This document shows positions 1 to 64,000 of a stretch of DNA of 64,000 nt, one piece after another (positions within the stretch are counted from its first letter, which is position 1; each line of letters opens with the position of its first letter). The translations under genes and the position numbers were made by a program. This stretch comes from an uncultured Calditrichaceae bacterium (GTDB lineage Bacteria; Calditrichota; Calditrichia; RBG-13-44-9), in NCBI GenBank assembly GCA_964387645.1, contig CAYLYM010000005.1, forward strand, positions 2,508 to 66,507, in the 5' to 3' direction. The notes beneath the pieces were generated by a model that saw only the letters and a program-made list of their open reading frames with translations, searched no databases and had not been told where the DNA came from.

Positions 1-91
1 CGGAGGTGACGATATCTGGTAAATAAGGCTTAAGAGCAACAATGAGATAGTGGTGGTCGTTGGAAGACTTTGATGGTAAAGGGTTTTTCAT
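1..91 (-). CDS. 5' end of an unidentified ORF running off the window start (N-terminus MKNPLPSKSSNDHHYLIVALKPYLPDIVTS...)
   Basis: ATG at 89-91 on the minus strand, open to the window edge; no recognisable motif. Confidence 0.2.
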   Translation of the reverse strand, partial: MKNPLPSKSSNDHHYLIVALKPYLPDIVTS

Positions 92-737
92 TATTGATTT
101 AAAATGCAGACATACATATTTTTAATTTTTAAATCGAAACCGAAATAACTCTGATGTTGCTTATTGTAAACTTGCATCTTGTCCTCATCTGGAATTTTGT
201 TAACTGAAAAGTTCATTTAAGTGAATTTAAGAAAATAGAAGATTCTTAAAAGATTAGGAGAGGAATAATATCAAGTTGTACAACCAGAGGCTATCACACA
301 GAGAGTTTATGACGTTTTTGAAGCATTGTCAACATGACAGTTCTGGTTTTAGCTCCACCTTTATCCAGCTTATTTGGATTGGGAAATTATTATAAAAAAC
401 ATCTCTTTTTAATTTTTATAGCAATAATGTTAGAAAGATCATTGTTAGCTATGGAAACTGAACATGTTTCTTTCATTACAACCCCAATACTCCTATCCCA
501 ATTTAAACAAGAGTTTGAAAAAATTCCTTAAATTTGCCAATACTGTTTTTATTAAATTTAATTCAATTTAGTGTTCAAAATAGATTAATAAAATATGTAA
601 AAGAAGGAAGAGAGATTTTAGCTTTAATATGAAGAGTAAGGACATTTTTTAATAATAAATAAGAATCTCGGGGATTTTAAATGGTTTTGCTTTGTCCGTC
701 GATGTTTATTACTTTTAATTGAAAAAGGTTGGTGTTT

Positions 738-1541
738 ATGAAGTGGGGTATTACCTGTTTTTTTGAAAATCGTAAGGATTTTGAACTGGTAATCGATATG
801 GCTCCTCGATATCCGTTAAAATATTTAGAAATTCGAGGAGAACGACCATTTTTCTCGCCGGATGATTTACAAAAAGAAGATGTAAAATTTTTCCAGGATG
901 TTATTCAAGCTGCTGGATTAAAAATTACTCTGCATGCCACTTTTTTTGACGTGAACCTTTCCACCTTTAATTCTTATTTAAGGAAAGCGGTAATGGATTG
1001 TTATCGAAAGTATTTAGATCTGGGTGAGATGATCCAAGCGGAGATCATGGTAGTTCATGCTGGTCAAATTCACCGTGATGCTGCAACATGTGTCGGGCTT
1101 TTAAATCTTGCCAGAAATAATCTTATCGAAAATCTAATTGAATTGGGGGATTACGGAGAGAAAAGAGGAATTAAGATCGGACTTGAAAATTCTCCACCCA
1201 ATCCTCACCGGCTCATGGTATACGACTGGCAAAGCCATGTGGATATTTTGCGAGCAGTAAATCATAAAAATGTTGGTGCAGTTCTGGATATGGCTCATGC
1301 TTTTCTGCACGGATTGTCGCTTCAAAAATATTATGAAGAAATAAAAAAATACTTAATAGAAATCCATGCACATAATAATGATGGACAAACCGATTTACAC
1401 CAAAGTATGCAAAGGGGAAAAATAGATTACTCAGGTTTTTTTAAAACTAACCGGGTGAATGTTCCTGTGATAATGGAAATCAGGAACATTAAGGAGGCAA
1501 GAGAAAGTTTGGAATGGATTAAACAATTTGATCATGTATGA
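738..1541 (+). CDS. sugar phosphate isomerase/epimerase (xylose-isomerase-like TIM barrel, AP endonuclease family 2 fold)
   Basis: Listed ORF 729..1541 begins with TTG; ATG at 738 follows AAAGG with a 9-nt spacer. The 270-aa product has the pattern typical of PF01261-like TIM barrels (…VHAGQ…, GLENSP…, HAHNNDG). Confidence 0.5.
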   Translation: MKWGITCFFENRKDFELVIDMAPRYPLKYLEIRGERPFFSPDDLQKEDVKFFQDVIQAAGLKITLHATFFDVNLSTFNSYLRKAVMDCYRKYLDLGEMIQAEIMVVHAGQIHRDAATCVGLLNLARNNLIENLIELGDYGEKRGIKIGLENSPPNPHRLMVYDWQSHVDILRAVNHKNVGAVLDMAHAFLHGLSLQKYYEEIKKYLIEIHAHNNDGQTDLHQSMQRGKIDYSGFFKTNRVNVPVIMEIRNIKEARESLEWIKQFDHV

Positions 1542-2227
1542 TATTTGTTGGCATAGATCCTTCAGCCGGGGAGAGAAATCCCTCTGGTATTTGTTTCATG
1601 GATAAATCTTTTCGGATAATTTTAATCAATAAATGGTGGACTCTTAATGATTTAGATGCGATTCTCAAACCGCTGTCAAACAGAATCAGATTTATTGGAA
1701 TCGATGGTCCTCTACAGCCGCCCCATGAATTGGATTACTGTTGTTTTAAAGATTCGGTTTTACCTTGCCATCATAAACAAACCACACCTTTTAAAGGACG
1801 TTATTGTGAAAAAATACTAAATCAGTTTGGTTTTAGATGTTTTGTAACATCTAAGAATAGTTTTGCAAAAATTTGGATTAAGCGATGTTTTGAAATCGAT
1901 CACCATCTTCGAAGTGAGGGATATTTAACGCTTGAAGTTTATCCAACCGCTGTGCGCAAAATTTTATTCCCCGAATTGAAAGGTAAGAAAAAAAGTTTAA
2001 ACTTTCGTAAACATTTGCAAAAATTAATTGAAGAATCAGGTATTCAAATTCCACAAAATAAAAGAGTGTATTCTGATGATGAGCTGGATGCAGTATTGGC
2101 AGCCTATACAGTAGTATTACATGAGCAAAAAAAAACAATTGTGATTGGCGACGAAAAAGATGGTTTTATTATTCTTCCGAAAACAGAAAAGATTCCCATT
2201 CAGTATGTAAAACCTCATTTTCTTTAA
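1538..2227 (+). CDS. DUF429-like (RNase-H-fold) protein, hypothetical
   Basis: ATGA overlap with the upstream gene (translational coupling); N-terminus MIFVGIDPSAG… resembles DUF429-family N-termini; assignment from memory. Confidence 0.35.
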   Translation: MIFVGIDPSAGERNPSGICFMDKSFRIILINKWWTLNDLDAILKPLSNRIRFIGIDGPLQPPHELDYCCFKDSVLPCHHKQTTPFKGRYCEKILNQFGFRCFVTSKNSFAKIWIKRCFEIDHHLRSEGYLTLEVYPTAVRKILFPELKGKKKSLNFRKHLQKLIEESGIQIPQNKRVYSDDELDAVLAAYTVVLHEQKKTIVIGDEKDGFIILPKTEKIPIQYVKPHFL

Positions 2228-2321
2228 AACATTACCGGGTCAAATTTAATAATGTTGACATAAATTTATCAATCGTTTAAATTGATAATTTAAAAAATTA
2301 AGAATATTGGAGGACGGATCC

Positions 2322-4169
2322 TTGAATATTAAAATTCTTACGGTTATTTTAGTTTGTTTTTTGTTTATTTCTCTGCCGGTATATTCTCAAACAAGCGACA
2401 AAGTTCTATTTGATCAGGGACTGCAATTGTATAAGAATAAAAATTTTGAGGCAGCCCAGAACACCTTTTTAAAAATTTTAAAAAATTACCCCAACTCTCG
2501 TTTAATAACAGTTACCAAATTAATGTTAGCGAAATCCTATTATATGCAAAAGGATTATCATTCAGCCTTTATAGTGTGTGATAATTTTTTACAAGTTCAT
2601 AAAAATAGCAGTTATGTTGATGATATTCATTTTTTACGTGGAAAGATTTATTTTCGCCAGAACCAGTACATGCAAGCAGTGGAAGAATGGTTGAATGTTA
2701 TTTATGGCGATGGTGATTTAAGATTAAAAAGACAGGCTGGAAATTTTGTATTCCATACTATGTTAAATTATTTAAACAATAAAGAGTTAACAGCTTTACA
2801 GAAAAAGTATAATGATGAACCACTAAGAGGTCTTATTACTATTGTCCATGCCCAACATTTGATTCAGGAAGGTAATGAACGGGAAGGATATCGAAAATTA
2901 CAATTGTTTTTAGAAAAGTCACCTTATCATTTATATGGAGATATTGCTCGAAGAATACTTGAAGGATCTTCGGGTGCAAATGTAGCTGGAAATACGATTC
3001 TCATTCTAAAATCCCGTCAACAGGAAATGAAAGATATTGCTGAAGCCATTACCAAGGGTGTTTATTATGCTGCCTATGAAATGAGTATCCGTGAACCGCA
3101 AAAAAATATTAGTGTGGATTCAATAGCAATTGAAGGCGGTGTTCTCTCGGCAGCGCAAGTCACTTTAACTGCTTTAAAGAAGAAAACCCCTTTGGTTGTT
3201 GTTGGAGCATTAGGAAATGAAGAAACAGCTGCATTAGCTCTTCTTTCTCGGTATGAACATTTTCCTTTTGTATCGCCATTAAGTTCTCAAACAGGTTTGG
3301 CTGCTATCAGTCCTTACACTTTCCAGATCAACCCAGACGCCGAGATTAAAGGGCGAGTACTTGCCGAATATGCCATTAATGAGCTTGGTGCAAAAACATT
3401 TGCAATATTAGCTCCGGCTGATCTGTATGGACAGCGAATTTCGAGTAGTTTTGAAGAAACCATACTTGAAAATGGTGGCGAGATTGTAGAAAAACAATGG
3501 TACTATGAAAATACACAGGACTTTTCTAGACAATTGAAGGCAATTAGAAAAAAAGGTTTTTATATAACTTTTCGTGATTCAGTCAAAGCAGCCGATTCGA
3601 CTTTAACAGAGGAAGAGATAAAAAACAAATTTAAAGAATATCTAACTGAAGTATTGTTTTCCGATGAAAATACGCGCGGAAAAATAGACTCAACTCAAGT
3701 CCCTTCAACTGGCATAGATGCAGTGTTTATGGCCATTTACCCAAGCGATATCCCATATATTGCGCCACAATTTGCTTTTTATAATATTCAAACTAAACTT
3801 TTAGGAAATGAAGGATGGAATGATCCAGTTCAATTAAAACAAAATCAAATTTATTTAGATGGTCTTATTTATATAACATCTGGATACATCGATTTTGAAT
3901 CTTGGAATTATAAAGAATTTCAAAGCCGGTTCAGACAGAAAATGCATACTACACCCACATTATATCATCTTTTAGGTTATGATATAGGGAAATGGATGAT
4001 TTCAGGTTATCAACCAGGCATGACTCGGCAAGATTTTTGTGATAAGCTTGAGAATAGTCCAAGATTCCAGGGAATTATGGAACGTATTCATTTTGGAGAC
4101 AAACCCAGGGTAAATTCCGAGCTGAATATAATTCATTTCTATCTTGGAGAGTTCATAAAAGTCCGATAA
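2322..4169 (+). CDS. LpoA-like lipoprotein: N-terminal TPR repeats plus periplasmic-binding-protein type 1 (LivK-like) domain
   Basis: GGAGG at 2309-2313, then TTG at 2322 in frame (the listed ORF starts at 2307 inside the RBS). Signal peptide NIKILTVILVCFLFISLPVYSQ; TPR-like repeats at residues ~30-140; C-terminal half is PBP1-like (LVVVGALGNEETAALALL…, AKTFAILAPADLYGQ). Confidence 0.45.
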   Translation: MNIKILTVILVCFLFISLPVYSQTSDKVLFDQGLQLYKNKNFEAAQNTFLKILKNYPNSRLITVTKLMLAKSYYMQKDYHSAFIVCDNFLQVHKNSSYVDDIHFLRGKIYFRQNQYMQAVEEWLNVIYGDGDLRLKRQAGNFVFHTMLNYLNNKELTALQKKYNDEPLRGLITIVHAQHLIQEGNEREGYRKLQLFLEKSPYHLYGDIARRILEGSSGANVAGNTILILKSRQQEMKDIAEAITKGVYYAAYEMSIREPQKNISVDSIAIEGGVLSAAQVTLTALKKKTPLVVVGALGNEETAALALLSRYEHFPFVSPLSSQTGLAAISPYTFQINPDAEIKGRVLAEYAINELGAKTFAILAPADLYGQRISSSFEETILENGGEIVEKQWYYENTQDFSRQLKAIRKKGFYITFRDSVKAADSTLTEEEIKNKFKEYLTEVLFSDENTRGKIDSTQVPSTGIDAVFMAIYPSDIPYIAPQFAFYNIQTKLLGNEGWNDPVQLKQNQIYLDGLIYITSGYIDFESWNYKEFQSRFRQKMHTTPTLYHLLGYDIGKWMISGYQPGMTRQDFCDKLENSPRFQGIMERIHFGDKPRVNSELNIIHFYLGEFIKVR

Positions 4170-4190
4170 TCTCAATTTATAGACCCAAAA

Positions 4191-4448
4191 ATGATTTGTC
4201 AACTTTGTGGAAGAGATGTTGAGAAATGTACTAAACATCATCTTATTCCCAAATCGCAAAATAGTGAAAAATCGGAATTAGCCTACCTCTGTTCCGTTTG
4301 TCATCAAATGTTAAATCATTTATTTTCTAATAAACAGTTATCCAGTAAATTGAATTCTATTGAAGAGCTTAAAAGTCATCCGAAAATAAGAAAATTTTTA
4401 AAATGGGTTCGAAAACAAGATCCAAATAAAAGAATAAAAATCAAATGA
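4191..4448 (+). CDS. small HNH-motif nuclease-like protein (85 aa)
   Basis: CxxR…C…HHLIP…C..CH…H spacing typical of an HNH/zinc-finger nuclease core. Confidence 0.45.
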   Translation: MICQLCGRDVEKCTKHHLIPKSQNSEKSELAYLCSVCHQMLNHLFSNKQLSSKLNSIEELKSHPKIRKFLKWVRKQDPNKRIKIK

Positions 4449-4463
4449 AAATTTTGCTTAAAT

Positions 4464-5084
4464 TTATCCCAGTTTTACACACCAGATAATATCTGCATAG
4501 TTGGTTATGTTATCCTGAATATTGAGTCGAACGACTTTTTGTAAATCAAAATGATCTAAATAATTGAAAATAATATTTCTTAGCCAGTATAGTTCTGCTT
4601 TAAGTTTCCAGTGGTCACCATCACGCTGATAAAATACAACAAATATGTGATTATTCAGAGGATGTAGATTGGATTTTCGAATTCTTCTATATAGCCAATA
4701 TAACAATTCTTCTTTATGAAGTAAAGCATAACGTAGCGTTCTGGCAAACTGGTTTGGATAAACTTGAGATCTTATTTTAAAATTTATTTCTTGTATAGTA
4801 ATTGTTTCTATTTCATTGTAATGATTGTAATTAGGTGTAACAATCTCATGATTAGTAAAAATGAGATATAACCCTTTGTCGCACCAATAATTATACCAGC
4901 GATTTATGGCATATTGTCGAAGGTCTTCTGATAATTTTTCCGTCTTTTCAATAATTTCATCAAAATTATAATTTGAATAGATAAAATTGGATTTTGCATC
5001 AAGATATGCGTCATACTTGTAATGCCAGGTATGTGGTAAAAGGTACCTTTTTCTTAACTCTTTCTGAAGTTTTAAGATATCCAT
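4464..5084 (-). CDS. hypothetical protein (206 aa), convergent with the HNH gene
   Basis: Intact ORF; no motif I can name. Aromatic/Asn-rich. Confidence 0.4.
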   Translation of the reverse strand: MDILKLQKELRKRYLLPHTWHYKYDAYLDAKSNFIYSNYNFDEIIEKTEKLSEDLRQYAINRWYNYWCDKGLYLIFTNHEIVTPNYNHYNEIETITIQEINFKIRSQVYPNQFARTLRYALLHKEELLYWLYRRIRKSNLHPLNNHIFVVFYQRDGDHWKLKAELYWLRNIIFNYLDHFDLQKVVRLNIQDNITNYADIIWCVKLG

Positions 5085-5502
5085 CTTTTAAGTCCTTTTA
5101 CATTTTTATGAAAACAATTTTTTTGATTGAATAAATAGAACACCTGAAAAATTCAGATAATTTAATTAAAGAAAAAGGTATTTAATAAAGACTGTGCATG
5201 TCACAAAAATTACAGTTTGTTTTTAAATTATTAGTATTTTTTATAAAAAAATATAAAAAACATATCAAAAAGGAGGTAAATGAGGGAGAAAAAGATTCTA
5301 CATAGTACTAAGCGGATTAGAATATGCCGATTTTCGTGTATTCATTAAAAAATATCTAGTTCTTACAATTTAGTTCAAATATTGGAGTAAATTTATTAAT
5401 TGGCTTAAAAAGGTTGTAAATGATTTTTGTATTGATGTCAATAAAATTCTATTTTTCGCATAGAAAATTATTCAATGAGTTCAGAGTGTTTTAGAATAAA
5501 AC

Positions 5503-5922
5503 ATGCACGAAATAATCAATAGAGATGTTAAGAAGATTCTGAGAGAATATCAAAAAATTGCTGTTGTAGGTATTTCGGACAAAAATTACCGTGATTCCTT
5601 TAATGTTGCCAGCTTTATGCAGAGCAAAGGTTATCATATTATTCCGGTAATTCCCAGGTTGGATAATGTTCTTGGAGAAAGATGTTATCCGTCCTTGCGA
5701 GACATACCTGAGGAAGTGGGTCTGGTGGATATTTTCAGAAGATCTGAGTTTGTTGAGCATATAGTAGACGAAGCCATCGAAATTGGTGCCAAAGCTGTTT
5801 GGATGTAACTGGGCGTGATTAATTCAGCAGCAGCTCAAAAAGCAATTAAAGCAGGGTTGTCGGTGGTTATGAACAGATGTTGGAAAATTGAATATATGCA
5901 CTACGAAATGTTAAAGACCTGA
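5503..5922 (+). pseudogene. CoA-binding domain protein (YccU-like) interrupted by an in-frame TAA at 5806-5808
   Basis: 5503..5805 encodes …AVVGISDKNYRDSFNVA…HIIPV…GAKAVWM. After TAA the same frame continues to TGA at 5920-5922 as LGVINSAAAQKAIKAGLSVVMNRCWKIEY, the conserved C-terminus of this family. Combined length is 139 aa, a normal size. The stop sits where Gln (CAA) is expected. Confidence 0.6.
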
Positions 5923-6310
5923 TTTTTTAAGAAAGTTAATTGAAACAAGGATGTCGGTTATGATTCCTTATACATTGTTAAAGTTTAATAGCATTTTCAA
6001 ATTGCTTATAATTTGGAATTGCATTATTAAATTGTATAGTATTTTTTCTAGAAATACTCTCCTTGAATAATTGTTGATGCCAGCCAATAGATCACTTCAT
6101 AAAAAAGTTTATTTATATTTGTAACGTTTCGACAATTTAATGCATTAAAAAAATAGTTTAATGTGCTAAAGAAGCGAACTAGTCAATAATGAATTATATA
6201 AGGTTGAATAATTAATATTCGTTCTGAATTTTACCAATTAGAGGCCGGTTATAAAAAATACTACTCAAGTTTATAAGAATTGTTTATAATGAAATATTGA
6301 GGGACTGGTT

Positions 6311-6457
6311 ATGCCGCTATACAAATATCGTTGCCTTAAGTGCGATGAAAAGTTTGAAAAATTGGTTCCGTATGCTCAAAGCGATGATATAGAGTGTCCG
6401 AATTGTGGAAGTAAGCAAAAAAGAAACTTATCTCAACATCTGCTACAATTTGTGTAA
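6311..6457 (+). CDS. FmdB-family zinc-ribbon protein (48 aa)
   Basis: MPLYKYRCLKCDEKFE…ECPNCGS: N-terminal xYxYxC..C plus a second CxxC. Paralog of the 8783..9040 gene. Below the ORF-track size cutoff. Confidence 0.5.
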   Translation: MPLYKYRCLKCDEKFEKLVPYAQSDDIECPNCGSKQKRNLSQHLLQFV

Positions 6458-6563
6458 GCAACCACAGTAGCAGTTCCTCAATATCTTCATGCACTTCGAG
6501 TAATATTTCTTTTAGAGAAGCTTGAGTTTCTGGGCGACAGTTTGCTGCCTTTTTGATTTTTTT

Positions 6564-8483
6564 TCAATATTTCCAGATAAGTGAAATGCCTATCTCTTGA
6601 ACGTGGTTAGTATCAAAACTATTAAGACCAGATCCAATCGAGATTAAGTCTGGATAATATCGATATAGATATTTGATATCAAGTTGTAAAATTTCTTTAA
6701 TTTTCCAGCGGAGCAACATCAGCCATTTTTGCCCCCTATGATTTAGCAAAGATGTTCGAAAAGTTCCAGGTAGATCAGGTTCATATTCGAATATTCTTAA
6801 ATTATAATCAGGAATGTCAAAGTTTGTCCAACGACTTAATATTTGACAATTTTTTTTAAATTGTATTTCTATCTGATGATAAATTCCGGTTCCATAAAAT
6901 TTATCTACTCCTTGCAGAGGATATGCCCATCGAATATCAAGCGAATTTTGAAATTTAATTTTGGAACTCAACTTGGAGTAATAAACCAGCCGAAGAGATC
7001 GAATTGATTTTTCAAGTACAGCAACATTTTCGAGATCATTTTTACGATATCGCTGATGAAATTGTAATCTAATCGTTTGTCCAGAGAATCTTTTGCGAAT
7101 TTCTACATGGTAATCTTTATATAAAAACGGCTCGATTTGGCTATTATATAGGTCACGGTATAGATGGACATACCCAGATATATTTGTTTTTCTATGAAGA
7201 TTATAATTAATTAGCAAAGCGATACCTGTTTTATTAATTGGGATATCACTAAGTGTTCCAAAGGCCCTCCCATAGAGAGCAAAATATTGTGGGTGGTAAT
7301 AATAAGTAACAATTTCATATTTCATTTTTTTTCCGAATAAATAGAGGAAATTCTGAAAAGCTGGGAATTTAGACTGGAAAAAACTCACCTCAGAGGTAAT
7401 TCGTATGCTTTTTGTATTCCATGAACCTGCAATGCCAATATGATGTTGTTTCTTACTAAATTCTTTATAAGGTTTATCGAAATTTGATACTATGGCATTT
7501 AATTGGAGATGCAGAGGGCCACTTCGAAAGGACAAGAGTGCTCCTGACAGTATGGATTTCCATAACCCTTTTTTTTGTCTTTCGTTTGATGTTCGGTGCA
7601 GACCCGAAGAATAAATGTTTCGAATTCGGCTACTATCTTTAGAAAGCGTAACATCCAAGTGTCGAGTAGAGTAGAATAAATAAAATTGGGTTTTAGTTGA
7701 TAATATCTTTGAGATTGTGACTCCTCGCAAAAAACTAAATTCATTGCTCGATCGGTTTTCAAATTCTGGTATGTTGAATCCATTTGAGAAAGGCATAACA
7801 GAAGCTGTTAAAGGTAATCCATATGCCGACCATAGCATTAGGCCACATCCGATCCGCATTTGATAATCGCCAATTAAAAGGGAAAAATTGTGATTTAAAT
7901 TTTGGTATTTGAAATGGTAGGTCTGATAATCGAAATAATCTTTTTCTCCATTATCTTTTTCTACCAGAAAGCCCCCAGAGAAAGAAGAATTGCTATTAAA
8001 TAATAAACGATGTTGCCAGTAAAATGGCTTTGAAAAAACATGTTCGTAAAATCCTCGCCGTTTAGGAAATTCCTTGCGAAGGCGAAAGCGATAAATAACA
8101 TGTCCCTTCTTAGAAATGGGTTTTACGGTTACAAAAGGAATAAGGGCTTCATAAAGTTCTTCAGTCATACCTTGAATTGAAAGTAATTCTGTAATATGAT
8201 TAAATCCGTTATGTAAAGAACGAAAATCTATTATTTCTTGAGCGACATGGTTGGGGACAAAAGGGATGCGTTTAAAATCTTCGAGAGTAGCTTTGTTTAA
8301 ATCAAGAGGATTTTCCATTAATTCCCAGAGGTATTCGACCAATTCGAAGTTCTCACCTTCTTCATCTTCAATTTGTTCTAAAATTGTTTCTAAGAATTGA
8401 TTTTCTTGTGCAAATGTCCATTGGAAATGAAAAAGCAAGTTCCAGAGCAGAGTCACACAAAGGATAAAACATATTTTTCTCAT
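6564..8483 (-). CDS. predicted outer-membrane beta-barrel protein with N-terminal ComEA-like helix-hairpin-helix DNA-binding domain
   Basis: Signal peptide MRKICFILCVTLLWNLLF…AQ. Residues ~55-120 (LDLNKATLEDFKRIPFVPNHVAQEIIDFR…IQGMTEELYEALIPFVTV) match the ComEA HhH pattern. The remaining ~500 aa are beta-rich with alternating hydrophobics and end in …LIWKY (aromatic C-terminus). Confidence 0.5.
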   Translation of the reverse strand: MRKICFILCVTLLWNLLFHFQWTFAQENQFLETILEQIEDEEGENFELVEYLWELMENPLDLNKATLEDFKRIPFVPNHVAQEIIDFRSLHNGFNHITELLSIQGMTEELYEALIPFVTVKPISKKGHVIYRFRLRKEFPKRRGFYEHVFSKPFYWQHRLLFNSNSSFSGGFLVEKDNGEKDYFDYQTYHFKYQNLNHNFSLLIGDYQMRIGCGLMLWSAYGLPLTASVMPFSNGFNIPEFENRSSNEFSFLRGVTISKILSTKTQFYLFYSTRHLDVTLSKDSSRIRNIYSSGLHRTSNERQKKGLWKSILSGALLSFRSGPLHLQLNAIVSNFDKPYKEFSKKQHHIGIAGSWNTKSIRITSEVSFFQSKFPAFQNFLYLFGKKMKYEIVTYYYHPQYFALYGRAFGTLSDIPINKTGIALLINYNLHRKTNISGYVHLYRDLYNSQIEPFLYKDYHVEIRKRFSGQTIRLQFHQRYRKNDLENVAVLEKSIRSLRLVYYSKLSSKIKFQNSLDIRWAYPLQGVDKFYGTGIYHQIEIQFKKNCQILSRWTNFDIPDYNLRIFEYEPDLPGTFRTSLLNHRGQKWLMLLRWKIKEILQLDIKYLYRYYPDLISIGSGLNSFDTNHVQEIGISLIWKY

Positions 8484-8782
8484 ATTAAGTTTTTATTTAT
8501 GATGATGTTTGAAAGATGTTTCTGTACTAATCTGGAAAGAATATAAATTTTTGGGGTGAAAAATTCAAGATGATGTACTTAATAATCAAAAGTATTTATT
8601 TTATAAGTAAAGAAGAGTTTTCAACATAGATGAAAGTTTTAGAATTTTTCCAATAAAAGGATATTAGGCAATTTTAATTTTTTTTGAAACAATAAAACCG
8701 TTATTTAATTCAAGTTATCGGTTTTTTATTCTCGGGTAGCAGTTGTGCATTGTTATTTGTTATTCAATGAGATAATATAAGA

Positions 8783-9040
8783 TCAGGGCTTTTCCTTCGT
8801 GTTTTCTTTATTTTTGGACTTTTTATTATTTTTTGAAGATGTATGTCCCGTAAAGTTTTTGTTCTTATAATCAGTAATGTAAAAACCTGAACCTTTAAAA
8901 ATCAAACCTGAGCCGCCAGTAATTACTCGTTCTAATTTGCCTCCACAAGAAGGACAAACTTCTAAGGGCTTATCAATAATACTCTGGAAATATTCGAATT
9001 GGTTACGGCATTTTTTACAACGATATGTATAAGTCGGCAC
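8783..9040 (-). CDS. FmdB-family zinc-ribbon protein
   Basis: MPTYTYRCKKCRNQFE…CPSCGG followed by a Gly/Lys-rich tail. Confidence 0.6.
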   Translation of the reverse strand: MPTYTYRCKKCRNQFEYFQSIIDKPLEVCPSCGGKLERVITGGSGLIFKGSGFYITDYKNKNFTGHTSSKNNKKSKNKENTKEKP

Positions 9041-9054
9041 TATTCATTTCTCCC

Positions 9055-10257
9055 TTAATTATTTTTACTTTCTACCATTTTGTCCATTGTTTCAATTAAC
9101 CGATCCATGCCTTTTTCCAGTTCTGACTGTGAAGCGGCAAACGACAGCCGAATATAATCGTCTGCACCAAAAGCTGCGCCTGGTACGCCTACTAAATATG
9201 AATTTTCAGTTAAAAAGGTGCAAAAATTAATAGAATTATCAATTATTACATCATTTTTTCGGTAACCATAAGCTTCTGAAACTTTGATGAAGAAATAAAA
9301 AGCACCTTGTGGATTGACATAATTAAAATAGGGACGGGAATTTAATCGATTTCGGATATAGTTTCTGCGTTGTTCGAAGGTGACTCGCATTTTTTCGATT
9401 TCATCCTGGGGACCATTGATTGCAGCCAATGCTGCTTTCTGCGAGATGGATGAAGCATTAGAAGTATAATGGCTCTGAATTTTCGACATGGCCTTTACTA
9501 CAGGAAGCGGTCCAGCAGCATAGCCTATTCTCCATCCCGTCATGGCAAAGGATTTAGAGAATCCGTTGATGACGATGGTTCTTTCAATCAAATCTCCAAA
9601 AGTAGCGATGCTCACATGTTTCAATCCATCAAAAATGATTTTTTCATAAATTTCATCTGAAATAATCCATATTTTGTGTTTCATCAAAATTTCTGCCAGG
9701 TTACGAATTTCATCAGGTGTAAGAACAACGCCGGTGGGATTGCTTGGACTGTTCAAAATGAGCGCACGGGTACGAGGTGTTAGATGTTTGTCTATTAATT
9801 CGGGAGTTACCTTAAAATTGCTTTCCCGTGTATCGATAAAAACGGGTTTTGCTCCAGCTATTTTTATTTGCTCGGGGTAACTTACCCAATAGGGAAGAGG
9901 TAATAAAACTTCGTCTCCTTCTTCCACTAATGCCATTAATGTATTTAGAATAGCTTGTTTTGCGCCATTTGACACAATTATCTGTTCTGGTGTGTAATCA
10001 AGATTGTTATCGCTTTTTAGCTTTCTGGCAATTGCATCACGAAGTTCAGGAATGCCAGTATTGGCAGTGTAACGTGTGAATCCTTCTTCAATGGCTTTTA
10101 CGCCAGCAGCGCGAACAAAAGCAGGTGTATTAAAATCAGGCTCTCCGGCTGTTAGATCTATCACATCATAACCTTGAGCTTTAAGTTGCAGGGCTTTTTC
10201 TTTTACTTGAATTGTCTTCGATGTTTCAATTTTTGATATTCTTGAAGCCAATTTCAT
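9055..10257 (-). CDS. class I/II pyridoxal-phosphate aminotransferase (aspartate/aromatic aminotransferase-like)
   Basis: …NGFSKSFAMTGWRIGY… PLP-lysine region. Listed ORF starts with TTG at 10269; ATG at 10257 is preceded by GGGGG with a 5-nt spacer. Confidence 0.8.
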   Translation of the reverse strand: MKLASRISKIETSKTIQVKEKALQLKAQGYDVIDLTAGEPDFNTPAFVRAAGVKAIEEGFTRYTANTGIPELRDAIARKLKSDNNLDYTPEQIIVSNGAKQAILNTLMALVEEGDEVLLPLPYWVSYPEQIKIAGAKPVFIDTRESNFKVTPELIDKHLTPRTRALILNSPSNPTGVVLTPDEIRNLAEILMKHKIWIISDEIYEKIIFDGLKHVSIATFGDLIERTIVINGFSKSFAMTGWRIGYAAGPLPVVKAMSKIQSHYTSNASSISQKAALAAINGPQDEIEKMRVTFEQRRNYIRNRLNSRPYFNYVNPQGAFYFFIKVSEAYGYRKNDVIIDNSINFCTFLTENSYLVGVPGAAFGADDYIRLSFAASQSELEKGMDRLIETMDKMVESKNN

Positions 10258-10346
10258 CTGAGCCCCCAATATTAATCTTTTTACAATGGAATTTATTGAT
10301 TAAAATTTCTTTTAATGTCGATCTATGGTATCAAAAATGCTTTTAC

Positions 10347-11321
10347 TTACGAAAGAATGCTGCAAATTGCAGCTACATTGACAATATCGTTTACACTACA
10401 GCCGCGCGACAGATCGTTATAAGGTTTGGCCAGTCCTTGAATCAGAGGACCAATTGCTTCCGCCCCGGCTAATCTTTCGACCATTTTATACCCAATGTTA
10501 CCGGAATTTAAGTCGGGAAATATAAATACATTAGCTTTTCCTGCTACCGGAGACCCAGGTGCTTTTCTCTGACCAATGGATTCGATATAAGCTGCATCAA
10601 ATTGCAATTCACCGTCAACTTGTAATTGTGGAACGGATTCTTTTACAATCCGAGTAGCTTCGACAACCTTATCAACTAGAGGATGTTTCGCACTCCCTTT
10701 TGTAGAGAAAGATAGCATGGCTACAAGAGGTTCTGCTCCTAATAGTTTTCTGTGGGTATTGGCCGAGCTGATTGCTATACTGGCTAGTTGCTTGGGATCA
10801 GGATCGGGAACAACAGCACAATCTCCAAAAGTAAGGATTTGTCCATTTGGAAGAACCATGATAAAAGAACTGGATACAATGTTAACATCAGGCGCCAGTC
10901 CTACAACTTGAATTGCTGCTCGCAATACATCTCCGGTTGCATTTACAGACCCTGCCACAGCTCCTGCCGCGCGATCCTGGCGAACCATCATTGCACCAAA
11001 ATATAAAGGATTAGACATAACTTCTTGGGCTTTCTGAGGAGTCATACCTTTGTGTTTACGTAGTTCGTAATATTTTTGTACATAGCCTTCAAATTCAGAA
11101 TCAGCAATTGGATTTATGATTTCAATTCCATTTAATGAAATCTCCAACTCTTCGGCTCTCTTAAGGATTTCTTCTTCATCTCCTAATAAAATAGGTTTCA
11201 CGATTTTTTCAGAATATAGAATGTTCGCAGCTTTAATGACTCTATCTTCACTTCCTTCAGGTAAAACAATAGTTTTATAATTTTCTTTAGCTTGCTCAAG
11301 GAATTTTTGTGTAACATTCAT
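10347..11321 (-). CDS. pta: phosphate acetyl/butyryl-transferase
   Basis: 324 aa; conserved family core, C-terminal …RGCSVNDIVNVAAICSI. Confidence 0.7.
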   Translation of the reverse strand: MNVTQKFLEQAKENYKTIVLPEGSEDRVIKAANILYSEKIVKPILLGDEEEILKRAEELEISLNGIEIINPIADSEFEGYVQKYYELRKHKGMTPQKAQEVMSNPLYFGAMMVRQDRAAGAVAGSVNATGDVLRAAIQVVGLAPDVNIVSSSFIMVLPNGQILTFGDCAVVPDPDPKQLASIAISSANTHRKLLGAEPLVAMLSFSTKGSAKHPLVDKVVEATRIVKESVPQLQVDGELQFDAAYIESIGQRKAPGSPVAGKANVFIFPDLNSGNIGYKMVERLAGAEAIGPLIQGLAKPYNDLSRGCSVNDIVNVAAICSILS

Positions 11322-11469
11322 TTACAGCCTCCTTCTTCTTTAATCCTTATAATATCAGATTGAAATAATCAATTTAATATTAATTTTAAATTAAGCAACA
11401 TTTTTATTTTTCAACTTTATATAATGATTAAGAATTTTTAATGAAATTGTAGCAGGAAGGAGACTGTAT

Positions 11470-11958
11470 TTAGAAACCCATTTTTTTCAAGAGAGCTTCT
11501 TTAACTGCTGTTGGCACGAAGTTGGTAATATCTCCACCAAATCGGCAGACTTCTTTAACAATGGAGGAATTAAGATAAGTATACTTTTCGTGTGGCATCA
11601 TAAAGACTGTAGTAATTTCATCTGCCAATCTGCGATTCATTAAGGCCATTTGGAGTTCATATTCAAAATCCGATACCGCACGTAATCCTCTAATAATGGC
11701 ACAAGCTTTTTTTTCTTTTGCAAATTTTACTAAAAGACCATCAAATCCTTCTACTTTAACATGATCATGAATAGATCTTTCTTGAAGAGCTTTTTTTATT
11801 AGCTCAATTCTTTCATGGATTGAAAATAATGGACTTTTTAACGGATTAATTGCCACTGTGACACAAATTTCATCAAAAAGTTTTAGGGCTCTTTCAATAA
11901 TGTCTATATGCCCATTTGTGATGGGATCAAAGCTTCCAGGGTAAATAGCCCTCCTCAT
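11470..11958 (-). CDS. coaD: phosphopantetheine adenylyltransferase
   Basis: MRRAIYPGSFDPITNGHIDII (HxGH nucleotidyltransferase motif). Start ATG 11956-11958 overlaps the rsmD stop (ATGA). Upstream extension of the listed ORF rejected. Confidence 0.85.
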   Translation of the reverse strand: MRRAIYPGSFDPITNGHIDIIERALKLFDEICVTVAINPLKSPLFSIHERIELIKKALQERSIHDHVKVEGFDGLLVKFAKEKKACAIIRGLRAVSDFEYELQMALMNRRLADEITTVFMMPHEKYTYLNSSIVKEVCRFGGDITNFVPTAVKEALLKKMGF

Positions 11959-12506
11959 CCCTCCTCCTTTCTGCCAAAGAAGGTAATAATACTGCGATCG
12001 AATTTCTTCTGGCGTAATACTTCGTAAACGTTTGTTTCCCACTCTATATAATGATTTCTTTCGCTCTCGAGAACTAATATACCATATTCAGATAGATTTT
12101 CTGGAAGAAAGGAAAGAGGTAATAATTCAATATATCGATCCCATTTAAATGGTGGGTCTGCAAAAATTAAATCGAAAGGTTTTTTATTTTGACGCAAAAA
12201 AGATAAAACATTTTTTTTGATTATATTGTAAGGCTCACGAACTTGAATACGATTTAAATTTCTTCTCAGCACTTTTATTGAATTAAAAGAGTTATCTACA
12301 AATGTAACGCTATGTGCTCCCCTGCTTAAAGCTTCAATTCCAAGACTACCTGATCCAGAAAACAAATCTAATACCCGGCAATCTTCAACAAAATCACCCA
12401 ATATTTCAAAAATATATTCCTTGACACGATCTGTTGTGGGACGTATAGATTGATCGTTTGTAGAATATAAATGTTGACCTTTATACTTTCCGGAAATCAC
12501 TCGCAT
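11955..12506 (-). CDS. rsmD: 16S rRNA (guanine966-N2)-methyltransferase
   Basis: LDLFSGSGSLGIEALSRGA (SAM motif I) and FADPPF (motif IV); conserved rsmD-coaD gene pair. Confidence 0.8.
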   Translation of the reverse strand: MRVISGKYKGQHLYSTNDQSIRPTTDRVKEYIFEILGDFVEDCRVLDLFSGSGSLGIEALSRGAHSVTFVDNSFNSIKVLRRNLNRIQVREPYNIIKKNVLSFLRQNKKPFDLIFADPPFKWDRYIELLPLSFLPENLSEYGILVLESERNHYIEWETNVYEVLRQKKFDRSIITFFGRKEEG

Positions 12507-12524
12507 AAATACTGTTTCACTTAC

Positions 12525-13622
12525 CTATTTGGCGCTATAATAAGTAAAGATTAACCGTGTTGAAAGATTATTATCTGTAATTATCTCTAAATTATATGGA
12601 TATATGGAAAATTTATTAATTTTTATCATTGGAAAAGATTCAACCAAATTACCAATAAAGTTCAAAAGATTTTCTTTCCGCCCATTCAAATATGCATAAT
12701 AAACTGTTTCGCTATAAGTAATGCGATTGGTTATATTTCCTTTTTTGAAATATTGTATTTGAACTCCATATTTTTTCGCCACACTTTGGAACTCATTTGC
12801 AATATTTTTAGTGGTTAGTGCTTTTATTTCAGAAACAGGTTTGGGAGCAACGGTTTTAGGTGGATTCACTCTGGCGCTAAGATCAGCATAAATTTTTTTA
12901 TTTGATTTAGGTTGTACGGCAATAATTCTAAAACCAAAACTTGGGAAAGCTTTTTTCAAATCCATATGAAACCTGGCAATTTGGTCTCGAGAATCTGCCA
13001 GGATAGTTAAATTGATATCAGTTGGTGTCATCACAATGAGAGAAAAATCTGCAGAGCCAGGTTTTTGATTTATAAAGTTTTGTAAATTATTTTTTAAAAA
13101 TCTGTTACTATTTAGGTTTTGCTGATAGATTGGTAATAAAACAACTTCTTTAGATTTGATTGTCTGAGTTTCACTTAGTTGAGTTGACAAAGGCTGTTTG
13201 GGTAATTCTTTTGTTGTAGCAACTTCTTCTCCACTTTTCGTTAACTGGTAAACAATGAAAATAATGAGGAGAAGTAATAAAACAATACTTCCAAATATGA
13301 AAAAAGGTTTTTTTACACTTAGCGTTGACTTAAATATGTTGAATTCATCCTCCTGCACGGCATAAGTGCCTCTTTGCAATGTTTCCTCTTCCTCAGTCTC
13401 GGGTTGTTCTTCTTCAATTAAAAAAGATTCATTACTATCTTTAGCTTCGGTCTGAGGTTCAGCCTTATCAAAAAACGATTCTGTAGATGTAAAAGAAAGG
13501 TCTATATTTTCTTTGCGTTCAGGTAGTTTTTTGCTTACAAATGGCTCTTCTTCCAGTTTTTCTGTTTTAGATGTATCTATCAAAGTTAAAGGATTGGCGG
13601 TTTTTAAATTAATTTTAGCCAT
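12525..13622 (-). CDS. bitopic membrane protein, PilN/PilO-like candidate
   Basis: ~120-aa acidic low-complexity N-terminus, one TM helix (FFIFGSIVLLLLLIIFIVY), ~230-aa periplasmic domain. Positioned after a PilM-like gene. Confidence 0.3.
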   Translation of the reverse strand: MAKINLKTANPLTLIDTSKTEKLEEEPFVSKKLPERKENIDLSFTSTESFFDKAEPQTEAKDSNESFLIEEEQPETEEEETLQRGTYAVQEDEFNIFKSTLSVKKPFFIFGSIVLLLLLIIFIVYQLTKSGEEVATTKELPKQPLSTQLSETQTIKSKEVVLLPIYQQNLNSNRFLKNNLQNFINQKPGSADFSLIVMTPTDINLTILADSRDQIARFHMDLKKAFPSFGFRIIAVQPKSNKKIYADLSARVNPPKTVAPKPVSEIKALTTKNIANEFQSVAKKYGVQIQYFKKGNITNRITYSETVYYAYLNGRKENLLNFIGNLVESFPMIKINKFSIYPYNLEIITDNNLSTRLIFTYYSAK

Positions 13623-13647
13623 GAAAGTTTACCCTCTCTTTCTTGCG

Positions 13648-14586
13648 TTAGAAAATATTCGAGATGGGTTCAACAAATTGAAAAATGTTTTCAGCAGAAA
13701 GAAGAGCATCTTGAATTTTTAACTGAAACGCAGAATTTGTATCAACATTGAATAATTTTATCGGTAATTGGACCTGGGCCTGAATTATATCTAACCATTC
13801 AGCTTTAAAATGATAACCATAAAAGACTATTGTTTTAATATTGAAAAGAGATCGATCTAAAACTGGTGGCGATTGAATTTCATCTAATAGTAAATCAAAT
13901 GAGGATAAAAGATATTCTTCATCGATTTGTTCAATGGTATTCAGGTCAGTATTATATGGTTTAAAATCGTAGTGGATAAATTGTTCTGGAGTGGAAATTA
14001 TAATATCATAGCCTCTTCGTTGCCAGCCTATAATAAGAGTTTGTCCCTTTGCATCTGGATATAATTGCCGATACAATTCATCGACAGTGAAACACGAGGG
14101 TGTTAGGACATCAAGTTCCAATCCAGAAAACTCAGCAATATCCTGAAAATATTGAATTACTTTTTTTCTAACAGCCAGAATTAAAATTTCTGTCAACCCT
14201 TCACTGGCTTCAACTTTTTCTAATTGATAGATTTGGTAATTTTCAGAAGGTTCTTCCCAAATTTTTTCTAGTTCAAAAAAAATAAATTCATTATAATTTT
14301 CTGAAGAAATTGTAGAATCTAAAGCTATCTTTTTGATCAGAGAAAATTTGCTTGGGAATGTAAAGCGAACTTTTTCTTTCGAGAAACTATTTTGTTCGAT
14401 AAGGGTTACCAGTTTTTTAGATATTTGGTTAATCGATTCGGTCTGGTTTAAGCTTTTGTGATCTATGATCAAGGGCAGTGAATCACTCACTGCCCTTCTT
14501 ATTACTATATTACTTTCATCTAAAATCACATCTGCCCATTGTACAAAGTCTTCATGGAAGGAAACACTATTGATCTGTTTATTCAT
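13648..14586 (-). CDS. PilM-like actin-fold pilus assembly protein candidate
   Basis: Loose pattern match to PilM (…FIFFELEKIWEEP… vs PilM AVRWEAERYIPF; GLELDVLTPSCF vs GLVPVVLDVKPF); 312 aa. From memory. Confidence 0.35.
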   Translation of the reverse strand: MNKQINSVSFHEDFVQWADVILDESNIVIRRAVSDSLPLIIDHKSLNQTESINQISKKLVTLIEQNSFSKEKVRFTFPSKFSLIKKIALDSTISSENYNEFIFFELEKIWEEPSENYQIYQLEKVEASEGLTEILILAVRKKVIQYFQDIAEFSGLELDVLTPSCFTVDELYRQLYPDAKGQTLIIGWQRRGYDIIISTPEQFIHYDFKPYNTDLNTIEQIDEEYLLSSFDLLLDEIQSPPVLDRSLFNIKTIVFYGYHFKAEWLDIIQAQVQLPIKLFNVDTNSAFQLKIQDALLSAENIFQFVEPISNIF

Positions 14587-14598
14587 AAAACCTCTTTA

Positions 14599-16290
14599 TT
14601 ATTGTTCCCAACTTTTTTCTCCATTCACGATGGAACCATGGTTGATATGTTTTTTGGTAAATATAAGATAAATTGGTTCTTCTACTCCTTCCAAAGCTTT
14701 TAGTAAATCTTGTTCAAGTTTATGGCCAGCTTCTGTTAATGCCTGAGCAAAAGCCTGATCGAAACTGGATTTTATTTGAGAAACAATTTCTAAAGCCGGT
14801 GCAAAGGTTTCAGAATGCGAAATGATTCTCCTTCTGGTAGAAGCAGGCAAACGTGTTACCGTGATCATTGAATCTAATTGTTTAAGTTTTTTATTAAAAT
14901 AATTTATCTGGTCTTCTAAATCTTTAATGTTTCCTGTTTTTATTCGAGTTGCCAGTGTATCAATTGGGTTCAATATATCTTCAATCATGGGTTTAAGGAC
15001 TGATAATTTATTTTCAGTTTCAAGAGTCTTTACGAAATTCTGGTAATCATGCGAGTATTTATAAAAAAAGACGTTACTAAGGTCGCGCATTTCTGCTTGT
15101 AGCTCTTTCAAGCTCAACAAGATGTCAGTTTTTCTTCTTATGAAGACACGGTTTTTTTCCATTACTTCTTTGGTTTGTGCAATGATAGTATCAAGTTGAT
15201 TTAACTTATCGATATAAGGAAGATCTTTTACCGGCTCGATGTCTGCTATAAACTTTTGCTGAAATTCAGAAAGCAAATTAGGACATTCCACGGTTATCTT
15301 ATTACTATCGATACTAATAATGTAAGGCTCCTGACAGTCTGGACAGGAAAAATTTTCTTCGGTAAAATTAATAAGCAAGGAATCGACCTCACTTAAAGCA
15401 GTTAATCCATATTTTTTTGATATCATAAAATATTCTGGTGAAAGAAACTTCTCATGGAGAGCGGCCATATTTTCTCGTTCGCTCTGTAACTGATTTTGAT
15501 CTAAAGATAAATCAGTGTTATTTAAGGTATTTACGCTAGTATTTATTCTATCAATAAATTTTTTCAATCGATCATGTACACTAGAAACCTTAACAATATC
15601 TGTTTTACGAATAGCATCGATTAAACTATTAATTTTTTTGTATTCTGCATTCCAATAGTCTGTAAAATCCGATTTTTCGTATTGAGGGAAGTATACCAGA
15701 ATTGAATCGACATAGTTCAATGCATGGAGAACACTATTCTGGAGTGAGTAGTCAGATACTTTTTCCTTCATAGACCTAAGAGAATCCACAAATAATTTTA
15801 CACGGCTAAAATTTGGGAATGTAGCACTCGAATCCATTTGCATTATTTCATGGTTAATCTCCTTGCTCAAAGAAGCCACGTTTTCGTATTTACGGAAATA
15901 ACGTTCATTTCCAATCAGGTCTCCGGTAATTTCAAATGCGGCTTGTGAAATAGTGGAAATTTGCTCAATACTAGGGATAGAAAGAATATTGTCAACCACT
16001 TGAATGAAACTTCGAGTGAGTGAAACGATTGACTGACGCTGTTGAAGTCCTGAATCATTTTGAACAAATGTTAAAAGCTTAGAAAGCGTGTCGGTGTAAG
16101 ATTCTGTTGCACGATAAAAGAAACGTTCGGCTTCATAAATGGTGGTTAAATTATTTCGACACGCTTTAGTAACCTTTTCCTCTTTTTCCCAGATTTTGTT
16201 GGGAATTATTATAACTGCAATCAATAGCAGTGAAACGAGAACAATTAGAATTTCGAGAATAATAGAACCTTTCGGACGTTGAGCAGCCAT
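14599..16290 (-). CDS. large protein with type IV prepilin-like N-terminus (giant pilin/pseudopilin candidate)
   Basis: MAAQRPKG|SIILEILIVLVSLLLIAVIIIPN: basic leader, Gly at -1, Glu at +5, ~20 hydrophobic residues then IP, as in class III signal peptides. CPDCQ…ECPN cysteine pair mid-protein. Confidence 0.5.
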   Translation of the reverse strand: MAAQRPKGSIILEILIVLVSLLLIAVIIIPNKIWEKEEKVTKACRNNLTTIYEAERFFYRATESYTDTLSKLLTFVQNDSGLQQRQSIVSLTRSFIQVVDNILSIPSIEQISTISQAAFEITGDLIGNERYFRKYENVASLSKEINHEIMQMDSSATFPNFSRVKLFVDSLRSMKEKVSDYSLQNSVLHALNYVDSILVYFPQYEKSDFTDYWNAEYKKINSLIDAIRKTDIVKVSSVHDRLKKFIDRINTSVNTLNNTDLSLDQNQLQSERENMAALHEKFLSPEYFMISKKYGLTALSEVDSLLINFTEENFSCPDCQEPYIISIDSNKITVECPNLLSEFQQKFIADIEPVKDLPYIDKLNQLDTIIAQTKEVMEKNRVFIRRKTDILLSLKELQAEMRDLSNVFFYKYSHDYQNFVKTLETENKLSVLKPMIEDILNPIDTLATRIKTGNIKDLEDQINYFNKKLKQLDSMITVTRLPASTRRRIISHSETFAPALEIVSQIKSSFDQAFAQALTEAGHKLEQDLLKALEGVEEPIYLIFTKKHINHGSIVNGEKSWEQ

Positions 16291-16569
16291 TATTCCTCCG
16301 TCGATTTATTGCTTTATTCATTATGATTTATTAACTTAACTTATAAAGCACCTCATAAATATGCTAAAATGATGAAAAGTTTAATAAAATAACTATAAAA
16401 TGTCAATTAATTTTTGAAAATAAGATTTACAAAAATCCTTTTATTTTTTAAAGTTGTGAGCATTTTTTAAAAACTCTTATAATAAAGAATTTAAAGAAAA
16501 TACAAAAAGTAATTTCATTGAAATATTTTACAATTGCAATATTTATTACATTAAATTTTTTATACTCAG

Positions 16570-16605
16570 TTATCAGTTATAATCAAGTTATCAGTTATAA
16601 TCAAG
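16570..16605. repeat. perfect tandem direct repeat 2 x 18 bp (ttatcagttataatcaag) in the divergent intergenic region
   Basis: Read directly at 16570-16587 and 16588-16605; lies between the pilin-like operon start (16290, minus) and mtnA (16721, plus). Confidence 0.7.
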
Positions 16606-16720
16606 TGTCTATTTTATGAATATATCATAATATATCATGATTATGAATAAAAAATAAAAATATTTTGGAAAATGGATTATCAAATTTTAAATTTTTTAAT
16701 TTCAAAAAGTGGATCGGATT

Positions 16721-17758
16721 ATGATCAAAAGTATTGAATGGATTGGAGGAAGGTTAAGAATTGTGGACCAAACTGAAATTCCCAATAAATTGGTTTACAG
16801 GGAATTACAAGATGTTGAGGAAGTATATGAAGCTATAAAAAAATTAAGAGTTCGTGGGGCTCCTGCTATTGGAGTTGTAGCAGTTTTTGGTCTTTATCTT
16901 GGATTGTGCAAAGAAGTATTTCCTGAAAGGTCAAGTCTGATTTCTCGTGCAAAATACCTTGCTGAATACCTGTCAAAAGCACGACCAACAGCGGTGAATT
17001 TAAATTGGGCTTTGCAAAACGCTTTGAAGAGATTAGAATCTGTTAATGGAGATGTGAAAACTGCGTTAAATGCATTATTAGATCATGCATTAAAAGTAAA
17101 AAAAGATGATGAAATACGTTGTGCGAAAATTGGAGAATACGGTGCCAGTCTTATTATGGATGGTATGAACATTCTTACTCACTGTAATACCGGTGTACTC
17201 GCTACTGCCGGGATTGGTACTGCCCTGGGTGCTATTTATACTGCCTGGAAGCATGGAAAAAAGATTAAGGTTTTGGTAGATGAAACCCGCCCTCTTCTTC
17301 AAGGCGCAAGACTAACAATTTGGGAATTACAACAGGCAGGTATACCATGTACGCTTATCACTGATAATATGTCTGCCTATGCGATGAAGTTGAAAAAAGT
17401 TGATATGGTTATTGTTGGTGCTGATAGAATAACTGTTAATGGAGATGTTGCTAATAAAATTGGAACGTACAGTTTGGCTATTCAATGTAAATATCATGGA
17501 ATTCCGTTTTATGTAGCTGCTCCCCTTTCTACCTTTGATTTTTCTCTTTCTTCGGGAGATCAGATACCAATTGAAGAAAGAAATGGGAATGAAATTACTC
17601 AAATTTTAGGAAAGGTACCTATTGCAAGTTCACAAACATTAACTTGGAATCCGGCTTTTGATGTAACTCCCAACGAATTAATTACTGGTTTTATAACAGA
17701 AAAAGGTATTGCAAAACCACCATTCAAAAAATCTTTTCATATGCTTAAATTTTTTTAG
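16721..17758 (+). CDS. mtnA: methylthioribose-1-phosphate isomerase (eIF-2B alpha/beta/delta family)
   Basis: MIKSIEWIGGRLRIVDQT…RGAPAIG… family signature. Listed ORF starts with GTG at 16709; ATG at 16721 gives the canonical N-terminus. Confidence 0.75.
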   Translation: MIKSIEWIGGRLRIVDQTEIPNKLVYRELQDVEEVYEAIKKLRVRGAPAIGVVAVFGLYLGLCKEVFPERSSLISRAKYLAEYLSKARPTAVNLNWALQNALKRLESVNGDVKTALNALLDHALKVKKDDEIRCAKIGEYGASLIMDGMNILTHCNTGVLATAGIGTALGAIYTAWKHGKKIKVLVDETRPLLQGARLTIWELQQAGIPCTLITDNMSAYAMKLKKVDMVIVGADRITVNGDVANKIGTYSLAIQCKYHGIPFYVAAPLSTFDFSLSSGDQIPIEERNGNEITQILGKVPIASSQTLTWNPAFDVTPNELITGFITEKGIAKPPFKKSFHMLKFF

Positions 17759-17791
17759 TAAATTTACAAAAAACTAGAAGGAGTATTTTTT

Positions 17792-18907
17792 ATGAAAAAG
17801 TTACTTGTCATCTCTGTTTTTATATTTTTATGCAGTATGTTTCTTCTTACATCCTGCCGACCGCCGGAACTGGAAGGGGTTGTGGTAAATATGCAACAGG
17901 GATTATATGACAAAGCTTTTGCCTTGGCTAAAGAAGCTGTTGAAAAATATCCAGATAATCCAGAAGCATGGTATTTATTAGGTAGACTTTACGGGCGCCA
18001 GGAGAATTTTGAGAAAATGAATGAGTGTTATGAAAAAAGTCTTGCATTAGGTTCTAAATACAAAGCAGATATCGAAAGAGACCGCTTTAACTATTTTGCA
18101 GAAAATTATAATAATGCTATCAATAATTATTACAAACGCGCTCGTGATGAACAAAATCCAGAAACCCAAAAGAAGCTATATAAAGCAGCTTCAGAAAAAT
18201 TTTTAAAAGCATTTCTGGCTGATCCTGTGCGGACAGAACCACTTATGCCAATGGCGATATCTTTTCTTGAAATCGGCGATACAGCTACTGCTGAAAAATA
18301 CATGAAAAAAGCACTTGAAATGAAACCTCAAAATGACACCCTTTTAGTTGCTGTCGGCGATTTTTATTATCGTATTAATCGGAAAAATAATGCTAAATCG
18401 TTGTACGAAAAAGCTATCGAAGTGAATCCTAAAAATATTCAGGCTCATTTATCATTAGGTCAAATTTATACAGAAGAAAAAAATTGGGATAAAGCTGTTG
18501 AACAACTTAATATTGCTGCGGAAATGCAACCGAATAATTCGGTTATTACATTTAATATTGCCATACTTTATTACAATCAACAAAATTATGAAAAGGCAAT
18601 CCCATATATCAAAAAAACCATAGAGTTAGATCCACAAAATAAAGATATGCATGAGCTCCTGAGCATTAGTTATATCCAACTTGCCCAACAGGAGTTGGAA
18701 AAATTTAACAAGACTGAAGATTCGAAATATAAAGAAAATGCTATGAAAATTTACGACAAAGCTATTGTTTTTCTTGAAGATGCTATTCAAAAATTTCCTG
18801 ATTCCGCTTTGATGTGGAATAATTTAGGAGTTTGCTATGCTCAAAAAGGTTTGAAGGAAAAAGCCCAGGAAGCCTTTAAGAAACAGAAGGAATTGGAAGA
18901 ACAATAA
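17792..18907 (+). CDS. TPR-repeat lipoprotein
   Basis: AGGAG RBS; lipobox LLTSC; multiple 34-aa TPR-like repeats (…AWYLLGRLY…, …AHLSLGQIY…). Confidence 0.6.
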   Translation: MKKLLVISVFIFLCSMFLLTSCRPPELEGVVVNMQQGLYDKAFALAKEAVEKYPDNPEAWYLLGRLYGRQENFEKMNECYEKSLALGSKYKADIERDRFNYFAENYNNAINNYYKRARDEQNPETQKKLYKAASEKFLKAFLADPVRTEPLMPMAISFLEIGDTATAEKYMKKALEMKPQNDTLLVAVGDFYYRINRKNNAKSLYEKAIEVNPKNIQAHLSLGQIYTEEKNWDKAVEQLNIAAEMQPNNSVITFNIAILYYNQQNYEKAIPYIKKTIELDPQNKDMHELLSISYIQLAQQELEKFNKTEDSKYKENAMKIYDKAIVFLEDAIQKFPDSALMWNNLGVCYAQKGLKEKAQEAFKKQKELEEQ

Positions 18908-18936
18908 AGTAAATCTCAGAAAAGTAATAATATCTA

Positions 18937-18974
18937 TGAGCCAAAACCGGTATTCGGTTTTGGCTCATTTTTTA
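18937..18974 (+). terminator. rho-independent terminator
   Basis: tgagccaaaaccg-gtat-tcggttttggctca stem-loop followed by tttttt, 30 nt after the stop codon. Confidence 0.6.
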
Positions 18975-19064
18975 GTATCCCACCGAATTAAATTTGCAAA
19001 AATCCCCTTTTTTTCATTATTTTTAATCAAGGTCATACATAAATTTAAATAAAGAGGGTTTTGT

Positions 19065-20318
19065 ATGTCTAAAGGAATAATTCAATCGCAAAACAACAAA
19101 GTCAAACCGTTCTCCAGAAGGCGGTTTTTAAAACAAACCGGGTTGGCTGCTCTTTCCTTTACATTGATCAAATTAGATTTGGTAAAGGCAACAAAAGCCA
19201 ATTCTAAAATCCGTCTTGGAATGATTGGATGCGGTAAACGTGGTACTTGGATTGGTAAATTATTCCAGCAACACGGCGGTTTTGAAATAATGGCGGCGGC
19301 GGATTATTTTCAGGATAAGGTAGATCGTTTTGGAGAGCAGTTCAACATTTCTCCAAAGAAGCGTTTTACTGGGCTTGGTGGATATAAACGACTGATGGAA
19401 GAAAATATTGACGCTGTTGCCATTGAAAGTCCGCCATATTTCCACCCGGAACAGGCTGCGGTAGCTGTAGAGGCCGGTGTTCATGTTTACCTGGCTAAAC
19501 CTGTCGCTGTAGATGTCCCTGGTTGTAAGTTAATTGAAAGGAGTGGAAAGGAAGCTACTCGTAAGAATTTATGTTTTTTAATCGACTTCCAGACGCGCGC
19601 TAATGAATTTTACATCGAAGCTATCAGGAGGGTGCACAAAGGTGCCATTGGTCAGTTCGCCTTCGGTGAAGCCAGTTACCATGCTGAAAGCCCCTGGACG
19701 CACTTTTATGATATTCTCAAGGCCGATCCGAAAAATCCTGAAAATCGCTTGCGCGCCTGGGGATTGGATCGAGCATTCTCTGGCGATATTATCACCGAAC
19801 AAAATATTCACGCACTGGATGTGATGAGTTGGATAATGAACCAAGAACCCGTTTCGGCCTGGGGTACTGGTGGCCATAAGGTTCGCCAGGATGTGGGAAA
19901 TTGCTGGGATTATTTTGCAGTGTTATTCAAATACCCCAATAATGTTGGAATAACATTTAGTTCACGGCAATTCAAAGGCTATGATAGCCCGGGAGGGATT
20001 AAGAACCGCATGTTTGGATCGAAGGGAGTTTTAGAGGCTCAATATGGCGGTCAGGTGCTTATACGCGGTGAAAATTTTTACCGAGGTGGTAAAACCAATC
20101 AAATTTACCGCCAGGGAGCGGTAAATAATATTGCAACATTCTACAAAAATATCACTGATGGCTATTTCGAAAACCTAACTGTGGCCCCAAGTGTTCGGAG
20201 TAACCTGATTACCATCCTTGGCCGCACTGCCGCCTATGAAAATCGTGAAGTTTCCTGGGGAGAAATTTTGAAATCCGAGGAAAGATTAGAACCTAATTTG
20301 AAAGGATTGAAAATCTAA
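19065..20318 (+). CDS. Gfo/Idh/MocA-family NAD(P)-dependent oxidoreductase with twin-arginine signal
   Basis: SRRRFLKQTGLAALSF Tat motif; Rossmann IRLGMIGCGKRG; EKP-like motif region. Confidence 0.75.
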   Translation: MSKGIIQSQNNKVKPFSRRRFLKQTGLAALSFTLIKLDLVKATKANSKIRLGMIGCGKRGTWIGKLFQQHGGFEIMAAADYFQDKVDRFGEQFNISPKKRFTGLGGYKRLMEENIDAVAIESPPYFHPEQAAVAVEAGVHVYLAKPVAVDVPGCKLIERSGKEATRKNLCFLIDFQTRANEFYIEAIRRVHKGAIGQFAFGEASYHAESPWTHFYDILKADPKNPENRLRAWGLDRAFSGDIITEQNIHALDVMSWIMNQEPVSAWGTGGHKVRQDVGNCWDYFAVLFKYPNNVGITFSSRQFKGYDSPGGIKNRMFGSKGVLEAQYGGQVLIRGENFYRGGKTNQIYRQGAVNNIATFYKNITDGYFENLTVAPSVRSNLITILGRTAAYENREVSWGEILKSEERLEPNLKGLKI

Positions 20319-20487
20319 ATCGTAATAAGCACATTTAATAATTTATCTTGGAGATAATTTTTTTCACCCTTTCAAGAATTGAAAGATACTATTCTCTTTA
20401 GTTTTTACTTAATAGACAATATATCTTTTTTTAGAACCAAAAATTTAAGATTTATTCGATTTTAAAAATCGTTAGGAGGATGTAGAA

Positions 20488-22326
20488 ATGAATATTCGGA
20501 ATTACTTTTTTGTTTCAACTGTAATTTTGATTTTCATTCTTTTTACCTTTTCTACTTTCCAAGGATTTTCTCAAGATCTTACCATTCCCAAAGTTTCAAA
20601 AGAGGATATCATTTGTTTCGCTTTATACACAGTACATAATAATGTACTAAAACTAACTGCTCAATTATATCCATTGAGTACCACTGATGATCGGGTTGTG
20701 CGCTTGGAAATAAAGAAAGGTGATAAATGGGTTGAAATTGCCAGAACCAGAGTGATTGAAGCTGGTTGGATAGCGCCCTTTCGGGTGGAGAATTGGGATA
20801 TGACCAGTGATTATGAATATCGGGTTTGTCATGGCACTTCAGCCTACTATACCGGAATTATAAAACATGATCCGATAGAGAAAGAAGAAATAGTCATAGC
20901 TGCGTTTACTGGAAATTCGATCAATCCGAAACATGGGGGTGATATTCCCAAAACAGATATCATTAATAATATTAAAAAGATTAAGCCGGACTTGTTATTT
21001 TTTTCGGGTGACCAGGTTTATAACCATAAAAAGCATTTAGCAGCCTGGCTAAAATTCGGACGAGATTTTGGGGAAATTATTCGAAACATACCCACTGTCA
21101 CCATTCCGGATGACCACGATGTGGGTCAGGCAAATTTATGGGGAGCTGGCGGCAAGAAGTCCAAAACCATGGCAGGTAATGATGGAGGGTATTTTGCACC
21201 GGTGGAATATGTTAATATGGTGCAACGGGCGCAAACCAGTCATCTTCCCGATCCTTACGATCCAACACCAATTCAGCGGGGTATTACTGTTTACTACACT
21301 GCTCTGCGAATTGGTAGGGTGAGCTTTGCCATAATTGAAGATCGGAAATGGAAGTCTGGACCCAAAGGTCTTGTTCCTCAAATGGGACCACGTCCCGACC
21401 ATATTACTGATCCAAATTATGATCCCAGGAGCCTGGATGTTCCTGGTGCAGTCCTTCTGGGTGAAAGACAGCTCAGGTTTTTAAGAGAATGGGCACAAGA
21501 TTGGACCAATGCTGATTTTAAATGTGTGCTTTCGCAAACTGTTTTTGCCGGAGCAGCTCATCTGCATGGAAACAGACACAATCGACTTTATGCCGATTTG
21601 GATTCCAATGGTTGGCCACAATCGGGTAGAAACCGGGCTTTACGGGAAATGCGAAAAGCTTTTGCCTTCCATATCTGCGGAGATCAACATTTAGCAACAG
21701 TCATCCATCATGGGATTGATGACTGGAATGATGCCATATATTCTTTCTCTGTTCCTTCAATCGCTAATCTTTATCTGCGCTGGTGGGCTCCGCTTGAACC
21801 AGGAAAAAATCGGACACCTGGAATGCCGGAGTTTTTGGGAGAATTCAAGGACGGATTGGGCAATAAGATTACTATGTTAGCAGTAGCCAATCCCAGCCCA
21901 GAAGAAAATCACGATAAACTAACTACCCGGGCAGCAGGCTTTGGTGTGGTCCGATTTAATTGCAAATCGAGAGAAATTACCGTAGAATGTTGGCCAAGGA
22001 AAGTGGATGTTTCTGATCCGAATGCCAGACAATATCCTGGATGGCCAATTACTATTAAACAAGAAGATAATTATGGTAAAAAACCTGCAGCATATTTACC
22101 CTGTCTGGAAATTACTGGACAACAAAATCCAGTTGTCCAGGTAATTGATGAGGAAAGTAACGAAATTGTTTACACCATTCGAATTCCTGGAAATACCTAT
22201 CGGCCAAAAGTGTTTAAAAAAGGACTTTATACAATAAAAATTGGAGAAAAAGGGTCACAGAAAGTTTTAAGGCATGTTCATTCTATTGGATTAAATGAAA
22301 GAAAAACTATTAGAGTCCAATTATGA
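20488..22326 (+). CDS. PhoD-like secreted metallophosphatase
   Basis: Signal peptide; metallophosphoesterase motifs FFSGDQVY and PDDHDVG; size 612 aa. Confidence 0.5.
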   Translation: MNIRNYFFVSTVILIFILFTFSTFQGFSQDLTIPKVSKEDIICFALYTVHNNVLKLTAQLYPLSTTDDRVVRLEIKKGDKWVEIARTRVIEAGWIAPFRVENWDMTSDYEYRVCHGTSAYYTGIIKHDPIEKEEIVIAAFTGNSINPKHGGDIPKTDIINNIKKIKPDLLFFSGDQVYNHKKHLAAWLKFGRDFGEIIRNIPTVTIPDDHDVGQANLWGAGGKKSKTMAGNDGGYFAPVEYVNMVQRAQTSHLPDPYDPTPIQRGITVYYTALRIGRVSFAIIEDRKWKSGPKGLVPQMGPRPDHITDPNYDPRSLDVPGAVLLGERQLRFLREWAQDWTNADFKCVLSQTVFAGAAHLHGNRHNRLYADLDSNGWPQSGRNRALREMRKAFAFHICGDQHLATVIHHGIDDWNDAIYSFSVPSIANLYLRWWAPLEPGKNRTPGMPEFLGEFKDGLGNKITMLAVANPSPEENHDKLTTRAAGFGVVRFNCKSREITVECWPRKVDVSDPNARQYPGWPITIKQEDNYGKKPAAYLPCLEITGQQNPVVQVIDEESNEIVYTIRIPGNTYRPKVFKKGLYTIKIGEKGSQKVLRHVHSIGLNERKTIRVQL

Positions 22327-22370
22327 TTCTTTTTCTCAAAAAAAATCAAAATTAATTTTTTGAGGTTGGA

Positions 22371-22745
22371 ATGGAAAAACATATAACATTAGTAGCAGCA
22401 TTGCATATAGCATTTAGTATATTAGGCCTTTTTCTTGCTGCAATTTTTTTCATTGCTGTTGTTGGTGGGGGTCTTCTTTCTGGTGACGATGATGCCATAA
22501 CAATAACCGCGATTGTTGGTGGCATGGTTTTGCTGTTTATTTTTATTCTCTCGATACCTGGTATCATCGGTGGAATCGGCCTTTTAAAAAGAGCTACCTG
22601 GTCCAGGATTTTAATGTTAGTTATTGCTTTTTTAGAATTGATCAATATTCCATTTGGGACAATTCTTGGCGTTTATTCCATCTGGGTGCTTGTAGATGAA
22701 AAAACGGTGGAACTTTTTGAAAAGAATTCAGAAAAACAAAGCTAA
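22371..22745 (+). CDS. small integral membrane protein, hypothetical
   Basis: 3-4 predicted TM helices, Gly-rich. Confidence 0.4.
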   Translation: MEKHITLVAALHIAFSILGLFLAAIFFIAVVGGGLLSGDDDAITITAIVGGMVLLFIFILSIPGIIGGIGLLKRATWSRILMLVIAFLELINIPFGTILGVYSIWVLVDEKTVELFEKNSEKQS

Positions 22746-23362
22746 CTGGTAGATTGTTCATCAAAATGTTTTTCCTAATTGTTCTATTCTAATCAAAATA
22801 AACTTGATGAACCTGCTTGTTTTTTATAGTATATGTATAACGATACGTCTAATCGTATTGCTATGGTTTATGTAAAAGGACTTTAGCGATTCAGGGGATC
22901 ATTCTCATTGATTTATTCTATATAACGTTTGAATAGGAAGGTAAAGTAATCAACTAAATTGCTTTTACAATCTCAGATTAAAAAGCAAATTCTTATACTT
23001 TCTCCGATTAACGATTTTCATCTCGGTAAATTAAACTCCTATCTGACCCGGCGGGTACAAAGTATTTTCTTTCTATATAATGAACAAAAATATTTGGTGG
23101 TATCTATTCTCTGATCTACAGATAAATAAATATCTAATCTTAAAACCAGTGATATAGGGAATAAAAAAACAATTTTTTCTTTTCAGAAATTATCCTAATT
23201 TGAAATTCTGTAAAGAGTATTTATTGAGTACGAAAATGACCTGAACTTCGGTAGCCAGTGAAATCAACCATAAGTTTGTTTTCCTAACGGGTGCTTCATC
23301 CGGAATGGGCCAGGCATGCATACTTCACTTAGCTGACTTGGGTTACCGTTACACCCGGTTTA

Positions 23363-24462
23363 ATGAATATTTCTAATGGTCGGTTACATGCGGTAACTAA
23401 ACTTACTGATGGTTGGACGCGCTTTGACTGGTTTGTTAGTTATCCAATTAACAATTATAATATTACATTTAATATTGGCAAATTTGCTCATTTTAGTGAT
23501 GTTTATGAAGGAGCAGAAAAGCTTAAATTAGATTATTACATTATGCCAGAAAACCTTGAAAAAGCCCGAAAACAATTTGCCCAGGTAAAAAGTATGCTTG
23601 CTTTGAAAAGTATTTTAGACCTTACCCCTTCCCCGGTGATGGTTACAAACTTATTGAAGTACCCCCTCCTTGGAATGGAATACCAATCCGCTGTTGTCTA
23701 TGGAAATCAATACCTGAACGGCGTCCGCGGCGGTTCAATTACCGATGTGGGGTTACTTTTTGATTTTATCATCATTCACAAAAGCGCTCTTGAATGGTGG
23801 GGTGATAGTGTAACCGCAAAAGACATTGCTGATATGTGGATTCATGAGAGCCTGGCAACCTATGCCGAACCGTTTTTTATGGAATACCAATGGGATTATG
23901 ATGCAGCCATGAAGTATTTTGAGGGTAAAAAGCAAGAAGTCTGTATGACGCTCATGTCATTGGACCGCATGGAGTTTATCAAGAGGGTTCTGGCAATATG
24001 TATCACAGAGGAAGTTTAATGTGGAATACCCTGCGCCATATCCTTGATGATGATGAACTCTGGTTTTCCCTTTTGCGAGATATGACCAAAACATTCAAAT
24101 ATCAGACAGTGGATGCGGAGGATATTTTCAATTTTGTAAATGAAAAAACCGGTATTGACTTTTCCTATCTATTTGATCAGTATCTGAAACAGGTCAATTT
24201 ACCACAGTTAGACGTTTTACTTATTGTTCAGGGCGATAGCATGAAATTTATTTATTAATGGAAAGCGGATACTGAGAATTTCAGGATGCCAGTGAAAGTA
24301 ACGACTTCGAAGGGGAAATTTGAATTTATTTATACTGAAACGTTCTCTAAACGGATGACGCTTAAAAACATGAAACCAGAAGATTTCCAGGTCGCTCAGA
24401 GCCGGTTTTTCATTGAAGTAAGAATCCGAACGAAATATCTTTTGCCTGAGGTAACTCAGTAG
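23363..24462 (+). pseudogene. decayed M1-family (aminopeptidase N-like) metallopeptidase remnant
   Basis: GMEYQSAVVYG aligns with GAMEN. IIIHKSALEWWGDSVT…DMWIHESLATYAE aligns with HEXXH-WFGNLVT…NEGFATY, with the zinc ligands lost (HEXXH became HKSAL). Frame shifts at the A5 run 23927-23931. In-frame TAA at 24256-24258 with similarity continuing after it. No intact N-terminal ~250 aa upstream. Confidence 0.55.
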
Positions 24463-24643
24463 ATCCCAATAGAATCGTTTTTTAGGGAATCTTTTTTAGC
24501 TGGGGAAACATTTATAATTCTAACGAAAAGCAGGAATTTAAAAGCAAAATGACGAAACTGTTTTTTTTCCTTTTCTTGAGATTTTCATAATAATCCTTTA
24601 CTTTTTATCTTAGTTTACAAGATTAATTGAAGGAGTATAAAAT

Positions 24644-26743
24644 ATGAAGAAAATGTTGATTTTACTTATCTGTCTGCTTCTCAATTCATGGTTATTGGCC
24701 GAGAAAAAGGCTTTCACGATTGAGGACCTTTACCATTTGAAAAGTGTAAGCGATCCTCAGATATCTCCTGATGGGAAAAAGATTGCTTTTGTTGTTACAG
24801 AATATTTTTTAGAGAAAGGTGAGCGCAATTCTGAAATTTATTTGATAAATCTGGATGGTTCGAATTTGCGCCGGATGACTAATAATGAAGCGGCCGATTT
24901 CCGACCACGCTGGTCTCCTGACGGAAAAACACTGATATTTCTATCAAGTCGCGCCGAAGGTGTGCAGATTTGGGAAATGCCAGTAGATGGCGGCGAGCCG
25001 ACTCAGTTAACTCATTTTTATACAGGCGTGAGCAATGCGGAGTGTTCGCCGGATGGTAAAAGAATTGCGTTTACCAGTATGGTTTTACCCGAGTGCGGCG
25101 CGGATAATGATTGCAATAAAGAAATTCTTGAATCAATGAAAAATGGGCCATTACAGGCTCACATGGCCGATCATTTACTCTTTCGACACTGGAATTTCTG
25201 GAAAGATGGTAAACGTACTCACCTTTTTGTTTTTGATAAGGAAACCGAAGAGATCACTGATTTAACTCCAGGTGATTACGATTCTCCTTCCTTTTCTTTA
25301 GCTGGAGCTACCGGTTATGCTTTTTCTCCTGACGGAAAGGAAATTTGTTTTGTCTCTAACCGTGATAAAAACGAAGCGGAAACTACCAATAAAGATTTAT
25401 GGATCGTTCCTGTTACAGGTGGAGAGGCGAAGAATATTACCGATGATAATGAAGCTTACGATGGTGATCCGCAGTATTCGCCTGATGGACGCTATATTGC
25501 TTATCGTATGCAAAAAGTCCCAACTTTTGAATCCGATAAATTTCGGATTGCTTTATATGACCGAAAAACCGGTAAAAAACGGATCATCACTGATGATTTT
25601 GATTACTGGATGGACGACTTTACCTGGTCTCCCGATGGTAAATATATCTATTTCATTGGCGAGGTCATGGGCCATTTCCCGCTTTATCGATTAAATGTTA
25701 AAAATGGAGAAATTGTAAAAATTCTGGATGTGAAAACCATCAATGCCTTCGACATTACGCCGGATGGGAAAACGATTGTAGTTAGCCGACGGGCCATTGC
25801 TGAACCCACTGAAATCTGGTCCGCACCGGTAAAAGGAAAAGCTGAAGGGAAAAAGGCTACACGTCTCACTTTTTTTAACAAGGCCATTGAAGATACTGTT
25901 GATATCCGCCCAGCAGAAGAATTGTGGATTCCCAGTCCAACTGGTAGAAAAATTCACACTTTTCTCATCAAACCACACAATTTTGATCCGTCCAAGAAAT
26001 ATCCTTTAATCATCAATGTTCACGGTGGTCCTCAATCACAATGGGCGGATGCTTTTCGCGGAGATTGGCAGATCTATCCGGGAGCTGGGTATGTTTTAGC
26101 TTTCCCAAATCCTCATGGTTCTACCGGATATGGGCAGGAATTCACGAATGCCATATCAAAAGATTGGGGTGGTAAAGTATTCCAAGATGTTATGGCTGTC
26201 ACGGATTCAATCAGCCGTTTGGATTATGTGGATGAAAATCGTATGGGAGCAATGGGATGGTCATACGGCGGCTATATGATGATGTGGTTAGAGGGACATA
26301 CCAATCGTTTTAAAGCGATTGTTTCCATGATGGGCGTTTATAATTTAGAGTCAATGTACGGAACTACCGAAGAGTTATGGTTTCCGGAATGGGATTTGGG
26401 CGGAGCTCCATGGGAAAGTCCTGAAATCTATGAAAAATTTTCTCCTCATAAATATGTCAAAAATTTTAAGACACCTTGCCTGGTAATTACCGGGGAGAAA
26501 GATTTCAGGGTAAATTTCACGGAAAGTTTACAATTTTTCACCGCACTTCAAAAGATGGGTGTTCCTTCACGACTGATCGTTTACAAGAATGATGGTCACT
26601 GGCCGGATTATGTTAAATCCATGCCATTTTACTATAATGCTCATCTGGATTGGTTCCACAAGTATTTAGGTGGAGACCCTGCGCCTTATGATATGGTCAA
26701 GATGTGGCGTAATATGGCTTTCGATTCGGAAGAATCTAAATAA
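24644..26743 (+). CDS. S9-family serine peptidase (prolyl oligopeptidase/acylaminoacyl-peptidase-like) with TolB-like beta-propeller
   Basis: Signal peptide; propeller repeats (SPDGKKIAF, SPDGKTLIF, SPDGKRIAF…); catalytic GWSYGGYMMMW (GxSxGG); C-terminal Asp/His region. Confidence 0.8.
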   Translation: MKKMLILLICLLLNSWLLAEKKAFTIEDLYHLKSVSDPQISPDGKKIAFVVTEYFLEKGERNSEIYLINLDGSNLRRMTNNEAADFRPRWSPDGKTLIFLSSRAEGVQIWEMPVDGGEPTQLTHFYTGVSNAECSPDGKRIAFTSMVLPECGADNDCNKEILESMKNGPLQAHMADHLLFRHWNFWKDGKRTHLFVFDKETEEITDLTPGDYDSPSFSLAGATGYAFSPDGKEICFVSNRDKNEAETTNKDLWIVPVTGGEAKNITDDNEAYDGDPQYSPDGRYIAYRMQKVPTFESDKFRIALYDRKTGKKRIITDDFDYWMDDFTWSPDGKYIYFIGEVMGHFPLYRLNVKNGEIVKILDVKTINAFDITPDGKTIVVSRRAIAEPTEIWSAPVKGKAEGKKATRLTFFNKAIEDTVDIRPAEELWIPSPTGRKIHTFLIKPHNFDPSKKYPLIINVHGGPQSQWADAFRGDWQIYPGAGYVLAFPNPHGSTGYGQEFTNAISKDWGGKVFQDVMAVTDSISRLDYVDENRMGAMGWSYGGYMMMWLEGHTNRFKAIVSMMGVYNLESMYGTTEELWFPEWDLGGAPWESPEIYEKFSPHKYVKNFKTPCLVITGEKDFRVNFTESLQFFTALQKMGVPSRLIVYKNDGHWPDYVKSMPFYYNAHLDWFHKYLGGDPAPYDMVKMWRNMAFDSEESK

Positions 26744-26784
26744 ATGAAAATATCCTTTTGGACTGTTTGCTTACTTGAAGTTTG

Positions 26785-26817
26785 GGTTCCAATACCATTA
26801 CGTTGGAACTGTTTTTA
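26785..26817 (+). terminator. candidate rho-independent terminator
   Basis: ggttccaa-taccattacg-ttggaac stem-loop followed by tgttttt, ~40 nt after the stop. Confidence 0.4.
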
Positions 26818-27063
26818 AAATTATTGAATCTTGCATTTTATTTGGGAACATAACCCAATCAGTTTCTTTCTGTTTGATTAAAAAATAAACCATGAAAAGC
26901 ACAAAATGAAATTTGATAAGTTGTTTATTAAAATTATGGGGTATGTATCTAACTTCCTGGCCAGGTTTATTTGAATTTATTTATAAACAATGCCTGAAAA
27001 AGAAATGGATCTTTCAGGGATATCATTCAAATTAAAATTTCCTTATAGCAGTTAAATAAAAAA

Positions 27064-27153
27064 GGAATTGTGTTAGATTGTGAATATCGAATTGATTTAC
27101 TTGTTGAAGACAAACTTATTATTGTTGAATTCAAAGGTATAGAAAAAATATAA
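27064..27153 (+). pseudogene. remnant of a GxxExxY-family (PD-(D/E)XK-like) gene
   Basis: Translates to GIVLDCEYRIDLLVEDKLIIVEFKGIEKI*, matching the conserved core (…Y-RxDLLVEdkvIVExK…) of GxxExxY proteins. No start codon and no intact flanks. Confidence 0.3.
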
Positions 27154-27701
27154 CCTGTTTGTGGAACTTAAAAATTAACATACATGAAGTTAGCGAAAAT
27201 CAAAGTTGATTTAAGATAAATATCAATATGGAAGGATTGGTAGAAGGTATAAAAAATATTTGTTTTATAAAATCTTCGGGTATATCGTATATTTTGTGGT
27301 AAGATATTATTAAAACAAGGCATTAAAACTAATCACTTTTTATTTTCCGAAATAGCGGAACCCATATCAGTAAGTGTGCCAAATCGTAAGAGAATATAGA
27401 TTAAATAAAATGGAAATTTTTGTTTCATTCGTAGTAAAATTAAAAATTAAATAAATAATAATTGAGTTAGAAAATAAAAAAGTTAAGCTGTGTTTAGTTT
27501 TATTTTAAATGATAAATTTTTAGTTATTATGAATTTTTCAGTTTTGTTCGAAATGGTACACCTGTTTATTTGACTTTCAAGTGTGATGTCATTTAAAGTG
27601 ATTCGGCTGTTTTGGAATAGCTCGGAAACTATTTAATTTTTTTAAAAATCATATTTATAAACAAACATTATTATATTAATGATTAATATAAAAAATTTGA
27701 T

Positions 27702-28745
27702 ATGGTTAAAATGAAAAGGTCAGGTTGTCCCATACCTGAACATTTTGATGCAAATAAAGTAGGTAAAATCTGGCGAGTCGATTATGAAACACTTTCGATC
27801 GCCGCTCTGGATTTTGCTCGAAAACACTATATTCAACCGGCTGCAAAAGATAAAACAAGGATTTGTCTTCTGGCGGTTGATGTTCAAAATACCTTTTGCC
27901 TGCCCAATTTTGAGTTGTTTGTAGCGGGGCGTTCCGGTACCGGAGCGGTAGATGATACCCGAAGACTATGTGAATTTATCTATCGCAACCTGGACGTCAT
28001 TACTGAAATCTGTCCCACAATGGATACCCACCAGGCCTTGCAAATTTTCCATTCCATTTTTTTTATTAATGATAAAGGTGAACATCCAGGTCCTTATACA
28101 CTCATTACAGTGGAGGATATTCAGAAGGGTGTTTGGAAGGTTAATCCGGATGTTTGTCCGTTTTTAAATATGGATCATGAAAATGCCCAGAAGTATCTGT
28201 TACATTACACCAGAGAATTAAAATCCAGCGGTAAATACGTTTTAACCGTGTGGCCCTATCATGCCATGCTTGGCGGGATTGGTCATGCACTGGTTCCAGC
28301 ATTTGAAGAAGCCTTGTTCTTTCACAGTATCGCCCGCTATAGCCAGCCAGATTTTCAGATAAAGGGAAATCATCCTTTAACCGAGCACTATTCGGTATTT
28401 GGTCCTGAGGTAGAAAAGGGAGTGAATGGGGAAGTCATTGTGCAAAAAAATACCTATCTGATTGAAAAATTGATTCAATTCGATGCTGTGATTGTTGCCG
28501 GTCAGGCAAAAAGCCATTGCGTGGCATGGACCATTGAAGATTTGTTGAGCGATTTTTTAAAAATTGACCGCAAATTAGCAGAAAAAGTATATCTATTGGA
28601 AGATTGTACTTCGCCTGTTGTCATACCAGGGGTTGTGGATTATACCGATGAAGCGGCGGCTGCTTTTCGAAAATTTGTTGATGCTGGCATGCATGTGGTC
28701 AAATCCACTGATCCAATAGAATCCTGGGAAGGTTTCCCATTTTAA
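27702..28745 (+). CDS. isochorismatase-family (cysteine hydrolase) protein with N-terminal extension
   Basis: [14 protein letters not shown] (family motif) and …[11 protein letters not shown] (catalytic Cys region). Confidence 0.45.
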
Positions 28746-29074
28746 ATCTTAATGTATTTGTTTGCAGTTTCTTGCCTCAAGTGAAAAAGTAATTGGGAGA
28801 AAAATCAAATTCTCTTCTCGTTTCTTTTATTTCCATTTCCTTCCGGATGTAAATTAATTTATTCCATTTTAAATTTCTCAATCTAATTAATCCTGACGAT
28901 TTTTATCGGAAAAAGCTAAATGAGTCGAGAATATATTGTTCCTGAACGGTTTCATGTTAAATCATTAACATTATTACTCCTGGAAAAATAAAGCAGATTT
29001 ATATTGTGTTATGAAAATATATTTTGTATTATTAGTGCTATCATTTTAATATTTATAACACAGGAGGTGATAAA

Positions 29075-30931
29075 ATGGGTCTTTTTAAGCACAGCTTTTT
29101 GACTTCTTTGATGTTATTTTTGATTTTTTTACCAAGATTTGTCTTGGGTGAGGAAGTTGAAAAAACTTACTATCTTGAAGACACTGTAGTTGTTTTTGCA
29201 AACCGTTTTGAGTTACCTCTGAAATCGAGTGTGAATGCTTTTGATCTGATTGATGTGAAAGAATATTCTCCACTGGCCACTCATTCTTTGTTACAAATGG
29301 TTGACATGCTTTCTCCATCGGCTTTTGTGCTGGAAAAGAAAATTTTGGGTTTTGGTGTGGGATCGGCAGGTGCCGGACTGCTCAATCTGCGTGGAATGGG
29401 AGGTAAACCAAATTCAGGTGTTCTTTTTCTGATTAATGGACGGCCGGATTTTATGGGTATATTCGGACATCCCCTGCCCGATGTCTACGGCTTAATGGAT
29501 GCTGAACGTGTCGAGGTTTTGAAGGGCCCTGCTTCTACCGTATTTGGTTCGAACGCCATGGCGGGAGTAGTCAATGTTGTTTATAGTCAGGCAGAACAGG
29601 ATTATCTTAAGCTCCGGGTAGAGGCTGGAAAATATCGAACCATCCAACAACATGTCTCAGGTGCAAAGCATTTGGGAAAAACACATTTTCGCTGGAATAT
29701 ACTGCATCAGTCCAGTGCTGGACATATCGCTTCTTCTGGATTTGAAAGTTGGAGTGTATCAACAAGATTCGACAGACAAATTAATAGAAATTGGTCGATC
29801 AGTGTGGATGGTCGTTACGTTCCTTATCAATTTGATGATCCATCAATGGATGAAGATGTAGCCAACCTGGGGAATTATGCCAAAATCCGTCGGGGTATGT
29901 TGGATATGCAACTTCTTGGACAAACCGGGAAAATAAACCATTCTTTTCATGTTTATTCCAATTTAGGACATCACCGTTTTTATGATGGTTTCGAGTCCCA
30001 TGATTTTACCTATGGATTTTCTTCATATCAGTGGTTAAAATATTCCTCAAAATTGCAGTTTGGTGCAGGGATGGATTTGCTTCATTATGGTGGAAAAGCG
30101 AAAAACGTGGTTTTTCCAGCGGCGCCACCTAAACCCGAACTTCATGCAGTTACATCACTTGGGAGTTATCTTTTGGCTATTTATTCGCCATTAAAAAATT
30201 GGAATATGAAAGGTGGAATAAGATATCATCACGCTTCTTTAAATATAAACAAAATTTCACCTAGTTTAGGAATATCTTTTTTCCCTTTTTATAATCTAAA
30301 AATATATGCAAACTGGAGTGATGGTTTCCGACTGCCTACATTACAGGAATTGTATCTTTTTCCACCTTCAAACGAAAATCTGGATCCAGAAGATGTAAAA
30401 AGTTATGAGCTGGGTGGCGCATTTTACTTTGATAATTCGAATTATCTTGAAGTGTGTTATTTTAAAAATCACATTAAAAATAAAATACAGATCACTGCTA
30501 ATCCTGCTAGCCAACCGCCCTTCATGTTTATGAATAGCGGTAAGGTAAATCAATGGGGAATGGAATACAAATTGGTAGTTCAACCATCGTCTAGTATGAT
30601 GACGCAATTTTCTTATAGTTATTTAGATCCAGATCAGATGACTACTTACAATCCTGCTCATATGTTTAAGTATTTAATTCAACTCAATTTGACTAAGATA
30701 AAACTTATGTGTTCGGGGAAATTTATAAAAGATATTTATGCTGACAATAATAAAAATATGAAGTTACCGGATTACCATGTGTTGAATGTCGCTCTCTCTT
30801 ATCCCATTGGTTCTTTTCTACTGGATGTTCAATTGAGAAATGTATTGAATAGATATTATGAAATTTTGCCTGGATATCCAGCGCCTGATTTACATTTTTT
30901 AATGGGTGTTACTTATCAATTGAGTATGTAA
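29075..30931 (+). CDS. TonB-dependent outer membrane receptor
   Basis: GGAGG RBS; signal peptide; plug domain (…ERVEVLKGPASTVFGSNAMAGVVNVV); 618 aa beta-barrel. Confidence 0.8.
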   Translation: MGLFKHSFLTSLMLFLIFLPRFVLGEEVEKTYYLEDTVVVFANRFELPLKSSVNAFDLIDVKEYSPLATHSLLQMVDMLSPSAFVLEKKILGFGVGSAGAGLLNLRGMGGKPNSGVLFLINGRPDFMGIFGHPLPDVYGLMDAERVEVLKGPASTVFGSNAMAGVVNVVYSQAEQDYLKLRVEAGKYRTIQQHVSGAKHLGKTHFRWNILHQSSAGHIASSGFESWSVSTRFDRQINRNWSISVDGRYVPYQFDDPSMDEDVANLGNYAKIRRGMLDMQLLGQTGKINHSFHVYSNLGHHRFYDGFESHDFTYGFSSYQWLKYSSKLQFGAGMDLLHYGGKAKNVVFPAAPPKPELHAVTSLGSYLLAIYSPLKNWNMKGGIRYHHASLNINKISPSLGISFFPFYNLKIYANWSDGFRLPTLQELYLFPPSNENLDPEDVKSYELGGAFYFDNSNYLEVCYFKNHIKNKIQITANPASQPPFMFMNSGKVNQWGMEYKLVVQPSSSMMTQFSYSYLDPDQMTTYNPAHMFKYLIQLNLTKIKLMCSGKFIKDIYADNNKNMKLPDYHVLNVALSYPIGSFLLDVQLRNVLNRYYEILPGYPAPDLHFLMGVTYQLSM

Positions 30932-30956
30932 AAGAATTTACATTAGTTGTTTATTT

Positions 30957-31472
30957 ATGGATCAATTTTCTATTTATCGAAAACTACCTTTAACTGCAAT
31001 GTTGGCAGCTTTAGCTGTGGTAGTTCCAATATTCTTTCATTTGTTAGGATTGGGCAGCACTTTTTTACCTATGTTTCAGCCAGTGGTGCTGGGTGGATTT
31101 TTGCTTCCTCTCAGGCTATCATTGTCGGTAGCGGTGATTGCTCCGTTTGTTTCTTTTATTTTTACTGGCATGCCGCCACTTTATCCACCTATTCTGCCTG
31201 TAATGATTCTTGAGATGGCAGCCATGTGTTGTATTGCCAATCTATTTTATGTGAAAAAAAACCAAAATGTTTGGTTTACTCTTTTTCTGACAATTTTATT
31301 AGATCGTTTGATTTTATTATTAATTGTCTTAATTTTAGCTCCTTTGTTTGGGTTACCCAAATTTTTTTCAGTAGTAACTTTGTTTCATGGCGTTCCGGGT
31401 CTCGTACTCATGTTTCTCATTATCCCGGGAACAATTAAATTTTTAAATAAACGGTACCAAAATTTATATTAA
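30957..31472 (+). CDS. polytopic membrane protein, possibly ECF-transporter S-component-like
   Basis: ~5 TM helices in 171 aa; placed directly after the TonB receptor. Confidence 0.3.
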   Translation: MDQFSIYRKLPLTAMLAALAVVVPIFFHLLGLGSTFLPMFQPVVLGGFLLPLRLSLSVAVIAPFVSFIFTGMPPLYPPILPVMILEMAAMCCIANLFYVKKNQNVWFTLFLTILLDRLILLLIVLILAPLFGLPKFFSVVTLFHGVPGLVLMFLIIPGTIKFLNKRYQNLY

Positions 31473-31487
31473 TGAAGATTCATCTGG

Positions 31488-32114
31488 GTGATAAAACAAA
31501 TTATTGGAGAAAGTGAATTGGATCGTAGAACTTTTTTTGATAGTTGTGCTCAGAGTTGGGATTTGGATGAAACACCTGAGAAATTGAATAAACTTAGAGA
31601 TATTTTTTCGAATCTAAGTCTTTATTTTGATGGTAATATTCTGGATGTAGGTTGTGGAACAGGAATTTTAGTCCCTATTTTACGTAATTTATCCAGCAAT
31701 CAAAATCCGATTCTTGAGCTGGATATCTCCCGGGCTATGCTACAGAGAAATAAAACGCGTTGGTCTCCTCGTTTTTCCAGGATTCATCATTTAAATGGAA
31801 ATGCGATGTATTTGCCGCTTTCCGAAGGTTCTATCTCTTTGGTTATCTGTTTCGCTGTCATTCCTCACATTTCTGATAAATATAAAGCTTTAAACGAGTT
31901 CTATCGAGTTCTTACTACTGAAGGAGTGTTATTGATTTTACATTTAATGAGTAGTGAAAAATTGAATGAGCTTCACGCTTCAGTTGGAGAAGCCGTGGCA
32001 AATGATCGCTTACCATCGGCCGATGTTATGGCACAAAAAGTACGCGAAACTGGTTTTTCTCTTATTAAAAAAGAAGAAAAAGATGATTTATATCTAATAA
32101 TAGGTAAAAAATAG
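31488..32114 (+). CDS. class I SAM-dependent methyltransferase
   Basis: ILDVGCGTGILV motif I. Confidence 0.65.
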   Translation: MIKQIIGESELDRRTFFDSCAQSWDLDETPEKLNKLRDIFSNLSLYFDGNILDVGCGTGILVPILRNLSSNQNPILELDISRAMLQRNKTRWSPRFSRIHHLNGNAMYLPLSEGSISLVICFAVIPHISDKYKALNEFYRVLTTEGVLLILHLMSSEKLNELHASVGEAVANDRLPSADVMAQKVRETGFSLIKKEEKDDLYLIIGKK

Positions 32115-32338
32115 ATTTTTTAAAGCTTGAACTGAATATCCAGTGGGATAATTATAAATGGCGTCAAAACTTGAATAATCGATTGAAAGATTTGAGGTCT
32201 TTTTGAAATATTGGAAATTCAATATAACTGATTTTAAAGTAAATTTTATTCAAAATGAGAAAGTTACTCTTTTTATTCCATGTATTTAATTTTTAGAGTT
32301 TAAATATCATTTATTTTAGGATAAAATGAAGATTCCAA

Positions 32339-33325
32339 TTATTCCTCTTTATATCCCAATTTATCGTGCAAAAAATCATTAAAACTTTTTTTAGAGAAAT
32401 TTTCCAGGGCTTCACGCGCCGCTTTTCTTACTTTTTCATTGGGATGCAAACTAAATTGTTGCAATATTTCGCCCAGGTTTTCAGTCTTATTAATATTTCC
32501 AAGGGTCAAAAGCGCATAGCATAAAATATCCTCATCGTTAGAAGTTAATAATTGCTCGATTTGTTGAGCGAGTACTTTTGAATTGGATGAATAACTTGAA
32601 CTGATGGCTTCAAGAACAAGGGTTTTATCCTTTGAAAGGTCAAGGAAACGTTGAATTTCATTTATCCAGTAATGAGGAAATTTACCCATAGCTTTCAGCG
32701 CAGCTCTTTGAGTAGAAACCCGCTCAGATTCGATAAAGTCTTTTATCCATTCCCGTACTACTTCTAGAAATCCCAGGTCACTCAGGGCAATTAAAGCCGT
32801 TTCTCTTAACTCCACATCTTCAAATTCGTCTTCAATTATATTTAAAAATAAGTTTTTTACTCTTAAGTAATCTTCTCGCAACGATTCAGTTTGAACTTCA
32901 TCCCATTCCTCATAAAATTCTAACTCTGGTCCACTTCCCATTTCATCTTCAAAATTTTGTAGAATACCTTCGTAAATCAAATTTTCCATAGCCTTGATTG
33001 CTGCCTTTCGGATAGCGTTGTTACTATCATTTTCTATCAGTTCGATTAGTGTGTCCAGGATGTATGGTTCAAATATACAACCATGGGCAGCTAAAGCAGC
33101 AGCACCACGGATACGATCGTCAGGGGATTTTAGATGTTCTAAAATAAATTGAACATTCGCTGGCGAATAGTCACCTTTTTCACGAATCTCCGATAATTTT
33201 GTTAGAACATCTTTCCAATTATTAATCGACATATTTAGGCCCTTGTTTTTAATTTTTAAATAATCACTACTAATTAATTTTCTTACAGTTCCCGCGAATA
33301 ACACAATTAAAATTTTTATTTGCAA
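32339..33325 (-). CDS. HEAT/PBS-lyase repeat protein
   Basis: Repeated …IR.AAA.AL… helical repeats. Confidence 0.5.
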   Translation of the reverse strand: MQIKILIVLFAGTVRKLISSDYLKIKNKGLNMSINNWKDVLTKLSEIREKGDYSPANVQFILEHLKSPDDRIRGAAALAAHGCIFEPYILDTLIELIENDSNNAIRKAAIKAMENLIYEGILQNFEDEMGSGPELEFYEEWDEVQTESLREDYLRVKNLFLNIIEDEFEDVELRETALIALSDLGFLEVVREWIKDFIESERVSTQRAALKAMGKFPHYWINEIQRFLDLSKDKTLVLEAISSSYSSNSKVLAQQIEQLLTSNDEDILCYALLTLGNINKTENLGEILQQFSLHPNEKVRKAAREALENFSKKSFNDFLHDKLGYKEE

Positions 33326-33731
33326 TTTAAGAGAAATTTTTAAAGAATTTGGCTAATTTTTCACTTTTAGTTTAAGCGTATAAATATAAATAATATAAAA
33401 AATGTTGGCTCACTCTCTTGCGTAAATTTTATAACTTATTAAATTCTAAAATAAATCGAATTAAACGATTGGAGTTTTTATTTTTATAAAGATATGTAAC
33501 TTTCGATGATTTTTATTATTATAATCAAAGATAATGTTAATTTTAACAAATTTTGTGGGTTATAGTATTCTAAACAGAATTTTAACAAATGTTTAAATAT
33601 TGTAAATTTTTACTTATATGGAACTCTTGGGGTTATGTTTGATTATAAAACTTGTTAGAAATACTTTTTGATTTAACTTGATTCTTGTTCTGTCGAAAAT
33701 TTATATTTATTAACTAAAAAAAAGATAGGAT

Positions 33732-34760
33732 ATGAGTGTATTAAGTGACAAAGAGAAATTAGTACTTGAAGCAATTGTAAAATTTTTCATTCTAAATGCT
33801 AACCCGGTTGCATCGAATTATGTAGCCAGACATAGTGCTTTAGCATTTAGTCCTGCTACAATTCGGAATATAATGTACAGCCTTGAAGAAAAAGGGTATA
33901 TTTATCAACCTCATACTTCGGCTGGACGGGTGCCTACTACTCGTGGGTATAGGTTTTATGTTGACCACATGATGCGGAGGGCGAGGTTATCTACCGGTCA
34001 GAAAGAAACGATTAAAAAAGCAGTGTTTCAGAATCCCGGAGACTTCGAAACGGTTCTAAAAGAAGCTTCTAGAATACTGGCTCATTTATCTCAACAACTT
34101 AGCGTAATTATATCGCCCGAGTTTGATGAAGGTGTTTTTCACAGAATGGATATTACTCGTTTAAGTAGCGAACGGCTGTTACTTATCCTTTCGATAAAGA
34201 GTGGTATGGTCAAAACAATTCTTTTGGAAGTTTCATCATATCTTCGGGATGAACATTTGAATTCTCTTTGCAACATTTTAAACGAGCGTTTACATGGTTT
34301 AAAGGTTCGGGAAATTCGTGCGAAATTTCGTGAAATTGTTCAGGATATCGCTGATGACAAGAGTGGTTTAATCCCGCTTTTTAGTAAAGCAGCTCATAAA
34401 ATATTCGATTTCTCTGGCGAGAACGAAGTATTTCTCACAGGAACCCATAATATTTTGAGACAACCAGAGTTTGCCAATAGTATTAAGGTGTCTAGTGTTG
34501 TTGAGTTATTAGAAGATAAAAACCTCGTTATTCATCTTTTAGATGATGATATACCAGACCAGAAGTTAAGTATTAAGATCGGAGAGGAGATCAGAGAGAA
34601 GAAGATGAAAAATTGCAGTATTATTTCTGCACGGTATCGGATTGGGAATATGTCTGGGACGCTTGGAGTTATTGGTCCAATACGCATGGATTACAGTTAT
34701 TTAGTTCCCTTAGTAGATTTTACAGCCAATTTCCTTTCCGATTCGCTCGGTGAGAATTAA
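33732..34760 (+). CDS. hrcA: heat-inducible transcription repressor HrcA
   Basis: N-terminal winged HTH (…SPATIRNIMYSLEEKGYIYQPHTSAGRVPTTRGYRFYVD…); 342 aa. Confidence 0.8.
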   Translation: MSVLSDKEKLVLEAIVKFFILNANPVASNYVARHSALAFSPATIRNIMYSLEEKGYIYQPHTSAGRVPTTRGYRFYVDHMMRRARLSTGQKETIKKAVFQNPGDFETVLKEASRILAHLSQQLSVIISPEFDEGVFHRMDITRLSSERLLLILSIKSGMVKTILLEVSSYLRDEHLNSLCNILNERLHGLKVREIRAKFREIVQDIADDKSGLIPLFSKAAHKIFDFSGENEVFLTGTHNILRQPEFANSIKVSSVVELLEDKNLVIHLLDDDIPDQKLSIKIGEEIREKKMKNCSIISARYRIGNMSGTLGVIGPIRMDYSYLVPLVDFTANFLSDSLGEN

Positions 34761-34856
34761 TACTTTTGAAAAAAAAATTTTATCTGATCTGCCGTGACTG
34801 AATAAGAAAAAGACAGAGAAGGAAAGTCTGATATTTTTATCTAAAGAGAAAGGTAA

Positions 34857-36044
<1,188 letters not shown>

Positions 36045-36212
36045 CTTTAACATAAGGGGCTAAATTCTGAAATATTTTTTATTTTCCTCATACATGGCGA
36101 TCGACGAACCAGAAAAAGATTTACTCCTCACTTCAATTCCATAGAAAATAAAAATTATTAACAAAAGGTACATTGTATTTGAATAATTGTCCCAATTTTA
36201 GAAGAGACTATT

Positions 36213-36573
36213 ATGTCACCTTCATCTGTTGAAATCTGTAAGGAAACAATCGTGCATATGGATTTAGTGGAAAAAGTCAAAAAAAGTTTACCTGGAAATG
36301 ATAAAATTCAGGCATTAGTATATACTTTTAAGATATTAGGCGATCCAACGCGATTATGAATTGTTTTGGCCCTGGCCAGGGGGAAATTATGTGTGTGATA
36401 TTGCCACATTAGTAAATTTGTCTGTTTCTGCCGTCTCACATCAACTTCGTCTGTTACGAAGTATGAAGCTGGTTAAATTCATAAAAGAGGGGAATATGGT
36501 TCATTATTCTTTGGATGATGAACATATCGAGAAAATTATTGGTGAGGCACAAAATCACGTAAGAGAAAAGTAA
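36213..36573 (+). pseudogene. ArsR/SmtB-family regulator carrying a nonsense codon and a 2-bp deletion
   Basis: MSPSS…ILGDPTRL, then TGA (36357-36359) where Arg is expected. The same frame continues IVLALARGKLCV. The (TG)4 run at 36390-36397 is 2 nt short of what is needed for …CVCDIA, shifting to the frame of the listed ORF 36361..36573 (…VCDIATLVNLSVSAVSHQLRLLR…). Confidence 0.6.
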
Positions 36574-36700
36574 AAATCTTTTACTTATTAACATTATGCC
36601 AGTCAGGAATCGAACAAAAAATCAGTTATTTTAACCAGTCATTTTAAAGTTTTCAATATAGACTGCACGGACTGATCAGTGCATATCAAAAGAGTTGTTA

Positions 36701-36747
36701 AAACAAATGCTCGGTTATGAATTGGTCGGGCATTTGTTTTTTTATCC
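36701..36747 (+). terminator. candidate terminator
   Basis: aaacaaatgc…gcatttgttt 10-bp stem with a large loop, followed by ttttttt. Confidence 0.3.
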
Positions 36748-36842
36748 CAAATTTTATGAATAACCTATTATTTCCTCACACAAAAAACTCATCTTTGGTA
36801 ATTGAAGGAAAAAAATTTTCTAAAAAGGTTTATAAAAAGTGC

Positions 36843-36895
36843 TTGACGAATTGAACTTATGTTCATTATATTGCGTAAAATGAACATAAGTTCAA
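36843..36895 (+). promoter_or_regulatory. sigma70-like promoter (-35 TTGACG 36843-36848, -10 TATATT 36867-36872) overlapped by a perfect 16-bp inverted-repeat operator
   Basis: TTGAACTTATGTTCAT (36851-36866), 13-nt spacer, ATGAACATAAGTTCAA (36880-36895). The -10 lies inside the spacer. RBS AAGGTGG and ATG of the DUF134 gene follow at 36911. Confidence 0.55.
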
Positions 36896-36910
36896 TATTG
36901 AAGGTGGATA

Positions 36911-37357
36911 ATGAGAGGGCCATATCGGAAAAGAATGATATTGCAGCCGCCGCAATTTAAAAATTTTAAACCTGGGGGAATACCAAGTCGGTTTTTAAAA
37001 TCCATTATTCTTACAGTGGATGAATATGAAGCAATACGACTGGCCGATCATCTTGGTCTTGAACACCAGGAAGCAGCAGAGCGAATGAAGATATCAAGAC
37101 CGACTTTTACCCGATTAATTGAACAAGCAAGGCAAAAAGTTGCCACAGCATTGGTAGAAGGAATGGAATTAATAATTGAAGGAGGTAATATATATTTTAT
37201 CAATACGTTAAGTCATTGTAAAGATTGTGGTGAAACTATTCCTCAACCATTTACTGAGGAAATTGATCAGTGTCCTGATTGTGGTTCAGAAAATGTTGAA
37301 AATTTAGCCTGGCAGTTTATAGGAAGAGGAAGAAAAGGTTATAGAAGGGGACGTTAA
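36911..37357 (+). CDS. DUF134 (UPF0251) predicted DNA-binding protein with C-terminal CxxC…CxxC zinc ribbon and RG-rich tail
   Basis: …LTVDEYEAIRLADHLGLEHQEAAERMKISRPTFTRLIEQARQKVA… (sigma-70 region-4-like HTH typical of DUF134); CKDCG…CPDCG; GRGRKGYRRGR tail. Confidence 0.65.
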   Translation: MRGPYRKRMILQPPQFKNFKPGGIPSRFLKSIILTVDEYEAIRLADHLGLEHQEAAERMKISRPTFTRLIEQARQKVATALVEGMELIIEGGNIYFINTLSHCKDCGETIPQPFTEEIDQCPDCGSENVENLAWQFIGRGRKGYRRGR

Positions 37358-37358
37358 G

Positions 37359-38216
37359 ATGAAAATCGCTGTTGCAAGTGGAAAAGGAGGAACGGGTAAA
37401 ACATTAGTAGCAACAAACTTTGCCTATTTTGTTTCTAAAGAGAATCCTGTAACGCTTTATGACCTGGATGTAGAGGAGCCTAATGCCGCTCTATTTTTCG
37501 ATGCTGAAAAGAAAGAAGTTAAATCCGTTCAAGTAATGATCCCCGTTGTGAATGAGAAAAAATGTGATCATTGTGGAGTTTGTAGCCGAATTTGCGAATA
37601 CCATGCAATTATAAACTTAGGAAATCAGGTTATGGTTTTTCCAGAATTATGCCATAGCTGTTATGGGTGTTTAGAATTATGTCCTCAAGGAGCTATTAGT
37701 GAGGGTAAAAAAGAAATTGGTACTATTCATACTGCAAAACATAATAATATAGAAATTGTTACAGGTGTTTTAAAAATTAGTGAATCTGCTACTCCAAAAT
37801 TAATTCGTGAGACAAAAAAAGAATTGTCAGATAAAAATTCAATTGAAATTTATGATTCACCACCTGGAACATCTTGTCCTGTAATAGAAGTAGTAAAAGA
37901 TGTAGATTATGTTTTAATAGTTGGTGAGCCGACTCCGTTTGGTTTGCATGATTTAGACTTATTGATGCGGGTTATAGAACAATTAAAAATACCATTTGGT
38001 GTATTAATTAATAAAGCCGATGAGCAGAATAACCTTATTAAACAGTATTGTATAGAAAAAAACGTAGAAATTATTGGGGAAATTCCTATGCGCCACGATA
38101 TAGCGTGTACTTATGCCAAAGGTAAGTTAATTATAGATGAAATTGATGATATGAGTTCACTATTCGAATCAATTTGGGATAAAATAATGCAAAAAGTTAA
38201 CGAGGCAGCTTTATGA
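37359..38216 (+). CDS. MinD/ParA-superfamily P-loop ATPase with inserted 2x[4Fe-4S] ferredoxin domain (COG1149-type)
   Basis: Deviant Walker A SGKGGTGKT; CDHCGVCSRIC…CHSCYGCLELC cysteine motifs. Confidence 0.75.
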   Translation: MKIAVASGKGGTGKTLVATNFAYFVSKENPVTLYDLDVEEPNAALFFDAEKKEVKSVQVMIPVVNEKKCDHCGVCSRICEYHAIINLGNQVMVFPELCHSCYGCLELCPQGAISEGKKEIGTIHTAKHNNIEIVTGVLKISESATPKLIRETKKELSDKNSIEIYDSPPGTSCPVIEVVKDVDYVLIVGEPTPFGLHDLDLLMRVIEQLKIPFGVLINKADEQNNLIKQYCIEKNVEIIGEIPMRHDIACTYAKGKLIIDEIDDMSSLFESIWDKIMQKVNEAAL

Positions 38217-39094
38217 AGGAAATTTTGCTTATAAGTGGGAAAGGTGGAACTGGCAAGACATCGATTTCTGCTGCACTGGGAGCGTTAGCCGGAAATAAAG
38301 CTGTTGTTGCCGACTGTGATGTGGATGCAGCCAATTTACATCTGCTTTATGAACCAGAAATAACTCGAGAAGAGAACTTTTATAGTGGTAAGGAACCAGT
38401 AATAGACCACAACTTGTGTACAAAATGTGGTTTATGTAAGGAAAAATGTCGATTTGATGCCATTTATCTGGAGGATGGACAATATAAAATTGATGAAGTG
38501 AGTTGTGAGGGGTGCTCGTTGTGTTTTCACATTTGTCCTATAGATGCTATTCGAATGGAAAAGAATTTGGCTGGAAAGTGGTATTGCGCAAAATCGCGTT
38601 TTGGGAATGATTTTTTATTTGCTCATTTGGGCATAGGTAAAGAAAATTCAGGGAAATTAGTAACAAAAGTCAAGCAAGAAGCTAAGCAGTTAGCTGATCA
38701 AAGGGGTATTTCATTTATTTTTGTGGATGGACCTCCGGGAATAGGTTGTCCAGTAATTTCGTCTTTAAGCAATGTTGATGTTGTTTTAATTGTAACAGAA
38801 GCAACACAATCAGGTTTGCATGATTTAGCAAGGTTGGTAGAATTAATAGAATATTTCAATCTTAAAGCTTTTTGTGTTATTAATAAAAGTGATTTAAATG
38901 AAGAAGTAACCAGAGAAATAAAAGAATTTTGTACAGACCATAATATTCAAATTATTACTGAAATACCATTTCATCCTGTGTTTTATGAAACTTTGCAAGA
39001 AGGGAAAACAGTAATTGAGAGTCAAAATTCAGAAATAATTGACAAAATAAGAAAAATTTTTAACGAGATGACAAAAGAGGAGAATGTGAAATGA
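38213..39094 (+). CDS. second COG1149-type MinD-like ATPase with ferredoxin domain (paralog)
   Basis: SGKGGTGKT; CTKCGLCKEKC…CEGCSLCFHIC. ATGA overlap with the upstream paralog. Confidence 0.75.
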   Translation: MKEILLISGKGGTGKTSISAALGALAGNKAVVADCDVDAANLHLLYEPEITREENFYSGKEPVIDHNLCTKCGLCKEKCRFDAIYLEDGQYKIDEVSCEGCSLCFHICPIDAIRMEKNLAGKWYCAKSRFGNDFLFAHLGIGKENSGKLVTKVKQEAKQLADQRGISFIFVDGPPGIGCPVISSLSNVDVVLIVTEATQSGLHDLARLVELIEYFNLKAFCVINKSDLNEEVTREIKEFCTDHNIQIITEIPFHPVFYETLQEGKTVIESQNSEIIDKIRKIFNEMTKEENVK

Positions 39095-39432
39095 AAGTTG
39101 CCATTACCACGCAAGCAGAAGGATGGGATGCAAAAATTGATCCTAGATTTGGTCGGGCGCGAGGATTTTGGATTATTGATACCGACACTGGGGAAGCTGA
39201 ATTTATAGACAACAATGAAAATTTTGAAGCTGCACATGGTGCTGGAACAAGCTCTGCGCAGAAAATGATCGAAAATAAAGTTAATGTATTGATTTCTGGA
39301 TCAGTTGGTCCAAAAGCAGGATCGGTACTCAAAGCAGCTGGGATTAAGATATATTTAACAAATGAAAATTTGACTGTTCGAGAAGCTTTTGATCGTTTTA
39401 AGAATAATAAATTAACTGAGATGTTAAATTAA
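39091..39432 (+). CDS. NifX/NifB-like (dinitrogenase FeMo-cofactor biosynthesis family) small cofactor-binding protein
   Basis: MKVAITTQAEGWDAKIDPRFGRARGFWIID…VNVLISGSVGPKA…GIKIY, the typical DUF/COG1433 pattern. ATGA overlap with the upstream gene. Confidence 0.65.
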   Translation: MKVAITTQAEGWDAKIDPRFGRARGFWIIDTDTGEAEFIDNNENFEAAHGAGTSSAQKMIENKVNVLISGSVGPKAGSVLKAAGIKIYLTNENLTVREAFDRFKNNKLTEMLN

Positions 39433-39449
39433 AAAAAGGAGGTGTCATC

Positions 39450-39824
39450 ATGCCAGGTGGTGATCGTACAGGACCTTTAGGTTTTGGTCCACTTACAGGA
39501 AGAGGTTTGGGTTATTGTGCGGGATATAATCATCCCGGTTATTATGTTCCTCCCGGTTGGGGCAGAGGTTTTGGTCGCGGCTGGGGTTGGGGTAGAGGAC
39601 GTGGATTTGGTTTTGGCCGAGGATTCTGGCGCTGGGGATGGCGTTGGACTGCTCCCATTCTTCCCGAACAATTAGACAAAATGCCGCCCGAATATCTGGT
39701 TGGATTAAAAGAAGAGTTACGCGGATTACGAACTACTGTTGATGATATGCTGCAAAGAATTGAAAATATGGAAAAAACCAGGGATAGCCATCAGGGTAAA
39801 GGTGAAACTACTGGTGGGGAATGA
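39450..39824 (+). CDS. DUF5320-like protein with Trp/Arg/Gly-rich low-complexity core
   Basis: N-terminus MPGGDRTGPLGFGPLTGRGLGYCAGY (the DUF5320 hallmark as I recall it); core GWGRGFGRGWGWGRGRGFGFGRGFWRWGWRW; C-terminal predicted helix. GGAGG RBS. Confidence 0.55.
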   Translation: MPGGDRTGPLGFGPLTGRGLGYCAGYNHPGYYVPPGWGRGFGRGWGWGRGRGFGFGRGFWRWGWRWTAPILPEQLDKMPPEYLVGLKEELRGLRTTVDDMLQRIENMEKTRDSHQGKGETTGGE

Positions 39825-39875
39825 TGTGAATTAATTAAAAAACTTTTAAAATTTGAGTAAAATGGAGGCTTAAAA

Positions 39876-40250
39876 ATGAAAATTGCTGTTGCTTCTGATG
39901 ATGGTGTTACAATTTCCGCGCACTTTGGTCGTACACGAGGTTTTGTGATTGCTGAAATTGAAGGTGACAAAATTGTCAATAAAGAATACCGGGAAAATAC
40001 GTTTACTGGTCATGCCCGGGGCTTAAATGTCACCGGGCATGACTTTAATGATCGTCATGGGCCAATTCTGGAAGCATTGAAAGATTGCAAGGTTGTTATA
40101 TCTCATGGAATGGGACGCCGAATTTATGAAGATTTAAGGGCTGCAGGTATTTCAGCCTTTATTGTTCAGGAAACAGATGTTGATCAAGCATTAAACCTGT
40201 ATCTTCAAAATTCTCTGGTTGATAGACCTGATAAAGGATGTGATCATTAA
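39876..40250 (+). CDS. second NifX/NifB-like cofactor-binding protein
   Basis: MKIAVASDDGVTISAHFGRTRGFVIAEIEGDKIV…; GGAGG RBS. Confidence 0.6.
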   Translation: MKIAVASDDGVTISAHFGRTRGFVIAEIEGDKIVNKEYRENTFTGHARGLNVTGHDFNDRHGPILEALKDCKVVISHGMGRRIYEDLRAAGISAFIVQETDVDQALNLYLQNSLVDRPDKGCDH

Positions 40251-40660
40251 CATAAGCGTGATAAAAGTACTAAAGATTAGAATTTCGGAAAAGGACAGAA
40301 TTCAGGTTGACAGATAAAATCCGATAAAATCCGGCGGAAGTAAGTGAACAATGAACGGGACTATATATGCATTTTCTGGAGGTTAGGTAATCTTATTGAA
40401 TAAGGTGAACTTTGTAAAATAAAAATCATCATAATACAGTGAAATGTTGACTTTTTAATGAAGCGAGAAAATCTAATGATCATAGTTAGATCTATTCTTG
40501 GTACAATTTGTAGGGGAGTAAAATAAATTAATCTTTTATTGAGAAACTTTTTCTGATTTTTGATAATCCGATTGTAAACAAATGAAAGTTCGGGTAAAAT
40601 CAAAGTTAAATTTCAAATATTAATTCTTTAAAAAATTTTAACTAATAAAGAAATAAAATT

Positions 40661-40861
40661 ATGTATGAAAAAAATCCGCAAAGAATGGGACCGGTTGGGC
40701 ATTGTATTTGTCCCAAATGTGGTTTTCGAATTTCACATAAACGTGGAGTCCCATGTCAAGACCAGAAATGTCCTCAATGTGGTGTGAAATTGATGCGAGA
40801 AGGTTCGTACCATCACAATTTGTTATTAGCAAAGAAAAAAAAGAAGAAGGAAAACTCTTGA
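40661..40861 (+). CDS. small zinc-ribbon protein (CxxC…CxxC) with poly-Lys tail
   Basis: GPVGHCICPKCG…CPQCG; Lys6 tail encoded by an A-rich tract. Confidence 0.4.
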   Translation: MYEKNPQRMGPVGHCICPKCGFRISHKRGVPCQDQKCPQCGVKLMREGSYHHNLLLAKKKKKKENS

Positions 40862-41053
40862 AAATTGAAATTAAGTTGAATTTTCTAAATGCTAATGTTT
40901 GGAGAATAAAATAAGTAAAGTACGGAAGCTTTTTAGTCCACAATCATTTTAATTGTTATTAATAAATGTGAAACACTTTATATGAGGGAATCAACAGGCT
41001 AATTTTTCTCTTGTACCTTAAATATTAGATTTTGAAATCAGGAAGTTCAATAT

Positions 41054-41704
41054 ATGATCAGTGCGACCATTGTATTTGATAATACGACTAAAAATAAGCA
41101 GTTAAAGGCAGATTGGGGATTTGCATGTGTTATTGAGTATCATGATAGGATGCTCCTATTTGATACTGGTGCTGATGGTAATATATTATTGAATAATATG
41201 AAAAAATTGAACATTAATCCACAAAGTATTCACTCAGTTTTCATATCGCACAACCATTTTGATCACATAGGTGGTCTCTCGCATTTTTTAAATGAAAATT
41301 CTGATGTGATACTCTACCTGCCTCAATCTTTAAGAGGAGTAACGCATGGACGAGAAATAATACATATTGATGACAATCCGCGAGAATTGGAAAAAGGAAT
41401 ATTTACAACTGGAGAATTAGAGGGCATTGAACAATCCCTCGTTATTTCCACATCAAAAGGAATGGTAATTTTTGTGGGATGCTCACATCCAGATATGAAT
41501 AAAATACTGAGTCGAGCTAAACAATTCGGAAAATTATTTGGCATTATTGGGGGACTACATGGTTTTAATCACTATAAATTGTTTCAGGATTTACAGTTAA
41601 TTTGTCCAACTCATTGTACAAAAAATAAACAGGTAATTAAAAATATTTATCCTGACAAGGTAATTGAGGGTGGGGTAGGTTTGCAAATAGTAATAAGTTC
41701 ATGA
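41054..41704 (+). CDS. MBL-fold metallo-hydrolase
   Basis: HNHFDHIGG (HxHxDH motif). Confidence 0.6.
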   Translation: MISATIVFDNTTKNKQLKADWGFACVIEYHDRMLLFDTGADGNILLNNMKKLNINPQSIHSVFISHNHFDHIGGLSHFLNENSDVILYLPQSLRGVTHGREIIHIDDNPRELEKGIFTTGELEGIEQSLVISTSKGMVIFVGCSHPDMNKILSRAKQFGKLFGIIGGLHGFNHYKLFQDLQLICPTHCTKNKQVIKNIYPDKVIEGGVGLQIVISS

Positions 41705-41759
41705 ACCGGATATAGAGGATAGAAAGACGAATAATAATAAAATTAAGTAGGAGAAAGTT

Positions 41760-43112
41760 ATGAAGACTGATGTGTTAGTAATTGGTGGTGGCCCTGGAGG
41801 CGTTATTTCTGCTATAGTTGGTAGAACTATTTATCCAGACAAAAAATTTATTTTGGTTCGAAAAGAACAGAAATCGATTGTACCCTGTGGTATACCTTAT
41901 GTTATTAATCGGTTAAAATCCGCCGAAGAAAATATTATGGGAGATGCTCCGCTAAAAGCTAAGGAAGTAGAAATAGTAATTGATGAAGTAATAAATGTTG
42001 ATCGAAAAAAAAAGGTGGCTCAATTAGCTAGTGGTAAGGAAATTGCCTTCCAGAAATTAGTTTTAGCAACAGGTAGTAAACCAGTTGTTCCGTCTTCAAT
42101 AAAAGGAATTGATTTAGAAAATATTTTCCCAATAAAAAAAGAACTAAACTATTTAAAACATTTAAGAGAACAAATTCACAATTTTAAAAATATTGTTATA
42201 GTTGGTGGTGGATTTATTGGAGTTGAATTTGCTGATGAAATAAGTAAACTTCCCAATAAAAATATTAGTATTATTGAGCTATCAGATCATCTTCTGGATC
42301 AATCTTTTGATGAAGAATTTAGTGAGAAAGTAGAAAATATTCTACGGAAAGAAAAAGTTAATATTTATACTCAGAGTCAGGTTGGTGGTTTTAAGGGAAA
42401 TAAGAAAGTTGAATATGTTTTATTGAATAATGGCAAAGAAATCCCTGCTGATGTTGTAATTTTATCTATTGGTTCCAGACCTAATACGGACTTAGCTGAA
42501 GAAATTGGATTAGATGTTTCTCCTTTAGGAGGAATTAAAGTAGATGAATTTATGAAAACCAGTGATTCAGACATTTTTGCCGTTGGTGACTGTGTAGAAA
42601 AGCGTTGTTTCTTTTGTCGAAAGCATATAGATGTCATGTTAGCTTCAACTGCTACTGCTGAGGCCCGATCGGCTGGTGCCAATCTGTTTCATTTAAAAAT
42701 AATAGAAATGAACAAAGGAACCATCGGAATATATTCTACTAAAGTGGGTGATTTGGCGCTGGCTACGGCCGGGCATACCGAGAAGAAAGCTATCGAAGAG
42801 GGATATGAAATTGTTACTGGTATATCTAAAGGTATTGATCGACATCCTGGTACCCTTCCAGATAAGCATGAGTTATATGTAAAACTGATATTTTCAAAAT
42901 ATTCTGGTATTATTATGGGTGCCCAAATCTATGGAGCCGATTCAGTAGGTGAGTTAATTAATACAATTGGGTTGGCTATACAAAATAAATTGACTATAAC
43001 AGATATTGCGACCATACAATATGGTACGCATCCTTTGCTAACTTCAGCACCAACTACTTATCCATTGATTGCTTGTGCTCTGGATGCTTTTAAAAAAATC
43101 CATGAATTTTAG
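41760..43112 (+). CDS. FAD-dependent pyridine-nucleotide-disulfide oxidoreductase (CoA-disulfide reductase/NADH oxidase family)
   Basis: VLVIGGGPGG FAD motif; single redox Cys in SIVPCGIPY (aligned with SFANCALPY of CoADR/Nox); second Rossmann IVIVGGGFIGVE. Confidence 0.7.
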   Translation: MKTDVLVIGGGPGGVISAIVGRTIYPDKKFILVRKEQKSIVPCGIPYVINRLKSAEENIMGDAPLKAKEVEIVIDEVINVDRKKKVAQLASGKEIAFQKLVLATGSKPVVPSSIKGIDLENIFPIKKELNYLKHLREQIHNFKNIVIVGGGFIGVEFADEISKLPNKNISIIELSDHLLDQSFDEEFSEKVENILRKEKVNIYTQSQVGGFKGNKKVEYVLLNNGKEIPADVVILSIGSRPNTDLAEEIGLDVSPLGGIKVDEFMKTSDSDIFAVGDCVEKRCFFCRKHIDVMLASTATAEARSAGANLFHLKIIEMNKGTIGIYSTKVGDLALATAGHTEKKAIEEGYEIVTGISKGIDRHPGTLPDKHELYVKLIFSKYSGIIMGAQIYGADSVGELINTIGLAIQNKLTITDIATIQYGTHPLLTSAPTTYPLIACALDAFKKIHEF

Positions 43113-43224
43113 ATAAAATATATGAAGATTAATGATAATAACTTTTAACTAAAAGTGGATTCGTTAATAATATTTGTTGAAATATCACAAAATTTGTATT
43201 TCATCTGTGCGGAGGTTGCTAACT

Positions 43225-43683
43225 ATGTTTAATAAAGCTCGATTAAAAATATATCCTGATTCCGTTCTAAGAGAAAAATCATTTCCTGTTTTCGATTTTG
43301 ATAAGAATTTGCAATCCCTAATAAATGCAATGCGAAGGATTATGTATGAACACAAAGGTATTGGTTTGGCAGCTCCACAGATTGGAATTCTAAAACAAGT
43401 TATTATTGCGGATGTTGGCAATGGGCTCCTTACTCTTGTTAACCCAACTATATTAGAAAGAAAAGGTGAAGAAATATTAACAGAAGGTTGTTTAAGTTTA
43501 CCTGGAATCGGAGTTGACGTACCGAGAAGCACACGTCTTGCTATTAGTGGTTTTGATCAATCAGGAAAAGCAATTGAAATGGAGTTAAGTGGTCTCATGG
43601 CACGTGTAGTCCAACACGAAATTGACCATTTAAATGGAGTACTAATTATTGATTATCAGGAGAATAAAAAAGAAGTGGTTTAG
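43225..43683 (+). CDS. def: peptide deformylase
   Basis: GIGLAAPQIG, EGCLSLPG, QHEIDHLNG motifs. GGAGG at 43211-43215 then ATG at 43225; the upstream extension of the listed ORF is rejected. Confidence 0.85.
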   Translation: MFNKARLKIYPDSVLREKSFPVFDFDKNLQSLINAMRRIMYEHKGIGLAAPQIGILKQVIIADVGNGLLTLVNPTILERKGEEILTEGCLSLPGIGVDVPRSTRLAISGFDQSGKAIEMELSGLMARVVQHEIDHLNGVLIIDYQENKKEVV

Positions 43684-43699
43684 AAAAGGAGAATAAGAA

Positions 43700-44518
43700 A
43701 TGAATACTCAAAATAGTAAAGTTCATACTCAAAATGAAGAAGATATGAAAATCTCAGAAAATCTTTCAAGAATAAAACATCGCATTGTAGTATTTAGTGG
43801 GAAAGGTGGGGTTGGCAAAACCACTGTGAGTGTTAATCTTGCTTTTGGATTTCAACAAAAAGGGCATAAAACAGGACTTTTAGACGCAGATATCACTGGA
43901 CCAAACATATCCAAAATGTTAGGATTGAGTGGAAACATTCAGGTTATTGATAACAAATTGATCCCACTTATCCGAAACGAATTAAAAGTGATTTCCATAG
44001 CAAACATTATCGAGAATAACCAACCTGTGATTTGGAGAGGTCCATTGAGGTCGAAATTATTGAATCAATTTTTAGGAGATGTATTGTGGGGAGAGCTGGA
44101 TTTTCTTGTTGCAGATTTACCGCCGGGCACAGGGGATGAAATTCTAACAATGACACAGAAAATGCAACCTGATATGGCTATCATTGTTACTACACCTCAG
44201 GAGGTTTCTTTAATTGATTCAGCAAGAGCTATTAATATGGCAAAAAAAATGAATATTAAAAAAATAGGTCTAATCGAAAATATGTCTGGTTTAATATGTC
44301 CAAAATGTGGAGAAAATATTGAAATATTTGGTTCAGGAGGTGGCAAAAAACAGTCTGAAGAAATGGGTATTGAATTTTTAGGTACTCTTCCTCTTGATCT
44401 TAAAACAAGAAAATTGGCTGATCAGGGGCAACCAATTCTTCTTGCCGATGCGCAGGCAGGTATATCCATTTTATTTAAACAAATTGTTGATAAAATCATG
44501 ACAGTGATTATGCAATGA
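43700..44518 (+). CDS. apbC: Mrp/NBP35/ApbC-family Fe-S cluster carrier ATPase
   Basis: FSGKGGVGKTT deviant Walker A; CPKCG motif. Confidence 0.8.
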   Translation: MNTQNSKVHTQNEEDMKISENLSRIKHRIVVFSGKGGVGKTTVSVNLAFGFQQKGHKTGLLDADITGPNISKMLGLSGNIQVIDNKLIPLIRNELKVISIANIIENNQPVIWRGPLRSKLLNQFLGDVLWGELDFLVADLPPGTGDEILTMTQKMQPDMAIIVTTPQEVSLIDSARAINMAKKMNIKKIGLIENMSGLICPKCGENIEIFGSGGGKKQSEEMGIEFLGTLPLDLKTRKLADQGQPILLADAQAGISILFKQIVDKIMTVIMQ

Positions 44519-44664
44519 AGATTTCATTAAATTTAAACTCATGTATTATAAATAACTAGATTTTATAAAAATAATATAGGATATTTTGTTTAATTCATAT
44601 TAAGAATTTTTTTAAAAATTTTTTAAAAAAACACCAATTAAATCAAATTAAGATATATTTAATA

Positions 44665-45480
44665 ATGGTCATTAATATTGACAGTTGTGATTTGAATTAT
44701 ATTAAAAAATGGTTTTTTTCTTATGTGAAATCATTTAAATCTGGTGATAAGAGTCAATTGCATAATATCTTTTTAAAAGAAGAACATACAAAGCGTGTTT
44801 GTAAAGAAATTATAGAAATTGGTAATCAATTAAATTTAAATGAAAAAGAAATAATTTTAAGTGAAATTATTGCCCTTTTACATGATGTTGGCCGCTTCGA
44901 ACAGTACTGGCTTTACAAAACTTTCTCTGATAGTCGGTCAGTTGATCATGTAGAGCTAGGAATAAAAATATTAAAGAAATATAATGTGTTAGAGAATATA
45001 GATTATGATCTACAAAAACTTATTTTTAAAACAATTGGTTATCATAATCGTGCAATTCTACCACAAAATGAGACAGAAACCTGTCTGTTTTTTTCGAAAT
45101 TACTTCGTGATGCCGATAAGCTGGATATTTTAAGAGTTGTCACGGAATATTATTATAAAAAGAATGGAGATAAGAATGATGCGATTGTATTGGATTTACC
45201 TAATACTCCCGAAGTTTCTGAAAACGTTTACAATGATTTAATGAATAAAAAGATCGTTGATATCAAACATGTGAAAAATCAAAATGATTTTAAACTACTT
45301 CAAGCCGGGTGGATTTTTGACATAAATTTTCTTCCTACCTTTCAACGTATTAAAGAAAGACATTATTTAGAAATGATTAAAAATGCTTTACCTAAATCTA
45401 AAAGGATTGAGGAAATTTTTATTTTGATTAATTCCCATCTAAATGACTCTTTAAAAAATTTAAATATTATGGTAAAATAG
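44665..45480 (+). CDS. HD-domain phosphohydrolase
   Basis: …LLHDVGRF… HD motif. Confidence 0.55.
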   Translation: MVINIDSCDLNYIKKWFFSYVKSFKSGDKSQLHNIFLKEEHTKRVCKEIIEIGNQLNLNEKEIILSEIIALLHDVGRFEQYWLYKTFSDSRSVDHVELGIKILKKYNVLENIDYDLQKLIFKTIGYHNRAILPQNETETCLFFSKLLRDADKLDILRVVTEYYYKKNGDKNDAIVLDLPNTPEVSENVYNDLMNKKIVDIKHVKNQNDFKLLQAGWIFDINFLPTFQRIKERHYLEMIKNALPKSKRIEEIFILINSHLNDSLKNLNIMVK

Positions 45481-46087
45481 TAAAAAATGTAGTCAAAATA
45501 TTTGCTTTTTACCCTAATAAACGATTCACGTAAATTACCAAGAGTGAAGAATAAATTTTTGAAATAAGGAATTTTATTGTTACGATTGATCATAAAAATT
45601 TTCAATTCGACATAATTTTTTATCTAATAAAGTAATTTGAATAGAATTTTGATAATAACAAGCTTAAATAAAGAAAGGGAAAAAAATGGATTGTTGTTCA
45701 ATTAAGCCTCATTTGGTTATCGTAGGTGATTAAATAGGCCGCACTTACTTTTCAAAAAGATGTAAAAGAATTGAGTTGCTGTGCAACATAAATTAGTAAC
45801 CATTTTTAAATCTATTCTAAAATGTTTAAAGGGCTTTTAATGATTGTATTGGTTTTTATTTTCCCTGTCATAGAGTAGTGAATTATTGATAATATTTTCA
45901 ATTAAATAGTCATGTGCTTTATTGTATGGAAAATATGTCGCCAACTCATATAATGTGGGTATCAGATATTTTTACACTGGAATCGTTTATGTTTGAAGAG
46001 AAAATTCTACTTTTGAAGTAATTTTCTGTAACTTTTCATACTTAAAAGCATTTAAATTTCAGAAAAATTCAAAAGGAGAGAAAAACC

Positions 46088-46483
46088 ATGAAACAAACAA
46101 ATTATGGTTTCTCAAAGGTGGTTCCCATGTCCTATAATGAAGCTCTAGAAAAAGTTACAGAGGAATTGAAGAAAGAAGGATTTGGGATTCTGACTGAGAT
46201 TGATGTAAAGGAAACTCTGAAGAAAAAATTAGATGTTGATTTTAAATCATATAAAATATTGGGTGCATGTAATCCTCCATTTGCCTATAAAGCTCTCCAG
46301 GCTGAAGAGCAAATCGGTTTACTATTACCGTGTAATGTGGTTGTGTATGTCAACGACAAAGGAGAGACGGTTGTTGCAGCGATGGATCCTGTGGCGGCCA
46401 TGCAAGCTGTTAAAAATGAGGTCTTAGCCGATGTTGCAAATGAAATACAACAGCGACTTAAAAGAGTAATTGAAAATGTTTGA
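46088..46483 (+). CDS. DUF302-domain protein
   Basis: N-terminal pattern and size (131 aa) typical of DUF302. Confidence 0.55.
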   Translation: MKQTNYGFSKVVPMSYNEALEKVTEELKKEGFGILTEIDVKETLKKKLDVDFKSYKILGACNPPFAYKALQAEEQIGLLLPCNVVVYVNDKGETVVAAMDPVAAMQAVKNEVLADVANEIQQRLKRVIENV

Positions 46484-46943
46484 TTTGGTTCGATCACGAT
46501 TAGATTCATCTTTTTAGTGAACTGGTAAGACGGAAATTACCGTTCTACCGGACTAAATTTTATTTCGTAAATGATTGGAGAGATCGAAGTGTAAGTAAGT
46601 TTTCAACTCATTTTTGTTGAATACTTCGTTTTAGGTTGCCTAAATTCAAAACTACCTCAAAACTTTTTAAGTTAAAAATTACTTCACATCTTTGAAAATT
46701 TTTTATTCAACAATAAATTAAAACGAGAGATTAAAAAATATTTGTATTTCCATTTTTTCTATCAGCGGTAAAATTTGAAGAAATGAGATCCTGATTCTTT
46801 TGGCTATTTTTACATATGCCCGGGATAGGTTTTTTGCGAAAAACGAAATCAGCTGGCAATGTTTTTTTGTCTAATGATGGAATTCAAATTCTTTAATGGG
46901 TAACATTTTAATTTTTGTATTTCACTAAAATTGTTCTAATGTC

Positions 46944-47393
46944 ATGTACCTCACAAAAGCTCAACTGAAAGCGCTATGGTTTCTTATCTCAGTTTTAGCT
47001 ATATCGGTTTTGATCCGTTATTTACAGGTATATTTCATGGAGCAAAAAGTAGAGAGTTTTAGCCAGTTTGATAGTCTATTTTTACAATACCGGGATAGTA
47101 TCCAGGCGGCTTATCATGCTAAAAAAAATGATGACTTAAACTACTTAGGGAATGACGAATCTGAAAGTCAAGTAAAACAAACCATCTCAATGGTTCAGTT
47201 CCCAATCAATATCAATGTTGCAGATAAGGAACAATTACAGGCGTTGCCGAGGATTGGCCCTAAAATGGCTGAGCGTATTCTTCTATATCGTCACGAAAAG
47301 GGATCTTTTAAAACAAAGGAAGAATTAATGAATGTGAAGGGTATTGGACCAAAAACGTTTGAAAAACTAAAAAATTTAATTACTGTTGAATAA
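46944..47393 (+). CDS. comEA: ComEA-like helix-hairpin-helix DNA-binding protein (membrane-anchored)
   Basis: N-terminal TM helix; INVADKEQLQALPRIGPKMAERIL…VKGIGPKTFEKLKNLITV. Confidence 0.65.
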   Translation: MYLTKAQLKALWFLISVLAISVLIRYLQVYFMEQKVESFSQFDSLFLQYRDSIQAAYHAKKNDDLNYLGNDESESQVKQTISMVQFPININVADKEQLQALPRIGPKMAERILLYRHEKGSFKTKEELMNVKGIGPKTFEKLKNLITVE

Positions 47394-47442
47394 AATGAAA
47401 ATAACTGGGTATTGTTTACTGTAAATGAAAACTTGTTAGAGA

Positions 47443-48012
47443 ATGGAGATTGTTACTGAACAAAATCTCATTGTGGCCTGTCAGGAGGGATCGGAAAAGG
47501 CTTTTAAAGAATTGGTGCAGAAATATTACCAACAGGCTTATGCCATGGCTTTGGTCATGACACAGAACAAAGAAGCCGCTTTTGATATTTCTCAAGAAGC
47601 CTTTTTAAGAATTTATCGCAATTTCTCCTCATTTGATGTGCGGCGTTCTTTTAAAGCCTGGCTATTCACTATTGTTAAAAATCTTTCTTTGAATTACCTG
47701 GAACGAAAAAAACGGCGCTGGATTACTTTCACGGATTTTTTTAAAAGTAAAAATAAACCGGATATTTTCACGGAAGATTTTCCTGAGACGATCGAACGGA
47801 GTGAAATCCGACAGCAAGTGTTGTGGGCTTTGAAACAATTAGGTGAACAGGATCGTGATATCATTTTATTGAGGGACTTTGAATCTTTCTCTTATCAAGA
47901 GATTAGTGATATCCTGGAAATACCGGTTGGGACAGTTATGTCCCGTTTGTATTATGCTCGTAAAAAACTGGCCAGAATTATTAAGGAAGAGCATAATGAA
48001 TCTTCGAAGTAA
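47443..48012 (+). CDS. ECF (sigma-24) RNA polymerase sigma factor
   Basis: Region 2 and region 4 (…SYQEISDILEIPVGTVMSRLYYARKKL). Confidence 0.8.
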   Translation: MEIVTEQNLIVACQEGSEKAFKELVQKYYQQAYAMALVMTQNKEAAFDISQEAFLRIYRNFSSFDVRRSFKAWLFTIVKNLSLNYLERKKRRWITFTDFFKSKNKPDIFTEDFPETIERSEIRQQVLWALKQLGEQDRDIILLRDFESFSYQEISDILEIPVGTVMSRLYYARKKLARIIKEEHNESSK

Positions 48013-48460
48013 AAAAGATTGTAAACAGTTTAAAATCCTTCTTATTAAGCTTGTTGATGATGAGATATCGCCGGAGGAACAGACCAGACTGGATCAACAT
48101 TTATCTACATGCCGTGAATGTCAAAATGATTTGAATGAACTTCGTAAATGGAAGGAGGTGAGTCATTCCATGAAAGGTAAACTTTTGCCTGATATGGCCT
48201 GGGATGAATATTGGAGAAATTTATATAACCGGTTGGAACGTGGTATAAGCTGGATTCTTATTTCGGTGGGTGCTATTATTCTTTTAGGTATTGCAGCGTA
48301 TCATTTTGTGTTGAACTTATTAGAGGATACCCAGCTCGGTTTACTTGAAAAATTAGGAATTTTTGCTCTGGTTTTCGGTTTTGTAATCTTATTTGTTTCG
48401 GTTACCAGAGAAAAATTAATGGTGCGTAAACATGACAAATATAAGGAGATCATCAGATGA
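47996..48460 (+). CDS. anti-sigma factor (zinc-finger, single TM)
   Basis: Start ATG 47996 overlaps the sigma factor by 17 nt; …HLSTCRECQNDL zinc-binding anti-sigma motif; C-terminal TM helices. Upstream extension of the listed ORF rejected. Confidence 0.5.
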   Translation: MNLRSKKDCKQFKILLIKLVDDEISPEEQTRLDQHLSTCRECQNDLNELRKWKEVSHSMKGKLLPDMAWDEYWRNLYNRLERGISWILISVGAIILLGIAAYHFVLNLLEDTQLGLLEKLGIFALVFGFVILFVSVTREKLMVRKHDKYKEIIR

Positions 48461-48771
48461 TTGTTACGACCACTGAAACGATTCCTGGGAAAAAAATTGT
48501 TCGCACTTTAGGTATTGTAAAAGGTAATACCATTCGTGCCAGGCATATCGGTAAGGATATTCTGGCGATATTTAAGAATATTGTAGGCGGTGAGATTGAG
48601 GAATATACCAAACTCATCGCCGAAGCCCGTGAACAGGCAATTGATCGAATGAAAGCCAGTGCAGAGGAATTAGGTGCTAACGCTATCATCAATGTGCGGT
48701 TTTCTACTACTTATATCATGCAAAATGCATCGGAAATATTGGCTTATGGAACCGCGGTTGTGGTAGAATAA
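48457..48771 (+). CDS. YbjQ/UPF0145-family protein
   Basis: MIVTTTETIPGKKIV…LGIVKGNTIRARHIGKDILA… family pattern; ATGA overlap with the anti-sigma gene. Confidence 0.65.
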   Translation: MIVTTTETIPGKKIVRTLGIVKGNTIRARHIGKDILAIFKNIVGGEIEEYTKLIAEAREQAIDRMKASAEELGANAIINVRFSTTYIMQNASEILAYGTAVVVE

Positions 48772-48773
48772 TC

Positions 48774-50183
48774 TTAGACTTGAAGTGTGTATTTTTGCCC
48801 GTATTTAACTATAGTGGTATTGTAATTTTTTTCCTCCAATAATTTTTTAAGGTGAGCCTGGGCATCGGGTTCACCGTGAACCAAAAATATATGTTTGAGT
48901 CGTTTGTAATCTAATTGGGAAATATAGTCAAGAATTTCCTGATAATCGGCATGGGCACTGAAAGCGTTCAATGTCACAACTTCGGCTTTTAATTTATATC
49001 GCTCGCCTAAGATTTTTACTTCGGAGTGTTCTTCTTTGATTCTTCTTCCCAGAGTATGTTTGGCCATGAAACCAACGATCAAGATGGTATTCCTGGGATT
49101 TTCAATATTATGCGCTAAGTGGTGCAAGATGCGACCAGCCTCACACATTCCCGATGAAGAGATAATGATCGCAGGTTCTTTCAATTCATTTAACTGTTTG
49201 CTCTCTTCCAGGCTGGTAATATAATGAAGTTCATTAAATCCGAAGGGATTTTTGTGATGTTGTAGAAAAGCCTCCCGGGTTTCCTGGTCATAACATTCTT
49301 GATGTACTCTAAAAATTGATGTAGCATTTACTGCCATGGGACTGTCTACATAAACGGGCATTCTGGGAATCCGATTCTGATCATTTAATAGATGTAGGAA
49401 AAAGACCAATTCTTGTGTTCGTTCCACCGCGAAGGCAGGAATGATGATTTTCCCGCCGCGTTCGACGGTCCTGTTGACCACCTGTGCTAATTTGTCCACG
49501 GCTGAGTCTATTGGATCGTGCAAACGGTGTCCGTATGTGCTTTCCATGATCAAATAATCAACTGGAGGAATGATTTCCGGATCACGCAAAATAGGCAGGT
49601 TTTTACGGCCTAAATCTCCACTAAACGCTACCCGCATTTCCTGACCATTGCGGTGAATTTCCAGTACGGTTATAGCGGATCCCAAAATATGACCAGCATC
49701 ATAAAAAGTGGCTTTAATTCCATCGGCTACATAAAATTGTCGATGGTAAGAAACGGTGATAAAATAATCTAATACATCAACCACGTCTGACTCAGTGTAT
49801 AAAGGACTTTTGTCAAATACTTCTCCTTTCCGAGTAGCCTTTTTTCGTAAAAATTCAATATCCCTGGCTTGAATATGGGCTGAATCCATCATGATAAGAC
49901 TGGCCAGATCTCGGGAGGCAGGGGTTGAATAAATACTTCCGTTAAAGTTTTTTTGAGGCAATATAGGCAACAGTCCGCAATGATCAAAATGAGCATGGGT
50001 GAGAATGGTTGATGTAATTTTTTGGGCATCAAAGGGCCAGTTCCGATTTTTTTCTTCAGCCTCAGCTCGGCGTCCTTGAAAAGCGCCACAATCAACCATG
50101 ATTTGTTGATCAGCTACTTGTAGAAAATGTTTGGATCCGGTAACTTCTTCCGCACCACCAAAAGAAAATAATTCTACTTGCAT
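48774..50183 (-). CDS. MBL-fold/beta-CASP RNA-metabolising hydrolase
   Basis: HAHFDHCGLLP (HxHxDH); beta-CASP-like C-terminal half; 469 aa. Confidence 0.65.
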   Translation of the reverse strand: MQVELFSFGGAEEVTGSKHFLQVADQQIMVDCGAFQGRRAEAEEKNRNWPFDAQKITSTILTHAHFDHCGLLPILPQKNFNGSIYSTPASRDLASLIMMDSAHIQARDIEFLRKKATRKGEVFDKSPLYTESDVVDVLDYFITVSYHRQFYVADGIKATFYDAGHILGSAITVLEIHRNGQEMRVAFSGDLGRKNLPILRDPEIIPPVDYLIMESTYGHRLHDPIDSAVDKLAQVVNRTVERGGKIIIPAFAVERTQELVFFLHLLNDQNRIPRMPVYVDSPMAVNATSIFRVHQECYDQETREAFLQHHKNPFGFNELHYITSLEESKQLNELKEPAIIISSSGMCEAGRILHHLAHNIENPRNTILIVGFMAKHTLGRRIKEEHSEVKILGERYKLKAEVVTLNAFSAHADYQEILDYISQLDYKRLKHIFLVHGEPDAQAHLKKLLEEKNYNTTIVKYGQKYTLQV

Positions 50184-50611
50184 GGTCTTTACCTCTATTA
50201 AAATCGGTTATGTATTTATATTATTTGAAGAATATAGGATTAATTGTAGCAAATGAAAATGAGTTTTTATTTCTACTTGTAGGGAAAATTTAATTATCAT
50301 CATTATAAATGATCAAAAAGTAGAGCGGGTGAGCAAAGATTTCCTAAACATGAAATTCACATCATCTAATTTTACCAATAAACAGAATAGGAAAATATGA
50401 AACAGAAACAGGAATACTTCAGATTCTTTCTGTGGAATATGTTCGAAGGATAGAATTGAGATGTTACGAAAATATAATCATGTGTTTAAATTTTAACGGA
50501 AAATCTTAATATTTAGAAGGTTATGAGGATTTTTTCTTTAAATAGTTTTTAATCGATTGAGGAGTATGAGTCTTTCTTTGATTTAGAACAAACTCACTTC
50601 AGTATCTTTAC

Positions 50612-51610
50612 TCAGGAGTTGAGATTTAAAATCTCCTTTAGTCGATGCTCACGATGATTCAAAGTAAAATTATTCAATATCCTTTCTCTGGCTTTTTTTC
50701 TTATCGAAGGATCTAACTTGAATGCTTTTTTGATAGCTTCAGCCGCTTCGTTAATTCCCCTTTCGGTAACAATTCCAGTCTGACCTACTATCTCTGGAAG
50801 TGCGCCTGTCTTAAAAACCACAGGGATGCATTCACAAAGCATTGCTTCTACCAGCGCCATACCAAAAGATTCAATCATGGAAAATTGACAATAAATTTTT
50901 GCTCGCTGATAATGATGAATTAATTCATCATATTTTACCCAACCTCGGATTTCAAGATTCTGGGGTATTTCACCTAAATATTTTTTTGCTTCTACACCAA
51001 CACCGATAATTAAAAACCGAAACTCGGGTAATCTTTTGGCTACTTCACAGAATATATCGATTCCTTTTAATTTAATTCTCTGAAAAGAATTACCTGCTCC
51101 TACAGTTATTATTAAATTATCTTTAGGAGCAATTTGATGTGGAAATAGGTCGGTGTTTACACCATTAAAAACCACCTCAATACGAGAATTTGGTATAAGA
51201 TGAGAAGCAGTTCGCCTGATATATTCTGACACGGCTAAATTAACTTTCGCATTTTTGATGGTGAATAATGCACAAAACTTTCGTATGGGATTTTTTAAAG
51301 AGCCATAACCAATTTCTGGTATGTGTACGACGTCGTATCCACCCAAAACCACAAAAAACTCTTTTTTAAAGATTTTTGAAAAAAAAGCAGGAAGTAAGGA
51401 GTGATAATCAGCAAACCAACAAAATATCTTATCAGAACTCCAGATATTAAAAATAAGCCAATAACAAAGTTGTATTTGGCTCCAAAGGTGCCTGGAGAAA
51501 GATTTTCCCTGTCTATATCGAAATTTCTTTATTTTGCCATATTTTTTAAGTATAAAATAGTCATTTCTAACGAATGAACTGAAATCAGGATATATTAAAA
51601 GAATTTTCAT
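50612..51610 (-). CDS. GT4/GT1-family glycosyltransferase
   Basis: C-terminal …GMALVEAM…PVVFKTGALPEIV… (EX7E-like retaining GT motif). Confidence 0.55.
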   Translation of the reverse strand: MKILLIYPDFSSFVRNDYFILKKYGKIKKFRYRQGKSFSRHLWSQIQLCYWLIFNIWSSDKIFCWFADYHSLLPAFFSKIFKKEFFVVLGGYDVVHIPEIGYGSLKNPIRKFCALFTIKNAKVNLAVSEYIRRTASHLIPNSRIEVVFNGVNTDLFPHQIAPKDNLIITVGAGNSFQRIKLKGIDIFCEVAKRLPEFRFLIIGVGVEAKKYLGEIPQNLEIRGWVKYDELIHHYQRAKIYCQFSMIESFGMALVEAMLCECIPVVFKTGALPEIVGQTGIVTERGINEAAEAIKKAFKLDPSIRKKARERILNNFTLNHREHRLKEILNLNS

Positions 51611-51662
51611 AATTATTTTGTTTCTCTATCGGCGTATCGTCGCTTAACCTGGGTTAGTTCCT

Positions 51663-52457
51663 TTAATCAGCAATCTTTTTTGCAAAAATTTCCTGCGTAG
51701 CCTTATTCATCTTAGGGATTTCTCTGTATGGGGGTTCCAATTCGTGGATAGTAAAGTTATACGCTTTGAGAATTTTTTCGACTTCCTCTGGCGATACCCC
51801 CAGGGTTGTATGTACATCGATCAATAGAAAGATATTTTTATTTGATTCCAATATTTTCTGTGCACCTTTAAGAACTTCCAATTCTGATCCTTCGACATCG
51901 ATTTTTATCATGTCAACTCTTTCATGCTTCATTTCTTTCAGGACTGAATCAAGGGTTTTTTGCTCAATCTCAATGGATTCCCCAGTTCCAGTGTCGAGAT
52001 CGGGTAATAAACTATGCCAGCCGCTTTTCTTGCCAATAAAAAGTCTGGTCTTCCCATTTTTAGCGCCAAGAGCATAAGGAAATAAAGTGATGTTTTTATA
52101 ATTATTTAGCTCGATGTTTTTTTGAATCCACTCACAATTTTGAGGTTCGGGCTCGAAAGTAAAAACCAGCCCTTGCTCACCAACAATTTTTGCAGCAATG
52201 AGGGAAAAATAACCTTTATTAGCGCCAATATCTACAAATGTCATTCCTGGTTTGAGAAAGGAACAAAGCGTTTCAGTTTTTCTTGTTTCAAAAACTCCCA
52301 GGGCCCTCTTGAACATCATCGGTGATTCTTTAATATTGAGATATATTTTTCCTCCCAGGTAGTTATATACACGATATTGATCCGAAAGAAAAGGTCGAAT
52401 AATATTATAATTTTTCGCGATCAATTTCTTAAGAATATGAAGAGGGTTTTTTCTCAT
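51663..52457 (-). CDS. FkbM-family methyltransferase
   Basis: FVDIGANKGYFSL…FTFEPEPQN motif block. Confidence 0.6.
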   Translation of the reverse strand: MRKNPLHILKKLIAKNYNIIRPFLSDQYRVYNYLGGKIYLNIKESPMMFKRALGVFETRKTETLCSFLKPGMTFVDIGANKGYFSLIAAKIVGEQGLVFTFEPEPQNCEWIQKNIELNNYKNITLFPYALGAKNGKTRLFIGKKSGWHSLLPDLDTGTGESIEIEQKTLDSVLKEMKHERVDMIKIDVEGSELEVLKGAQKILESNKNIFLLIDVHTTLGVSPEEVEKILKAYNFTIHELEPPYREIPKMNKATQEIFAKKIAD

Positions 52458-53910
52458 TTTCCTTGCCCCGTAATTTTATTCCTATTTGCTCAAGTTCTGT
52501 CTGGTGAAAAAAACCAAAATAATACAATAACACAGGATATACCACGAGTAATACAAATTTCAATGCCATTGAAATGAAAATATTGTCAATTTTAATCAGA
52601 AAAGATAATCCATACAGAAAAAATCCAATCGTAATTATTTTTAGAGCTCTTGGCCAGTCCCAGGGTATGGGGTAAATCTTTTGCAATGGAAAGTAATTGA
52701 ATATAGTGATCACAAAATAAGATACGACTGTGGCTATGGCGGCCCCCAGAATACCCATCTGAGGAATTAAAATCATGTTCAAAATAATATTTAAAAGCGC
52801 ACCAAGAATTGTGGTTGAGGCTATTATTTTTGTTTTTTTCATAGTAGCCAGGGCATTAGTAAAGATGGAACGCAAGCCAAACAACAGGTAAGCAAACGTA
52901 ATCAGTGGAATGATAATCGCTCCCTGTGCGTATTCAGGTGTAGTCACGATGAGTAAAATTTCCCGAGCAAACATGGAGAGGAATAAGAAGAAAATGAAAC
53001 CGGCTAATAAGAAATAAGTAAAGTATTTTCTATATAATTTCTTAATATCCATTTCATCAGCCAATCGAAACATCATTGGAGAAAAAGCCTGGCGAAATGG
53101 CGTTATAAGAACCATGTTCATAATCATGCCAAATCTATACGACATAGAATAAATGCCCACTTCGGTCATGTTCCGGAAGATTTTCAGGAAATAACGGTCA
53201 GCCAGAGTTAAAAGTGTTAAAGACACGCCGACGAAAATTAAAGGCAATCCATATTGGAGGGATTCTGAAAGTACTCCCCGTGAAAATTTGAGTCTAAATC
53301 GTTTGATGAAATAAATCATGATATAAGAGAAGCTTAAAATGCCGACGTACAATTTGGATTCTACAATACCTAATACACCTTGATTCAGGATGCCTACTTT
53401 ATAAATGTTTAATCCCAATAAAAGTAGAAAATGAATCAACGTGAAAACCACGAAGGAAAACGCTTTTTCTTCTGCCTGGAGGAGAACAACAAAAATGCCC
53501 TGGAACATACCGAAGAAAATAATTAATAATATATAACGGAAAAAAACAATATTTTCGGGTGTCAAAGAAAGGAATTGTCTCACCCAAAAATCAGGATAGA
53601 TGTATAAAGATCCCAGGAAGATTAAATTGAAAACGAAGAGAAAAATCAGATTGGTAAAGACCAGTTCATCGGCTTTATTTTTGCTTTTATACTGATTCAG
53701 GAAACGAAGAATAGACTGGGACAAGCCAAGGCCGAGCAGTGGTTTTCCCAACAGTTCAAGCAATTCCAGAATAGCTACCACGCCATATTCGTCTGGTGCC
53801 AATTTTCTGGCATACAGCGGGATCAGCAAAAACGCCACTAATTTGATAAGTATGTTCCCAATGCTATAGATAGAGGATTTCGTAAGTAATTGACGGGTTT
53901 CTTTTAGCAT
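52429..53910 (-). CDS. polysaccharide flippase (Wzx-like, MOP superfamily)
   Basis: 12-14 TM helices; N-terminal …IGNILIKLVAFLLIPLYARKL… typical of Wzx. Confidence 0.65.
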   Translation of the reverse strand: MLKETRQLLTKSSIYSIGNILIKLVAFLLIPLYARKLAPDEYGVVAILELLELLGKPLLGLGLSQSILRFLNQYKSKNKADELVFTNLIFLFVFNLIFLGSLYIYPDFWVRQFLSLTPENIVFFRYILLIIFFGMFQGIFVVLLQAEEKAFSFVVFTLIHFLLLLGLNIYKVGILNQGVLGIVESKLYVGILSFSYIMIYFIKRFRLKFSRGVLSESLQYGLPLIFVGVSLTLLTLADRYFLKIFRNMTEVGIYSMSYRFGMIMNMVLITPFRQAFSPMMFRLADEMDIKKLYRKYFTYFLLAGFIFFLFLSMFAREILLIVTTPEYAQGAIIIPLITFAYLLFGLRSIFTNALATMKKTKIIASTTILGALLNIILNMILIPQMGILGAAIATVVSYFVITIFNYFPLQKIYPIPWDWPRALKIITIGFFLYGLSFLIKIDNIFISMALKFVLLVVYPVLLYYFGFFHQTELEQIGIKLRGKENEKKPSSYS

Positions 53911-54014
53911 ATTTTTATCACATGAATGATTAGAAATTTACTGTAAATAGAAAGAACGTTTTAATCTTTGAACTGTTCTTAAATCCCAATCTATCTTCTT
54001 ATAGAAAAATCTTT

Positions 54015-55001
54015 TCAACTGTGATAAAAACGGTAGATACGATTATAAAGATATCGTTTTAAATTTTCGCCACGAGCTTTTTTCCAGAATGATCCGCTTT
54101 GCGAAATAATTTCATATCCATAATCTCGCAGTACAAACGGAAAAATTTTGTTAACATAATAAATTTCCATGGGATGGATTTCTTTTTTCCATTTATTCAG
54201 ACGAGATGATTCAATTCCACGAAAGGGCTCTCCGGAAGTACTGTTTCCCACCCATGGTTTACCCTGGTATGTGGGAATTAGCAAAATATCTTCAAAAGGT
54301 AAATTTAAAAATTGACAAATTTTTTTGATCTGTAATTCTGGTTCTGTGACCAGATCTTCATATTTCAGGATGTAATAGTTTTGAATAATCTTTGAGTTTT
54401 TATAAAGATAGTAATAACTGTTATAAAGGGATTTTATTACCCGGGGTATGAGTGCGAAATCATGGTATATGCTTTTAAACTTTCTCAATGATACAATGTT
54501 GGCGTAGGGATTCCGCACAATATGGATGAACTTTGCCCTTGGGAAGAAGGTGGACAGTTCAACGGCAAATTCGGCGTTTTCTATGGATTTTTCAACAATT
54601 CTGATTTCCTCAGGGAGAAATTTCCCGGAGACAGAATAATAAATTGCTCTGAAATAGATTTCAATCCTTTCTTTCTCGGACTGGGTATATTTAATTTCAG
54701 AGAAGACCTCCTTAAATTTATCTTCATTAAATAGGCCTTTTGCTATTGAATCGCTATAGGGATCTTCAGAGCTATTACAAGTATGAATCCAGTTACAGAA
54801 ACTTTCGATTATTTCATCATTTGTGAGATTTTGAGGTCTTTGAGCACGGTACTCGTAATCCACCCAGTATTTCATATTTTGAAAATAATGTGCTTCTATT
54901 GGGATTGTGTAAATCTGTGAATGGCCATTAAAGATGCTTCTTAAAAGGCTGGTACCTGATTTATGTGCCCCTAATAAGAAAATAGGTTCTTGATTCATCA
55001 T
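54015..55001 (-). CDS. PAPS-dependent sulfotransferase
   Basis: 5'-PSB motif GAHKSGTSLL and 3'-PB motif IVRNPYANIVSL. Confidence 0.7.
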   Translation of the reverse strand: MMNQEPIFLLGAHKSGTSLLRSIFNGHSQIYTIPIEAHYFQNMKYWVDYEYRAQRPQNLTNDEIIESFCNWIHTCNSSEDPYSDSIAKGLFNEDKFKEVFSEIKYTQSEKERIEIYFRAIYYSVSGKFLPEEIRIVEKSIENAEFAVELSTFFPRAKFIHIVRNPYANIVSLRKFKSIYHDFALIPRVIKSLYNSYYYLYKNSKIIQNYYILKYEDLVTEPELQIKKICQFLNLPFEDILLIPTYQGKPWVGNSTSGEPFRGIESSRLNKWKKEIHPMEIYYVNKIFPFVLRDYGYEIISQSGSFWKKARGENLKRYLYNRIYRFYHS

Positions 55002-55269
55002 TTTAGCTAACTTATCTATATTAAATCATTTTAATAAAACAATTTACAGGATATTCCTTTCGAACAAAATAATTTTTTATTAAGATGAGCAAACCGTTTT
55101 CGGTTTCTTTGTAAAAAAGAAATTCGGAATACAAATTTATATCTGCGAATATGATAAGTTCTATCTAACAAATTCTCAGGGTCAAATTTTTACCTGGCTT
55201 TAGAAATGTCCCAATTGTGCAATTTGTAGAGTCATCGATAATGAATAAAAGAGAAATCACTTCCATTGA

Positions 55270-55803
55270 TTGTTTTATAGAATTCTTCCTTTTAAATTAA
55301 ATCCTTTCACTAATGATTGTTTAAAAAAAATGAAAATGAAATTCTCTGAAGACTTGCCGGATGTTATTGACCAGGAAATCGATTTTATCGGACAATTATT
55401 TCTTGAATATGAACAGTTCACAACAAATCCAGATGTGCTTAATCGACAGGATGGAATAAGGAGTTTAGAAGGCATTTTTTACGATTTTGTTGACCATGTT
55501 GTTCACATTATTAGATTCGGATTTGATCTTGTGAACTATCAAGAAGAATCCGATGAATCACCTTTCATATCTGCTGAAGATGACCGTATAAAATTTTTTT
55601 TAGGATTAATATTATCGGATAAAACATTGAATCAATTTGATCCGTTTTTAAAGTTTTATTCAGGTTTTTCCTATTTATATCCATCGAAAATCGATCTGAA
55701 TATTTTAACTAATTTAATTTCAGATTTTCCACATACTGTAGAATCAGTCTCTGCGGATTTAAGAATTTTTGCTCAAAAATTGCGAGGAGGCGATGCCTGG
55801 TAA
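55270..55803 (+). CDS. hypothetical protein (177 aa)
   Basis: Intact ORF preceding the epimerase gene; no recognisable motif. Confidence 0.35.
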   Translation: MFYRILPFKLNPFTNDCLKKMKMKFSEDLPDVIDQEIDFIGQLFLEYEQFTTNPDVLNRQDGIRSLEGIFYDFVDHVVHIIRFGFDLVNYQEESDESPFISAEDDRIKFFLGLILSDKTLNQFDPFLKFYSGFSYLYPSKIDLNILTNLISDFPHTVESVSADLRIFAQKLRGGDAW

Positions 55804-56788
55804 AATCCAGAAAATTGTTTTTATGTTACGTAAATTCATCAAAGATATTAGTCGAGACCGCCAGATATATGAAATTTCCAAAGATTTACATTCCCAGCAA
55901 CTAAAAGAATATTATTTCATTATGACCGAAGAACAGATGCTCTCTGGCCATAGCCAGCAATTTCATTTCGATGAAGAAGGTATTCCGATTATTCCCACCT
56001 ACATTGATGTAGAAGAACAAAAAATGATCTATTATCCGATTTCTATTGGCCAATATGGTCTGGCGATATGGCATACATATTTGAAAACAAAGTCTGAAAA
56101 AGACTTAAACCGGTTCTTGAAAATCGCCGAATGGTTTTATCAAAATGGAATACAAGATGAAAAATTAGGCGTTTACTGGTTGACGGATGTGGATAAGCCA
56201 GCATACCGGATCTCAAAGCCCTGGAAGTCGGCCTTTTCGCAAGCTCGTGGAATAAACATTTTGATGCGGGCGTACCAGGTAACGGGAAAGAAAGAATATG
56301 AGGAGGTATCCCAACAAGCATTACTTCCATTTTTATATTCTGTAAAAGAGGGCGGGGTAAGTTGTTCAACGAAATATGGCCCGTTTTATGAAGAGTATCC
56401 GGCTGATGTTCCTGTTCTGGTATTAAATGGGCATATCTTTGCTCTGTGCGGGGTGTACGACTTTATTCGCACCCATCCTGAAGATCAACAGGCGCGAGAG
56501 ATATTCGATCGTGGCGTTAGCAGTTTGGAATCACTTCTGCCCCAATACGACCTGGGTTTCTGGAGCAAGTATTCGTTGTGTGAAGCAGACTTTCATCCAG
56601 AGGTCGATCCAGCAACCATCGGTTATCATCATTTGCATATTATTCAGCTTGAATTAATGTACCAACTGACTGGAAAGGAGATGTTTAAGGAATATGCTGA
56701 AAGATGGAAGAACTATGTAAATCTTAAAAATATTCTGAAAATGTATCGAATTAAATATAGAGCTTTGAGGAAAATGAACAGGTTGTAA
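55793..56788 (+). CDS. D-glucuronyl C5-epimerase-like protein (C5-epim_C domain)
   Basis: KPWKSAFSQARGINILMRAYQVTGKKEYEEVSQQALLPF…EGGV aligns with Glce GWHSAMAQGQAISTLVRAY…. Start chosen at ATG 55793 after GAGGAGG (the listed ORF starts at 55769). 11-nt overlap with the upstream ORF. Confidence 0.5.
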   Translation: MPGKIQKIVFMLRKFIKDISRDRQIYEISKDLHSQQLKEYYFIMTEEQMLSGHSQQFHFDEEGIPIIPTYIDVEEQKMIYYPISIGQYGLAIWHTYLKTKSEKDLNRFLKIAEWFYQNGIQDEKLGVYWLTDVDKPAYRISKPWKSAFSQARGINILMRAYQVTGKKEYEEVSQQALLPFLYSVKEGGVSCSTKYGPFYEEYPADVPVLVLNGHIFALCGVYDFIRTHPEDQQAREIFDRGVSSLESLLPQYDLGFWSKYSLCEADFHPEVDPATIGYHHLHIIQLELMYQLTGKEMFKEYAERWKNYVNLKNILKMYRIKYRALRKMNRL

Positions 56789-56803
56789 TTTTTCCTTACT
56801 CTC

Positions 56804-59572
56804 TTAATCTCTCATTTTTGCAAAATATTCCTTTAGGAATTGACCAGTATATGAATGGGGATTCGCTGCAATTTCTCTGGGATTCCCCTGAGCCACTATC
56901 CGCCCACCTCTGTCTCCACCCTCCGGTCCTAAATCAATAATCCAGTCGGCATATTGGATCATATCCAGATTATGTTCGATGAGCAGGATGGAAGCGCCAC
57001 CTTTGATGAGTTCATCAAAAGCATTCAGAAGTTTGGAAATATCATGGAAATGAAGCCCAGTGGTGGGTTCATCAAAAATGAAAAGAACGTTTCGGTGTGA
57101 TTTACGGCTCAGATGAGCAGCCAGTTTGATTCGCTGTGCTTCACCGCCTGAAAGGGTAGTAGCGGGCTGACCTAATTTTAAGTATCCCAATCCTACTTTC
57201 TGAAGCATCTTCAGTTTGTTCGCCAGAGATGGATATTTATGGAAAAAATCGATTGCCTGATCAACTGTCATTTCAAGAATATCGTGAATATTTTTTCCAT
57301 GATAGTGAACATTCAATATTTCAGGTTTATAACGTTTGGCCTGGCAGGCTTCGCAGGGCAGGTACACATCGGCCAGGAATTGCATTTCAATCTTGATTTG
57401 TCCGTCTCCCTGGCAGACCTCACATCGACCACCCGGAACGTTAAAGGAGAAATGTCCAGGCGAATAGCCATGAGCTCTTGCTGCTGGAGTCGATGCAAAG
57501 ATCTTTCGAATATCATCAAAAGCTTTTATGTAAGTTACAGGGTTACTTCGCGGCGTTCTCCCAATCGGGGATTGATCCACCATCTCCATGCGGTCAATCT
57601 GGTGTAAACCACGGATGGCATCATGATCGCCGATTTTTGTCACAGTTTGTCCTGAATAAGCTAAATAACCCCGATATAGAATCTCCTCTACCAGGGTACT
57701 TTTTCCTGAACCTGAAACCCCGGTGATGCATACAATAATTCCCAACGGTATTTCCACCGTTATGTTTTTGAGATTATGCTCGCGGGCACCAATAATGGTA
57801 ATTGATTTTCCAGAAGATTTACGATACTGGTTTCGAAGAGGAATGCGCTTTTCCTTCCTAAAGTATTGTGCGGTAAGACTATTTCCACTTTTAAGGAAAT
57901 TAGAAAAATTCCCCTGAAACATCACCTGACCACCATTTTCCCCGGCTGCCGGACCTAAATCTATCATGTATCCGGCATTTTCCACGACTCTTTTTTCATG
58001 CTCGACGACTACTACAGTGTTTCCTCTTCCCACTAACGATTTGAGTATATTCACCAATTTGTTCACATCTCGCGGGTGTAGGCCAATAGTCGGTTCGTCT
58101 AATATATAAAGAGTTTGGCTTAGAGCCGATCCCAGGGCGGTGGCTAAGTTGATCCTTTGAAATTCACCACCGCTTAAAGTGTTTGCCCGACGGTTTAAAT
58201 TTAGGTACTCCAGACCCACATCAATCAAATAACGTAAACGGTTTCTGGTTTCCTGGAGAAGTTGTCCGGCAATTTGCTGCTCATATTCGGAAATTTTTAA
58301 ATTTTCAAGAAACTGATACAGATCCGCCACGGTCATATTTACAAGTTCGGATATATTTCTATCTTGAATTTTGACTGCCAGTGCTTCCGGACGTAGTCTT
58401 TGCCCACCGCATTCAGTACAGGTGAAGTAACTCCGGTAACGGCTGATAAAAACGCGAACGTGGATCTTATATTTTTTACCTTCTAATTTTTTAAAAAAGC
58501 CACGTACACCGATAAAATTGTCCCCACCATTAATAATGTAATCCTTGTGTTCACGGGACAATTCCTGAAAGGGTACATCCATCGGAATGTTATGCCGAGC
58601 GGCCGCATAGAATAGTTGGGTCATAAAATGCCGGTAGGCTGGTGTTGTCCAGGGAGCAATGGCGCCCTGTCGAAGACTTTTGGTAGGATCAGGAACAATT
58701 TTATTGATATCCAGATCCATCATATCTCCAAATCCCTGACATCCAGGACATGCCCCAAAAGGATTGTTAAAAGAAAAAAGTCGAGGTTCAGGTTCAACCA
58801 TTTTTGTACCACAGTGTTTGCAAATAAGTTGTTGATTGAACTGCTTCATCTCGCCGTTGGACAGAATAAGATACATAAAACCTTCTCCCCCTTTGAAAGC
58901 TGTTTCAATGGATTCTTTTAATCGGAGTCTGTCCATGCTGGAGGTTTTTGTACCTCGGTCTACGACTACAATTACTTCGGTGAGTTCGGAGTTGAAAGAT
59001 TCATCTTTTCGCAGATCAATAATGCGACCCTGATGCCAGATACGCAAAAAGCCTTGTGAAATAAGCAAGTCTTTGATTCGGGAGATATTTGCATTGTTTG
59101 AAAGACGGATTGGAAACGCAATAAAGAAGGGGTTTTTTTCAGGCAACGATTCAATATATTGGATGACATCATCGGACTGTTCTTTTTTAACCCTGGCACC
59201 GCATTGATAGCAAAATATTTTTCCTATCCTGGCAAAAAGAAGTCTTAAATAATCATATATTTCTGTCACCGTACCAACGGTTGATCTTGGATTTCCTGAA
59301 GGCGTTTTCTGCTGAATAGCAATGGCTGGACAAATGCCGGTGATGGATTCAACTTCGGGTTTGGGCATTTTTTCAAGGAACTGTCTGGCATAAGTTGATA
59401 AAGATTCAACATATCGGCGCTGGCCTTCGGCAAATAATGTATCGAAAGCAAGGCTGGATTTTCCTGATCCGCTTGGACCGGTTATAACTACTAATTCACT
59501 ATGTGGAATTTTTACATTGATGTTTTTTAAGTTATGTAATCTGGCACCGCGTATTTCAATGTATTTTATCAT
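56804..59572 (-). CDS. uvrA: excinuclease ABC subunit A
   Basis: Two ABC ATPase modules (GPSGSGKSSL, GVSGSGKSTL), zinc-finger Cys clusters, 922 aa. Confidence 0.95.
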   Translation of the reverse strand: MIKYIEIRGARLHNLKNINVKIPHSELVVITGPSGSGKSSLAFDTLFAEGQRRYVESLSTYARQFLEKMPKPEVESITGICPAIAIQQKTPSGNPRSTVGTVTEIYDYLRLLFARIGKIFCYQCGARVKKEQSDDVIQYIESLPEKNPFFIAFPIRLSNNANISRIKDLLISQGFLRIWHQGRIIDLRKDESFNSELTEVIVVVDRGTKTSSMDRLRLKESIETAFKGGEGFMYLILSNGEMKQFNQQLICKHCGTKMVEPEPRLFSFNNPFGACPGCQGFGDMMDLDINKIVPDPTKSLRQGAIAPWTTPAYRHFMTQLFYAAARHNIPMDVPFQELSREHKDYIINGGDNFIGVRGFFKKLEGKKYKIHVRVFISRYRSYFTCTECGGQRLRPEALAVKIQDRNISELVNMTVADLYQFLENLKISEYEQQIAGQLLQETRNRLRYLIDVGLEYLNLNRRANTLSGGEFQRINLATALGSALSQTLYILDEPTIGLHPRDVNKLVNILKSLVGRGNTVVVVEHEKRVVENAGYMIDLGPAAGENGGQVMFQGNFSNFLKSGNSLTAQYFRKEKRIPLRNQYRKSSGKSITIIGAREHNLKNITVEIPLGIIVCITGVSGSGKSTLVEEILYRGYLAYSGQTVTKIGDHDAIRGLHQIDRMEMVDQSPIGRTPRSNPVTYIKAFDDIRKIFASTPAARAHGYSPGHFSFNVPGGRCEVCQGDGQIKIEMQFLADVYLPCEACQAKRYKPEILNVHYHGKNIHDILEMTVDQAIDFFHKYPSLANKLKMLQKVGLGYLKLGQPATTLSGGEAQRIKLAAHLSRKSHRNVLFIFDEPTTGLHFHDISKLLNAFDELIKGGASILLIEHNLDMIQYADWIIDLGPEGGDRGGRIVAQGNPREIAANPHSYTGQFLKEYFAKMRD

Positions 59573-59912
59573 CTGTGAATACTTAACTCCTCTAAGCTCA
59601 TCAATAAATCATAAACTTTTCATTAAATTATAAAGAATTTTGTAAAAATCATTCTCCAACCCAAATAAACGAATATTTAAATTATTTCAGAATGTCAATA
59701 AATGTTTCCAAATAGTCGAAAATATATAATAAGCTTGTTGAAATTAAATCTTAATATTATTTTATAGGTCATTGTTATAAAATATTAAAATTTTAATATA
59801 TGGATGAACATTTTTCATACAAATTTGAATTCGAGAGATATTTTTATTTTTAGTGGTATATAATATTTGCAAGGTCTTTAATGTTGTTTTACATAATTTG
59901 ATTGATATTTAT

Positions 59913-60140
59913 ATGAAGATACTAGCAGAAATTCCAGTACAAAAAAAGGTAAGAATTGTAGATATTTTTGGTGGCAGAAATGCCAGGCAGACTCTTGCCC
60001 AGATGGGAATCGGTGTTGGAAGCCAAGTGATTGTTAGGAGAAATGCACCTTTTTCTGGGCCCATATTAGTGGAAAATCATGGAACTACGGTTGCAATAGG
60101 AAGAGGTCTGGCTTCAAAAATTATGGTTGAGGAAATATGA
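59913..60140 (+). CDS. feoA: ferrous iron transport protein A
   Basis: SH3-like FeoA pattern (…VRIVDIFGGRNARQTLAQMGIGVGSQVIVRRNAPFSGPILVE…); internal ATG chosen; ATGA overlap with feoB. Confidence 0.7.
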   Translation: MKILAEIPVQKKVRIVDIFGGRNARQTLAQMGIGVGSQVIVRRNAPFSGPILVENHGTTVAIGRGLASKIMVEEI

Positions 60141-62065
60141 AAATTGCTTTAGTGGGACAACCTAATGCAGGTAAAAGTACTCTGTTCAATTCAGTTGCCG
60201 GGTACAAATCAGCCACCTCGAATTTGCCTGGAACTACTGTAAAATATACGGAAAGCAGGGTTAGAATTAATGGTGATGTTTATATATTAATCGATTTTCC
60301 AGGCACTTATTCTTTATCAGCAACCAATGATGCTGAAGGAGAAGTTAGAAAATATCTGGTTACCAGTAATTTTGATTTAATTATTAATGTTATTGACGCT
60401 TCACAATTAGGGAGAAGCCTGCCCTTAACCCTTGAGTTAATGGAAGTTGGTATTCCCATTGTAATTGCTTTAAATATGATAGATGAGGCCCGACGCAAAG
60501 GAATTGAAATCGATGCAGAAAAATTGTCTGATTTATTAGGTTTACCCGTTCAAACTACGATAGCCAGTAAAAATATTGGTGTTCGAGAATTATTTTATAC
60601 AGTTAAACGGGTGCTGAATGGCCAGATTAAAATTGAATCGAAGAAAATTTATTGCCAGAAAGATGTTGAATCAGTTATTGAAGAAATGGAAAGTTTCCTC
60701 GCCGAAAATTTTCAAGGGGAAGTACCTTATCCTACTCGGTTTTTGGCTTCCAAGCTTTTAGAAGAAGATGATTATTTTATTAAAAAACTAACTGGCAACA
60801 ATGGCGCACTTATTACTCAGAAATTGAGAGAGCTACAGGATCAATTGGTTAAATTGCGAGGTAAACCTCGAGATAGTGTTGTAGTTTTAGAACGTCATGC
60901 TCTGGCCATGGAGATTTATGAACAGGTTGTTCATGTGGGGCCTCCAAAACATGACTGGCGTGAACGGCTCGATGATGTTGTTATGCACAAATATGTTGGA
61001 TATTTCATTTTAATCGGTGTATTGGTGGCATTTTTTTATGGAGTTTTTGGACTGGGTGCCTTTTTAGAAGAATTTTTACTTCAGGGTTTTGATTATGTCA
61101 ATGCTTTGTTACCGCGATTTTTACCTGCTAACAGTTTTCAGTTACATTTTATTAAATCAATTCTTTGGGGAATTTCTGGTGGTGTTGCTATTGTTTTACC
61201 TTATCTCATGCCATTCCTCATCGGATTGAACATGTTAGAAGATATTGGTTATCTTCCGCGGGTTGCATTTTTAATGGATGCTTTTATGCATCGTATTGGT
61301 TTACACGGTACTTCTATTATACCAGCAGTTTTAGGTTTTGGATGTAATGTGCCTGCTGTAATGGCCACGCGAATTTTGAAATCGAGGAGAGATAAAATTA
61401 TTGCAGCTGTAATTTCGACCATGGTGCCTTGTTCTGCTCGTTCAGTGGTTATATTTGGTCTGGTAGCATATTATCTTGGACCAATATGGGCATTTTTTAT
61501 TTATTTGACTAATATAATTGTTATAGCTCTATTGGGTAAAGTCCTTTCTCTGCTCATGCCAGAAGTTTCGCCAGGTATGGTTTTAGAAATTCCACCTTAT
61601 CGACTGCCCTCTTTTCAGGTTATAAAAAAGAAAACCTGGTTCAGGATAAAGGAATTTATCACCGTGGCGTGGCCACTTTTAATTATAGGAAGCCTGGTGT
61701 TAGGCCTTTTGGAATACTTAGAGATTGATCAATGGATCAATCTGGGACTTTCACCTTTAACATCGTTACTTGGCCTACCATCGGTCGTGGGAATGACATT
61801 AATTTTTGGTGTCTTGAGAAAAGAATTGTCTCTAATTATGTTGACTCAAGCATTAGGAACAACTGAAGTTATTTCAGTTTTAACAAAGGTTCAAATTTTG
61901 ACCTTTACTACCTTCATTACGTTTTATATTCCTTGTGTCGCAACCATGGCTGTTTTAGCACGGGAACTGGATAGAAAGTGGATGTTTATTATTTCAGGTA
62001 TTACTTTAAGTATTGCTCTTGTGATATCGTTGTTGGTTCGCTTTTTTGGTGGCTTCTTTATCTGA
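60137..62065 (+). CDS. feoB: ferrous iron transporter B
   Basis: N-terminal G-protein domain (GQPNAGKST, DFPG) plus polytopic permease. Confidence 0.9.
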   Translation: MKIALVGQPNAGKSTLFNSVAGYKSATSNLPGTTVKYTESRVRINGDVYILIDFPGTYSLSATNDAEGEVRKYLVTSNFDLIINVIDASQLGRSLPLTLELMEVGIPIVIALNMIDEARRKGIEIDAEKLSDLLGLPVQTTIASKNIGVRELFYTVKRVLNGQIKIESKKIYCQKDVESVIEEMESFLAENFQGEVPYPTRFLASKLLEEDDYFIKKLTGNNGALITQKLRELQDQLVKLRGKPRDSVVVLERHALAMEIYEQVVHVGPPKHDWRERLDDVVMHKYVGYFILIGVLVAFFYGVFGLGAFLEEFLLQGFDYVNALLPRFLPANSFQLHFIKSILWGISGGVAIVLPYLMPFLIGLNMLEDIGYLPRVAFLMDAFMHRIGLHGTSIIPAVLGFGCNVPAVMATRILKSRRDKIIAAVISTMVPCSARSVVIFGLVAYYLGPIWAFFIYLTNIIVIALLGKVLSLLMPEVSPGMVLEIPPYRLPSFQVIKKKTWFRIKEFITVAWPLLIIGSLVLGLLEYLEIDQWINLGLSPLTSLLGLPSVVGMTLIFGVLRKELSLIMLTQALGTTEVISVLTKVQILTFTTFITFYIPCVATMAVLARELDRKWMFIISGITLSIALVISLLVRFFGGFFI

Positions 62066-62352
62066 TTCATCGATCTATCTTGATTATATTTTCAGTTCAT
62101 TACAATAAAGAATTTTTCTACAGTTTTTGATGATTTAATGGATTCGTTTTGTTTGCAGCATGAACGGGTTTATTTAAAAATAAGTGAATTTTAAATTTGC
62201 TAAGCTGTATTGTGAATCCGTACGGCATTAATGGAAACAAGAAAAATAAGTTTCTCGTTCATGGATATGGGTTTAAAATTAAAAAATCAAGTTTATAGGT
62301 TTGATTTTTACACTTTTCCTTTTAAATTTAGTTATCAATCAAGGAAGAGACG

Positions 62353-63558
62353 ATGACCGAGAAACTTTATTATCGGGATGCCTATAAATTTGAGTTTGAC
62401 GCTCGTGTTCTGGAATGTTTCCAACACAGTTCCCATTTTGGAGTAATTCTGGATAGAACATATTTTTATCCAGAAGGTGGTGGCCAGCCGGCTGATCAGG
62501 GCTGGTTAGATGATGTGCCGGTAATCGATGTTCAGGTAGATGGCAATAATAGAATTATTCATTTTACCGAAAAACCTTTACAAATAGGACCTGTGCATGG
62601 AAAAGTAAATTCTGATCGCCGATTGGATTTTATGCAACAACATACTGGACAACATATACTTTCACAGTCTCTTTTGCGGGTTGGTAATTACCAAACAGTT
62701 TCTGTTCATTTTGGTCAAAACTATACCGCTGTGGAAATAGATCAACCTCGTATAAGCGAGGTGGATATTCTTGATGTGGAAAAATTATCGAATCAGATAA
62801 TTCAAAAAAATATTCCCGTGAAAATTTATTGGGTGTCGCCGGAAGAAGTTTCGAAATTTAATATTCGGAAGCCACCTCCCAATGTAGATAAAATTCGCAT
62901 TGTGGAAATCCAGGATTTTGATTATTCCACCTGTGGCGGAATACATGTGAGACATACCGGTGAAGTTGGCTTAATCAAAGTTGTAAATACGGAAAAAATT
63001 AGAGGGCGTGTTCGATTACATGCTAAAATTGGCCAGCGAGCTTTTGATGATTATCATCAAAAGAATGTTTTAATGAAAGAGTTAATGCGTTTCTTAACTT
63101 GTGGCGAACAAGACATTTTATCCCGAATATATGATTTACAAAAACAAATCAAAGAAAAACAAAAACAAGTTGAGTATTGGCAGAAACAATGGGTAGTCAC
63201 TCAAGCAGAGAATGCTCTTAAATCGGCAGAAGAAATAAATCATGTTAAGATAATATTAAAGGTATTTGAAAATTTAGACAATAAAATGTTAAAATCCTTC
63301 GCCGATCATATTACAAAACAATCCAGTTCATTTGTGGCTGCTATAAACCAGACTCAGAACGGTATTTATTGGATTATTGCACATTCTTTGTCGAATGGAT
63401 TTGATCTTAAAACGATTGTTACACCATTGATGGATTTAATTGATGCAAAAGGTGGTGGGAGTTCCTCGCTAATGCAAGGTGGTGGAAAAAATTTAGAAGG
63501 TATATCGAGATTTCTATGTGAATTAAAACAAAAAGTAGAACAGGAGCTTGTATTATGA
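62353..63558 (+). CDS. alaX: alanyl-tRNA editing protein AlaX-L
   Basis: HTGQHILS…CGGIHV zinc-binding editing motifs; 401 aa. Confidence 0.7.
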   Translation: MTEKLYYRDAYKFEFDARVLECFQHSSHFGVILDRTYFYPEGGGQPADQGWLDDVPVIDVQVDGNNRIIHFTEKPLQIGPVHGKVNSDRRLDFMQQHTGQHILSQSLLRVGNYQTVSVHFGQNYTAVEIDQPRISEVDILDVEKLSNQIIQKNIPVKIYWVSPEEVSKFNIRKPPPNVDKIRIVEIQDFDYSTCGGIHVRHTGEVGLIKVVNTEKIRGRVRLHAKIGQRAFDDYHQKNVLMKELMRFLTCGEQDILSRIYDLQKQIKEKQKQVEYWQKQWVVTQAENALKSAEEINHVKIILKVFENLDNKMLKSFADHITKQSSSFVAAINQTQNGIYWIIAHSLSNGFDLKTIVTPLMDLIDAKGGGSSSLMQGGGKNLEGISRFLCELKQKVEQELVL

Positions 63559-64000
63559 GTGAAATTCGAGGTATTGTTATTCAATCAAGAATGGATTATT
63601 TAGAGAAAAAAACAAATGAAGCCATCTATAAAGAGGTAATGAATCGGCTTTCGGACAAAGCCAGGCAGGCAATTGGTGAACAAATTTTTTTAACAAATCT
63701 ATATTCGTTTGAGATTCTAAAAGAATTAGATCGAGTAATAGTAGAAGCGATTGGTAAACCTGCTGAAGAAATATTTCGAGATATAGGAAAATATTTTGCT
63801 GCAATTATTGTCGATAGTTATTTTTATAATTATGTAGAAGCAAAGAACCCACAAAAATTTCTTGCACAAATCAGCAATCTTTTTCCTCATCTATGGCAAT
63901 TTGGGAAATACTACTATGAAAAATCCTCGAATAATAGTGCTGTTGTGAAATTTGAATATGATGAAGATATTCATAAACCCTATTGCTGGTTTACTCAGGA
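63555..64000 (+). CDS. hypothetical protein, 3' end beyond window
   Basis: ATGA overlap with alaX; open to the window end (148 aa visible). Confidence 0.35.
   Translation, partial: MSEIRGIVIQSRMDYLEKKTNEAIYKEVMNRLSDKARQAIGEQIFLTNLYSFEILKELDRVIVEAIGKPAEEIFRDIGKYFAAIIVDSYFYNYVEAKNPQKFLAQISNLFPHLWQFGKYYYEKSSNNSAVVKFEYDEDIHKPYCWFTQ

What the first reader, a model, noticed from the sequence alone, without database searches (positions are those of the whole stretch)
36843..36895. Perfect 16-bp inverted repeat wrapped around the -10 element of the cluster promoter
TTGAACTTATGTTCAT-N13-ATGAACATAAGTTCAA is a perfect palindrome of 16-bp arms. Its spacer contains TATATT, placed 18 nt after a TTGACG -35. 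The right arm ends 15 nt before the DUF134 start. This geometry is what a dimeric repressor that occludes RNA polymerase would produce. Because the repeat overlaps the -10, the transcript would contain only one arm, so a DNA operator is more likely than an RNA hairpin. The DUF134 protein (HTH plus zinc ribbon), encoded first in the operon, is the obvious autoregulator candidate. A weaker related half-site pair (ATATTAGATTT-N10-AAGTTCAATAT, 41022-41053) sits just before the MBL hydrolase start. That pair shares the 11-mer AAGTTCAATAT with the right arm and may be a second site.
Basis: seen in the sequence. Interest (0 to 1): 0.62.

Follow-up and report, generated by a model that had tools for sequence, protein, structure and literature searches.

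The report
Twin operators in DUF134 operon promoter
The long inverted repeat is two copies of a 14-bp palindromic repressor-binding site (consensus TGAACATATGTTCA) built into the promoter of an operon of unknown function, a design conserved across many bacterial phyla and most likely read by the operon's first protein, the uncharacterised DUF134 regulator.

Summary
The repeat is real. It has perfect 16-nt arms (17 with one more pair) and is the longest local inverted repeat in the 64-kb window. It is not one large dyad, because each arm is itself a palindrome: O1 TGAACTTATGTTCA (36852-36865) and O2 TGAACATAAGTTCA (36881-36894). O1 fills the 18-bp spacer between TTGACG (-35) and TATATT (-10). 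O2 lies just after the -10.

The same palindrome (consensus TGAACATATGTTCA, with variants such as TGCACATATGTGCA) lies upstream of DUF134, DUF5320 or neighbouring cluster genes in 73 of 80 loci from many phyla. It usually sits inside a -35/-10 spacer. In the reverse test, genes next to exact copies in unrelated metagenome contigs are most often DUF134, DUF5320 or NifX-like.

The DUF134 helix-turn-helix is about 40% identical to the DNA-binding head of B. subtilis DeoR. It keeps the ISRPTxxR recognition helix, including DeoR's two base-contacting arginines. DeoR's solved operator has the same half-site (TTGAACA) and the same TGAA-N6-TTCA spacing.

The best reading is therefore DUF134 autorepression through two operators. 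Its one-dimer geometry and its second site at 41022-41053 do not. The adjacent arsR-like gene is a decayed pseudogene. All evidence is computational. I class this as a new member of a known kind.

The parts
36843..36848 (+). -35 hexamer TTGACG
   Evidence: Found by the consensus scan. The matching position holds TTGACA or TTGCAT in orthologous promoters of many phyla.
36852..36865 (.). Operator O1, TGAACTTATGTTCA (extended 36849-36868). It fills the -35/-10 spacer.
   Evidence: PWM score 24.7 bits against a shuffle maximum of 16.8. Forty-two of 80 loci have a site flanked by TTG upstream and TAnnnT or TAnnTTTG downstream.
36867..36872 (+). -10 hexamer TATATT, 18 bp after the -35
   Evidence: TATAtT is conserved at this position in other phyla. 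In Bacteroidota loci it is replaced by TAnnTTTG.
36881..36894 (.). Operator O2, TGAACATAAGTTCA (extended 36878-36897). It lies at about +2 to +15 relative to the inferred transcription start near 36879-36880.
   Evidence: PWM score 24.7 bits. A second site 24-35 bp after the first is present in 12 of 80 loci and in Caldithrix abyssi. The start-site position is inferred, not measured.
36900..36907 (+). Shine-Dalgarno sequence GAAGGTGG
   Evidence: Read from the sequence. It lies 3 nt before the ATG.
36911..37357 (+). DUF134 (UPF0251) gene. The protein has a DeoR/sigma-region-4-like HTH with the recognition helix ISRPTFTR, followed by a C-terminal Cys4 zinc ribbon. It is the proposed autorepressor.
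   Evidence: Pfam PF02001 at 84 bits against a cut-off of 27. AlphaFold2 model with pLDDT 84. Foldseek and phmmer matches to DeoR entry 7bhy. It is the only ORF in the window with [ILVM]SRxTxxR.
37359..39094 (+). Two MinD/ParA-type ATPase genes with inserted 4Fe-4S ferredoxin domains (37359-38216 and 38213-39094)
   Evidence: Pfam CbiA, ParA and Fer4. They follow DUF134 in 48-49 of 80 loci.
39091..40250 (+). NifX-like gene (39091-39432), DUF5320 gene (39450-39824) and a second NifX-like gene (39876-40250). This is the end of the tightly packed operon.
   Evidence: Pfam Nitro_FeMo-Co and DUF5320. Recurrent neighbours of DUF134. In other genomes DUF5320 often carries its own copy of the operator: 20 sites.
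36700..36747 (+). Terminator-like hairpin (14-bp stem, 13-nt loop, T7 run). It separates upstream transcription from the operon promoter.
   Evidence: the repeat finder I2 and I14. Sequence.

Best explanation
The 53-bp feature is a sigma-70-type promoter carrying two copies of a 14-bp dyad operator (family consensus TGAACATATGTTCA, that is TGAA-N6-TTCA). O1 occupies the spacer between the -35 and -10 hexamers. O2 covers the inferred transcription start. Each copy is most likely bound by a dimer of the DUF134 protein encoded by the first gene of the operon. DUF134 would read the TGAAC half-sites with a DeoR-type recognition helix (ISRPTFTR; R63 and R68). Bound protein would exclude RNA polymerase, so the operon (DUF134, two Fe-S MinD-type ATPases, two NifX-like proteins, DUF5320) is negatively autoregulated until an unknown signal releases the repressor. 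That signal is possibly sensed through the invariant Cys4 domain or a NifX-like partner.

Shown computationally:
- The element and its position in the promoter.
- Its cross-phylum linkage to this gene cluster.
- The DeoR-like reading head.

Inferred:
- That DUF134 binds the sites.
- That binding represses rather than activates.
- The transcription start site.
- The signal.
For: 1. Each arm is a palindrome, and the two arms are the only strong sites in the window.
2. Exact GAAC-N4-GTTC lies within 220 nt upstream of DUF134 in 25 of 80 loci from many phyla, against about 0.003 expected per locus (my estimate). At one mismatch or fewer there are 48 sites in 12 kb upstream, against 40 in the other 550 kb. 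Most remaining loci carry variants such as TGCACATATGTGCA at the same place. At PWM 13 bits or more there are 120 sites in 561 kb, against about 2 expected from shuffles. Of these, 77 lie before DUF134, 20 before DUF5320 and 5 before other cluster genes, and 73 of 80 loci are covered.
3. The architecture -35 / 2-3 nt / palindrome / 1 nt / -10 recurs with a 17-18 bp spacer. In Bacteroidota loci the -10 changes to TAnnTTTG, so these are real promoters.
4. In the reverse test I took 120 metagenome contigs that hold the exact 14-mer. The genes immediately downstream are most often DUF134 (15), DUF5320 (7) and Nitro_FeMo-Co (7).
5. The DUF134 HTH matches the B. subtilis DeoR DNA-binding domain bound to its operator (7bhy: 40% identity, rmsd 0.8 A over 40 columns; phmmer E 0.0017).
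6. The DeoR operator is ATTGAACAAAATTTCAAT...ACATATGTTCAA, with base-specific contacts in TTGAACA made by residues that include R34 and R39 (PMC11229326). By spacing these are the two arginines of SRPTVSR. The equivalents R63 and R68 are invariant in DUF134. The G-to-C distance of the two half-sites is 11 bp in both operators.
7. DUF134 is the only DNA-binding protein common to the loci. No ArsR homologue lies within 4 kb in any of the 80 loci.
8. Caldithrix abyssi, a cultured relative, has the same two-operator promoter.
9. Near-consensus hexamers with a 17-18 bp spacer fit a strong promoter that is repressed, rather than a MerR-type activated promoter, which needs a 19-20 bp spacer (established knowledge).
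Against: There are no binding, footprinting or transcription start data, and everything here is computational.

- The 80 loci were retrieved with peptide patterns that include the recognition helix (MxISRPTF[TS]R). I therefore could not test co-variation between protein and operator.
- Several other regulator families use the same 14-mer: ArsR 6, TetR 5, IclR 3 and LexA-like 2 of 144 flanking ORFs. The sequence alone does not name the binder.
- An arsR-like gene whose relatives are preceded by the identical 14-mer sits directly upstream.
- DeoR needs a tetramer and a full operator for stable binding (PMC11229326), so the oligomeric state of DUF134 is open.
- The O1-O2 spacing is not in helical phase across loci (24-35 bp). 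Cooperativity between the sites is therefore unsupported.
Confidence: 0.7

Rival explanations
1. An ArsR/SmtB-family metal sensor binds the sites. Each arm would be a 12-2-12-type operator (core TGAACA-NN-TGTTCA). The operon would then be metal-regulated by the arsR-like gene next door or by a paralogue elsewhere in the genome.
For: - Published SmtB/ArsR 12-2-12 sites have the core TGAACA-NN-TGTTCA, for example AATACCTGAACA-GA-TGTTCAAGTATT (PMC8790569, Table 2).
- Six of 144 ORFs flanking the exact 14-mer in metagenomes are HTH_5 proteins.
- Close relatives of the window's arsR-like gene (phmmer E 1e-29 to 1e-31) have TGAACATATGTTCA 18-21 nt before their start codon.
- The arsR-like gene lies only about 270 nt upstream of O1 (36213-36575).
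Against: - The local arsR-like gene is a pseudogene. It has an in-frame TGA and a frameshift in a (TG)4 run at the CVC codons. One strain has a further 71-nt deletion and another has lost the 5' part.
- O1 and O2 are identical in all five population contigs.
- No ArsR homologue lies within 4 kb of DUF134 in any of 80 loci or in Caldithrix abyssi.
- Intact relatives of the arsR-like gene control an ArsP permease, not this cluster.
- In those relatives the site follows the -10. In DUF134 promoters it typically sits inside the spacer.
Confidence: 0.08
2. DUF134 binds the two sites but activates or has a dual role. For example, it might reshape the spacer or recruit RNA polymerase through its sigma-region-4-like fold, rather than simply repress.
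For: The HTH superposes on sigma region 4 (5fgm, rmsd 0.7 A over 47 columns). A site inside the -35/-10 spacer is also where MerR-type activators sit (established knowledge).
Against: - The spacers are 17-18 bp, which is optimal, and not the 19-20 bp that MerR-type activation needs.
- The hexamers are near consensus (TTGACA in C. abyssi, TATATT), so no activator should be required.
- A second site over the inferred start site is typical of a roadblock.
- DeoR, the homologue with the same reading head, is a repressor (PMC11229326).
Confidence: 0.1
3. The long inverted repeat acts as a structure in its own right. It would be either a 21-bp hairpin in a 5' UTR, if transcription starts upstream, or a DNA cruciform that modulates the promoter.
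For: The 73-nt stretch folds to -22.5 kcal/mol, with z = -6.4 against shuffles. The mirrored non-consensus positions make the arms perfect complements in the window, in L006 and in C. abyssi.
Against: - Fifty of the 62 loci with sites have a single site, so no long hairpin can form there.
- Two-site loci vary in spacing (24-35 bp), and some have the central four bases in direct rather than mirrored orientation, for example L012.
- From the conserved -10 the transcript holds only O2, which folds no better than shuffled sequence (-6.9 kcal/mol, z = -0.65).
- A terminator-like hairpin at 36700-36747 limits read-through from upstream.
- No Rfam family matches.
- No T-run follows the stem, and the ribosome-binding site is not sequestered.
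Confidence: 0.04
4. Another trans-acting regulator with a GAAC-N4-GTTC specificity binds the sites. Candidates are LexA (the Gram-positive-type SOS box CGAAC-N4-GTTCG) or a full-length SorC/DeoR protein.
For: The core is identical to the SOS box of Gram-positive bacteria (from my memory of the B. subtilis consensus CGAACATATGTTCG). Two of 144 flanking ORFs in the reverse test are Peptidase_S24 proteins. DeoR itself reads TTGAACA.
Against: - The outer positions are T and A in 99 of 102 half-sites, not C and G.
- The sites track the DUF134 cluster across phyla whose LexA motifs differ (established knowledge).
- No other site occurs in the 64 kb.
- No SorC sugar-binding-domain family appears among the 25 families listed for genes next to the motif.
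- No other ORF in the window has the SRxTxxR helix.
Confidence: 0.04

Closest known systems
Bacillus subtilis DeoR (SorC/DeoR subfamily) and its dra-nupC-pdp operator
   Same: The recognition helix is nearly identical: DeoR NISRPTVSRLL against DUF134 KISRPTFTRLI. Identity is 40% over the HTH with rmsd 0.8 A. The operator half-site TTGAACA and the TGAA-N6-TTCA geometry are the same. The DeoR right half-operator even reads ACATATGTTCAA (PMC11229326). Both are repressor sites that overlap a promoter, and both use two adjacent binding units.
   Different: DUF134 lacks the SorC sugar-phosphate effector-binding domain and carries a Cys4 zinc ribbon instead. The DeoR operator lies at -60 to -21 and needs a tetramer (PMC11229326). 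The DUF134 sites sit in the -35/-10 spacer and at the inferred start site, with variable spacing. The regulated genes are unrelated.
SmtB/ArsR 12-2-12 operators (for example SmtB, ZiaR, AztR, AzuR)
   Same: The core is TGAACA-NN-TGTTCA. One or two copies lie near the -10 or the start site (PMC8790569). Relatives of the neighbouring arsR pseudogene use the identical 14-mer.
   Different: The flanks do not follow the 12-2-12 pattern: only 7 of 12 positions are symmetric in each window site (my count). No functional ArsR gene is linked to the site here or in the 80 other loci. ArsR proteins have a different fold, a winged helix.
LexA SOS box of Gram-positive bacteria (Cheo box, CGAAC-N4-GTTCG)
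   Same: The GAAC-N4-GTTC core is the same, often with ATAT in the centre. It is also a repressor site overlapping a promoter (from memory).
   Different: The outer bases are T and A, not C and G. The sites are linked to one gene cluster and not to DNA-repair genes. LexA-like genes lie next to only 2 of 144 motif-flanking ORFs.
Classical autorepressors with an operator in the promoter spacer and a second operator at the start site (for example TetR/tetO or LacI-type designs)
   Same: The logic is steric exclusion of RNA polymerase by dimers on dyad operators. The regulator is encoded in the operon it controls.
   Different: The regulator family (DUF134/UPF0251) has no characterised member in the literature I could search. 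The operator-promoter module is conserved across phyla to an unusual degree.

Membership tests
DUF134 / UPF0251 (Pfam PF02001) regulator | Match to the family profile above the curated cut-off | tested here: met
   84 bits against a cut-off of 27, E 1.1e-23, residues 4-94. The closest named relative is a Caldithrix abyssi DUF134 protein at 78% identity.
DeoR-type (SorC/DeoR subfamily) DNA-reading head and operator | HTH homologous to the DeoR DNA-binding domain, with the base-contacting arginines conserved | tested here: met
   Profile match to 7bhy_A at E 1.4e-4 and phmmer at E 1.7e-3. Foldseek gives 40% identity and rmsd 0.8 A. R63 and R68 are invariant. Their equivalence to DeoR R34 and R39 is inferred from spacing within SRPTVSR.
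DeoR-type (SorC/DeoR subfamily) DNA-reading head and operator | Operator made of TTGAA(C) half-sites in a TGAA-N6-TTCA arrangement | tested here: met
   Window O1 is (T)TGAACTTATGTTCA and O2 is TGAACATAAGTTCA(A). The G-to-C distance is 11 bp, as in the DeoR left half-operator ATTGAACAAAATTTCAAT.
SorC family transcription regulator (full membership) | C-terminal sugar-phosphate effector-binding domain (Pfam Sugar-bind) | tested here: not met
   Pfam finds only DUF134 and HTH models. The model shows a zinc-ribbon-like beta domain after the HTH. The protein therefore shares the reading head but is not a SorC family member.
SmtB/ArsR 12-2-12 operator | Core TGAACA-NN-TGTTCA within a 12-2-12 imperfect repeat | tested here: inconclusive
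   The core is present with one non-consensus half per site. Only 7 of 12 positions are symmetric over the 12-2-12 frame (my count; reference sites).
SmtB/ArsR 12-2-12 operator | A functional cognate ArsR/SmtB gene linked to the site | tested here: not met
   The adjacent gene is a pseudogene with a stop, a frameshift and strain-specific deletions. None of the 80 DUF134 loci has an ArsR homologue within 4 kb, and C. abyssi has none either.
LexA SOS box (Gram-positive type) | CGAAC-N4-GTTCG upstream of SOS genes or lexA | tested here: not met
   The outer bases are T and A in 99 of 102 half-sites. The downstream genes belong to the DUF134 cluster. Peptidase_S24 lies next to only 2 of 144 motif-flanking ORFs.
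Sigma-70-type promoter | -35 and -10 hexamers with a 16-18 bp spacer, conserved in position in orthologous regions | tested here: met
   TTGACG-18-TATATT matches 10 of 12 positions. The same positions hold TTGaca or TTGcat and TATAtT across phyla, and TAnnTTTG in Bacteroidota loci.
Sigma-70-type promoter | Mapped transcription start site | not testable with these tools
   No transcript data are available. The start near 36879-36880 is inferred from the -10.
MerR-type activator site | Dyad inside an over-long 19-20 bp spacer | tested here: not met
   The spacer is 18 bp in the window and in C. abyssi, and 17 bp in most other loci.
Structured RNA element or intrinsic terminator | Pairing conserved across homologues, a T-run after the stem, or a match to an RNA family | tested here: not met
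   Most loci have a single site: 50 of the 62 with sites. No T-run follows the stem. Rfam gives no hit at E of 1 or below.

The most novel reading that the evidence does not exclude
DUF134 proteins may be a pan-phylum family of cysteine-ligated metal or metallocluster-sensing repressors. They would have borrowed the DeoR DNA-reading head and would control, through one nearly invariant operator, a conserved but uncharacterised metallocofactor-handling system made of NifX-like carriers, Fe-S MinD-type ATPases, DUF5320 and Mrp.

The hints are:
- Long forms almost always carry two CxxC motifs after the HTH (78 of 79).
- Short forms instead carry 2-5 cysteines at the N-terminus.
- One protein is a DUF134-NifX fusion.

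If this is right, the operator defines the regulon and gives a direct route to the function of the whole cluster.
Probability: 0.3. Interest if true: 0.65.

Novelty: new member of a known kind. Interest (0 to 1): 0.45.

Why it matters
DUF134/UPF0251 regulators, and the NifX-like / Fe-S MinD-ATPase / DUF5320 clusters they head, are widespread in the many, mostly uncultured, bacterial lineages sampled here. I found no functional study of them in the searchable literature.

A defined operator and a solved-structure analogue for the reading head turn an anonymous regulator into a testable one:
- Gel-shift assays (EMSA) and reporter assays can be designed today, for example in cultured Caldithrix abyssi.
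- Genome-wide scans with the motif would delimit the regulon.
- The condition that derepresses the operon would point to the cluster's function.

The analysis also shows that the same 14-mer is used by at least three unrelated regulator families (DUF134/DeoR-type, ArsR/SmtB and LexA-type). This is a caution for motif-based regulon prediction.

Tried and rejected
1. Second site at 41022-41053. The PWM scan of the window gives nothing there. The GTTCA half has no partner at the correct spacing. Rejected.
2. The arsR-like neighbour as regulator. I reconstructed the gene and found a stop, a frameshift and strain-specific decay. It is absent from all other loci. Rejected as the local regulator and kept as a low-probability rival acting in trans.
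3. Known RNA family. Rfam at E of 1 or below over 33000-45000 gives nothing.
4. Solved structure of a DUF134 protein. None was found by sequence or as a full-length fold match; the best TM-score is about 0.3, for domains only.
5. Literature on DUF134, UPF0251, COG1342, DUF5320 or the exact 14-mer. Nothing functional turned up. The 2021 Acta Crystallographica D paper on the DeoR DNA-binding domain bound to DNA is not held, so the base contacts are cited from the 2024 NAR paper.
6. Protein-operator co-variation. This was not possible. The genome loci were retrieved by a pattern that fixes the recognition helix, and the metagenome loci were selected on the fixed motif.
7. CIRCE element for the nearby hrcA gene. 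None within 3 mismatches.
8. tRNA genes in the window. None.
Full report
**Observation**

- Left arm: TTGAACTTATGTTCAT, 36851-36866.
- Spacer: 13 nt.
- Right arm: ATGAACATAAGTTCAA, 36880-36895.
- TTGACG at 36843-36848 and TATATT at 36867-36872, 18 bp apart.
- The right arm ends 15 nt before the ATG at 36911.

The symmetry goes further than reported. There are 17 perfect pairs, and the repeat finder gives 21-nt arms at 95% complementarity with a 5-nt loop. This is the longest local inverted repeat in the 64-kb window. The consensus scan lists TTGACG-18-TATATT among the best promoter-like sites in the region.

O1 is TGAAC-TTAT-GTTCA (36852-36865). O2 is TGAAC-ATAA-GTTCA (36881-36894). Their centres are 29 bp apart. 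GAAC-N4-GTTC occurs nowhere else in the window.

**Context**

The window comes from a member of the Calditrichota. The DUF134 protein (36911-37357) is 78% identical to that of Caldithrix abyssi. Identical copies occur in five metagenome contigs, four from JGI samples and one from an ENA assembly.

The operon behind the repeat runs from 36911 to 40250 and encodes:
- DUF134
- two MinD/ParA-type ATPases with inserted 4Fe-4S ferredoxin domains
- a NifX-like (Nitro_FeMo-Co) protein
- DUF5320
- a second NifX-like protein

Upstream lie hrcA, dnaJ, an arsR-like gene (36213-36575) and a terminator-like hairpin (36700-36747).

**Comparative test 1: from the gene to the motif**

I retrieved 80 loci encoding DUF134 relatives from genomes of many phyla. 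These include Calditrichota, Bacteroidota, Ignavibacteria, Marinimicrobia, Cloacimonadota, Spirochaetota, Lentisphaerae, Kiritimatiellota, Acidobacteria, Campylobacterota and Gammaproteobacteria.

- Exact GAAC-N4-GTTC lies within 220 nt upstream of the DUF134 start in 25 of them. My estimate of the chance expectation is about 0.003 per locus.
- Allowing one mismatch to TGAAC-N4-GTTCA gives 48 sites in 12 kb of upstream DNA (41 loci). The remaining 550 kb holds 40 sites.
- Most loci without such a site have a variant palindrome at the same place, such as TGCACATATGTGCA or TGAGCATATGCTCA.
- With a position-weight matrix (PWM) at 13 bits or more there are 120 sites in 561 kb, against roughly 2 expected from shuffling.
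- Of these 120 sites, 77 precede DUF134 and 20 precede DUF5320. Five precede Mrp, MinD, Pyr_redox or MBL genes. Seven lie inside DUF134 genes and 11 lie elsewhere.
- Seventy-three of 80 loci have a site before a cluster gene.

The PWM was trained on the sites upstream of DUF134. The DUF5320 sites and the exact-match counts are therefore the non-circular part of this evidence.

**Architecture**

The aligned sites show a fixed module: TTGaca or TTGcat, then 2-3 nt, the palindrome, 1 nt, and TATAtT. The spacer is 17-18 bp.

In Bacteroidota loci the -10 position instead reads TAnnTTTG, the -7 element typical of that phylum. This argues that these are true promoters and that the palindrome is constrained to sit inside them.

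Forty-two loci have a site flanked in this way. Twelve of 80 loci have a second site 24-35 bp downstream.

Caldithrix abyssi has TTGACAaaaTGAACTTATGTTCAtTATATTgcgtacaagtaaaTGAACATAAGTTCA. This is the window's design with 34 bp instead of 29 bp between the operators.

The O1-O2 distance is therefore neither constant nor in helical phase. The long inverted repeat is a by-product of two copies of a nearly palindromic operator. In the window each copy has one consensus half (TGAACA) and one variant half (TGAACT), arranged as mirror images, and this makes the arms perfect complements.

**Comparative test 2: from the motif to the gene**

I scanned metagenome contigs for the exact consensus 14-mer and kept the 120 loci returned. 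I then ran the 144 ORFs that start within 300 nt on either side of the sites against Pfam.

| Family | ORFs |
|---|---|
| DUF134 | 15 |
| DUF5320 | 7 |
| Nitro_FeMo-Co | 7 |
| ArsR (HTH_5) | 6 |
| MarR | 6 |
| TetR | 5 |
| IclR | 3 |
| Peptidase_S24 (LexA-like) | 2 |

Where checked (L198 and L122), the MarR genes lie divergent from the ArsR genes at the same sites. The association with the DUF134 cluster is reciprocal and dominant, but the sequence is not exclusive to it.

**Who binds: the DeoR link**

No solved structure of a DUF134 protein exists by sequence. An AlphaFold2 model (pLDDT 84, pTM 0.75) shows a three-helix HTH followed by a zinc-ribbon-like beta domain.

Foldseek superposes the HTH on sigma region 4 (5fgm, rmsd 0.7 A). 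It also superposes it on the DNA-binding domain of B. subtilis DeoR bound to its operator (7bhy, 40% identity, rmsd 0.8 A over 40 columns). Sequence search agrees (E 1.4e-4 with the profile, 1.7e-3 with the HTH alone). The alignment is striking: DUF134 AERMKISRPTFTRLIEQARQK against DeoR AEQLNISRPTVSRLLQYAKEK.

According to the DeoR structural paper (PMC11229326):
- The operator is 5'-ATTGAACAAAATTTCAATTACCAATTTACATATGTTCAA-3'.
- Base-specific contacts fall in TTGAACA.
- R34 and R39 contact bases. By their spacing these are the two arginines of SRPTVSR.

The equivalent R63 and R68 are invariant in the DUF134 alignment. They are also invariant in distant DUF134 proteins that I selected only because they lie next to the DNA motif. 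The two operators share the half-site and the spacing, TGAA-N6-TTCA with G and C 11 bp apart.

This is independent, structure-based support that DUF134 itself reads these palindromes, most simply as a dimer per palindrome. In the window, DUF134 is the only ORF with an [ILVM]SRxTxxR helix.

**The ArsR rival**

Published SmtB/ArsR 12-2-12 operators have the same core, TGAACA-NN-TGTTCA (PMC8790569). Intact relatives of the window's arsR-like gene are preceded by the very same 14-mer. I therefore took this rival seriously. The evidence against it is as follows.
- The local gene is a pseudogene. It has an in-frame TGA at 36357-36359 and a frameshift in a (TG)4 run at the CVC codons.
- One strain carries a further 71-nt deletion and another has lost the 5' part, while O1 and O2 are identical in all five contigs.
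- No ArsR homologue lies within 4 kb of DUF134 in any of the 80 loci or in C. abyssi.
- The intact relatives control an ArsP permease.

An ArsR paralogue acting in trans cannot be excluded, but it is unlikely.

**Other rivals**

*RNA hairpin.* The full repeat would fold to -22.5 kcal/mol. However, most loci have one site only. The conserved -10 places the start after O1, and the resulting leader folds no better than shuffled sequence. No Rfam family matches.

*LexA.* The outer bases are T and A, not C and G. The sites follow one gene cluster across phyla.

*MerR-type activation.* The spacers are 17-18 bp, not 19-20 bp.

The stretch 41022-41053 does not score. Apart from O1 and O2 (24.7 bits each), the best hit in the window is 11.3 bits, within the range of shuffled sequence (up to 16.8 bits). 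MBL, Pyr_redox and Mrp genes do recur beside DUF134 clusters elsewhere, in 12, 7 and 10 of 80 loci. In this window they have no operator.

**Mechanism and confidence**

The most likely mechanism has five steps.
1. A strong sigma-70-type promoter drives the operon.
2. One DUF134 dimer sits on O1 in the spacer.
3. A second dimer sits on O2 over the start site.
4. Together they block RNA polymerase, giving negative autoregulation.
5. An unknown signal relieves the block.

My step-by-step confidence:

| Claim | Confidence |
|---|---|
| The cis-element and its placement in the promoter are real | above 0.95 |
| DUF134 is the binder | about 0.8 |
| The effect is repression | about 0.75 |

The signal is open. 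Two hints point to a metal or metallocluster signal, but they remain speculation.
- Cysteines: two CxxC motifs follow the HTH in 78 of 79 long forms. Short forms have 2-5 cysteines at the N-terminus instead.
- Fusion: one protein is a DUF134-NifX fusion.

**Novelty and score**

An autorepressor with operators in its own promoter is textbook. What appears new is:
- the assignment of an operator to the uncharacterised DUF134/UPF0251 family;
- the relation of that operator to the DeoR reading head;
- the cross-phylum conservation of the promoter-operator module.

I found no functional literature on DUF134, UPF0251, COG1342 or DUF5320, and no paper containing the 14-mer. Subscription journals and regulon databases could not be searched.

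I rate it a new member of a known kind, with interest 0.45.

Noticed in passing
window 36213-36575: This is an arsR/smtB-like pseudogene. It has an in-frame TGA at 36357-36359 and a frameshift in a (TG)4 run exactly at the metal-binding CVC codons. One population contig has a further 71-nt deletion (L002) and another has lost the 5' part (L004). Intact relatives (L198, L122, L109) are preceded by the same 14-mer as the DUF134 operator, and in L198 the gene is followed by an ArsP permease gene. Why a gene from a family that uses the identical operator core sits next to this promoter is unexplained.
   Followed up: yes
L018, L026, L030, L033, L034, L035, L037, L051, L072, at +314 to +323 of the DUF134 gene: Nine DUF134 genes from other phyla carry a near-consensus operator inside the coding region, near the zinc-ribbon codons. 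Most read TGGACATATGTTCA or a close variant, each with one mismatch. This may be an intragenic operator or a by-product of a conserved peptide. The window's gene lacks it.
   Followed up: no
L090 402-1154: A single ORF fuses DUF134 to a Nitro_FeMo-Co (NifX-like) domain (Pfam E 3.7e-22 and 1.3e-17). An exact operator sits at position 407, within the first bases of this ORF as delimited. The fusion links the regulator to the NifX-like proteins of the operon.
   Followed up: partly
80 genome loci and 17 metagenome DUF134 ORFs: Long DUF134 forms have two CxxC motifs after the HTH and few N-terminal cysteines (76 of 79; two more have both). Short forms without the zinc ribbon have one to five cysteines, usually two or more, before the HTH, and some end in GGCC. 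A cysteine cluster is thus almost always present somewhere in the protein.
   Followed up: partly
window 40251-40861: A 410-nt gene-free gap follows the operon. After it comes a 66-aa Cys-rich ORF (40661-40861, with two CPxCG motifs) that has no Pfam match. The same ORF is called as a gene in the JGI contigs. No Rfam hit falls in the gap.
   Followed up: partly
window 33732-36044: hrcA is followed directly by dnaJ. No CIRCE element (TTAGCACTC-N9-GAGTGCTAA, up to 3 mismatches) occurs anywhere in the 64-kb window.
   Followed up: partly
window 41054-44518: The MBL-fold hydrolase, pyridine nucleotide-disulphide oxidoreductase and Mrp/NBP35-type ATPase genes downstream recur beside DUF134 clusters in 12, 7 and 10 of 80 loci from other phyla. 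The functional neighbourhood may therefore extend to 44518, although these genes have no operator in this window.
   Followed up: partly
L207 (Caldithrix abyssi CP018099.1) 5930-6003: The cultured type species has the same two-operator promoter, with a consensus -35 (TTGACA) and 34 bp between the operators. A divergent PAS/GAF sensor gene lies upstream in place of the arsR remnant. This makes it a practical organism for experiments.
   Followed up: yes

Follow-up and report, generated by a model that had tools for sequence, protein, structure and literature searches.

The region at positions 36911 to 40861 of the window, the whole 64-kb stretch of DNA that was analysed, is probably (roughly 0.8) a DUF134-regulated form of the orp-type gene cluster, from an uncultured member of the Calditrichota. 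It is a version of the Desulfovibrio orange protein (ORP) metalloprotein gene cluster rather than an undescribed system, and Fievet et al. (2011) reportedly described this cluster as an anaerobe-specific ORP complex. An earlier note on this DNA had proposed an uncharacterised system, none of whose seven core proteins had an assigned biochemical function. Neither statement can be upheld, as the ORP complex proteins have already been studied in Desulfovibrio, g4 is homologous to the crystallised Mo-Cu-S-binding orange protein, and Orp3/Orp4-type ATPases have been purified. The metal-sulfur cluster theme of that note is consistent with the published biochemistry of the homologous Desulfovibrio proteins, the D. 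vulgaris Orp proteins having been purified as a complex with Fe-S and Mo-Cu-S clusters (PMC6345978); the composition and biochemistry of the complex are given in PMC6345978 and PMC8359166. The proposed correspondence to Orp3, Orp4, Orp5 and Orp7 is drawn from domain architecture and from loci encoding close ORP relatives, not from alignment to DVU2103-2109. All seven open reading frames reported earlier are present on the plus strand, and the genes reported downstream (MBL, CoADR-like flavoprotein, def and Mrp/ApbC) are likewise found. The features are as follows:

36843..36872, plus strand: putative sigma-70-like promoter of the g1-g6 operon, TTGACG-18-TATATT (consensus scan, 10/12 matches)
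36852..36865, no strand assigned: predicted operator site 1, TGAACTTATGTTCA, between the -35 and -10 boxes
36881..36894, no strand assigned: predicted operator site 2, TGAACATAAGTTCA, around the predicted transcription start
36911-37357, plus strand: g1, DUF134 HTH protein with a C-terminal FmdB-like CxxC...CxxC ribbon
37359-38216, plus strand: g2, ATPase 'A' (Orp3/Orp4 type), a MinD/Mrp-like P-loop protein into which a 2x[4Fe-4S] ferredoxin domain is inserted
38213-39094, plus strand: g3, paralogous ATPase 'B' (Orp3/Orp4 type)
39091-39432, plus strand: g4, orange protein (Orp8) homologue, NifX-fold, no cysteine
39450-39824, plus strand: g5, DUF5320 protein
39876-40250, plus strand: g6, second NifX-fold (Di-Nase) protein, ending in GCDH
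40661-40861, plus strand: g7, small Cys6His protein
41054..41704, plus strand: MBL-fold hydrolase (Pfam), a recurrent accessory neighbour
41760..43112, plus strand: single-Cys CoA-disulfide-reductase-like flavoprotein, a weak and heterogeneous association
43700..44518, plus strand: Mrp/NBP35-type Fe-S carrier with a CPKC motif; best model MrpORP, N-terminal domain only

Tight packing had been claimed for all seven genes. It holds for g1-g6, where 1 nt separates g1 from g2 and ATGA overlaps occur at g2/g3 and g3/g4, but not for g7, which follows g6 after a 410-nt AT-rich spacer carrying a separate promoter-like site and is probably its own transcription unit. The Pfam searches place the proteins in the families that had been proposed, namely DUF134, two CbiA/ParA proteins with Fer4, two Nitro_FeMo-Co proteins and DUF5320.

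The 80 loci used to assess neighbourhood conservation come from about 27 phyla, archaea among them; genes on the same strand and within 5 kb of the ATPase were counted. A second ATPase is found nearby in 70/80 loci and any NifX-fold gene in 71/80, and the further neighbours include g7-like genes (40 loci), DUF5320 (34), Mrp (32), DUF134 (28) and MBL (14), against 0, 0 and 4 loci, respectively, for the control genes hrcA, HD and dnaJ, the first two being unrelated neighbours from the window. The grouping of these families across the sampled phyla is far beyond chance. In the Calditrichaceae, locus L005 has the g7-MBL pair as well. The CoADR-like neighbour class consists partly of a different OYE-type enzyme and includes two members with rhodanese domains. 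Gene fusions are frequent among the cluster families. These include ORP+DUF5320 fusions with DUF5320 after the ORP domain (12 loci), ORP-DUF5320-NifX2 triple fusions in the same order as g4-g5-g6 (L052 and L082), an ORP+g7 fusion (L014), DUF134+g7 fusions (L016, L044, L074 and P0274) and giant PDZ-NifX-g7 proteins. Together, the conserved neighbourhood and the many fusions identify the genes as one functional unit, as the earlier note had supposed, and the fusions would indirectly support a physical association of the cluster proteins. Relatives that are 68-75 % identical to the Desulfovibrio gigas ORP sit in similar clusters, ordered DUF134 - G/R-rich protein - ORP - ATPase - ATPase - NifX - small Cys protein in L085 and L086, with the same order lacking DUF134 in L087.

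One link to the ORP complex is provided by g4, a cysteine-free, single-domain protein of 113 amino acids. It matches Nitro_FeMo-Co at 76 bits (Pfam) and the crystallised D. gigas orange protein (2WFB/P0121) with 44 % identity over 107 amino acids (E 1.5e-25), the latter holding an anionic Mo-Cu-S cluster non-covalently. The second NifX-fold protein, g6, matches Nitro_FeMo-Co (PF02579) at 61 bits (Pfam) and aligns to positions 265-365 of the MrpORP model (NF041136), and its C-terminal CDH is the end motif given in PMC6345978; by sequence, it resembles the MrpORP C-terminal domain, or Orp7. The Mrp of the window covers positions 1-250 of the 365 in the same model, at 310 bits, below the 450 cut-off. 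Both domains of MrpORP are present but unfused, lying 3.4 kb apart, and have the appearance of an MrpORP (Orp9) divided between g6 and the downstream Mrp. The dedication of this Mrp to the cluster is uncertain, considering that it has no Di-Nase domain, scores below the cut-off and is separated from the core by the MBL, CoADR-like and def genes.

The DUF5320 protein g5 matches its family model (PF17253) over residues 1-106 at 77.6 bits (Pfam; gathering threshold 27). It has an MPxGDxTGP motif at the N-terminus, a coiled coil at the C-terminus and, between them, a segment rich in Gly, Arg and aromatic residues. Residues 20-70 have a composition of G 0.31, R/K 0.14, FWY 0.29 and D/E 0. DUF5320 thereby appears to share its chemistry with the tail that IssA (SipA), an Fe-S storage protein of Pyrococcus furiosus, carries, a likeness that goes beyond the publications consulted. 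It is possible, though unlikely, that g4 and g5 represent a split IssA storing iron and sulfur as an anionic thioferrate-like polymer, which the Fe-S ATPases would load or mobilise; this would refine the ORP explanation rather than exclude it. IssA likewise combines a NifX-fold (IPR003731) domain with a Gly/Arg/aromatic-rich, acid-free segment and is proposed to handle anionic inorganic Fe-S species, and PMC5524996 suggests that its tail, rich in Gly, cationic and aromatic residues, wraps anionic thioferrate. Furthermore, g4 matches MTH1175 (E 2.5e-10), marked in the cladogram of that paper as the Methanothermobacter thermautotrophicus homologue of IssA, and IssA-like fused forms occur in other loci, with an ORP-like domain joined to a G/R-rich tail alone (L070, L073 and L078) or to DUF5320 in the fusions mentioned above. 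In the window itself, however, g4 is tailless, and the tail-like segment forms the separate g5, with its conserved N-terminal motif and coiled coil. The closest protein to g4 is not IssA but the orange protein, whose ligand is a discrete Mo-Cu-S cluster and no polymer, and a likeness in the composition of low-complexity segments is weak evidence. No ATPase partner of IssA is described in the searchable text of PMC5524996, where ATPase or SipB has 0 occurrences.

The paired ATPases g2 and g3 have the architecture of Orp3/Orp4, that is, adjacent paralogous MinD-like ATPases with two [4Fe-4S] motifs each. They score 69 and 50 bits, respectively, against CbiA, with both also matching ParA/NUBPL and two Fer4 motifs (Pfam), and share 33 % identity, while 41 % similarity is given for Orp3 and Orp4 (PMC6345978). 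The ferredoxin domain is inserted at residues ~60-120, all eight of its cysteines are invariant, and ATPase A precedes ATPase B in 72/72 adjacent pairs among the 80 loci. In comparison with the SIMIBI-class dimerising cluster-handling ATPases (Mrp/NBP35/ApbC, NifH, CooC and the HypB-partner Mrp), g2 and g3 carry a complete 2x[4Fe-4S] ferredoxin domain after switch I and lack the CXXC bridging motif. A structure search for the ferredoxin-inserted ATPase subfamily found no solved structure. The ATPase fold is equidistant from MinD, the Mrp-type metallochaperones and NifH, and so does not by itself specify the ATP-driven step. Orp3/Orp4-type ATPases have been purified with Fe-S clusters, and in D. 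vulgaris they obtain [4Fe-4S] clusters from MrpORP, which loads Orp3/Orp4 in vitro (PMC6345978). The scaffold or insertase role that the earlier note proposed for the two ATPases would be tentative; in published experiments such ATPases receive Fe-S clusters rather than donate them.

Spatial regulation of the septum by such ATPases has been proposed for D. vulgaris, where loss of orp expression is accompanied by morphological defects and MrpORP is localised at the pole (PMC8359166, PMC6345978). That the ATPases are septum regulators in anaerobes, with the metal clusters serving as redox sensors, is nevertheless improbable. The MinD septum-site models (TIGR01968/TIGR01969) were rejected for g2 and g3, which score 30-56 bits against cut-offs of 202-213, with 30-43 bits against the cut-off of 213, and carry the inserted ferredoxin domain. 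Their constant partners are no division proteins but cluster carriers of NifX fold, Fe-S carriers of the Mrp type and Cys-rich modules. For the authors of PMC8359166, the role is 'still unclear' and the link may be indirect.

Both g4 and g6 belong to the same fold family (PF02579) as NifX, NafY and the NifB C-terminal domain, members of which bind complex metal-sulfur clusters non-covalently. Nitrogenase-type cofactor maturation, in which the NifX-like proteins would carry FeMo-co precursors for an enzyme encoded elsewhere, is already disfavoured and very improbable, as beside the Nitro_FeMo-Co domain matches there are only weak matches of g4 and g6 to the models for NifX (TIGR02663; 20 and 31 bits against a cut-off of 112) and NifB (TIGR01290; 18 and 34 bits against 344), both of which were rejected, no nif genes occur within the 64 kb, in agreement with the earlier note, and what recurs in the 80 loci is the ATPase pair together with Mrp and small Cys proteins, with no nitrogenase component among the families tracked there.

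For g7, no Pfam or NCBIfam family match was obtained. Its motif, C-x-C-x2-C-x5-H-x5-C-x4-C-x2-C, is found in strict form in 30/80 loci and has invariant residues; the family counts 1358 representatives. This protein founds a Cys6His family for which there is no Pfam model, which extends the publications consulted. It is a candidate counterpart of Orp5, a small Cys-rich protein whose homologue Dde_3197 binds a [2Fe-2S] cluster. In the Desulfobacterales loci, g7-type genes lie directly upstream of the ATPases, which matches the operon order DVU2105-2103. A different, FmdB-type small Cys protein also occurs in Desulfobacterota-like loci.

The regulatory features set this cluster apart from that of Desulfovibrio. 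The g1 protein matches DUF134 (PF02001) over residues 4-94 at 84 bits (Pfam; gathering threshold 27) and ends in a weak zinc ribbon (Pfam; TIGR02605 match, E 6e-4). The 64 kb contain just two exact matches to TGAAC-N4-GTTCA, namely operator site 1, which is included in a 21-nt inverted repeat, and operator site 2. Such pairing, at a spacing of 26-34 nt, is likewise present in L005 and L074, and the GTTCATTATATT junction joining the operator to the -10 box is shared with L005, L018, L064 and L068. Fourteen exact sites were found in 1.14 Mb, where 1.04 are expected (maximum 3 in 100 simulations); all lie upstream of core cluster genes and eleven upstream of DUF134. The motif spans seven phylum-level groups; 11 loci beyond this one have it 5' of DUF134 or of whichever cluster gene comes first. 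This conservation of the operator goes beyond the publications consulted and lends weight to the suggestion that the DUF134 protein acts at the upstream palindrome, with g1 the probable autoregulator of the g1-g6 operon. No TGGCAC-N5-TTGC-like sigma-54 site was found upstream of g1 or g7, nor a Sigma54_activat protein among the large ORFs of the window.

The cluster shares with the Desulfovibrio orp genes the paired MinD-like ATPases, an ORP homologue with a further Di-Nase protein, an Mrp/NBP35 carrier with MrpORP as its best model, a small Cys-rich protein and a confinement to anaerobe lineages. It differs in being one co-directional operon rather than two divergent ones, in the apparent split of MrpORP into g6 and a distant Mrp, in the presence of a DUF5320 gene, in g7 being only a candidate for Orp5, and in its control, which in Desulfovibrio involves sigma-54, the OrpR activator and IHF, and here a putative sigma-70-like promoter, DUF134 and the TGAAC-N4-GTTCA operator. 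In the mechanism proposed, g1 would bind both operator sites overlapping its own promoter and so control g1-g6, Mrp would mature the ferredoxin domains of a g2-g3 heterodimer, and this heterodimer would dock g4 and g6. The adaptor would be g5, rich in Gly, Arg and aromatic residues and with a coiled coil, and g7 would serve as a module of Cys6His type for a metal or cluster. Assembly, holding or release of an anionic inorganic metal-sulfide species on the NifX-fold domains would be powered by the binding and hydrolysis of ATP and by low-potential electrons that the ferredoxin domains supply.

The seven open reading frames on the forward strand (36911-40861; g1 to g7) lie exactly at the positions given in the earlier note. 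Pfam searches also returned every family that it had named, and Pfam and NCBIfam agreed with its reading of the four genes that follow.

Gene families of the cluster and of the genes downstream
g1: DUF134 (Pfam 84 bits, cut-off 27)
g2 and g3 (ATPases A and B): CbiA/ParA with two Fer4 motifs apiece (Pfam)
g4 (orange protein homologue): Nitro_FeMo-Co (Pfam 76 bits)
g5: DUF5320 (Pfam 78 bits)
g6 (second NifX-fold protein): Nitro_FeMo-Co (Pfam 61 bits)
g7 (Cys6His protein): no family match in Pfam or NCBIfam
41054-44518: metallo-beta-lactamase-type (MBL), CoADR-like, def and Mrp/ApbC genes

The tight packing that had been described applies to g1 to g6, with 1 nt between g1 and g2, ATGA overlaps at g2/g3 and g3/g4, and gaps of 17 nt (g4-g5) and 51 nt (g5-g6), but not to g7, which is set apart by an AT-rich, non-coding spacer of 410 nt (40251-40660). 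As this spacer carries its own promoter-like site (40539-40567), g7 probably forms a separate transcription unit; a minus-strand reading frame within it (40361-40603) appears spurious, and an Rfam scan of 35900-45000 gave no matches. The same locus is present in an independent JGI assembly (L001), and the closest named relative of g3 is found in Caldithrix abyssi (68 % identity).

NCBIfam searches with the window proteins pointed more than once to MrpORP, a member of the orange protein (ORP) cluster studied in Desulfovibrio. In D. vulgaris Hildenborough, Orp3 and Orp4 are ATPases with two [4Fe-4S] ferredoxin motifs each, Orp5 is small and has a [2Fe-2S]-binding homologue, the orange protein itself, Orp8, holds an S2MoS2CuS2MoS2 cluster non-covalently, and Orp9 is MrpORP, in which an Mrp/NBP35 domain is joined to a NifX-fold (Di-Nase) domain; Orp8 co-purifies with Orp3 and Orp4, to which MrpORP passes Fe-S clusters in vitro (PMC6345978). 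A PDB sequence search matched g4 with the D. gigas orange protein (2WFB; E 1.5e-25, 44 % identity over 107 residues), to which g6 is only 25 % identical. By domain architecture, g2/g3 are of the Orp3/Orp4 type, and g4 is of the Orp8 type. The g6 protein aligns to positions 265-365 of the MrpORP model and terminates in GCDH, CDH being the reported end motif of the MrpORP Di-Nase domain (PMC6345978), while the Mrp protein encoded at 43700-44518 covers positions 1-250 (310 bits, under the cut-off of 450) and retains the CXXC motif (CPKC). Together, g6 and this Mrp look like a split MrpORP. The def-Mrp pair to which the latter belongs (43174-44518) is an unusual combination but recurs: three loci of Bacteroidota (L044, 11805-13151; L056, 10305-11744; L068, 11827-13184) carry it directly 3' of their ATPase genes.

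Orange proteins with 68-75 % identity to that of D. gigas themselves occupy clusters of similar make-up, which ties the window architecture to bona fide orange proteins.

Gene order at loci encoding close relatives of the D. gigas orange protein
L085 and L086: DUF134, G/R-rich protein, ORP, ATPase, ATPase, NifX, small Cys protein
L087: the same order, without DUF134

The window cluster is an additional, probably DUF134-regulated ORP cluster and no new kind of system. The earlier note had described an uncharacterised system in which no core protein had an assigned biochemical function; this was incorrect, since the biochemistry of the ORP complex has been published for D. vulgaris. Its proposal of a single system handling metal clusters, with DUF134 as the likely regulator, stands on the basis of the conserved neighbourhood, gene fusions, the biochemistry of the homologues and, for DUF134, the conserved operator. 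The regulatory design differs: expression of the D. vulgaris orp genes needs sigma-54, OrpR and IHF (PMC8359166), whereas no sigma-54-type promoter or enhancer-binding protein was found for the window cluster, which has DUF134 and a palindromic operator instead.

A genome scan with the ATPase alignment, restricted to one genome per species, yielded 80 loci from approximately 27 phylum-level groups, five of them archaeal. Six-frame reading frames were annotated with iterated HMMs seeded with the window proteins, and families were counted when on the same strand and within 5 kb of the anchor ATPase. The core families recur across these loci, while the control families are found in none to four.

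Families encoded near the anchor ATPase
Second ATPase: 70/80 loci
ORP-like: 65/80 loci
g6-like: 48/80 loci
Any NifX-fold: 71/80 loci
g7-like: 40/80 loci, or 30/80 by strict motif, given because the iterated g7 HMM took in some FmdB-type ribbons
DUF5320: 34/80 loci
Mrp: 32/80 loci
DUF134: 28/80 loci, spread over many phyla, with clusters of this type present in Bacteroidales, Methanosarcinales and Caldithrix relatives
MBL: 14/80 loci
CoADR-like: 9/80 loci
Controls hrcA, HD and dnaJ: 0, 0 and 4 of 80 loci

The order of ATPase A followed by ATPase B is kept in 72/72 adjacent pairs, which points to an early duplication and to ATPases that are obligate partners. In the segment DxPPGxGCP directly after Walker B, a cysteine beyond the eight of the ferredoxin motifs is conserved in both paralogues (g3 Cys179, 38747-38749; DSPPGTSCP in g2) and in at least 90 % of the 47 ATPase sequences; it may form part of a metal or cluster site at a dimer interface. 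The CoADR-like neighbours were considered as a sulfur-supply link and dropped from the core model as a heterogeneous class, the five long ones comprising three OYE-type enzymes and two CoADR-rhodanese fusions.

Gene fusions group the same families independently of the neighbourhood counts. The ORP domain is fused to a G/R-rich linker and a DUF5320 coiled coil in twelve loci, five of these fusions being found by the window g5 alone (E 4e-11 to 2e-7), and ORP-DUF5320-NifX2 triple fusions in the same order as g4-g5-g6 occur in L052 and L082. Further fusions join ORP with a g7 domain (L014), NifX2 with ORP (L024 and L031), and DUF134 and its ribbon with a g7 domain (L016, L044, L074 and P0274). 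Giant proteins (P0267-P0273) combine two PDZ domains, one to three NifX-fold (Nitro_FeMo-Co) domains and three to five g7 domains, an architecture for which no description was found in the literature searched. Five of these (P0267, P0268, P0269, P0270 and P0273) are 772-1430 amino acids long, with the PDZ pair N-terminal and the g7-type Cys6His copies in tandem.

The g7 family has 1358 representatives at E <= 1e-3 and no Pfam model, and a search with a Desulfobacterales g7-type protein gave 26 matches. Its invariant residues (C15, C17, C20, H26, P31, C32, C37, C40 and R46) include six Cys and one His, putative ligands in excess of those needed by a four-Cys ribbon. The predicted structure (pLDDT 76) bears only a generic, non-significant resemblance to rubredoxin and zinc ribbons. 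Outside the window phylum, g7-type proteins usually start with MPRGDGTGP...GRG, a motif not present in the window g7. Across the 80 loci the N-terminal motif MPxGDxTGP(x)GxGPxTGRG is found in DUF5320 (24 ORFs) and g7-type proteins (11 ORFs) and in no other ORF, examples being the start of the window g5 (39450-39476) and ORFs in L017, L020, L026, L059, L060 and L061; it may represent a docking peptide. A second type of small Cys protein, in which an FmdB-type zinc ribbon is followed by a CCG...CAGPG.CCGK tail, is encoded in Desulfobacterota-type orp loci (L085, 10669-10917; L087, 10651-10905; L070, 4037-4291; L083, 8787-9056), and its ribbon resembles the C-terminal ribbon of the window g1. The published Orp5/Dde_3197 could be of either the FmdB type or the g7 type.

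The 21-nt inverted repeat upstream of g1 can be read as two TGAAC-N4-GTTCA sites, and the 64-kb window has no other exact copy of this motif.

Predicted DUF134 operator sites
36852-36865: site 1, between the -35 and -10 boxes of a promoter-like element (36843-36872)
36881-36894: site 2, around the expected start point

Such a placement is typical of a repressor. Fourteen exact sites occur in the 80 loci (1.14 Mb) against 1.04 expected from 100 first-order Markov simulations (maximum 3 sites). All fourteen lie 5' of a core cluster gene, eleven of them before DUF134 and the rest before the first ATPase or ORP, in Calditrichota, Marinimicrobia, Bacteroidota, Planctomycetota, Campylobacterota and Cloacimonadota. 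One site is also found at the ORP-relative loci L085/L086, and a site with at most one mismatch is present within -200 to +60 of 11/33 DUF134 genes (background 0.01 per 260 nt). The DUF134 genes of Dehalococcoidia and some other groups lack the exact site and may have a variant motif. Conservation of the operator across phyla, as phylogenetic footprinting, supports the proposal that DUF134 acts as the dedicated regulator at the upstream operator; its binding there is predicted, and DUF134 is likely the regulator of the cluster. No further copies with up to three mismatches occur above chance in the window and none precedes g7, MBL, CoADR or Mrp, so that these four genes cannot be placed in the g1-g6 regulon.

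Just 5' of the cluster, an ArsR/SmtB-like regulator gene (36213-36573, forward strand) is an apparent pseudogene: an in-frame stop codon (TGA) follows ...GDPTRL, and a TGTGTGTG run contains a frameshift, the remainder encoding a normal ArsR HTH (CDIATLVNLSVSAVSHQLRLL...). Both lesions are identical in the independent JGI assembly, and recoding of the TGA is unlikely since neighbouring genes use TGA as a stop. Of the sigma-54-like -24/-12 matches in the window, the best (TGGAACTACGGTTGCA, one mismatch; 60080-60095, forward strand) lies 42 nt 5' of feoB (60137), encoding the FeoB ferrous-iron transporter; as a single consensus match it could be due to chance.

Among homologues, Fe-S clusters have been demonstrated on the ATPases and are delivered by the Mrp domain, NifX-fold proteins bind anionic metal-sulfide clusters non-covalently, and the components co-purify. 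By extension, DUF134 would autoregulate at the operator, g2 and g3 would form a heterodimer, g5 may serve as an adaptor or wrapper, and g7 may be a cluster or metal module able to serve the regulator too, with ATP and electron input driving the assembly, holding or release of a bound inorganic species.

IssA-like storage is compatible with this ORP-type explanation, of which it would be a refinement. The NifX-fold IssA of Pyrococcus furiosus stores iron and sulfur as anionic thioferrate, a polymer that its tail is proposed to wrap (PMC5524996). In g5, the N-terminal motif is followed by a segment that matches the IssA tail in composition (G 0.31, R/K 0.14, F/W/Y 0.29, no acidic residues) and then by a coiled coil. 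The GC skew reaches its window maximum (0.30) at 38001-40000, overlapping the G-rich codons of this segment, and a published list of archaeal proteins with putative RG-rich quadruplex-binding motifs includes DUF134 and DUF5320 proteins (PMC7565180). It seems unlikely that DUF134-type orp clusters are a widespread ATP-/redox-driven means of storing or mobilising anionic metal-sulfide (thioferrate-like Fe-S or thiometallate). Were this so, the NifX-fold domains would nucleate metal-sulfide material, detachable DUF5320 Gly/Arg/aromatic segments would wrap it as proposed for the IssA tail, the ferredoxin-ATPase pair would power loading or release, and the Cys6His module of g7 would report cluster status to the DUF134 repressor; the two are joined in one protein in Bacteroidota. 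A MinD-like role of the ATPases in division is a further rival; an indirect cell-division link has been proposed for the ORP complex, the role of which was termed 'still unclear' (PMC8359166). Nitrogenase cofactor maturation is disfavoured by both the scores and the gene context, scans of the 64-kb window having found neither nitrogenase genes, as the earlier note had stated, nor other Mo/W-enzyme families.

What is added to the ORP-cluster reading is the operator motif, a network of fusions through which DUF5320 and g7-type proteins join the system, and the resemblance of DUF5320 to IssA in its chemistry. The operator, the DUF5320/Cys6His fusion evidence and the IssA link are absent from the open literature searched, which did not include the founding 2011 ORP paper, and a whole-word search for DUF134 and DUF5320 found no functional study. 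The ORP cluster is among the most widely conserved anaerobe-specific gene sets with a cellular role still to be explained; in the loci sampled it occurs in some 27 phyla, including archaea, and the sigma-54 design of Desulfovibrio is not the sole one. Testable handles are provided by the DNA site TGAAC-N4-GTTCA, predicted for DUF134 as a family so far uncharacterised, by fusions that place DUF5320 and an unmodelled Cys6His family in the ORP machinery, and by the chemistry that DUF5320 shares with the tail of the Fe-S storage protein IssA. If the storage reading were true, these clusters would give anaerobes a general equivalent of ferritin-type storage that has its own regulator and operator.

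What the first reader, a model, noticed from the sequence alone, without database searches (positions are those of the whole stretch)
50612..56788. Glycan locus pairing a sulfotransferase with a D-glucuronyl C5-epimerase-like enzyme (heparan-sulfate-like chemistry)
The minus-strand block holds a GT4 glycosyltransferase, an FkbM methyltransferase, a Wzx flippase and a sulfotransferase with textbook 5'-PSB (KSGTS) and 3'-PB (RNP…S) PAPS-binding motifs. Divergently, there is a protein whose core (PWKSAFSQARGINILMRAYQVTG…) matches the C-terminal catalytic domain of animal heparosan-N-sulfate glucuronate C5-epimerase. In animals, GlcA to IdoA epimerisation coupled with sulfation defines heparan and dermatan sulfate. 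Bacterial epimerase homologs are rare, and a linked sulfotransferase is rarer still. The locus therefore predicts a Wzx-exported, sulfated and possibly iduronate-containing and O-methylated surface glycan.
Basis: partly seen in the sequence, partly recalled or inferred. Interest (0 to 1): 0.65.

Follow-up and report, generated by a model that had tools for sequence, protein, structure and literature searches.

The report
Bacterial sugar-coat cassette: C5-epimerase plus sulfotransferase
An uncultured sediment-type bacterium carries a compact six-gene set that probably flips one acidic sugar at C5, sulfates and methylates a lipid-linked surface sugar chain, then exports it; every enzyme type is already known, and this bacterial pairing of epimerase with sulfotransferase was not found described in the searches run.

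Summary
Window 50612-56788 encodes a minus-strand operon of GT4, FkbM methyltransferase, Wzx flippase and a PAPS-type sulfotransferase (ST). Divergent from it lie a small unknown ORF and a 331-aa GLCE-family C5-epimerase.

- **Epimerase:** PF06662 E = 2.9e-48. All five human GLCE catalytic residues are conserved. The AF2 model's best PDB match is GLCE.
- **Sulfotransferase:** the PAPS-binding motifs are intact.
- **Rarity claim is wrong:** this single-domain "minimal GLCE" has 4,123 50%-identity cluster representatives in public data. It has been known in O-antigen/CPS loci since 2011.
- **"Heparan-sulfate-like" is too strong:** the window holds no heparosan-type synthase and no NDST. The ST is Sulfotransfer_3 (nearest solved relatives CurM-ST and TPST). 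All enzymes are cytoplasmic.
- **Linkage:** in 42 related loci the epimerase's usual partner is a ~435-aa GT4-like gene. The ST appears in only 5, but recurs adjacent to the epimerase in a KSB1 genome bin and another contig. It always sits beside Wzx.
- **Best reading:** tailoring of a lipid-linked oligosaccharide before flipping, as in the Halobacterium N-glycan pathway, whose epimerase is not homologous.

PAPS genes, uronic-acid supply, initiating transferase and polymerase are not in the window. Interest is moderate.

The parts
50612..51610 (-). GT4 (retaining-type, GT-B) glycosyltransferase, 332 aa; last gene of the minus-strand operon
   Evidence: PF00534 E = 1.3e-19 and PF13692 E = 2.2e-17. 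Orthologs at 40-49% identity lie 1-4 kb from the epimerase in L021, L025-L029, L033, L034, L038 and L043 (30% in L065). It has no credible TM segment.
51663..52457 (-). FkbM-family SAM methyltransferase, 264 aa (probable sugar O-methyltransferase)
   Evidence: PF05050 E = 3.6e-24, TIGR01444 E = 2.1e-34 (119 bits against a 37.7-bit cut-off), and PF05575 V. cholerae RfbT E = 2.2e-8. It overlaps the Wzx stop by 29 nt.
52429..53910 (-). Wzx-type (MOP superfamily, Polysacc_synt) lipid-linked oligosaccharide flippase, 493 aa
   Evidence: PF01943 E = 6.6e-20 and PF13440 E = 9.7e-13. It has 13 hydrophobic segments. It sits next to the ST here and in L009, L010, L011, L012 and L084.
54015..55001 (-). 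PAPS-type sulfotransferase, 328 aa (Sulfotransfer_3/1); first gene of the minus-strand operon
   Evidence: PF13469 E = 3.9e-25 and PF00685 E = 3.6e-13. The closest solved relatives are CurM ST (2e-11) and TPST1/2. It has 408+ homologs at 45-66% identity in KSB1, Calditrichota, Halothermothrix, Halobacillus and Balneolales. No TM segment.
54948..54962 (-). 5'-phosphosulfate-binding loop K14-S-G-T-S18 of the ST
   Evidence: Read from the sequence. In 120 homologs, of which 7 have a gap at these columns: K 111, S 112, G 112, T 109, S/T 111.
54489..54515 (-). 3'-phosphate-binding motif R163-N-P-Y-A-N-I-V-S171 of the ST
   Evidence: R163, N164 and P165 are invariant in 120/120 homologs. S171 is present in 101/120.
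55002..55329 (.). 328-bp AT-rich divergent intergenic region between the ST operon and the ORF157-epimerase pair (presumed bidirectional promoter region)
   Evidence: Gene spacing and sequence. The sigma-70 consensus scan was no better than shuffled sequence, so no promoter is demonstrated.
55330..55803 (+). ORF157: small protein of unknown function, translationally coupled to the epimerase by an 11-nt overlap. The mechanical ORF starts at TTG 55270; ATG 55330 is more likely.
   Evidence: No Pfam or NCBIfam hit. The only homolog found is the 173-aa gene in the same position in L003 (31% identity, E = 2e-20, same 11-nt overlap). It is not related to the GT4-like gene that occupies this position in most relatives. 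The single-sequence AF2 model is all-helical but low confidence (pLDDT 65).
55793..56788 (+). Minimal GLCE-family hexuronyl C5-epimerase, 331 aa: alpha-helical catalytic domain only
   Evidence: PF06662 E = 2.9e-48. phmmer against human GLCE 6HZZ gives E = 1.2e-26. The AF2 model has pLDDT 93.4 and pTM 0.92. Top Foldseek PDB hits are human and zebrafish GLCE at E about 1e-13, rmsd 2.2-3.0 A over about 217 columns and 30-31% identity; the next folds score about 1e-4. A GAGGAGG RBS lies before ATG 55793.
56393..56398 (+). E201-Y202, equivalent to human GLCE catalytic E499-Y500 (motif YEEYP)
   Evidence: Alignment to 6HZZ. Both residues are invariant in 48/48 family members. Coordinates.
56426..56428 (+). 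N212, equivalent to human GLCE N510
   Evidence: Alignment. The column is N in 34 and D in 14 of 48 family members.
56570..56572 (+). Y260, equivalent to human GLCE Y560
   Evidence: Alignment. Invariant in 48/48 members.
56624..56626 (+). Y278, equivalent to human GLCE Y578
   Evidence: This column is where the 6I01 Y578F mutant chain differs from 6HZZ. Invariant in 48/48 members.

Best explanation
This is a compact chromosomal cassette for tailoring and exporting a surface glycan. The host is an uncultured diderm bacterium, most likely of the Calditrichota/KSB1 group.

**Proposed mechanism (inferred)**
1. A short oligosaccharide is built on a polyprenyl-phosphate carrier at the cytoplasmic face of the inner membrane. 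The GT4 adds one of its sugars.
2. The 331-aa GLCE-family enzyme abstracts and re-adds the C5 proton of an internal hexuronic acid, using the same Glu/Tyr/Tyr set as animal GLCE. GlcA to L-IdoA is the most likely reaction.
3. The soluble ST sulfates the unit using cytoplasmic PAPS, and the FkbM enzyme O-methylates it.
4. The ST-associated Wzx flips the finished anionic unit to the periplasm.
5. Initiation, any polymerisation or ligation, and precursor supply are encoded elsewhere in the genome.

**Shown here:** gene identities, catalytic and cofactor motifs, the epimerase fold, absence of signal peptides and TM segments, operon structure, and recurrence of the linkage.

**Inferred:** the substrate, the order of steps, the identity of the carrier, and the fate of the glycan.

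The epimerase belongs to a conserved Calditrichota/KSB1 glycan module. The ST-Wzx pair is an occasional accessory to that module.
For: **Gene identities and motifs:**

**Epimerase**
- All five human GLCE catalytic positions are conserved, and four are invariant in 48 relatives.
- The AF2 model is confident and its best structural match is GLCE by nine orders of magnitude in E-value.

**Sulfotransferase**
- The PAPS-binding loops and an E36/H38 pair are near-invariant in 120 homologs.

**Topology and operon structure**
- Only Wzx has TM segments; the ST, epimerase, FkbM and ORF157 have none.
- Packing is tight: overlaps of -29 and -11 nt and gaps of 52 and 104 nt.

**Recurrence of the linkage**
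- L009 (KSB1 GCA_016931935.1) has GT4-like gene, Epi, ST and Wzx co-directional with a 108-nt Epi-ST gap.
- L010 has Epi, ST and Wzx with a 17-nt Epi-ST gap.
- L084 has Epi, two STs, a methyltransferase and Wzx in one roughly 20-kb operon.
- The ST sits next to Wzx in every context examined, including the Halothermothrix orenii Wzx/Wzy cluster.

**Conserved module:** of 42 non-redundant epimerase loci, Wzx is present in 25, the ~435-aa GT4-like gene in 32 and a YfhO-type GT-C in 26.

**Precedents**
- E. coli O112ab and S. boydii 15 O-antigens contain L-IdoA, and their Wzx-type clusters carry a 323-aa PF06662 gene (PMC3068255, PMC7685785).
- In Halobacterium salinarum, a DolP-tetrasaccharide is epimerised, then sulfated, then methylated in the cytoplasm before flipping (PMC12624080 Fig. 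8, PMC11980604).
Against: - No biochemical data exist for this clade.
- The window contains no nucleotide-sugar dehydrogenase and no PAPS-synthesis genes. It also lacks an initiating phosphoglycosyltransferase, a Wzy and a ligase.
- None of 42 related loci carries a nucleotide-sugar dehydrogenase within 10 kb. The presence and identity of the uronic acid are therefore unproven.
- The one characterised bacterial enzyme and animal GLCE act on long polymers. GLCE needs at least 6 sugars (PMC13308652). Activity on a short lipid-linked unit is therefore an extrapolation.
- The ST accompanies the epimerase in only 5 of 42 loci, so the two enzymes are not obligately coupled.
- Most relatives have a ~435-aa GT4-like gene upstream of the epimerase. 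This window lacks it, so its pathway may differ from the clade norm.
Confidence: 0.6

Rival explanations
1. The pathway logic is the same, but the epimerase acts on a different uronic acid than GlcA. Candidates are ManA, ManNAcA or ManNAc3NAcA converted to the L-gulo epimer, or GalA converted to L-AltA. The product would then be neither iduronate-containing nor GAG-like.
For: - Sugar-nucleotide genes linked to the epimerase in relatives point to mannose or ManNAc chemistry rather than UDP-GlcA. ManC-type guanylyltransferases occur in 7 of 42 loci and UDP-GlcNAc 2-epimerase in 3 of 42.
- L084 adds a VimE-like UDP-2,3-diacetamido-2,3-dideoxy-glucuronate deacetylase homolog (E = 7e-50, below the curated cut-off) and an AsnB-type amidotransferase of the XrtA/PEP-CTERM-system kind by its NCBIfam matches. 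A uronate-amidating role for such enzymes is from my own knowledge.
- No Ugd-type dehydrogenase lies near any of the 42 loci.
- Raedts et al. predicted paralogs with different substrate specificities (PMC3068255).
Against: - Every member of the GLCE family with a known reaction converts GlcA to IdoA: animal GLCE, Bermanella RED65_08024 as cited in PMC13308652, and the association with the IdoA-containing O112ab antigen.
- The catalytic constellation is identical to that of GLCE.
- None of the suggestive linked genes is present in this window.
Confidence: 0.22
2. This is the first reader's strong reading: the locus makes a true heparan-sulfate- or heparin-like glycosaminoglycan. That would be a heparosan-type GlcA-GlcNAc polymer epimerised and sulfated at polymer level.
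For: - A GLCE-family epimerase with intact catalytic residues sits next to a sulfotransferase.
- Sulfated GAG-like exopolymers have been reported from anaerobic marine bacteria and granular sludge (PMC7356697, PMC10483923).
Against: - Only a single GT4 is present. The window has no GT2/GT45 (KfiA/KfiC, PmHS) or EXT-like synthase, and no N-deacetylase/N-sulfotransferase.
- The ST is Sulfotransfer_3, nearest to CurM-ST and TPST.
- Export is by Wzx. E. coli K5 heparosan uses the ABC/Kps route (from my own knowledge).
- The ST and epimerase are cytoplasmic, and the epimerase lacks the GLCE domains that form the long dimeric substrate cleft (PMC13308652).
Confidence: 0.05
3. The ST and the epimerase are not functionally coupled. 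The ST-Wzx pair is a mobile decoration module, and the epimerase belongs to a separate conserved module with the GT4-like gene and YfhO. They lie side by side here only because glycan genes cluster, and sulfate is added to a residue unrelated to the epimerised one.
For: - The ST is absent from 37 of 42 epimerase loci, whereas the GT4-like gene is present in 32 and YfhO in 26.
- The ST-Wzx pair occurs without any epimerase in L011 and in Halothermothrix orenii.
- In this window the two are divergently transcribed.
Against: - In L009 and L010 the ST follows the epimerase directly on the same strand, 108 and 17 nt away.
- Here they share one 328-bp intergenic region.
- Both enzymes are cytoplasmic and there is a single flippase in the cassette, so both would act on the same unit even if on different residues.
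- In Halobacterium, sulfation depends strictly on prior epimerisation (PMC12624080).
Confidence: 0.1
4. The C5-epim_C protein is not an epimerase. It is instead an alpha/alpha-toroid lyase or hydrolase, or a non-catalytic glycan-binding protein.
For: - Weaker structural matches include GH76, GH88, a polysaccharide lyase and cellobiose 2-epimerases.
- GLCE chemistry (C5 proton abstraction) is mechanistically close to that of lyases.
Against: - GLCE matches are about nine orders of magnitude better in E-value than any other fold neighbour.
- The GLCE-specific E/Y/N/Y/Y constellation is conserved.
- The protein is cytoplasmic and sits in a biosynthetic operon.
Confidence: 0.03

Closest known systems
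Prokaryotic PF06662 'candidate D-glucuronyl C5-epimerases' in O-antigen/CPS clusters (Raedts et al. 2011, PMC3068255). Examples are the 323-aa gene of E. coli O112ab and S. boydii 15, whose O-antigen contains L-IdoA, and the characterised Bermanella marisrubri RED65_08024.
   Same: - Same protein family.
- Same short architecture of about 300-450 aa.
- Embedded among glycosyltransferases and a flippase of a surface-glycan locus.
   Different: - None of those loci was reported with a sulfotransferase.
- The present clade (Calditrichota/KSB1, 54-77% identity among the members listed) is much more conserved than type-specific O-antigen genes. It is normally paired with a ~435-aa GT4-like gene and a YfhO-type GT-C.
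- Raedts et al. predicted an N-terminal signal peptide for many of the prokaryotic candidates they listed; this one has none.
[quoted passage not shown]
   Same: - Homologous alpha-helical catalytic domain: 30-31% identity and rmsd 2.2-3.0 A over about 217 columns.
- Identical catalytic residues E499/Y500/N510/Y560/Y578.
- The N-terminal YPIxIxQYGL motif is also shared.
   Different: - It lacks the beta-hairpin dimerisation domain and the beta-sandwich domain.
- It is cytoplasmic rather than in the Golgi lumen.
- It is not accompanied by NDST, EXT or HS O-sulfotransferase homologs.
- The likely substrate is a short lipid-linked unit, not a polymer of at least 6 sugars.
Halobacterium salinarum N-glycan pathway: Agl25-28 glycosyltransferases, Agl32 epimerase, Agl30/31 sulfotransferases, an unidentified methyltransferase, and Agl29 flippase (PMC12624080, PMC11980604, PMC13308652)
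   Same: - Same functional set and probably the same logic. A lipid-linked oligosaccharide is built, C5-epimerised, sulfated and methylated in the cytoplasm, then flipped.
- The ST genes are numbered consecutively with the epimerase gene (VNG1056C and VNG1057C; VNG1058H), which suggests adjacency.
   Different: - That system is archaeal and uses a DolP carrier and the AglB oligosaccharyltransferase.
- Agl32 is an AglQ/AGE-like toroid that lacks all GLCE catalytic residues, so it is not homologous in any useful sense.
- No oligosaccharyltransferase is linked to the bacterial locus.
Bacterial sulfated-polysaccharide gene clusters with cytoplasmic sulfotransferases and Wzx. Examples are Synechocystis synechan xss (bioRxiv 10.1101/2021.02.01.429190), Vibrio sp. 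KMM 8419 CPS (PMC11641403), and the Pontiella F21 putative sulfated-GAG cluster with GT4, GT2, tuaB, a methyltransferase, an ST and yfhO (PMC7356697).
   Same: - A PF13469-type ST lies beside a Wzx/TuaB-type flippase, a methyltransferase and GT4/GT2 genes. Relatives of this locus also carry YfhO.
   Different: - A term search of the Pontiella paper found no mention of an epimerase. The Synechocystis and Vibrio papers were not checked for one.
- The present cassette is much smaller (six genes) and lacks initiation and polymerisation genes.

Membership tests
GLCE / PF06662 D-glucuronyl C5-epimerase family | Significant match to the C5-epim_C profile above the gathering score | tested here: met
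   164.3 bits against a 23.3-bit cut-off, E = 2.9e-48, profile positions 15-187 of 188.
GLCE / PF06662 D-glucuronyl C5-epimerase family | Catalytic residues E499, Y500, N510, Y560 and Y578 (human numbering; list from PMC13308652 citing Debarnot 2019) | tested here: met
   They align to E201, Y202, N212, Y260 and Y278. E, Y, Y and Y are invariant in 48/48 relatives, and N212 is N or D.
GLCE / PF06662 D-glucuronyl C5-epimerase family | Alpha-helical catalytic-domain fold | tested here: met
   The AF2 model has pLDDT 93.4. The top 8 Foldseek PDB hits are all GLCE chains at E = 1e-13 to 2e-12.
GLCE / PF06662 D-glucuronyl C5-epimerase family | N-terminal beta-hairpin (dimerisation) and beta-sandwich domains of the animal enzyme | tested here: not met
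   The protein is only 331 aa. Only about 217 columns align, with TM-score 0.36 normalised to the target. This is typical of prokaryotic members (PMC3068255), so it does not exclude family membership. It does exclude an animal-like substrate cleft.
GLCE / PF06662 D-glucuronyl C5-epimerase family | GlcA to IdoA conversion in a glycan | not testable with these tools
   This needs an enzyme assay or glycan analysis.
PAPS-dependent sulfotransferases (Sulfotransfer_3 / Sulfotransfer_1) | Profile match plus the 5'-PSB loop and the 3'-PB motif | tested here: met
   PF13469 E = 3.9e-25 and PF00685 E = 3.6e-13. K14-S-G-T-S and R163-N-P...S171 are conserved in 120 homologs.
PAPS-dependent sulfotransferases (Sulfotransfer_3 / Sulfotransfer_1) | Candidate catalytic base near the acceptor site | tested here: inconclusive
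   The E36-x-H38 motif ('IEAHY') aligns with the 'ELH' motif of the CurM ST and is near-invariant. The catalytic role of those CurM residues is recalled from memory and was not checked.
PAPS-dependent sulfotransferases (Sulfotransfer_3 / Sulfotransfer_1) | PAPS supply in the same genome (ATP sulfurylase plus APS kinase) | not testable with these tools
   Most ORFs of 110 aa or more in 1-44000 were Pfam-scanned, apart from a few small ORFs. The six locus ORFs were scanned. The remaining ORFs in 44000-64000 were assigned by reading their translations. None is a PAPS-synthesis gene. The rest of the genome is not available.
Heparan-sulfate / heparin-type GAG biosynthesis system | Heparosan-type backbone synthase (KfiA/KfiC, PmHS or EXT: GT45/GT2/GT47/GT64) | tested here: not met
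   The only glycosyltransferase in the locus is a GT4. No GT2, GT45, GT47 or GT64 was found in the window. A YfhO query found nothing either; no GT2 query was run against the window.
Heparan-sulfate / heparin-type GAG biosynthesis system | N-deacetylase/N-sulfotransferase and HS-type 2-O, 6-O and 3-O sulfotransferases | tested here: not met
   There is a single ST. Its best family is Sulfotransfer_3, and its nearest solved structures are the CurM ST and TPST1/2 rather than HS sulfotransferases.
Heparan-sulfate / heparin-type GAG biosynthesis system | GLCE-type C5-epimerase | tested here: met
Wzx/Wzy-dependent O-antigen/CPS/EPS locus | Wzx flippase | tested here: met
   PF01943/PF13440 match and 13 hydrophobic segments.
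Wzx/Wzy-dependent O-antigen/CPS/EPS locus | Wzy polymerase, chain-length regulator, and initiating phosphoglycosyltransferase | tested here: not met
   None is in the window. Homologs of the H. orenii Wzy and Bac_transf proteins are also absent from all 42 related loci. They may be encoded elsewhere, or a YfhO-type GT-C may take over in relatives.
Halobacterium-type (Agl) cytoplasmic epimerise, sulfate, methylate, flip pathway | Functional set of GT + C5-epimerase + ST + methyltransferase + flippase, all acting before flipping | tested here: met
   All five functions are encoded in 6.2 kb. All but the flippase lack TM segments and signal peptides. The model is from PMC12624080 Fig. 8.
Halobacterium-type (Agl) cytoplasmic epimerise, sulfate, methylate, flip pathway | Agl32/AglQ-family epimerase and an AglB oligosaccharyltransferase | tested here: not met
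   The epimerase here is GLCE-type with the GLCE catalytic residues that Agl32 lacks (PMC13308652). No oligosaccharyltransferase is in the window. It therefore works like that pathway but is not a member of it.

The most novel reading that the evidence does not exclude
Calditrichota/KSB1 bacteria make a conserved envelope glycoconjugate whose lipid-linked repeat unit is C5-epimerised in the cytoplasm by a minimal, monomeric GLCE homolog. In a subset of lineages, including this one, the resulting L-iduronate-containing unit is then O-sulfated.

This would be the first bacterial sulfated-iduronate glycan. It would also be the first GLCE-family enzyme shown to act on a short lipid-linked oligosaccharide rather than a polymer. 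That would make it the bacterial, homologous-to-animal counterpart of the Halobacterium Agl32/Agl30 step. It would also be a small soluble epimerase/ST pair of possible use in chemo-enzymatic GAG synthesis.
Probability: 0.25. Interest if true: 0.6.

Novelty: new variant of a known kind. Interest (0 to 1): 0.4.

Why it matters
L-iduronic acid with sulfate gives heparan and dermatan sulfate their protein-binding versatility. Outside animals the combination has been demonstrated only in a haloarchaeal N-glycan, which uses a non-homologous epimerase.

A bacterial locus that joins a true GLCE homolog to a PAPS sulfotransferase and a flippase recurs in a poorly known phylum. It gives a concrete, testable candidate for bacterial sulfated-uronate glycans, such as those inferred chemically in marine sediments and granular sludges. 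It also offers a small soluble epimerase that may be easier to express than animal GLCE.

The finding is otherwise incremental:
- All component families are known.
- The genes are already auto-annotated correctly in public records.
- The chemistry remains a prediction.

Tried and rejected
1. **Promoter and terminator scan of 50100-57000.** Counts equal those of shuffled sequence, so it gives no information.
2. **tRNA and Rfam scans of the window.** Nothing was found, so there is no integration-site or riboswitch signal.
3. **Compositional island test.** Locus GC equals window GC at 0.350, so there is no evidence of recent transfer.
4. **ORF177/157 as a remnant of the ~435-aa GT4-like gene found upstream of the epimerase in most relatives.** Rejected: there is no similarity (best E = 0.16).
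5. **Homolog search for ORF157.** Only itself and the L003 gene were found. The single-sequence AF2 model has pLDDT 65, too poor for a fold search.
6. **Genome-contig scan.** It returned only two loci because single-sequence patterns were too specific. The alignment-based metagenome scan was far more productive.
7. **Search for a linked nucleotide-sugar dehydrogenase, initiating transferase or Wzy, to pin down the substrate.** None was found in the window or in 42 related loci. The H. orenii Wzy and Bac_transf queries may miss distant families.
8. **Agl32 as a homolog.** Rejected after reading PMC13308652: it is a different fold subfamily with no shared catalytic residues.

Full report

Yes. 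The ORF listing shows four tightly packed minus-strand ORFs: 50612-51610, 51663-52457, 52429-53910 and 54015-55001. Their spacings are +52, -29 and +104 nt. Divergent from them are two overlapping plus-strand ORFs ending at 56788.

Pfam and NCBIfam results:

| Gene | Coordinates | Best profile match |
|---|---|---|
| GT4 | 50612-51610(-) | PF00534, E = 1.3e-19 |
| FkbM methyltransferase | 51663-52457(-) | PF05050, E = 3.6e-24; TIGR01444, E = 2.1e-34; weaker V. cholerae RfbT, E = 2.2e-8 |
| Wzx-type flippase | 52429-53910(-) | PF01943, E = 6.6e-20 |
| Sulfotransferase | 54015-55001(-) | PF13469, E = 3.9e-25; PF00685, E = 3.6e-13 |
| C5-epimerase | 55769-56788(+) | PF06662, E = 2.9e-48 (164 bits vs 23.3-bit cut-off) |

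The quoted ST motifs exist. K14-S-G-T-S18 and R163-N-P...S171 are near-invariant in 120 homologs, as is an E36-x-H38 pair.

Two refinements are needed:
- The epimerase almost certainly starts at ATG 55793, giving 331 aa. A GAGGAGG Shine-Dalgarno sequence precedes it, and the homologs are about 331 aa long.
- A sixth gene, ORF157 (55330-55803), overlaps that ATG by 11 nt.

**2. The epimerase**

- phmmer against the PDB finds only GLCE, with human 6HZZ at E = 1.2e-26.
- In that alignment the residues equivalent to human E499/Y500 (motif YEEYP), N510, Y560 and Y578 are all conserved. The Y578 column is marked directly by the Y578F mutant chain 6I01. The residue list comes from PMC13308652, citing Debarnot 2019.
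- In a 48-member family alignment, E201, Y202, Y260 and Y278 are invariant and N212 is N or D.
- An AF2 model built on that alignment is confident, with pLDDT 93.4 and pTM 0.92.
- Its eight best Foldseek PDB hits are human and zebrafish GLCE chains: E about 1e-13, rmsd 2.2-3.0 A, about 217 columns, 30-31% identity. The next folds (GH76, cellobiose 2-epimerase) appear only at about 1e-4.
- The protein consists of the helical catalytic domain alone. It lacks the beta-hairpin and beta-sandwich domains that build the long dimeric cleft of GLCE.

Family membership is solid.

**3. How rare is it?**

It is not rare.
- An exhaustive HMMER scan of 1.84 billion 50%-identity representatives finds 4,123 relatives at E <= 1e-3 and 2,434 at E <= 1e-10. 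The best 150 are mostly single-domain proteins of about 300-350 aa.
- The word-indexed search finds 619 clusters. The best 120 are 54-77% identical, nearly all 321-332 aa, and those that are named come from Calditrichia, Calditrichaeota or candidate division KSB1 genome bins.
- Raedts et al. 2011 (PMC3068255) catalogued PF06662 homologs in many bacteria and archaea. They noted that these lie among glycosyltransferases of O-antigen/CPS loci. One is the 323-aa gene of E. coli O112ab and S. boydii 15, whose O-antigen contains L-IdoA (see also PMC7685785).

**4. Organism and setting**

- The rest of the window is ordinary bacterial housekeeping. It includes HrcA/DnaJ, Pta, an ECF sigma/anti-sigma pair, ComEA, a TonB-dependent receptor, PilM-like and Fe-S MinD-like proteins, a beta-CASP nuclease, UvrA, FeoAB and AlaX. 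GC is about 35%.
- It is therefore a diderm bacterium. By best hits it is most likely Calditrichota/KSB1.
- The window contains no other polysaccharide genes. It has no nucleotide-sugar dehydrogenase, no APS kinase or ATP sulfurylase, no initiating transferase and no Wzy.
- Locus GC equals window GC.
- The beta-CASP gene also neighbours the epimerase in four relatives. The epimerase therefore sits in a partly conserved chromosomal position, not on an obvious island.

**5. What travels with what**

I collected neighbourhoods for relatives through exact-protein look-ups. I added an alignment-driven scan of metagenome contigs, which returned 80 loci. I then scored all loci with profile HMMs built in-session.

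Among 42 non-redundant epimerase loci with at least 8-9 kb of context:

| Partner | Loci with partner (of 42) |
|---|---|
| ~435-aa GT4-like gene (Glyco_transf_4 N-domain hits only), usually immediately upstream | 32 |
| YfhO-type GT-C membrane protein | 26 |
| Wzx | 25 |
| ManC-type nucleotidyltransferase | 7 |
| ST-family hit | 5 |
| UDP-GlcNAc 2-epimerase | 3 |
| Nucleotide-sugar dehydrogenase | 0 |

- The window's short GT4 has 40-49% orthologs in ten of these loci and a 30% homolog in L065.
- The five ST-positive loci are the window, L009 and L084 (strong hits) and L065 and L080 (weak hits). The short contig L010 is a further strong case.
- Where the ST is present the arrangement is tight:
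  - L009 (KSB1, GCA_016931935.1) has GT4-like gene, Epi, ST and Wzx co-directional.
  - L010 has Epi, ST, a 60-aa ORF and Wzx.
  - L084 has one roughly 20-kb operon: two GT2s, a GT4-like gene, an AsnB-type amidotransferase, Epi, a UDP-GlcNAc 2-epimerase, a VimE-like deacetylase homolog, a GT4, two STs, a methyltransferase and Wzx.
- The ST is adjacent to Wzx in every context, including loci without the epimerase. These are L011 and the classical Wzx/Wzy cluster of Halothermothrix orenii.

The epimerase therefore belongs to a conserved Calditrichota/KSB1 glycan module. The ST-Wzx pair is an accessory decoration-and-export unit that has joined it in a minority of lineages. The window and its closest relative with context (L003) are atypical. 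They lack the GT4-like gene and carry ORF157 in its place.

**6. Mechanism**

- A Kyte-Doolittle scan finds TM segments only in Wzx. The ST, epimerase, FkbM and ORF157 have none, and there are no signal peptides.
- PAPS and SAM are cytoplasmic cofactors.
- The most economical model is that a polyprenyl-phosphate-linked oligosaccharide is assembled, C5-epimerised at an internal hexuronate, sulfated and O-methylated on the cytoplasmic face. Wzx then flips it.
- This is the order established genetically and by NMR for the Halobacterium salinarum N-glycan (PMC12624080 Fig. 8, PMC11980604). There the steps are glycosyltransferases, Agl32 epimerase, Agl30/31 sulfotransferases, an unidentified methyltransferase and the Agl29 flippase.
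- In that system sulfation fails without prior epimerisation. The ST genes (VNG1056C and VNG1057C) carry locus tags consecutive with that of the epimerase gene (VNG1058H).
- Agl32 is not a GLCE homolog and lacks all GLCE catalytic residues (PMC13308652). The resemblance is therefore functional only.
- The model differs fundamentally from animal heparan sulfate, where polymer-level modification occurs in the Golgi lumen.

**7. Why "heparan-sulfate-like" is too strong**

- The window has no heparosan-type synthase and no NDST.
- The ST is Sulfotransfer_3, and its nearest solved relatives are the CurM activating ST (E = 2e-11) and tyrosylprotein STs.
- Export is by Wzx.
- The epimerase lacks the extended cleft of GLCE.
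- The identity of the uronic acid is open. In relatives the linked sugar-nucleotide genes hint at mannose, ManNAc or di-N-acetyl-uronate chemistry. An L-gulo product is therefore a real alternative to L-IdoA.

**8. Novelty and score**

- Each component and each pairwise context is known: PF06662 genes in Wzx-type loci, and STs in Wzx-type sulfated-polysaccharide loci such as synechan, Vibrio KMM 8419 and the Pontiella cluster.
- Public records already auto-annotate these very proteins correctly.
- Literature searches found no report of a bacterial locus that joins a GLCE-family epimerase to a sulfotransferase. They also found no bacterial glycan with sulfated IdoA.
- I rate it a new variant of a known kind, with interest 0.4.
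- The main uncertainties are PAPS and uronate supply, substrate identity and the fate of the flipped unit. Resolving them requires the full genome and biochemistry.

Noticed in passing
window 50612-56788 (public records MHA1768086-MHA1768091): The locus proteins are deposited at NCBI on a 6,097-bp contig of a genome bin labelled 'Promethearchaeota archaeon' (Asgard archaea). The window is plainly bacterial and diderm: it carries a TonB receptor, HrcA/DnaJ, an ECF sigma factor and UvrA. Its best hits are Calditrichia and KSB1. That small contig is therefore probably mis-binned. The same proteins also occur on an unnamed 68,627-bp NCBI contig.
   Followed up: partly
window 55330-55803 (+); L003 9490-10011: A small all-alpha protein of about 157 aa has no Pfam or NCBIfam family. 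It overlaps the epimerase start codon by exactly 11 nt both here and in L003, at 31% identity. It occupies the slot that a ~435-aa GT4-like gene fills in most relatives. Its function is unknown, and the single-sequence AF2 model reaches only pLDDT 65.
   Followed up: partly
L004, L006, L007, L009, L001 and about 30 further loci (for example L009 7565-8872 and 8910-9875): The strongest conserved partner of this epimerase clade is not a sulfotransferase. It is a ~435-aa GT4-like gene directly upstream, often overlapping, found in 32 of 42 loci. It has weak TuaH (teichuronic acid) and WcaI similarity. A YfhO-type GT-C membrane protein is present in 26 of 42 loci. Together these suggest a conserved, uncharacterised envelope-glycan pathway in Calditrichota/KSB1.
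   Followed up: partly
42 epimerase loci (L001-L092): No nucleotide-sugar dehydrogenase (UDPG_MGDP_dh) lies within 10 kb of the epimerase in any of the 42 loci, although the enzyme needs a hexuronate substrate. Either the dehydrogenase is always encoded elsewhere or the substrate is made another way.
   Followed up: no
L084 4809-19086: A single roughly 20-kb co-directional operon combines the epimerase with two different sulfotransferases and an AsnB-type amidotransferase. It also holds a UDP-GlcNAc 2-epimerase, a VimE-like deacetylase homolog (UDP-2,3-diacetamido-2,3-dideoxy-glucuronate type; DUF7033), a methyltransferase and Wzx. These hint at a heavily modified di-N-acetyl-uronic acid glycan.
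   Followed up: partly
window 52429-55001; L009, L010, L011, L012, L084: This sulfotransferase family (about 328 aa, 45-66% identity) spans KSB1, Calditrichota, Halothermothrix, Halobacillus, Virgibacillus, Balneolales and Bacteroidota. It was adjacent to a Wzx flippase in every context examined. This suggests a co-adapted sulfate-then-flip module that moves between glycan loci.
   Followed up: partly
window 48774-50183 (-); L032, L039, L042, L050: The beta-CASP/MBL-fold nuclease gene next to the cassette is also the immediate neighbour of the epimerase in four relatives at 40-41% identity. There it has no intervening ST, Wzx, FkbM or GT4 genes. The four-gene operon may therefore have been inserted between the epimerase and this gene.
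   Followed up: no
window 4464-5084, 12525-13622, 14599-16290, 27702-28745: Several sizeable ORFs (206, 365, 563 and 347 aa) have no Pfam match. Two of them sit beside a PilM-like gene (13648-14586) and may be divergent pilus or secretion components.
   Followed up: no
window 37359-39094: Two tandem MinD/ParA-type P-loop ATPases carry inserted 4Fe-4S ferredoxin domains. Three ORFs of 113-124 aa follow them (39091-40250) and were not scanned. The cluster is typical of anaerobes.
   Followed up: no
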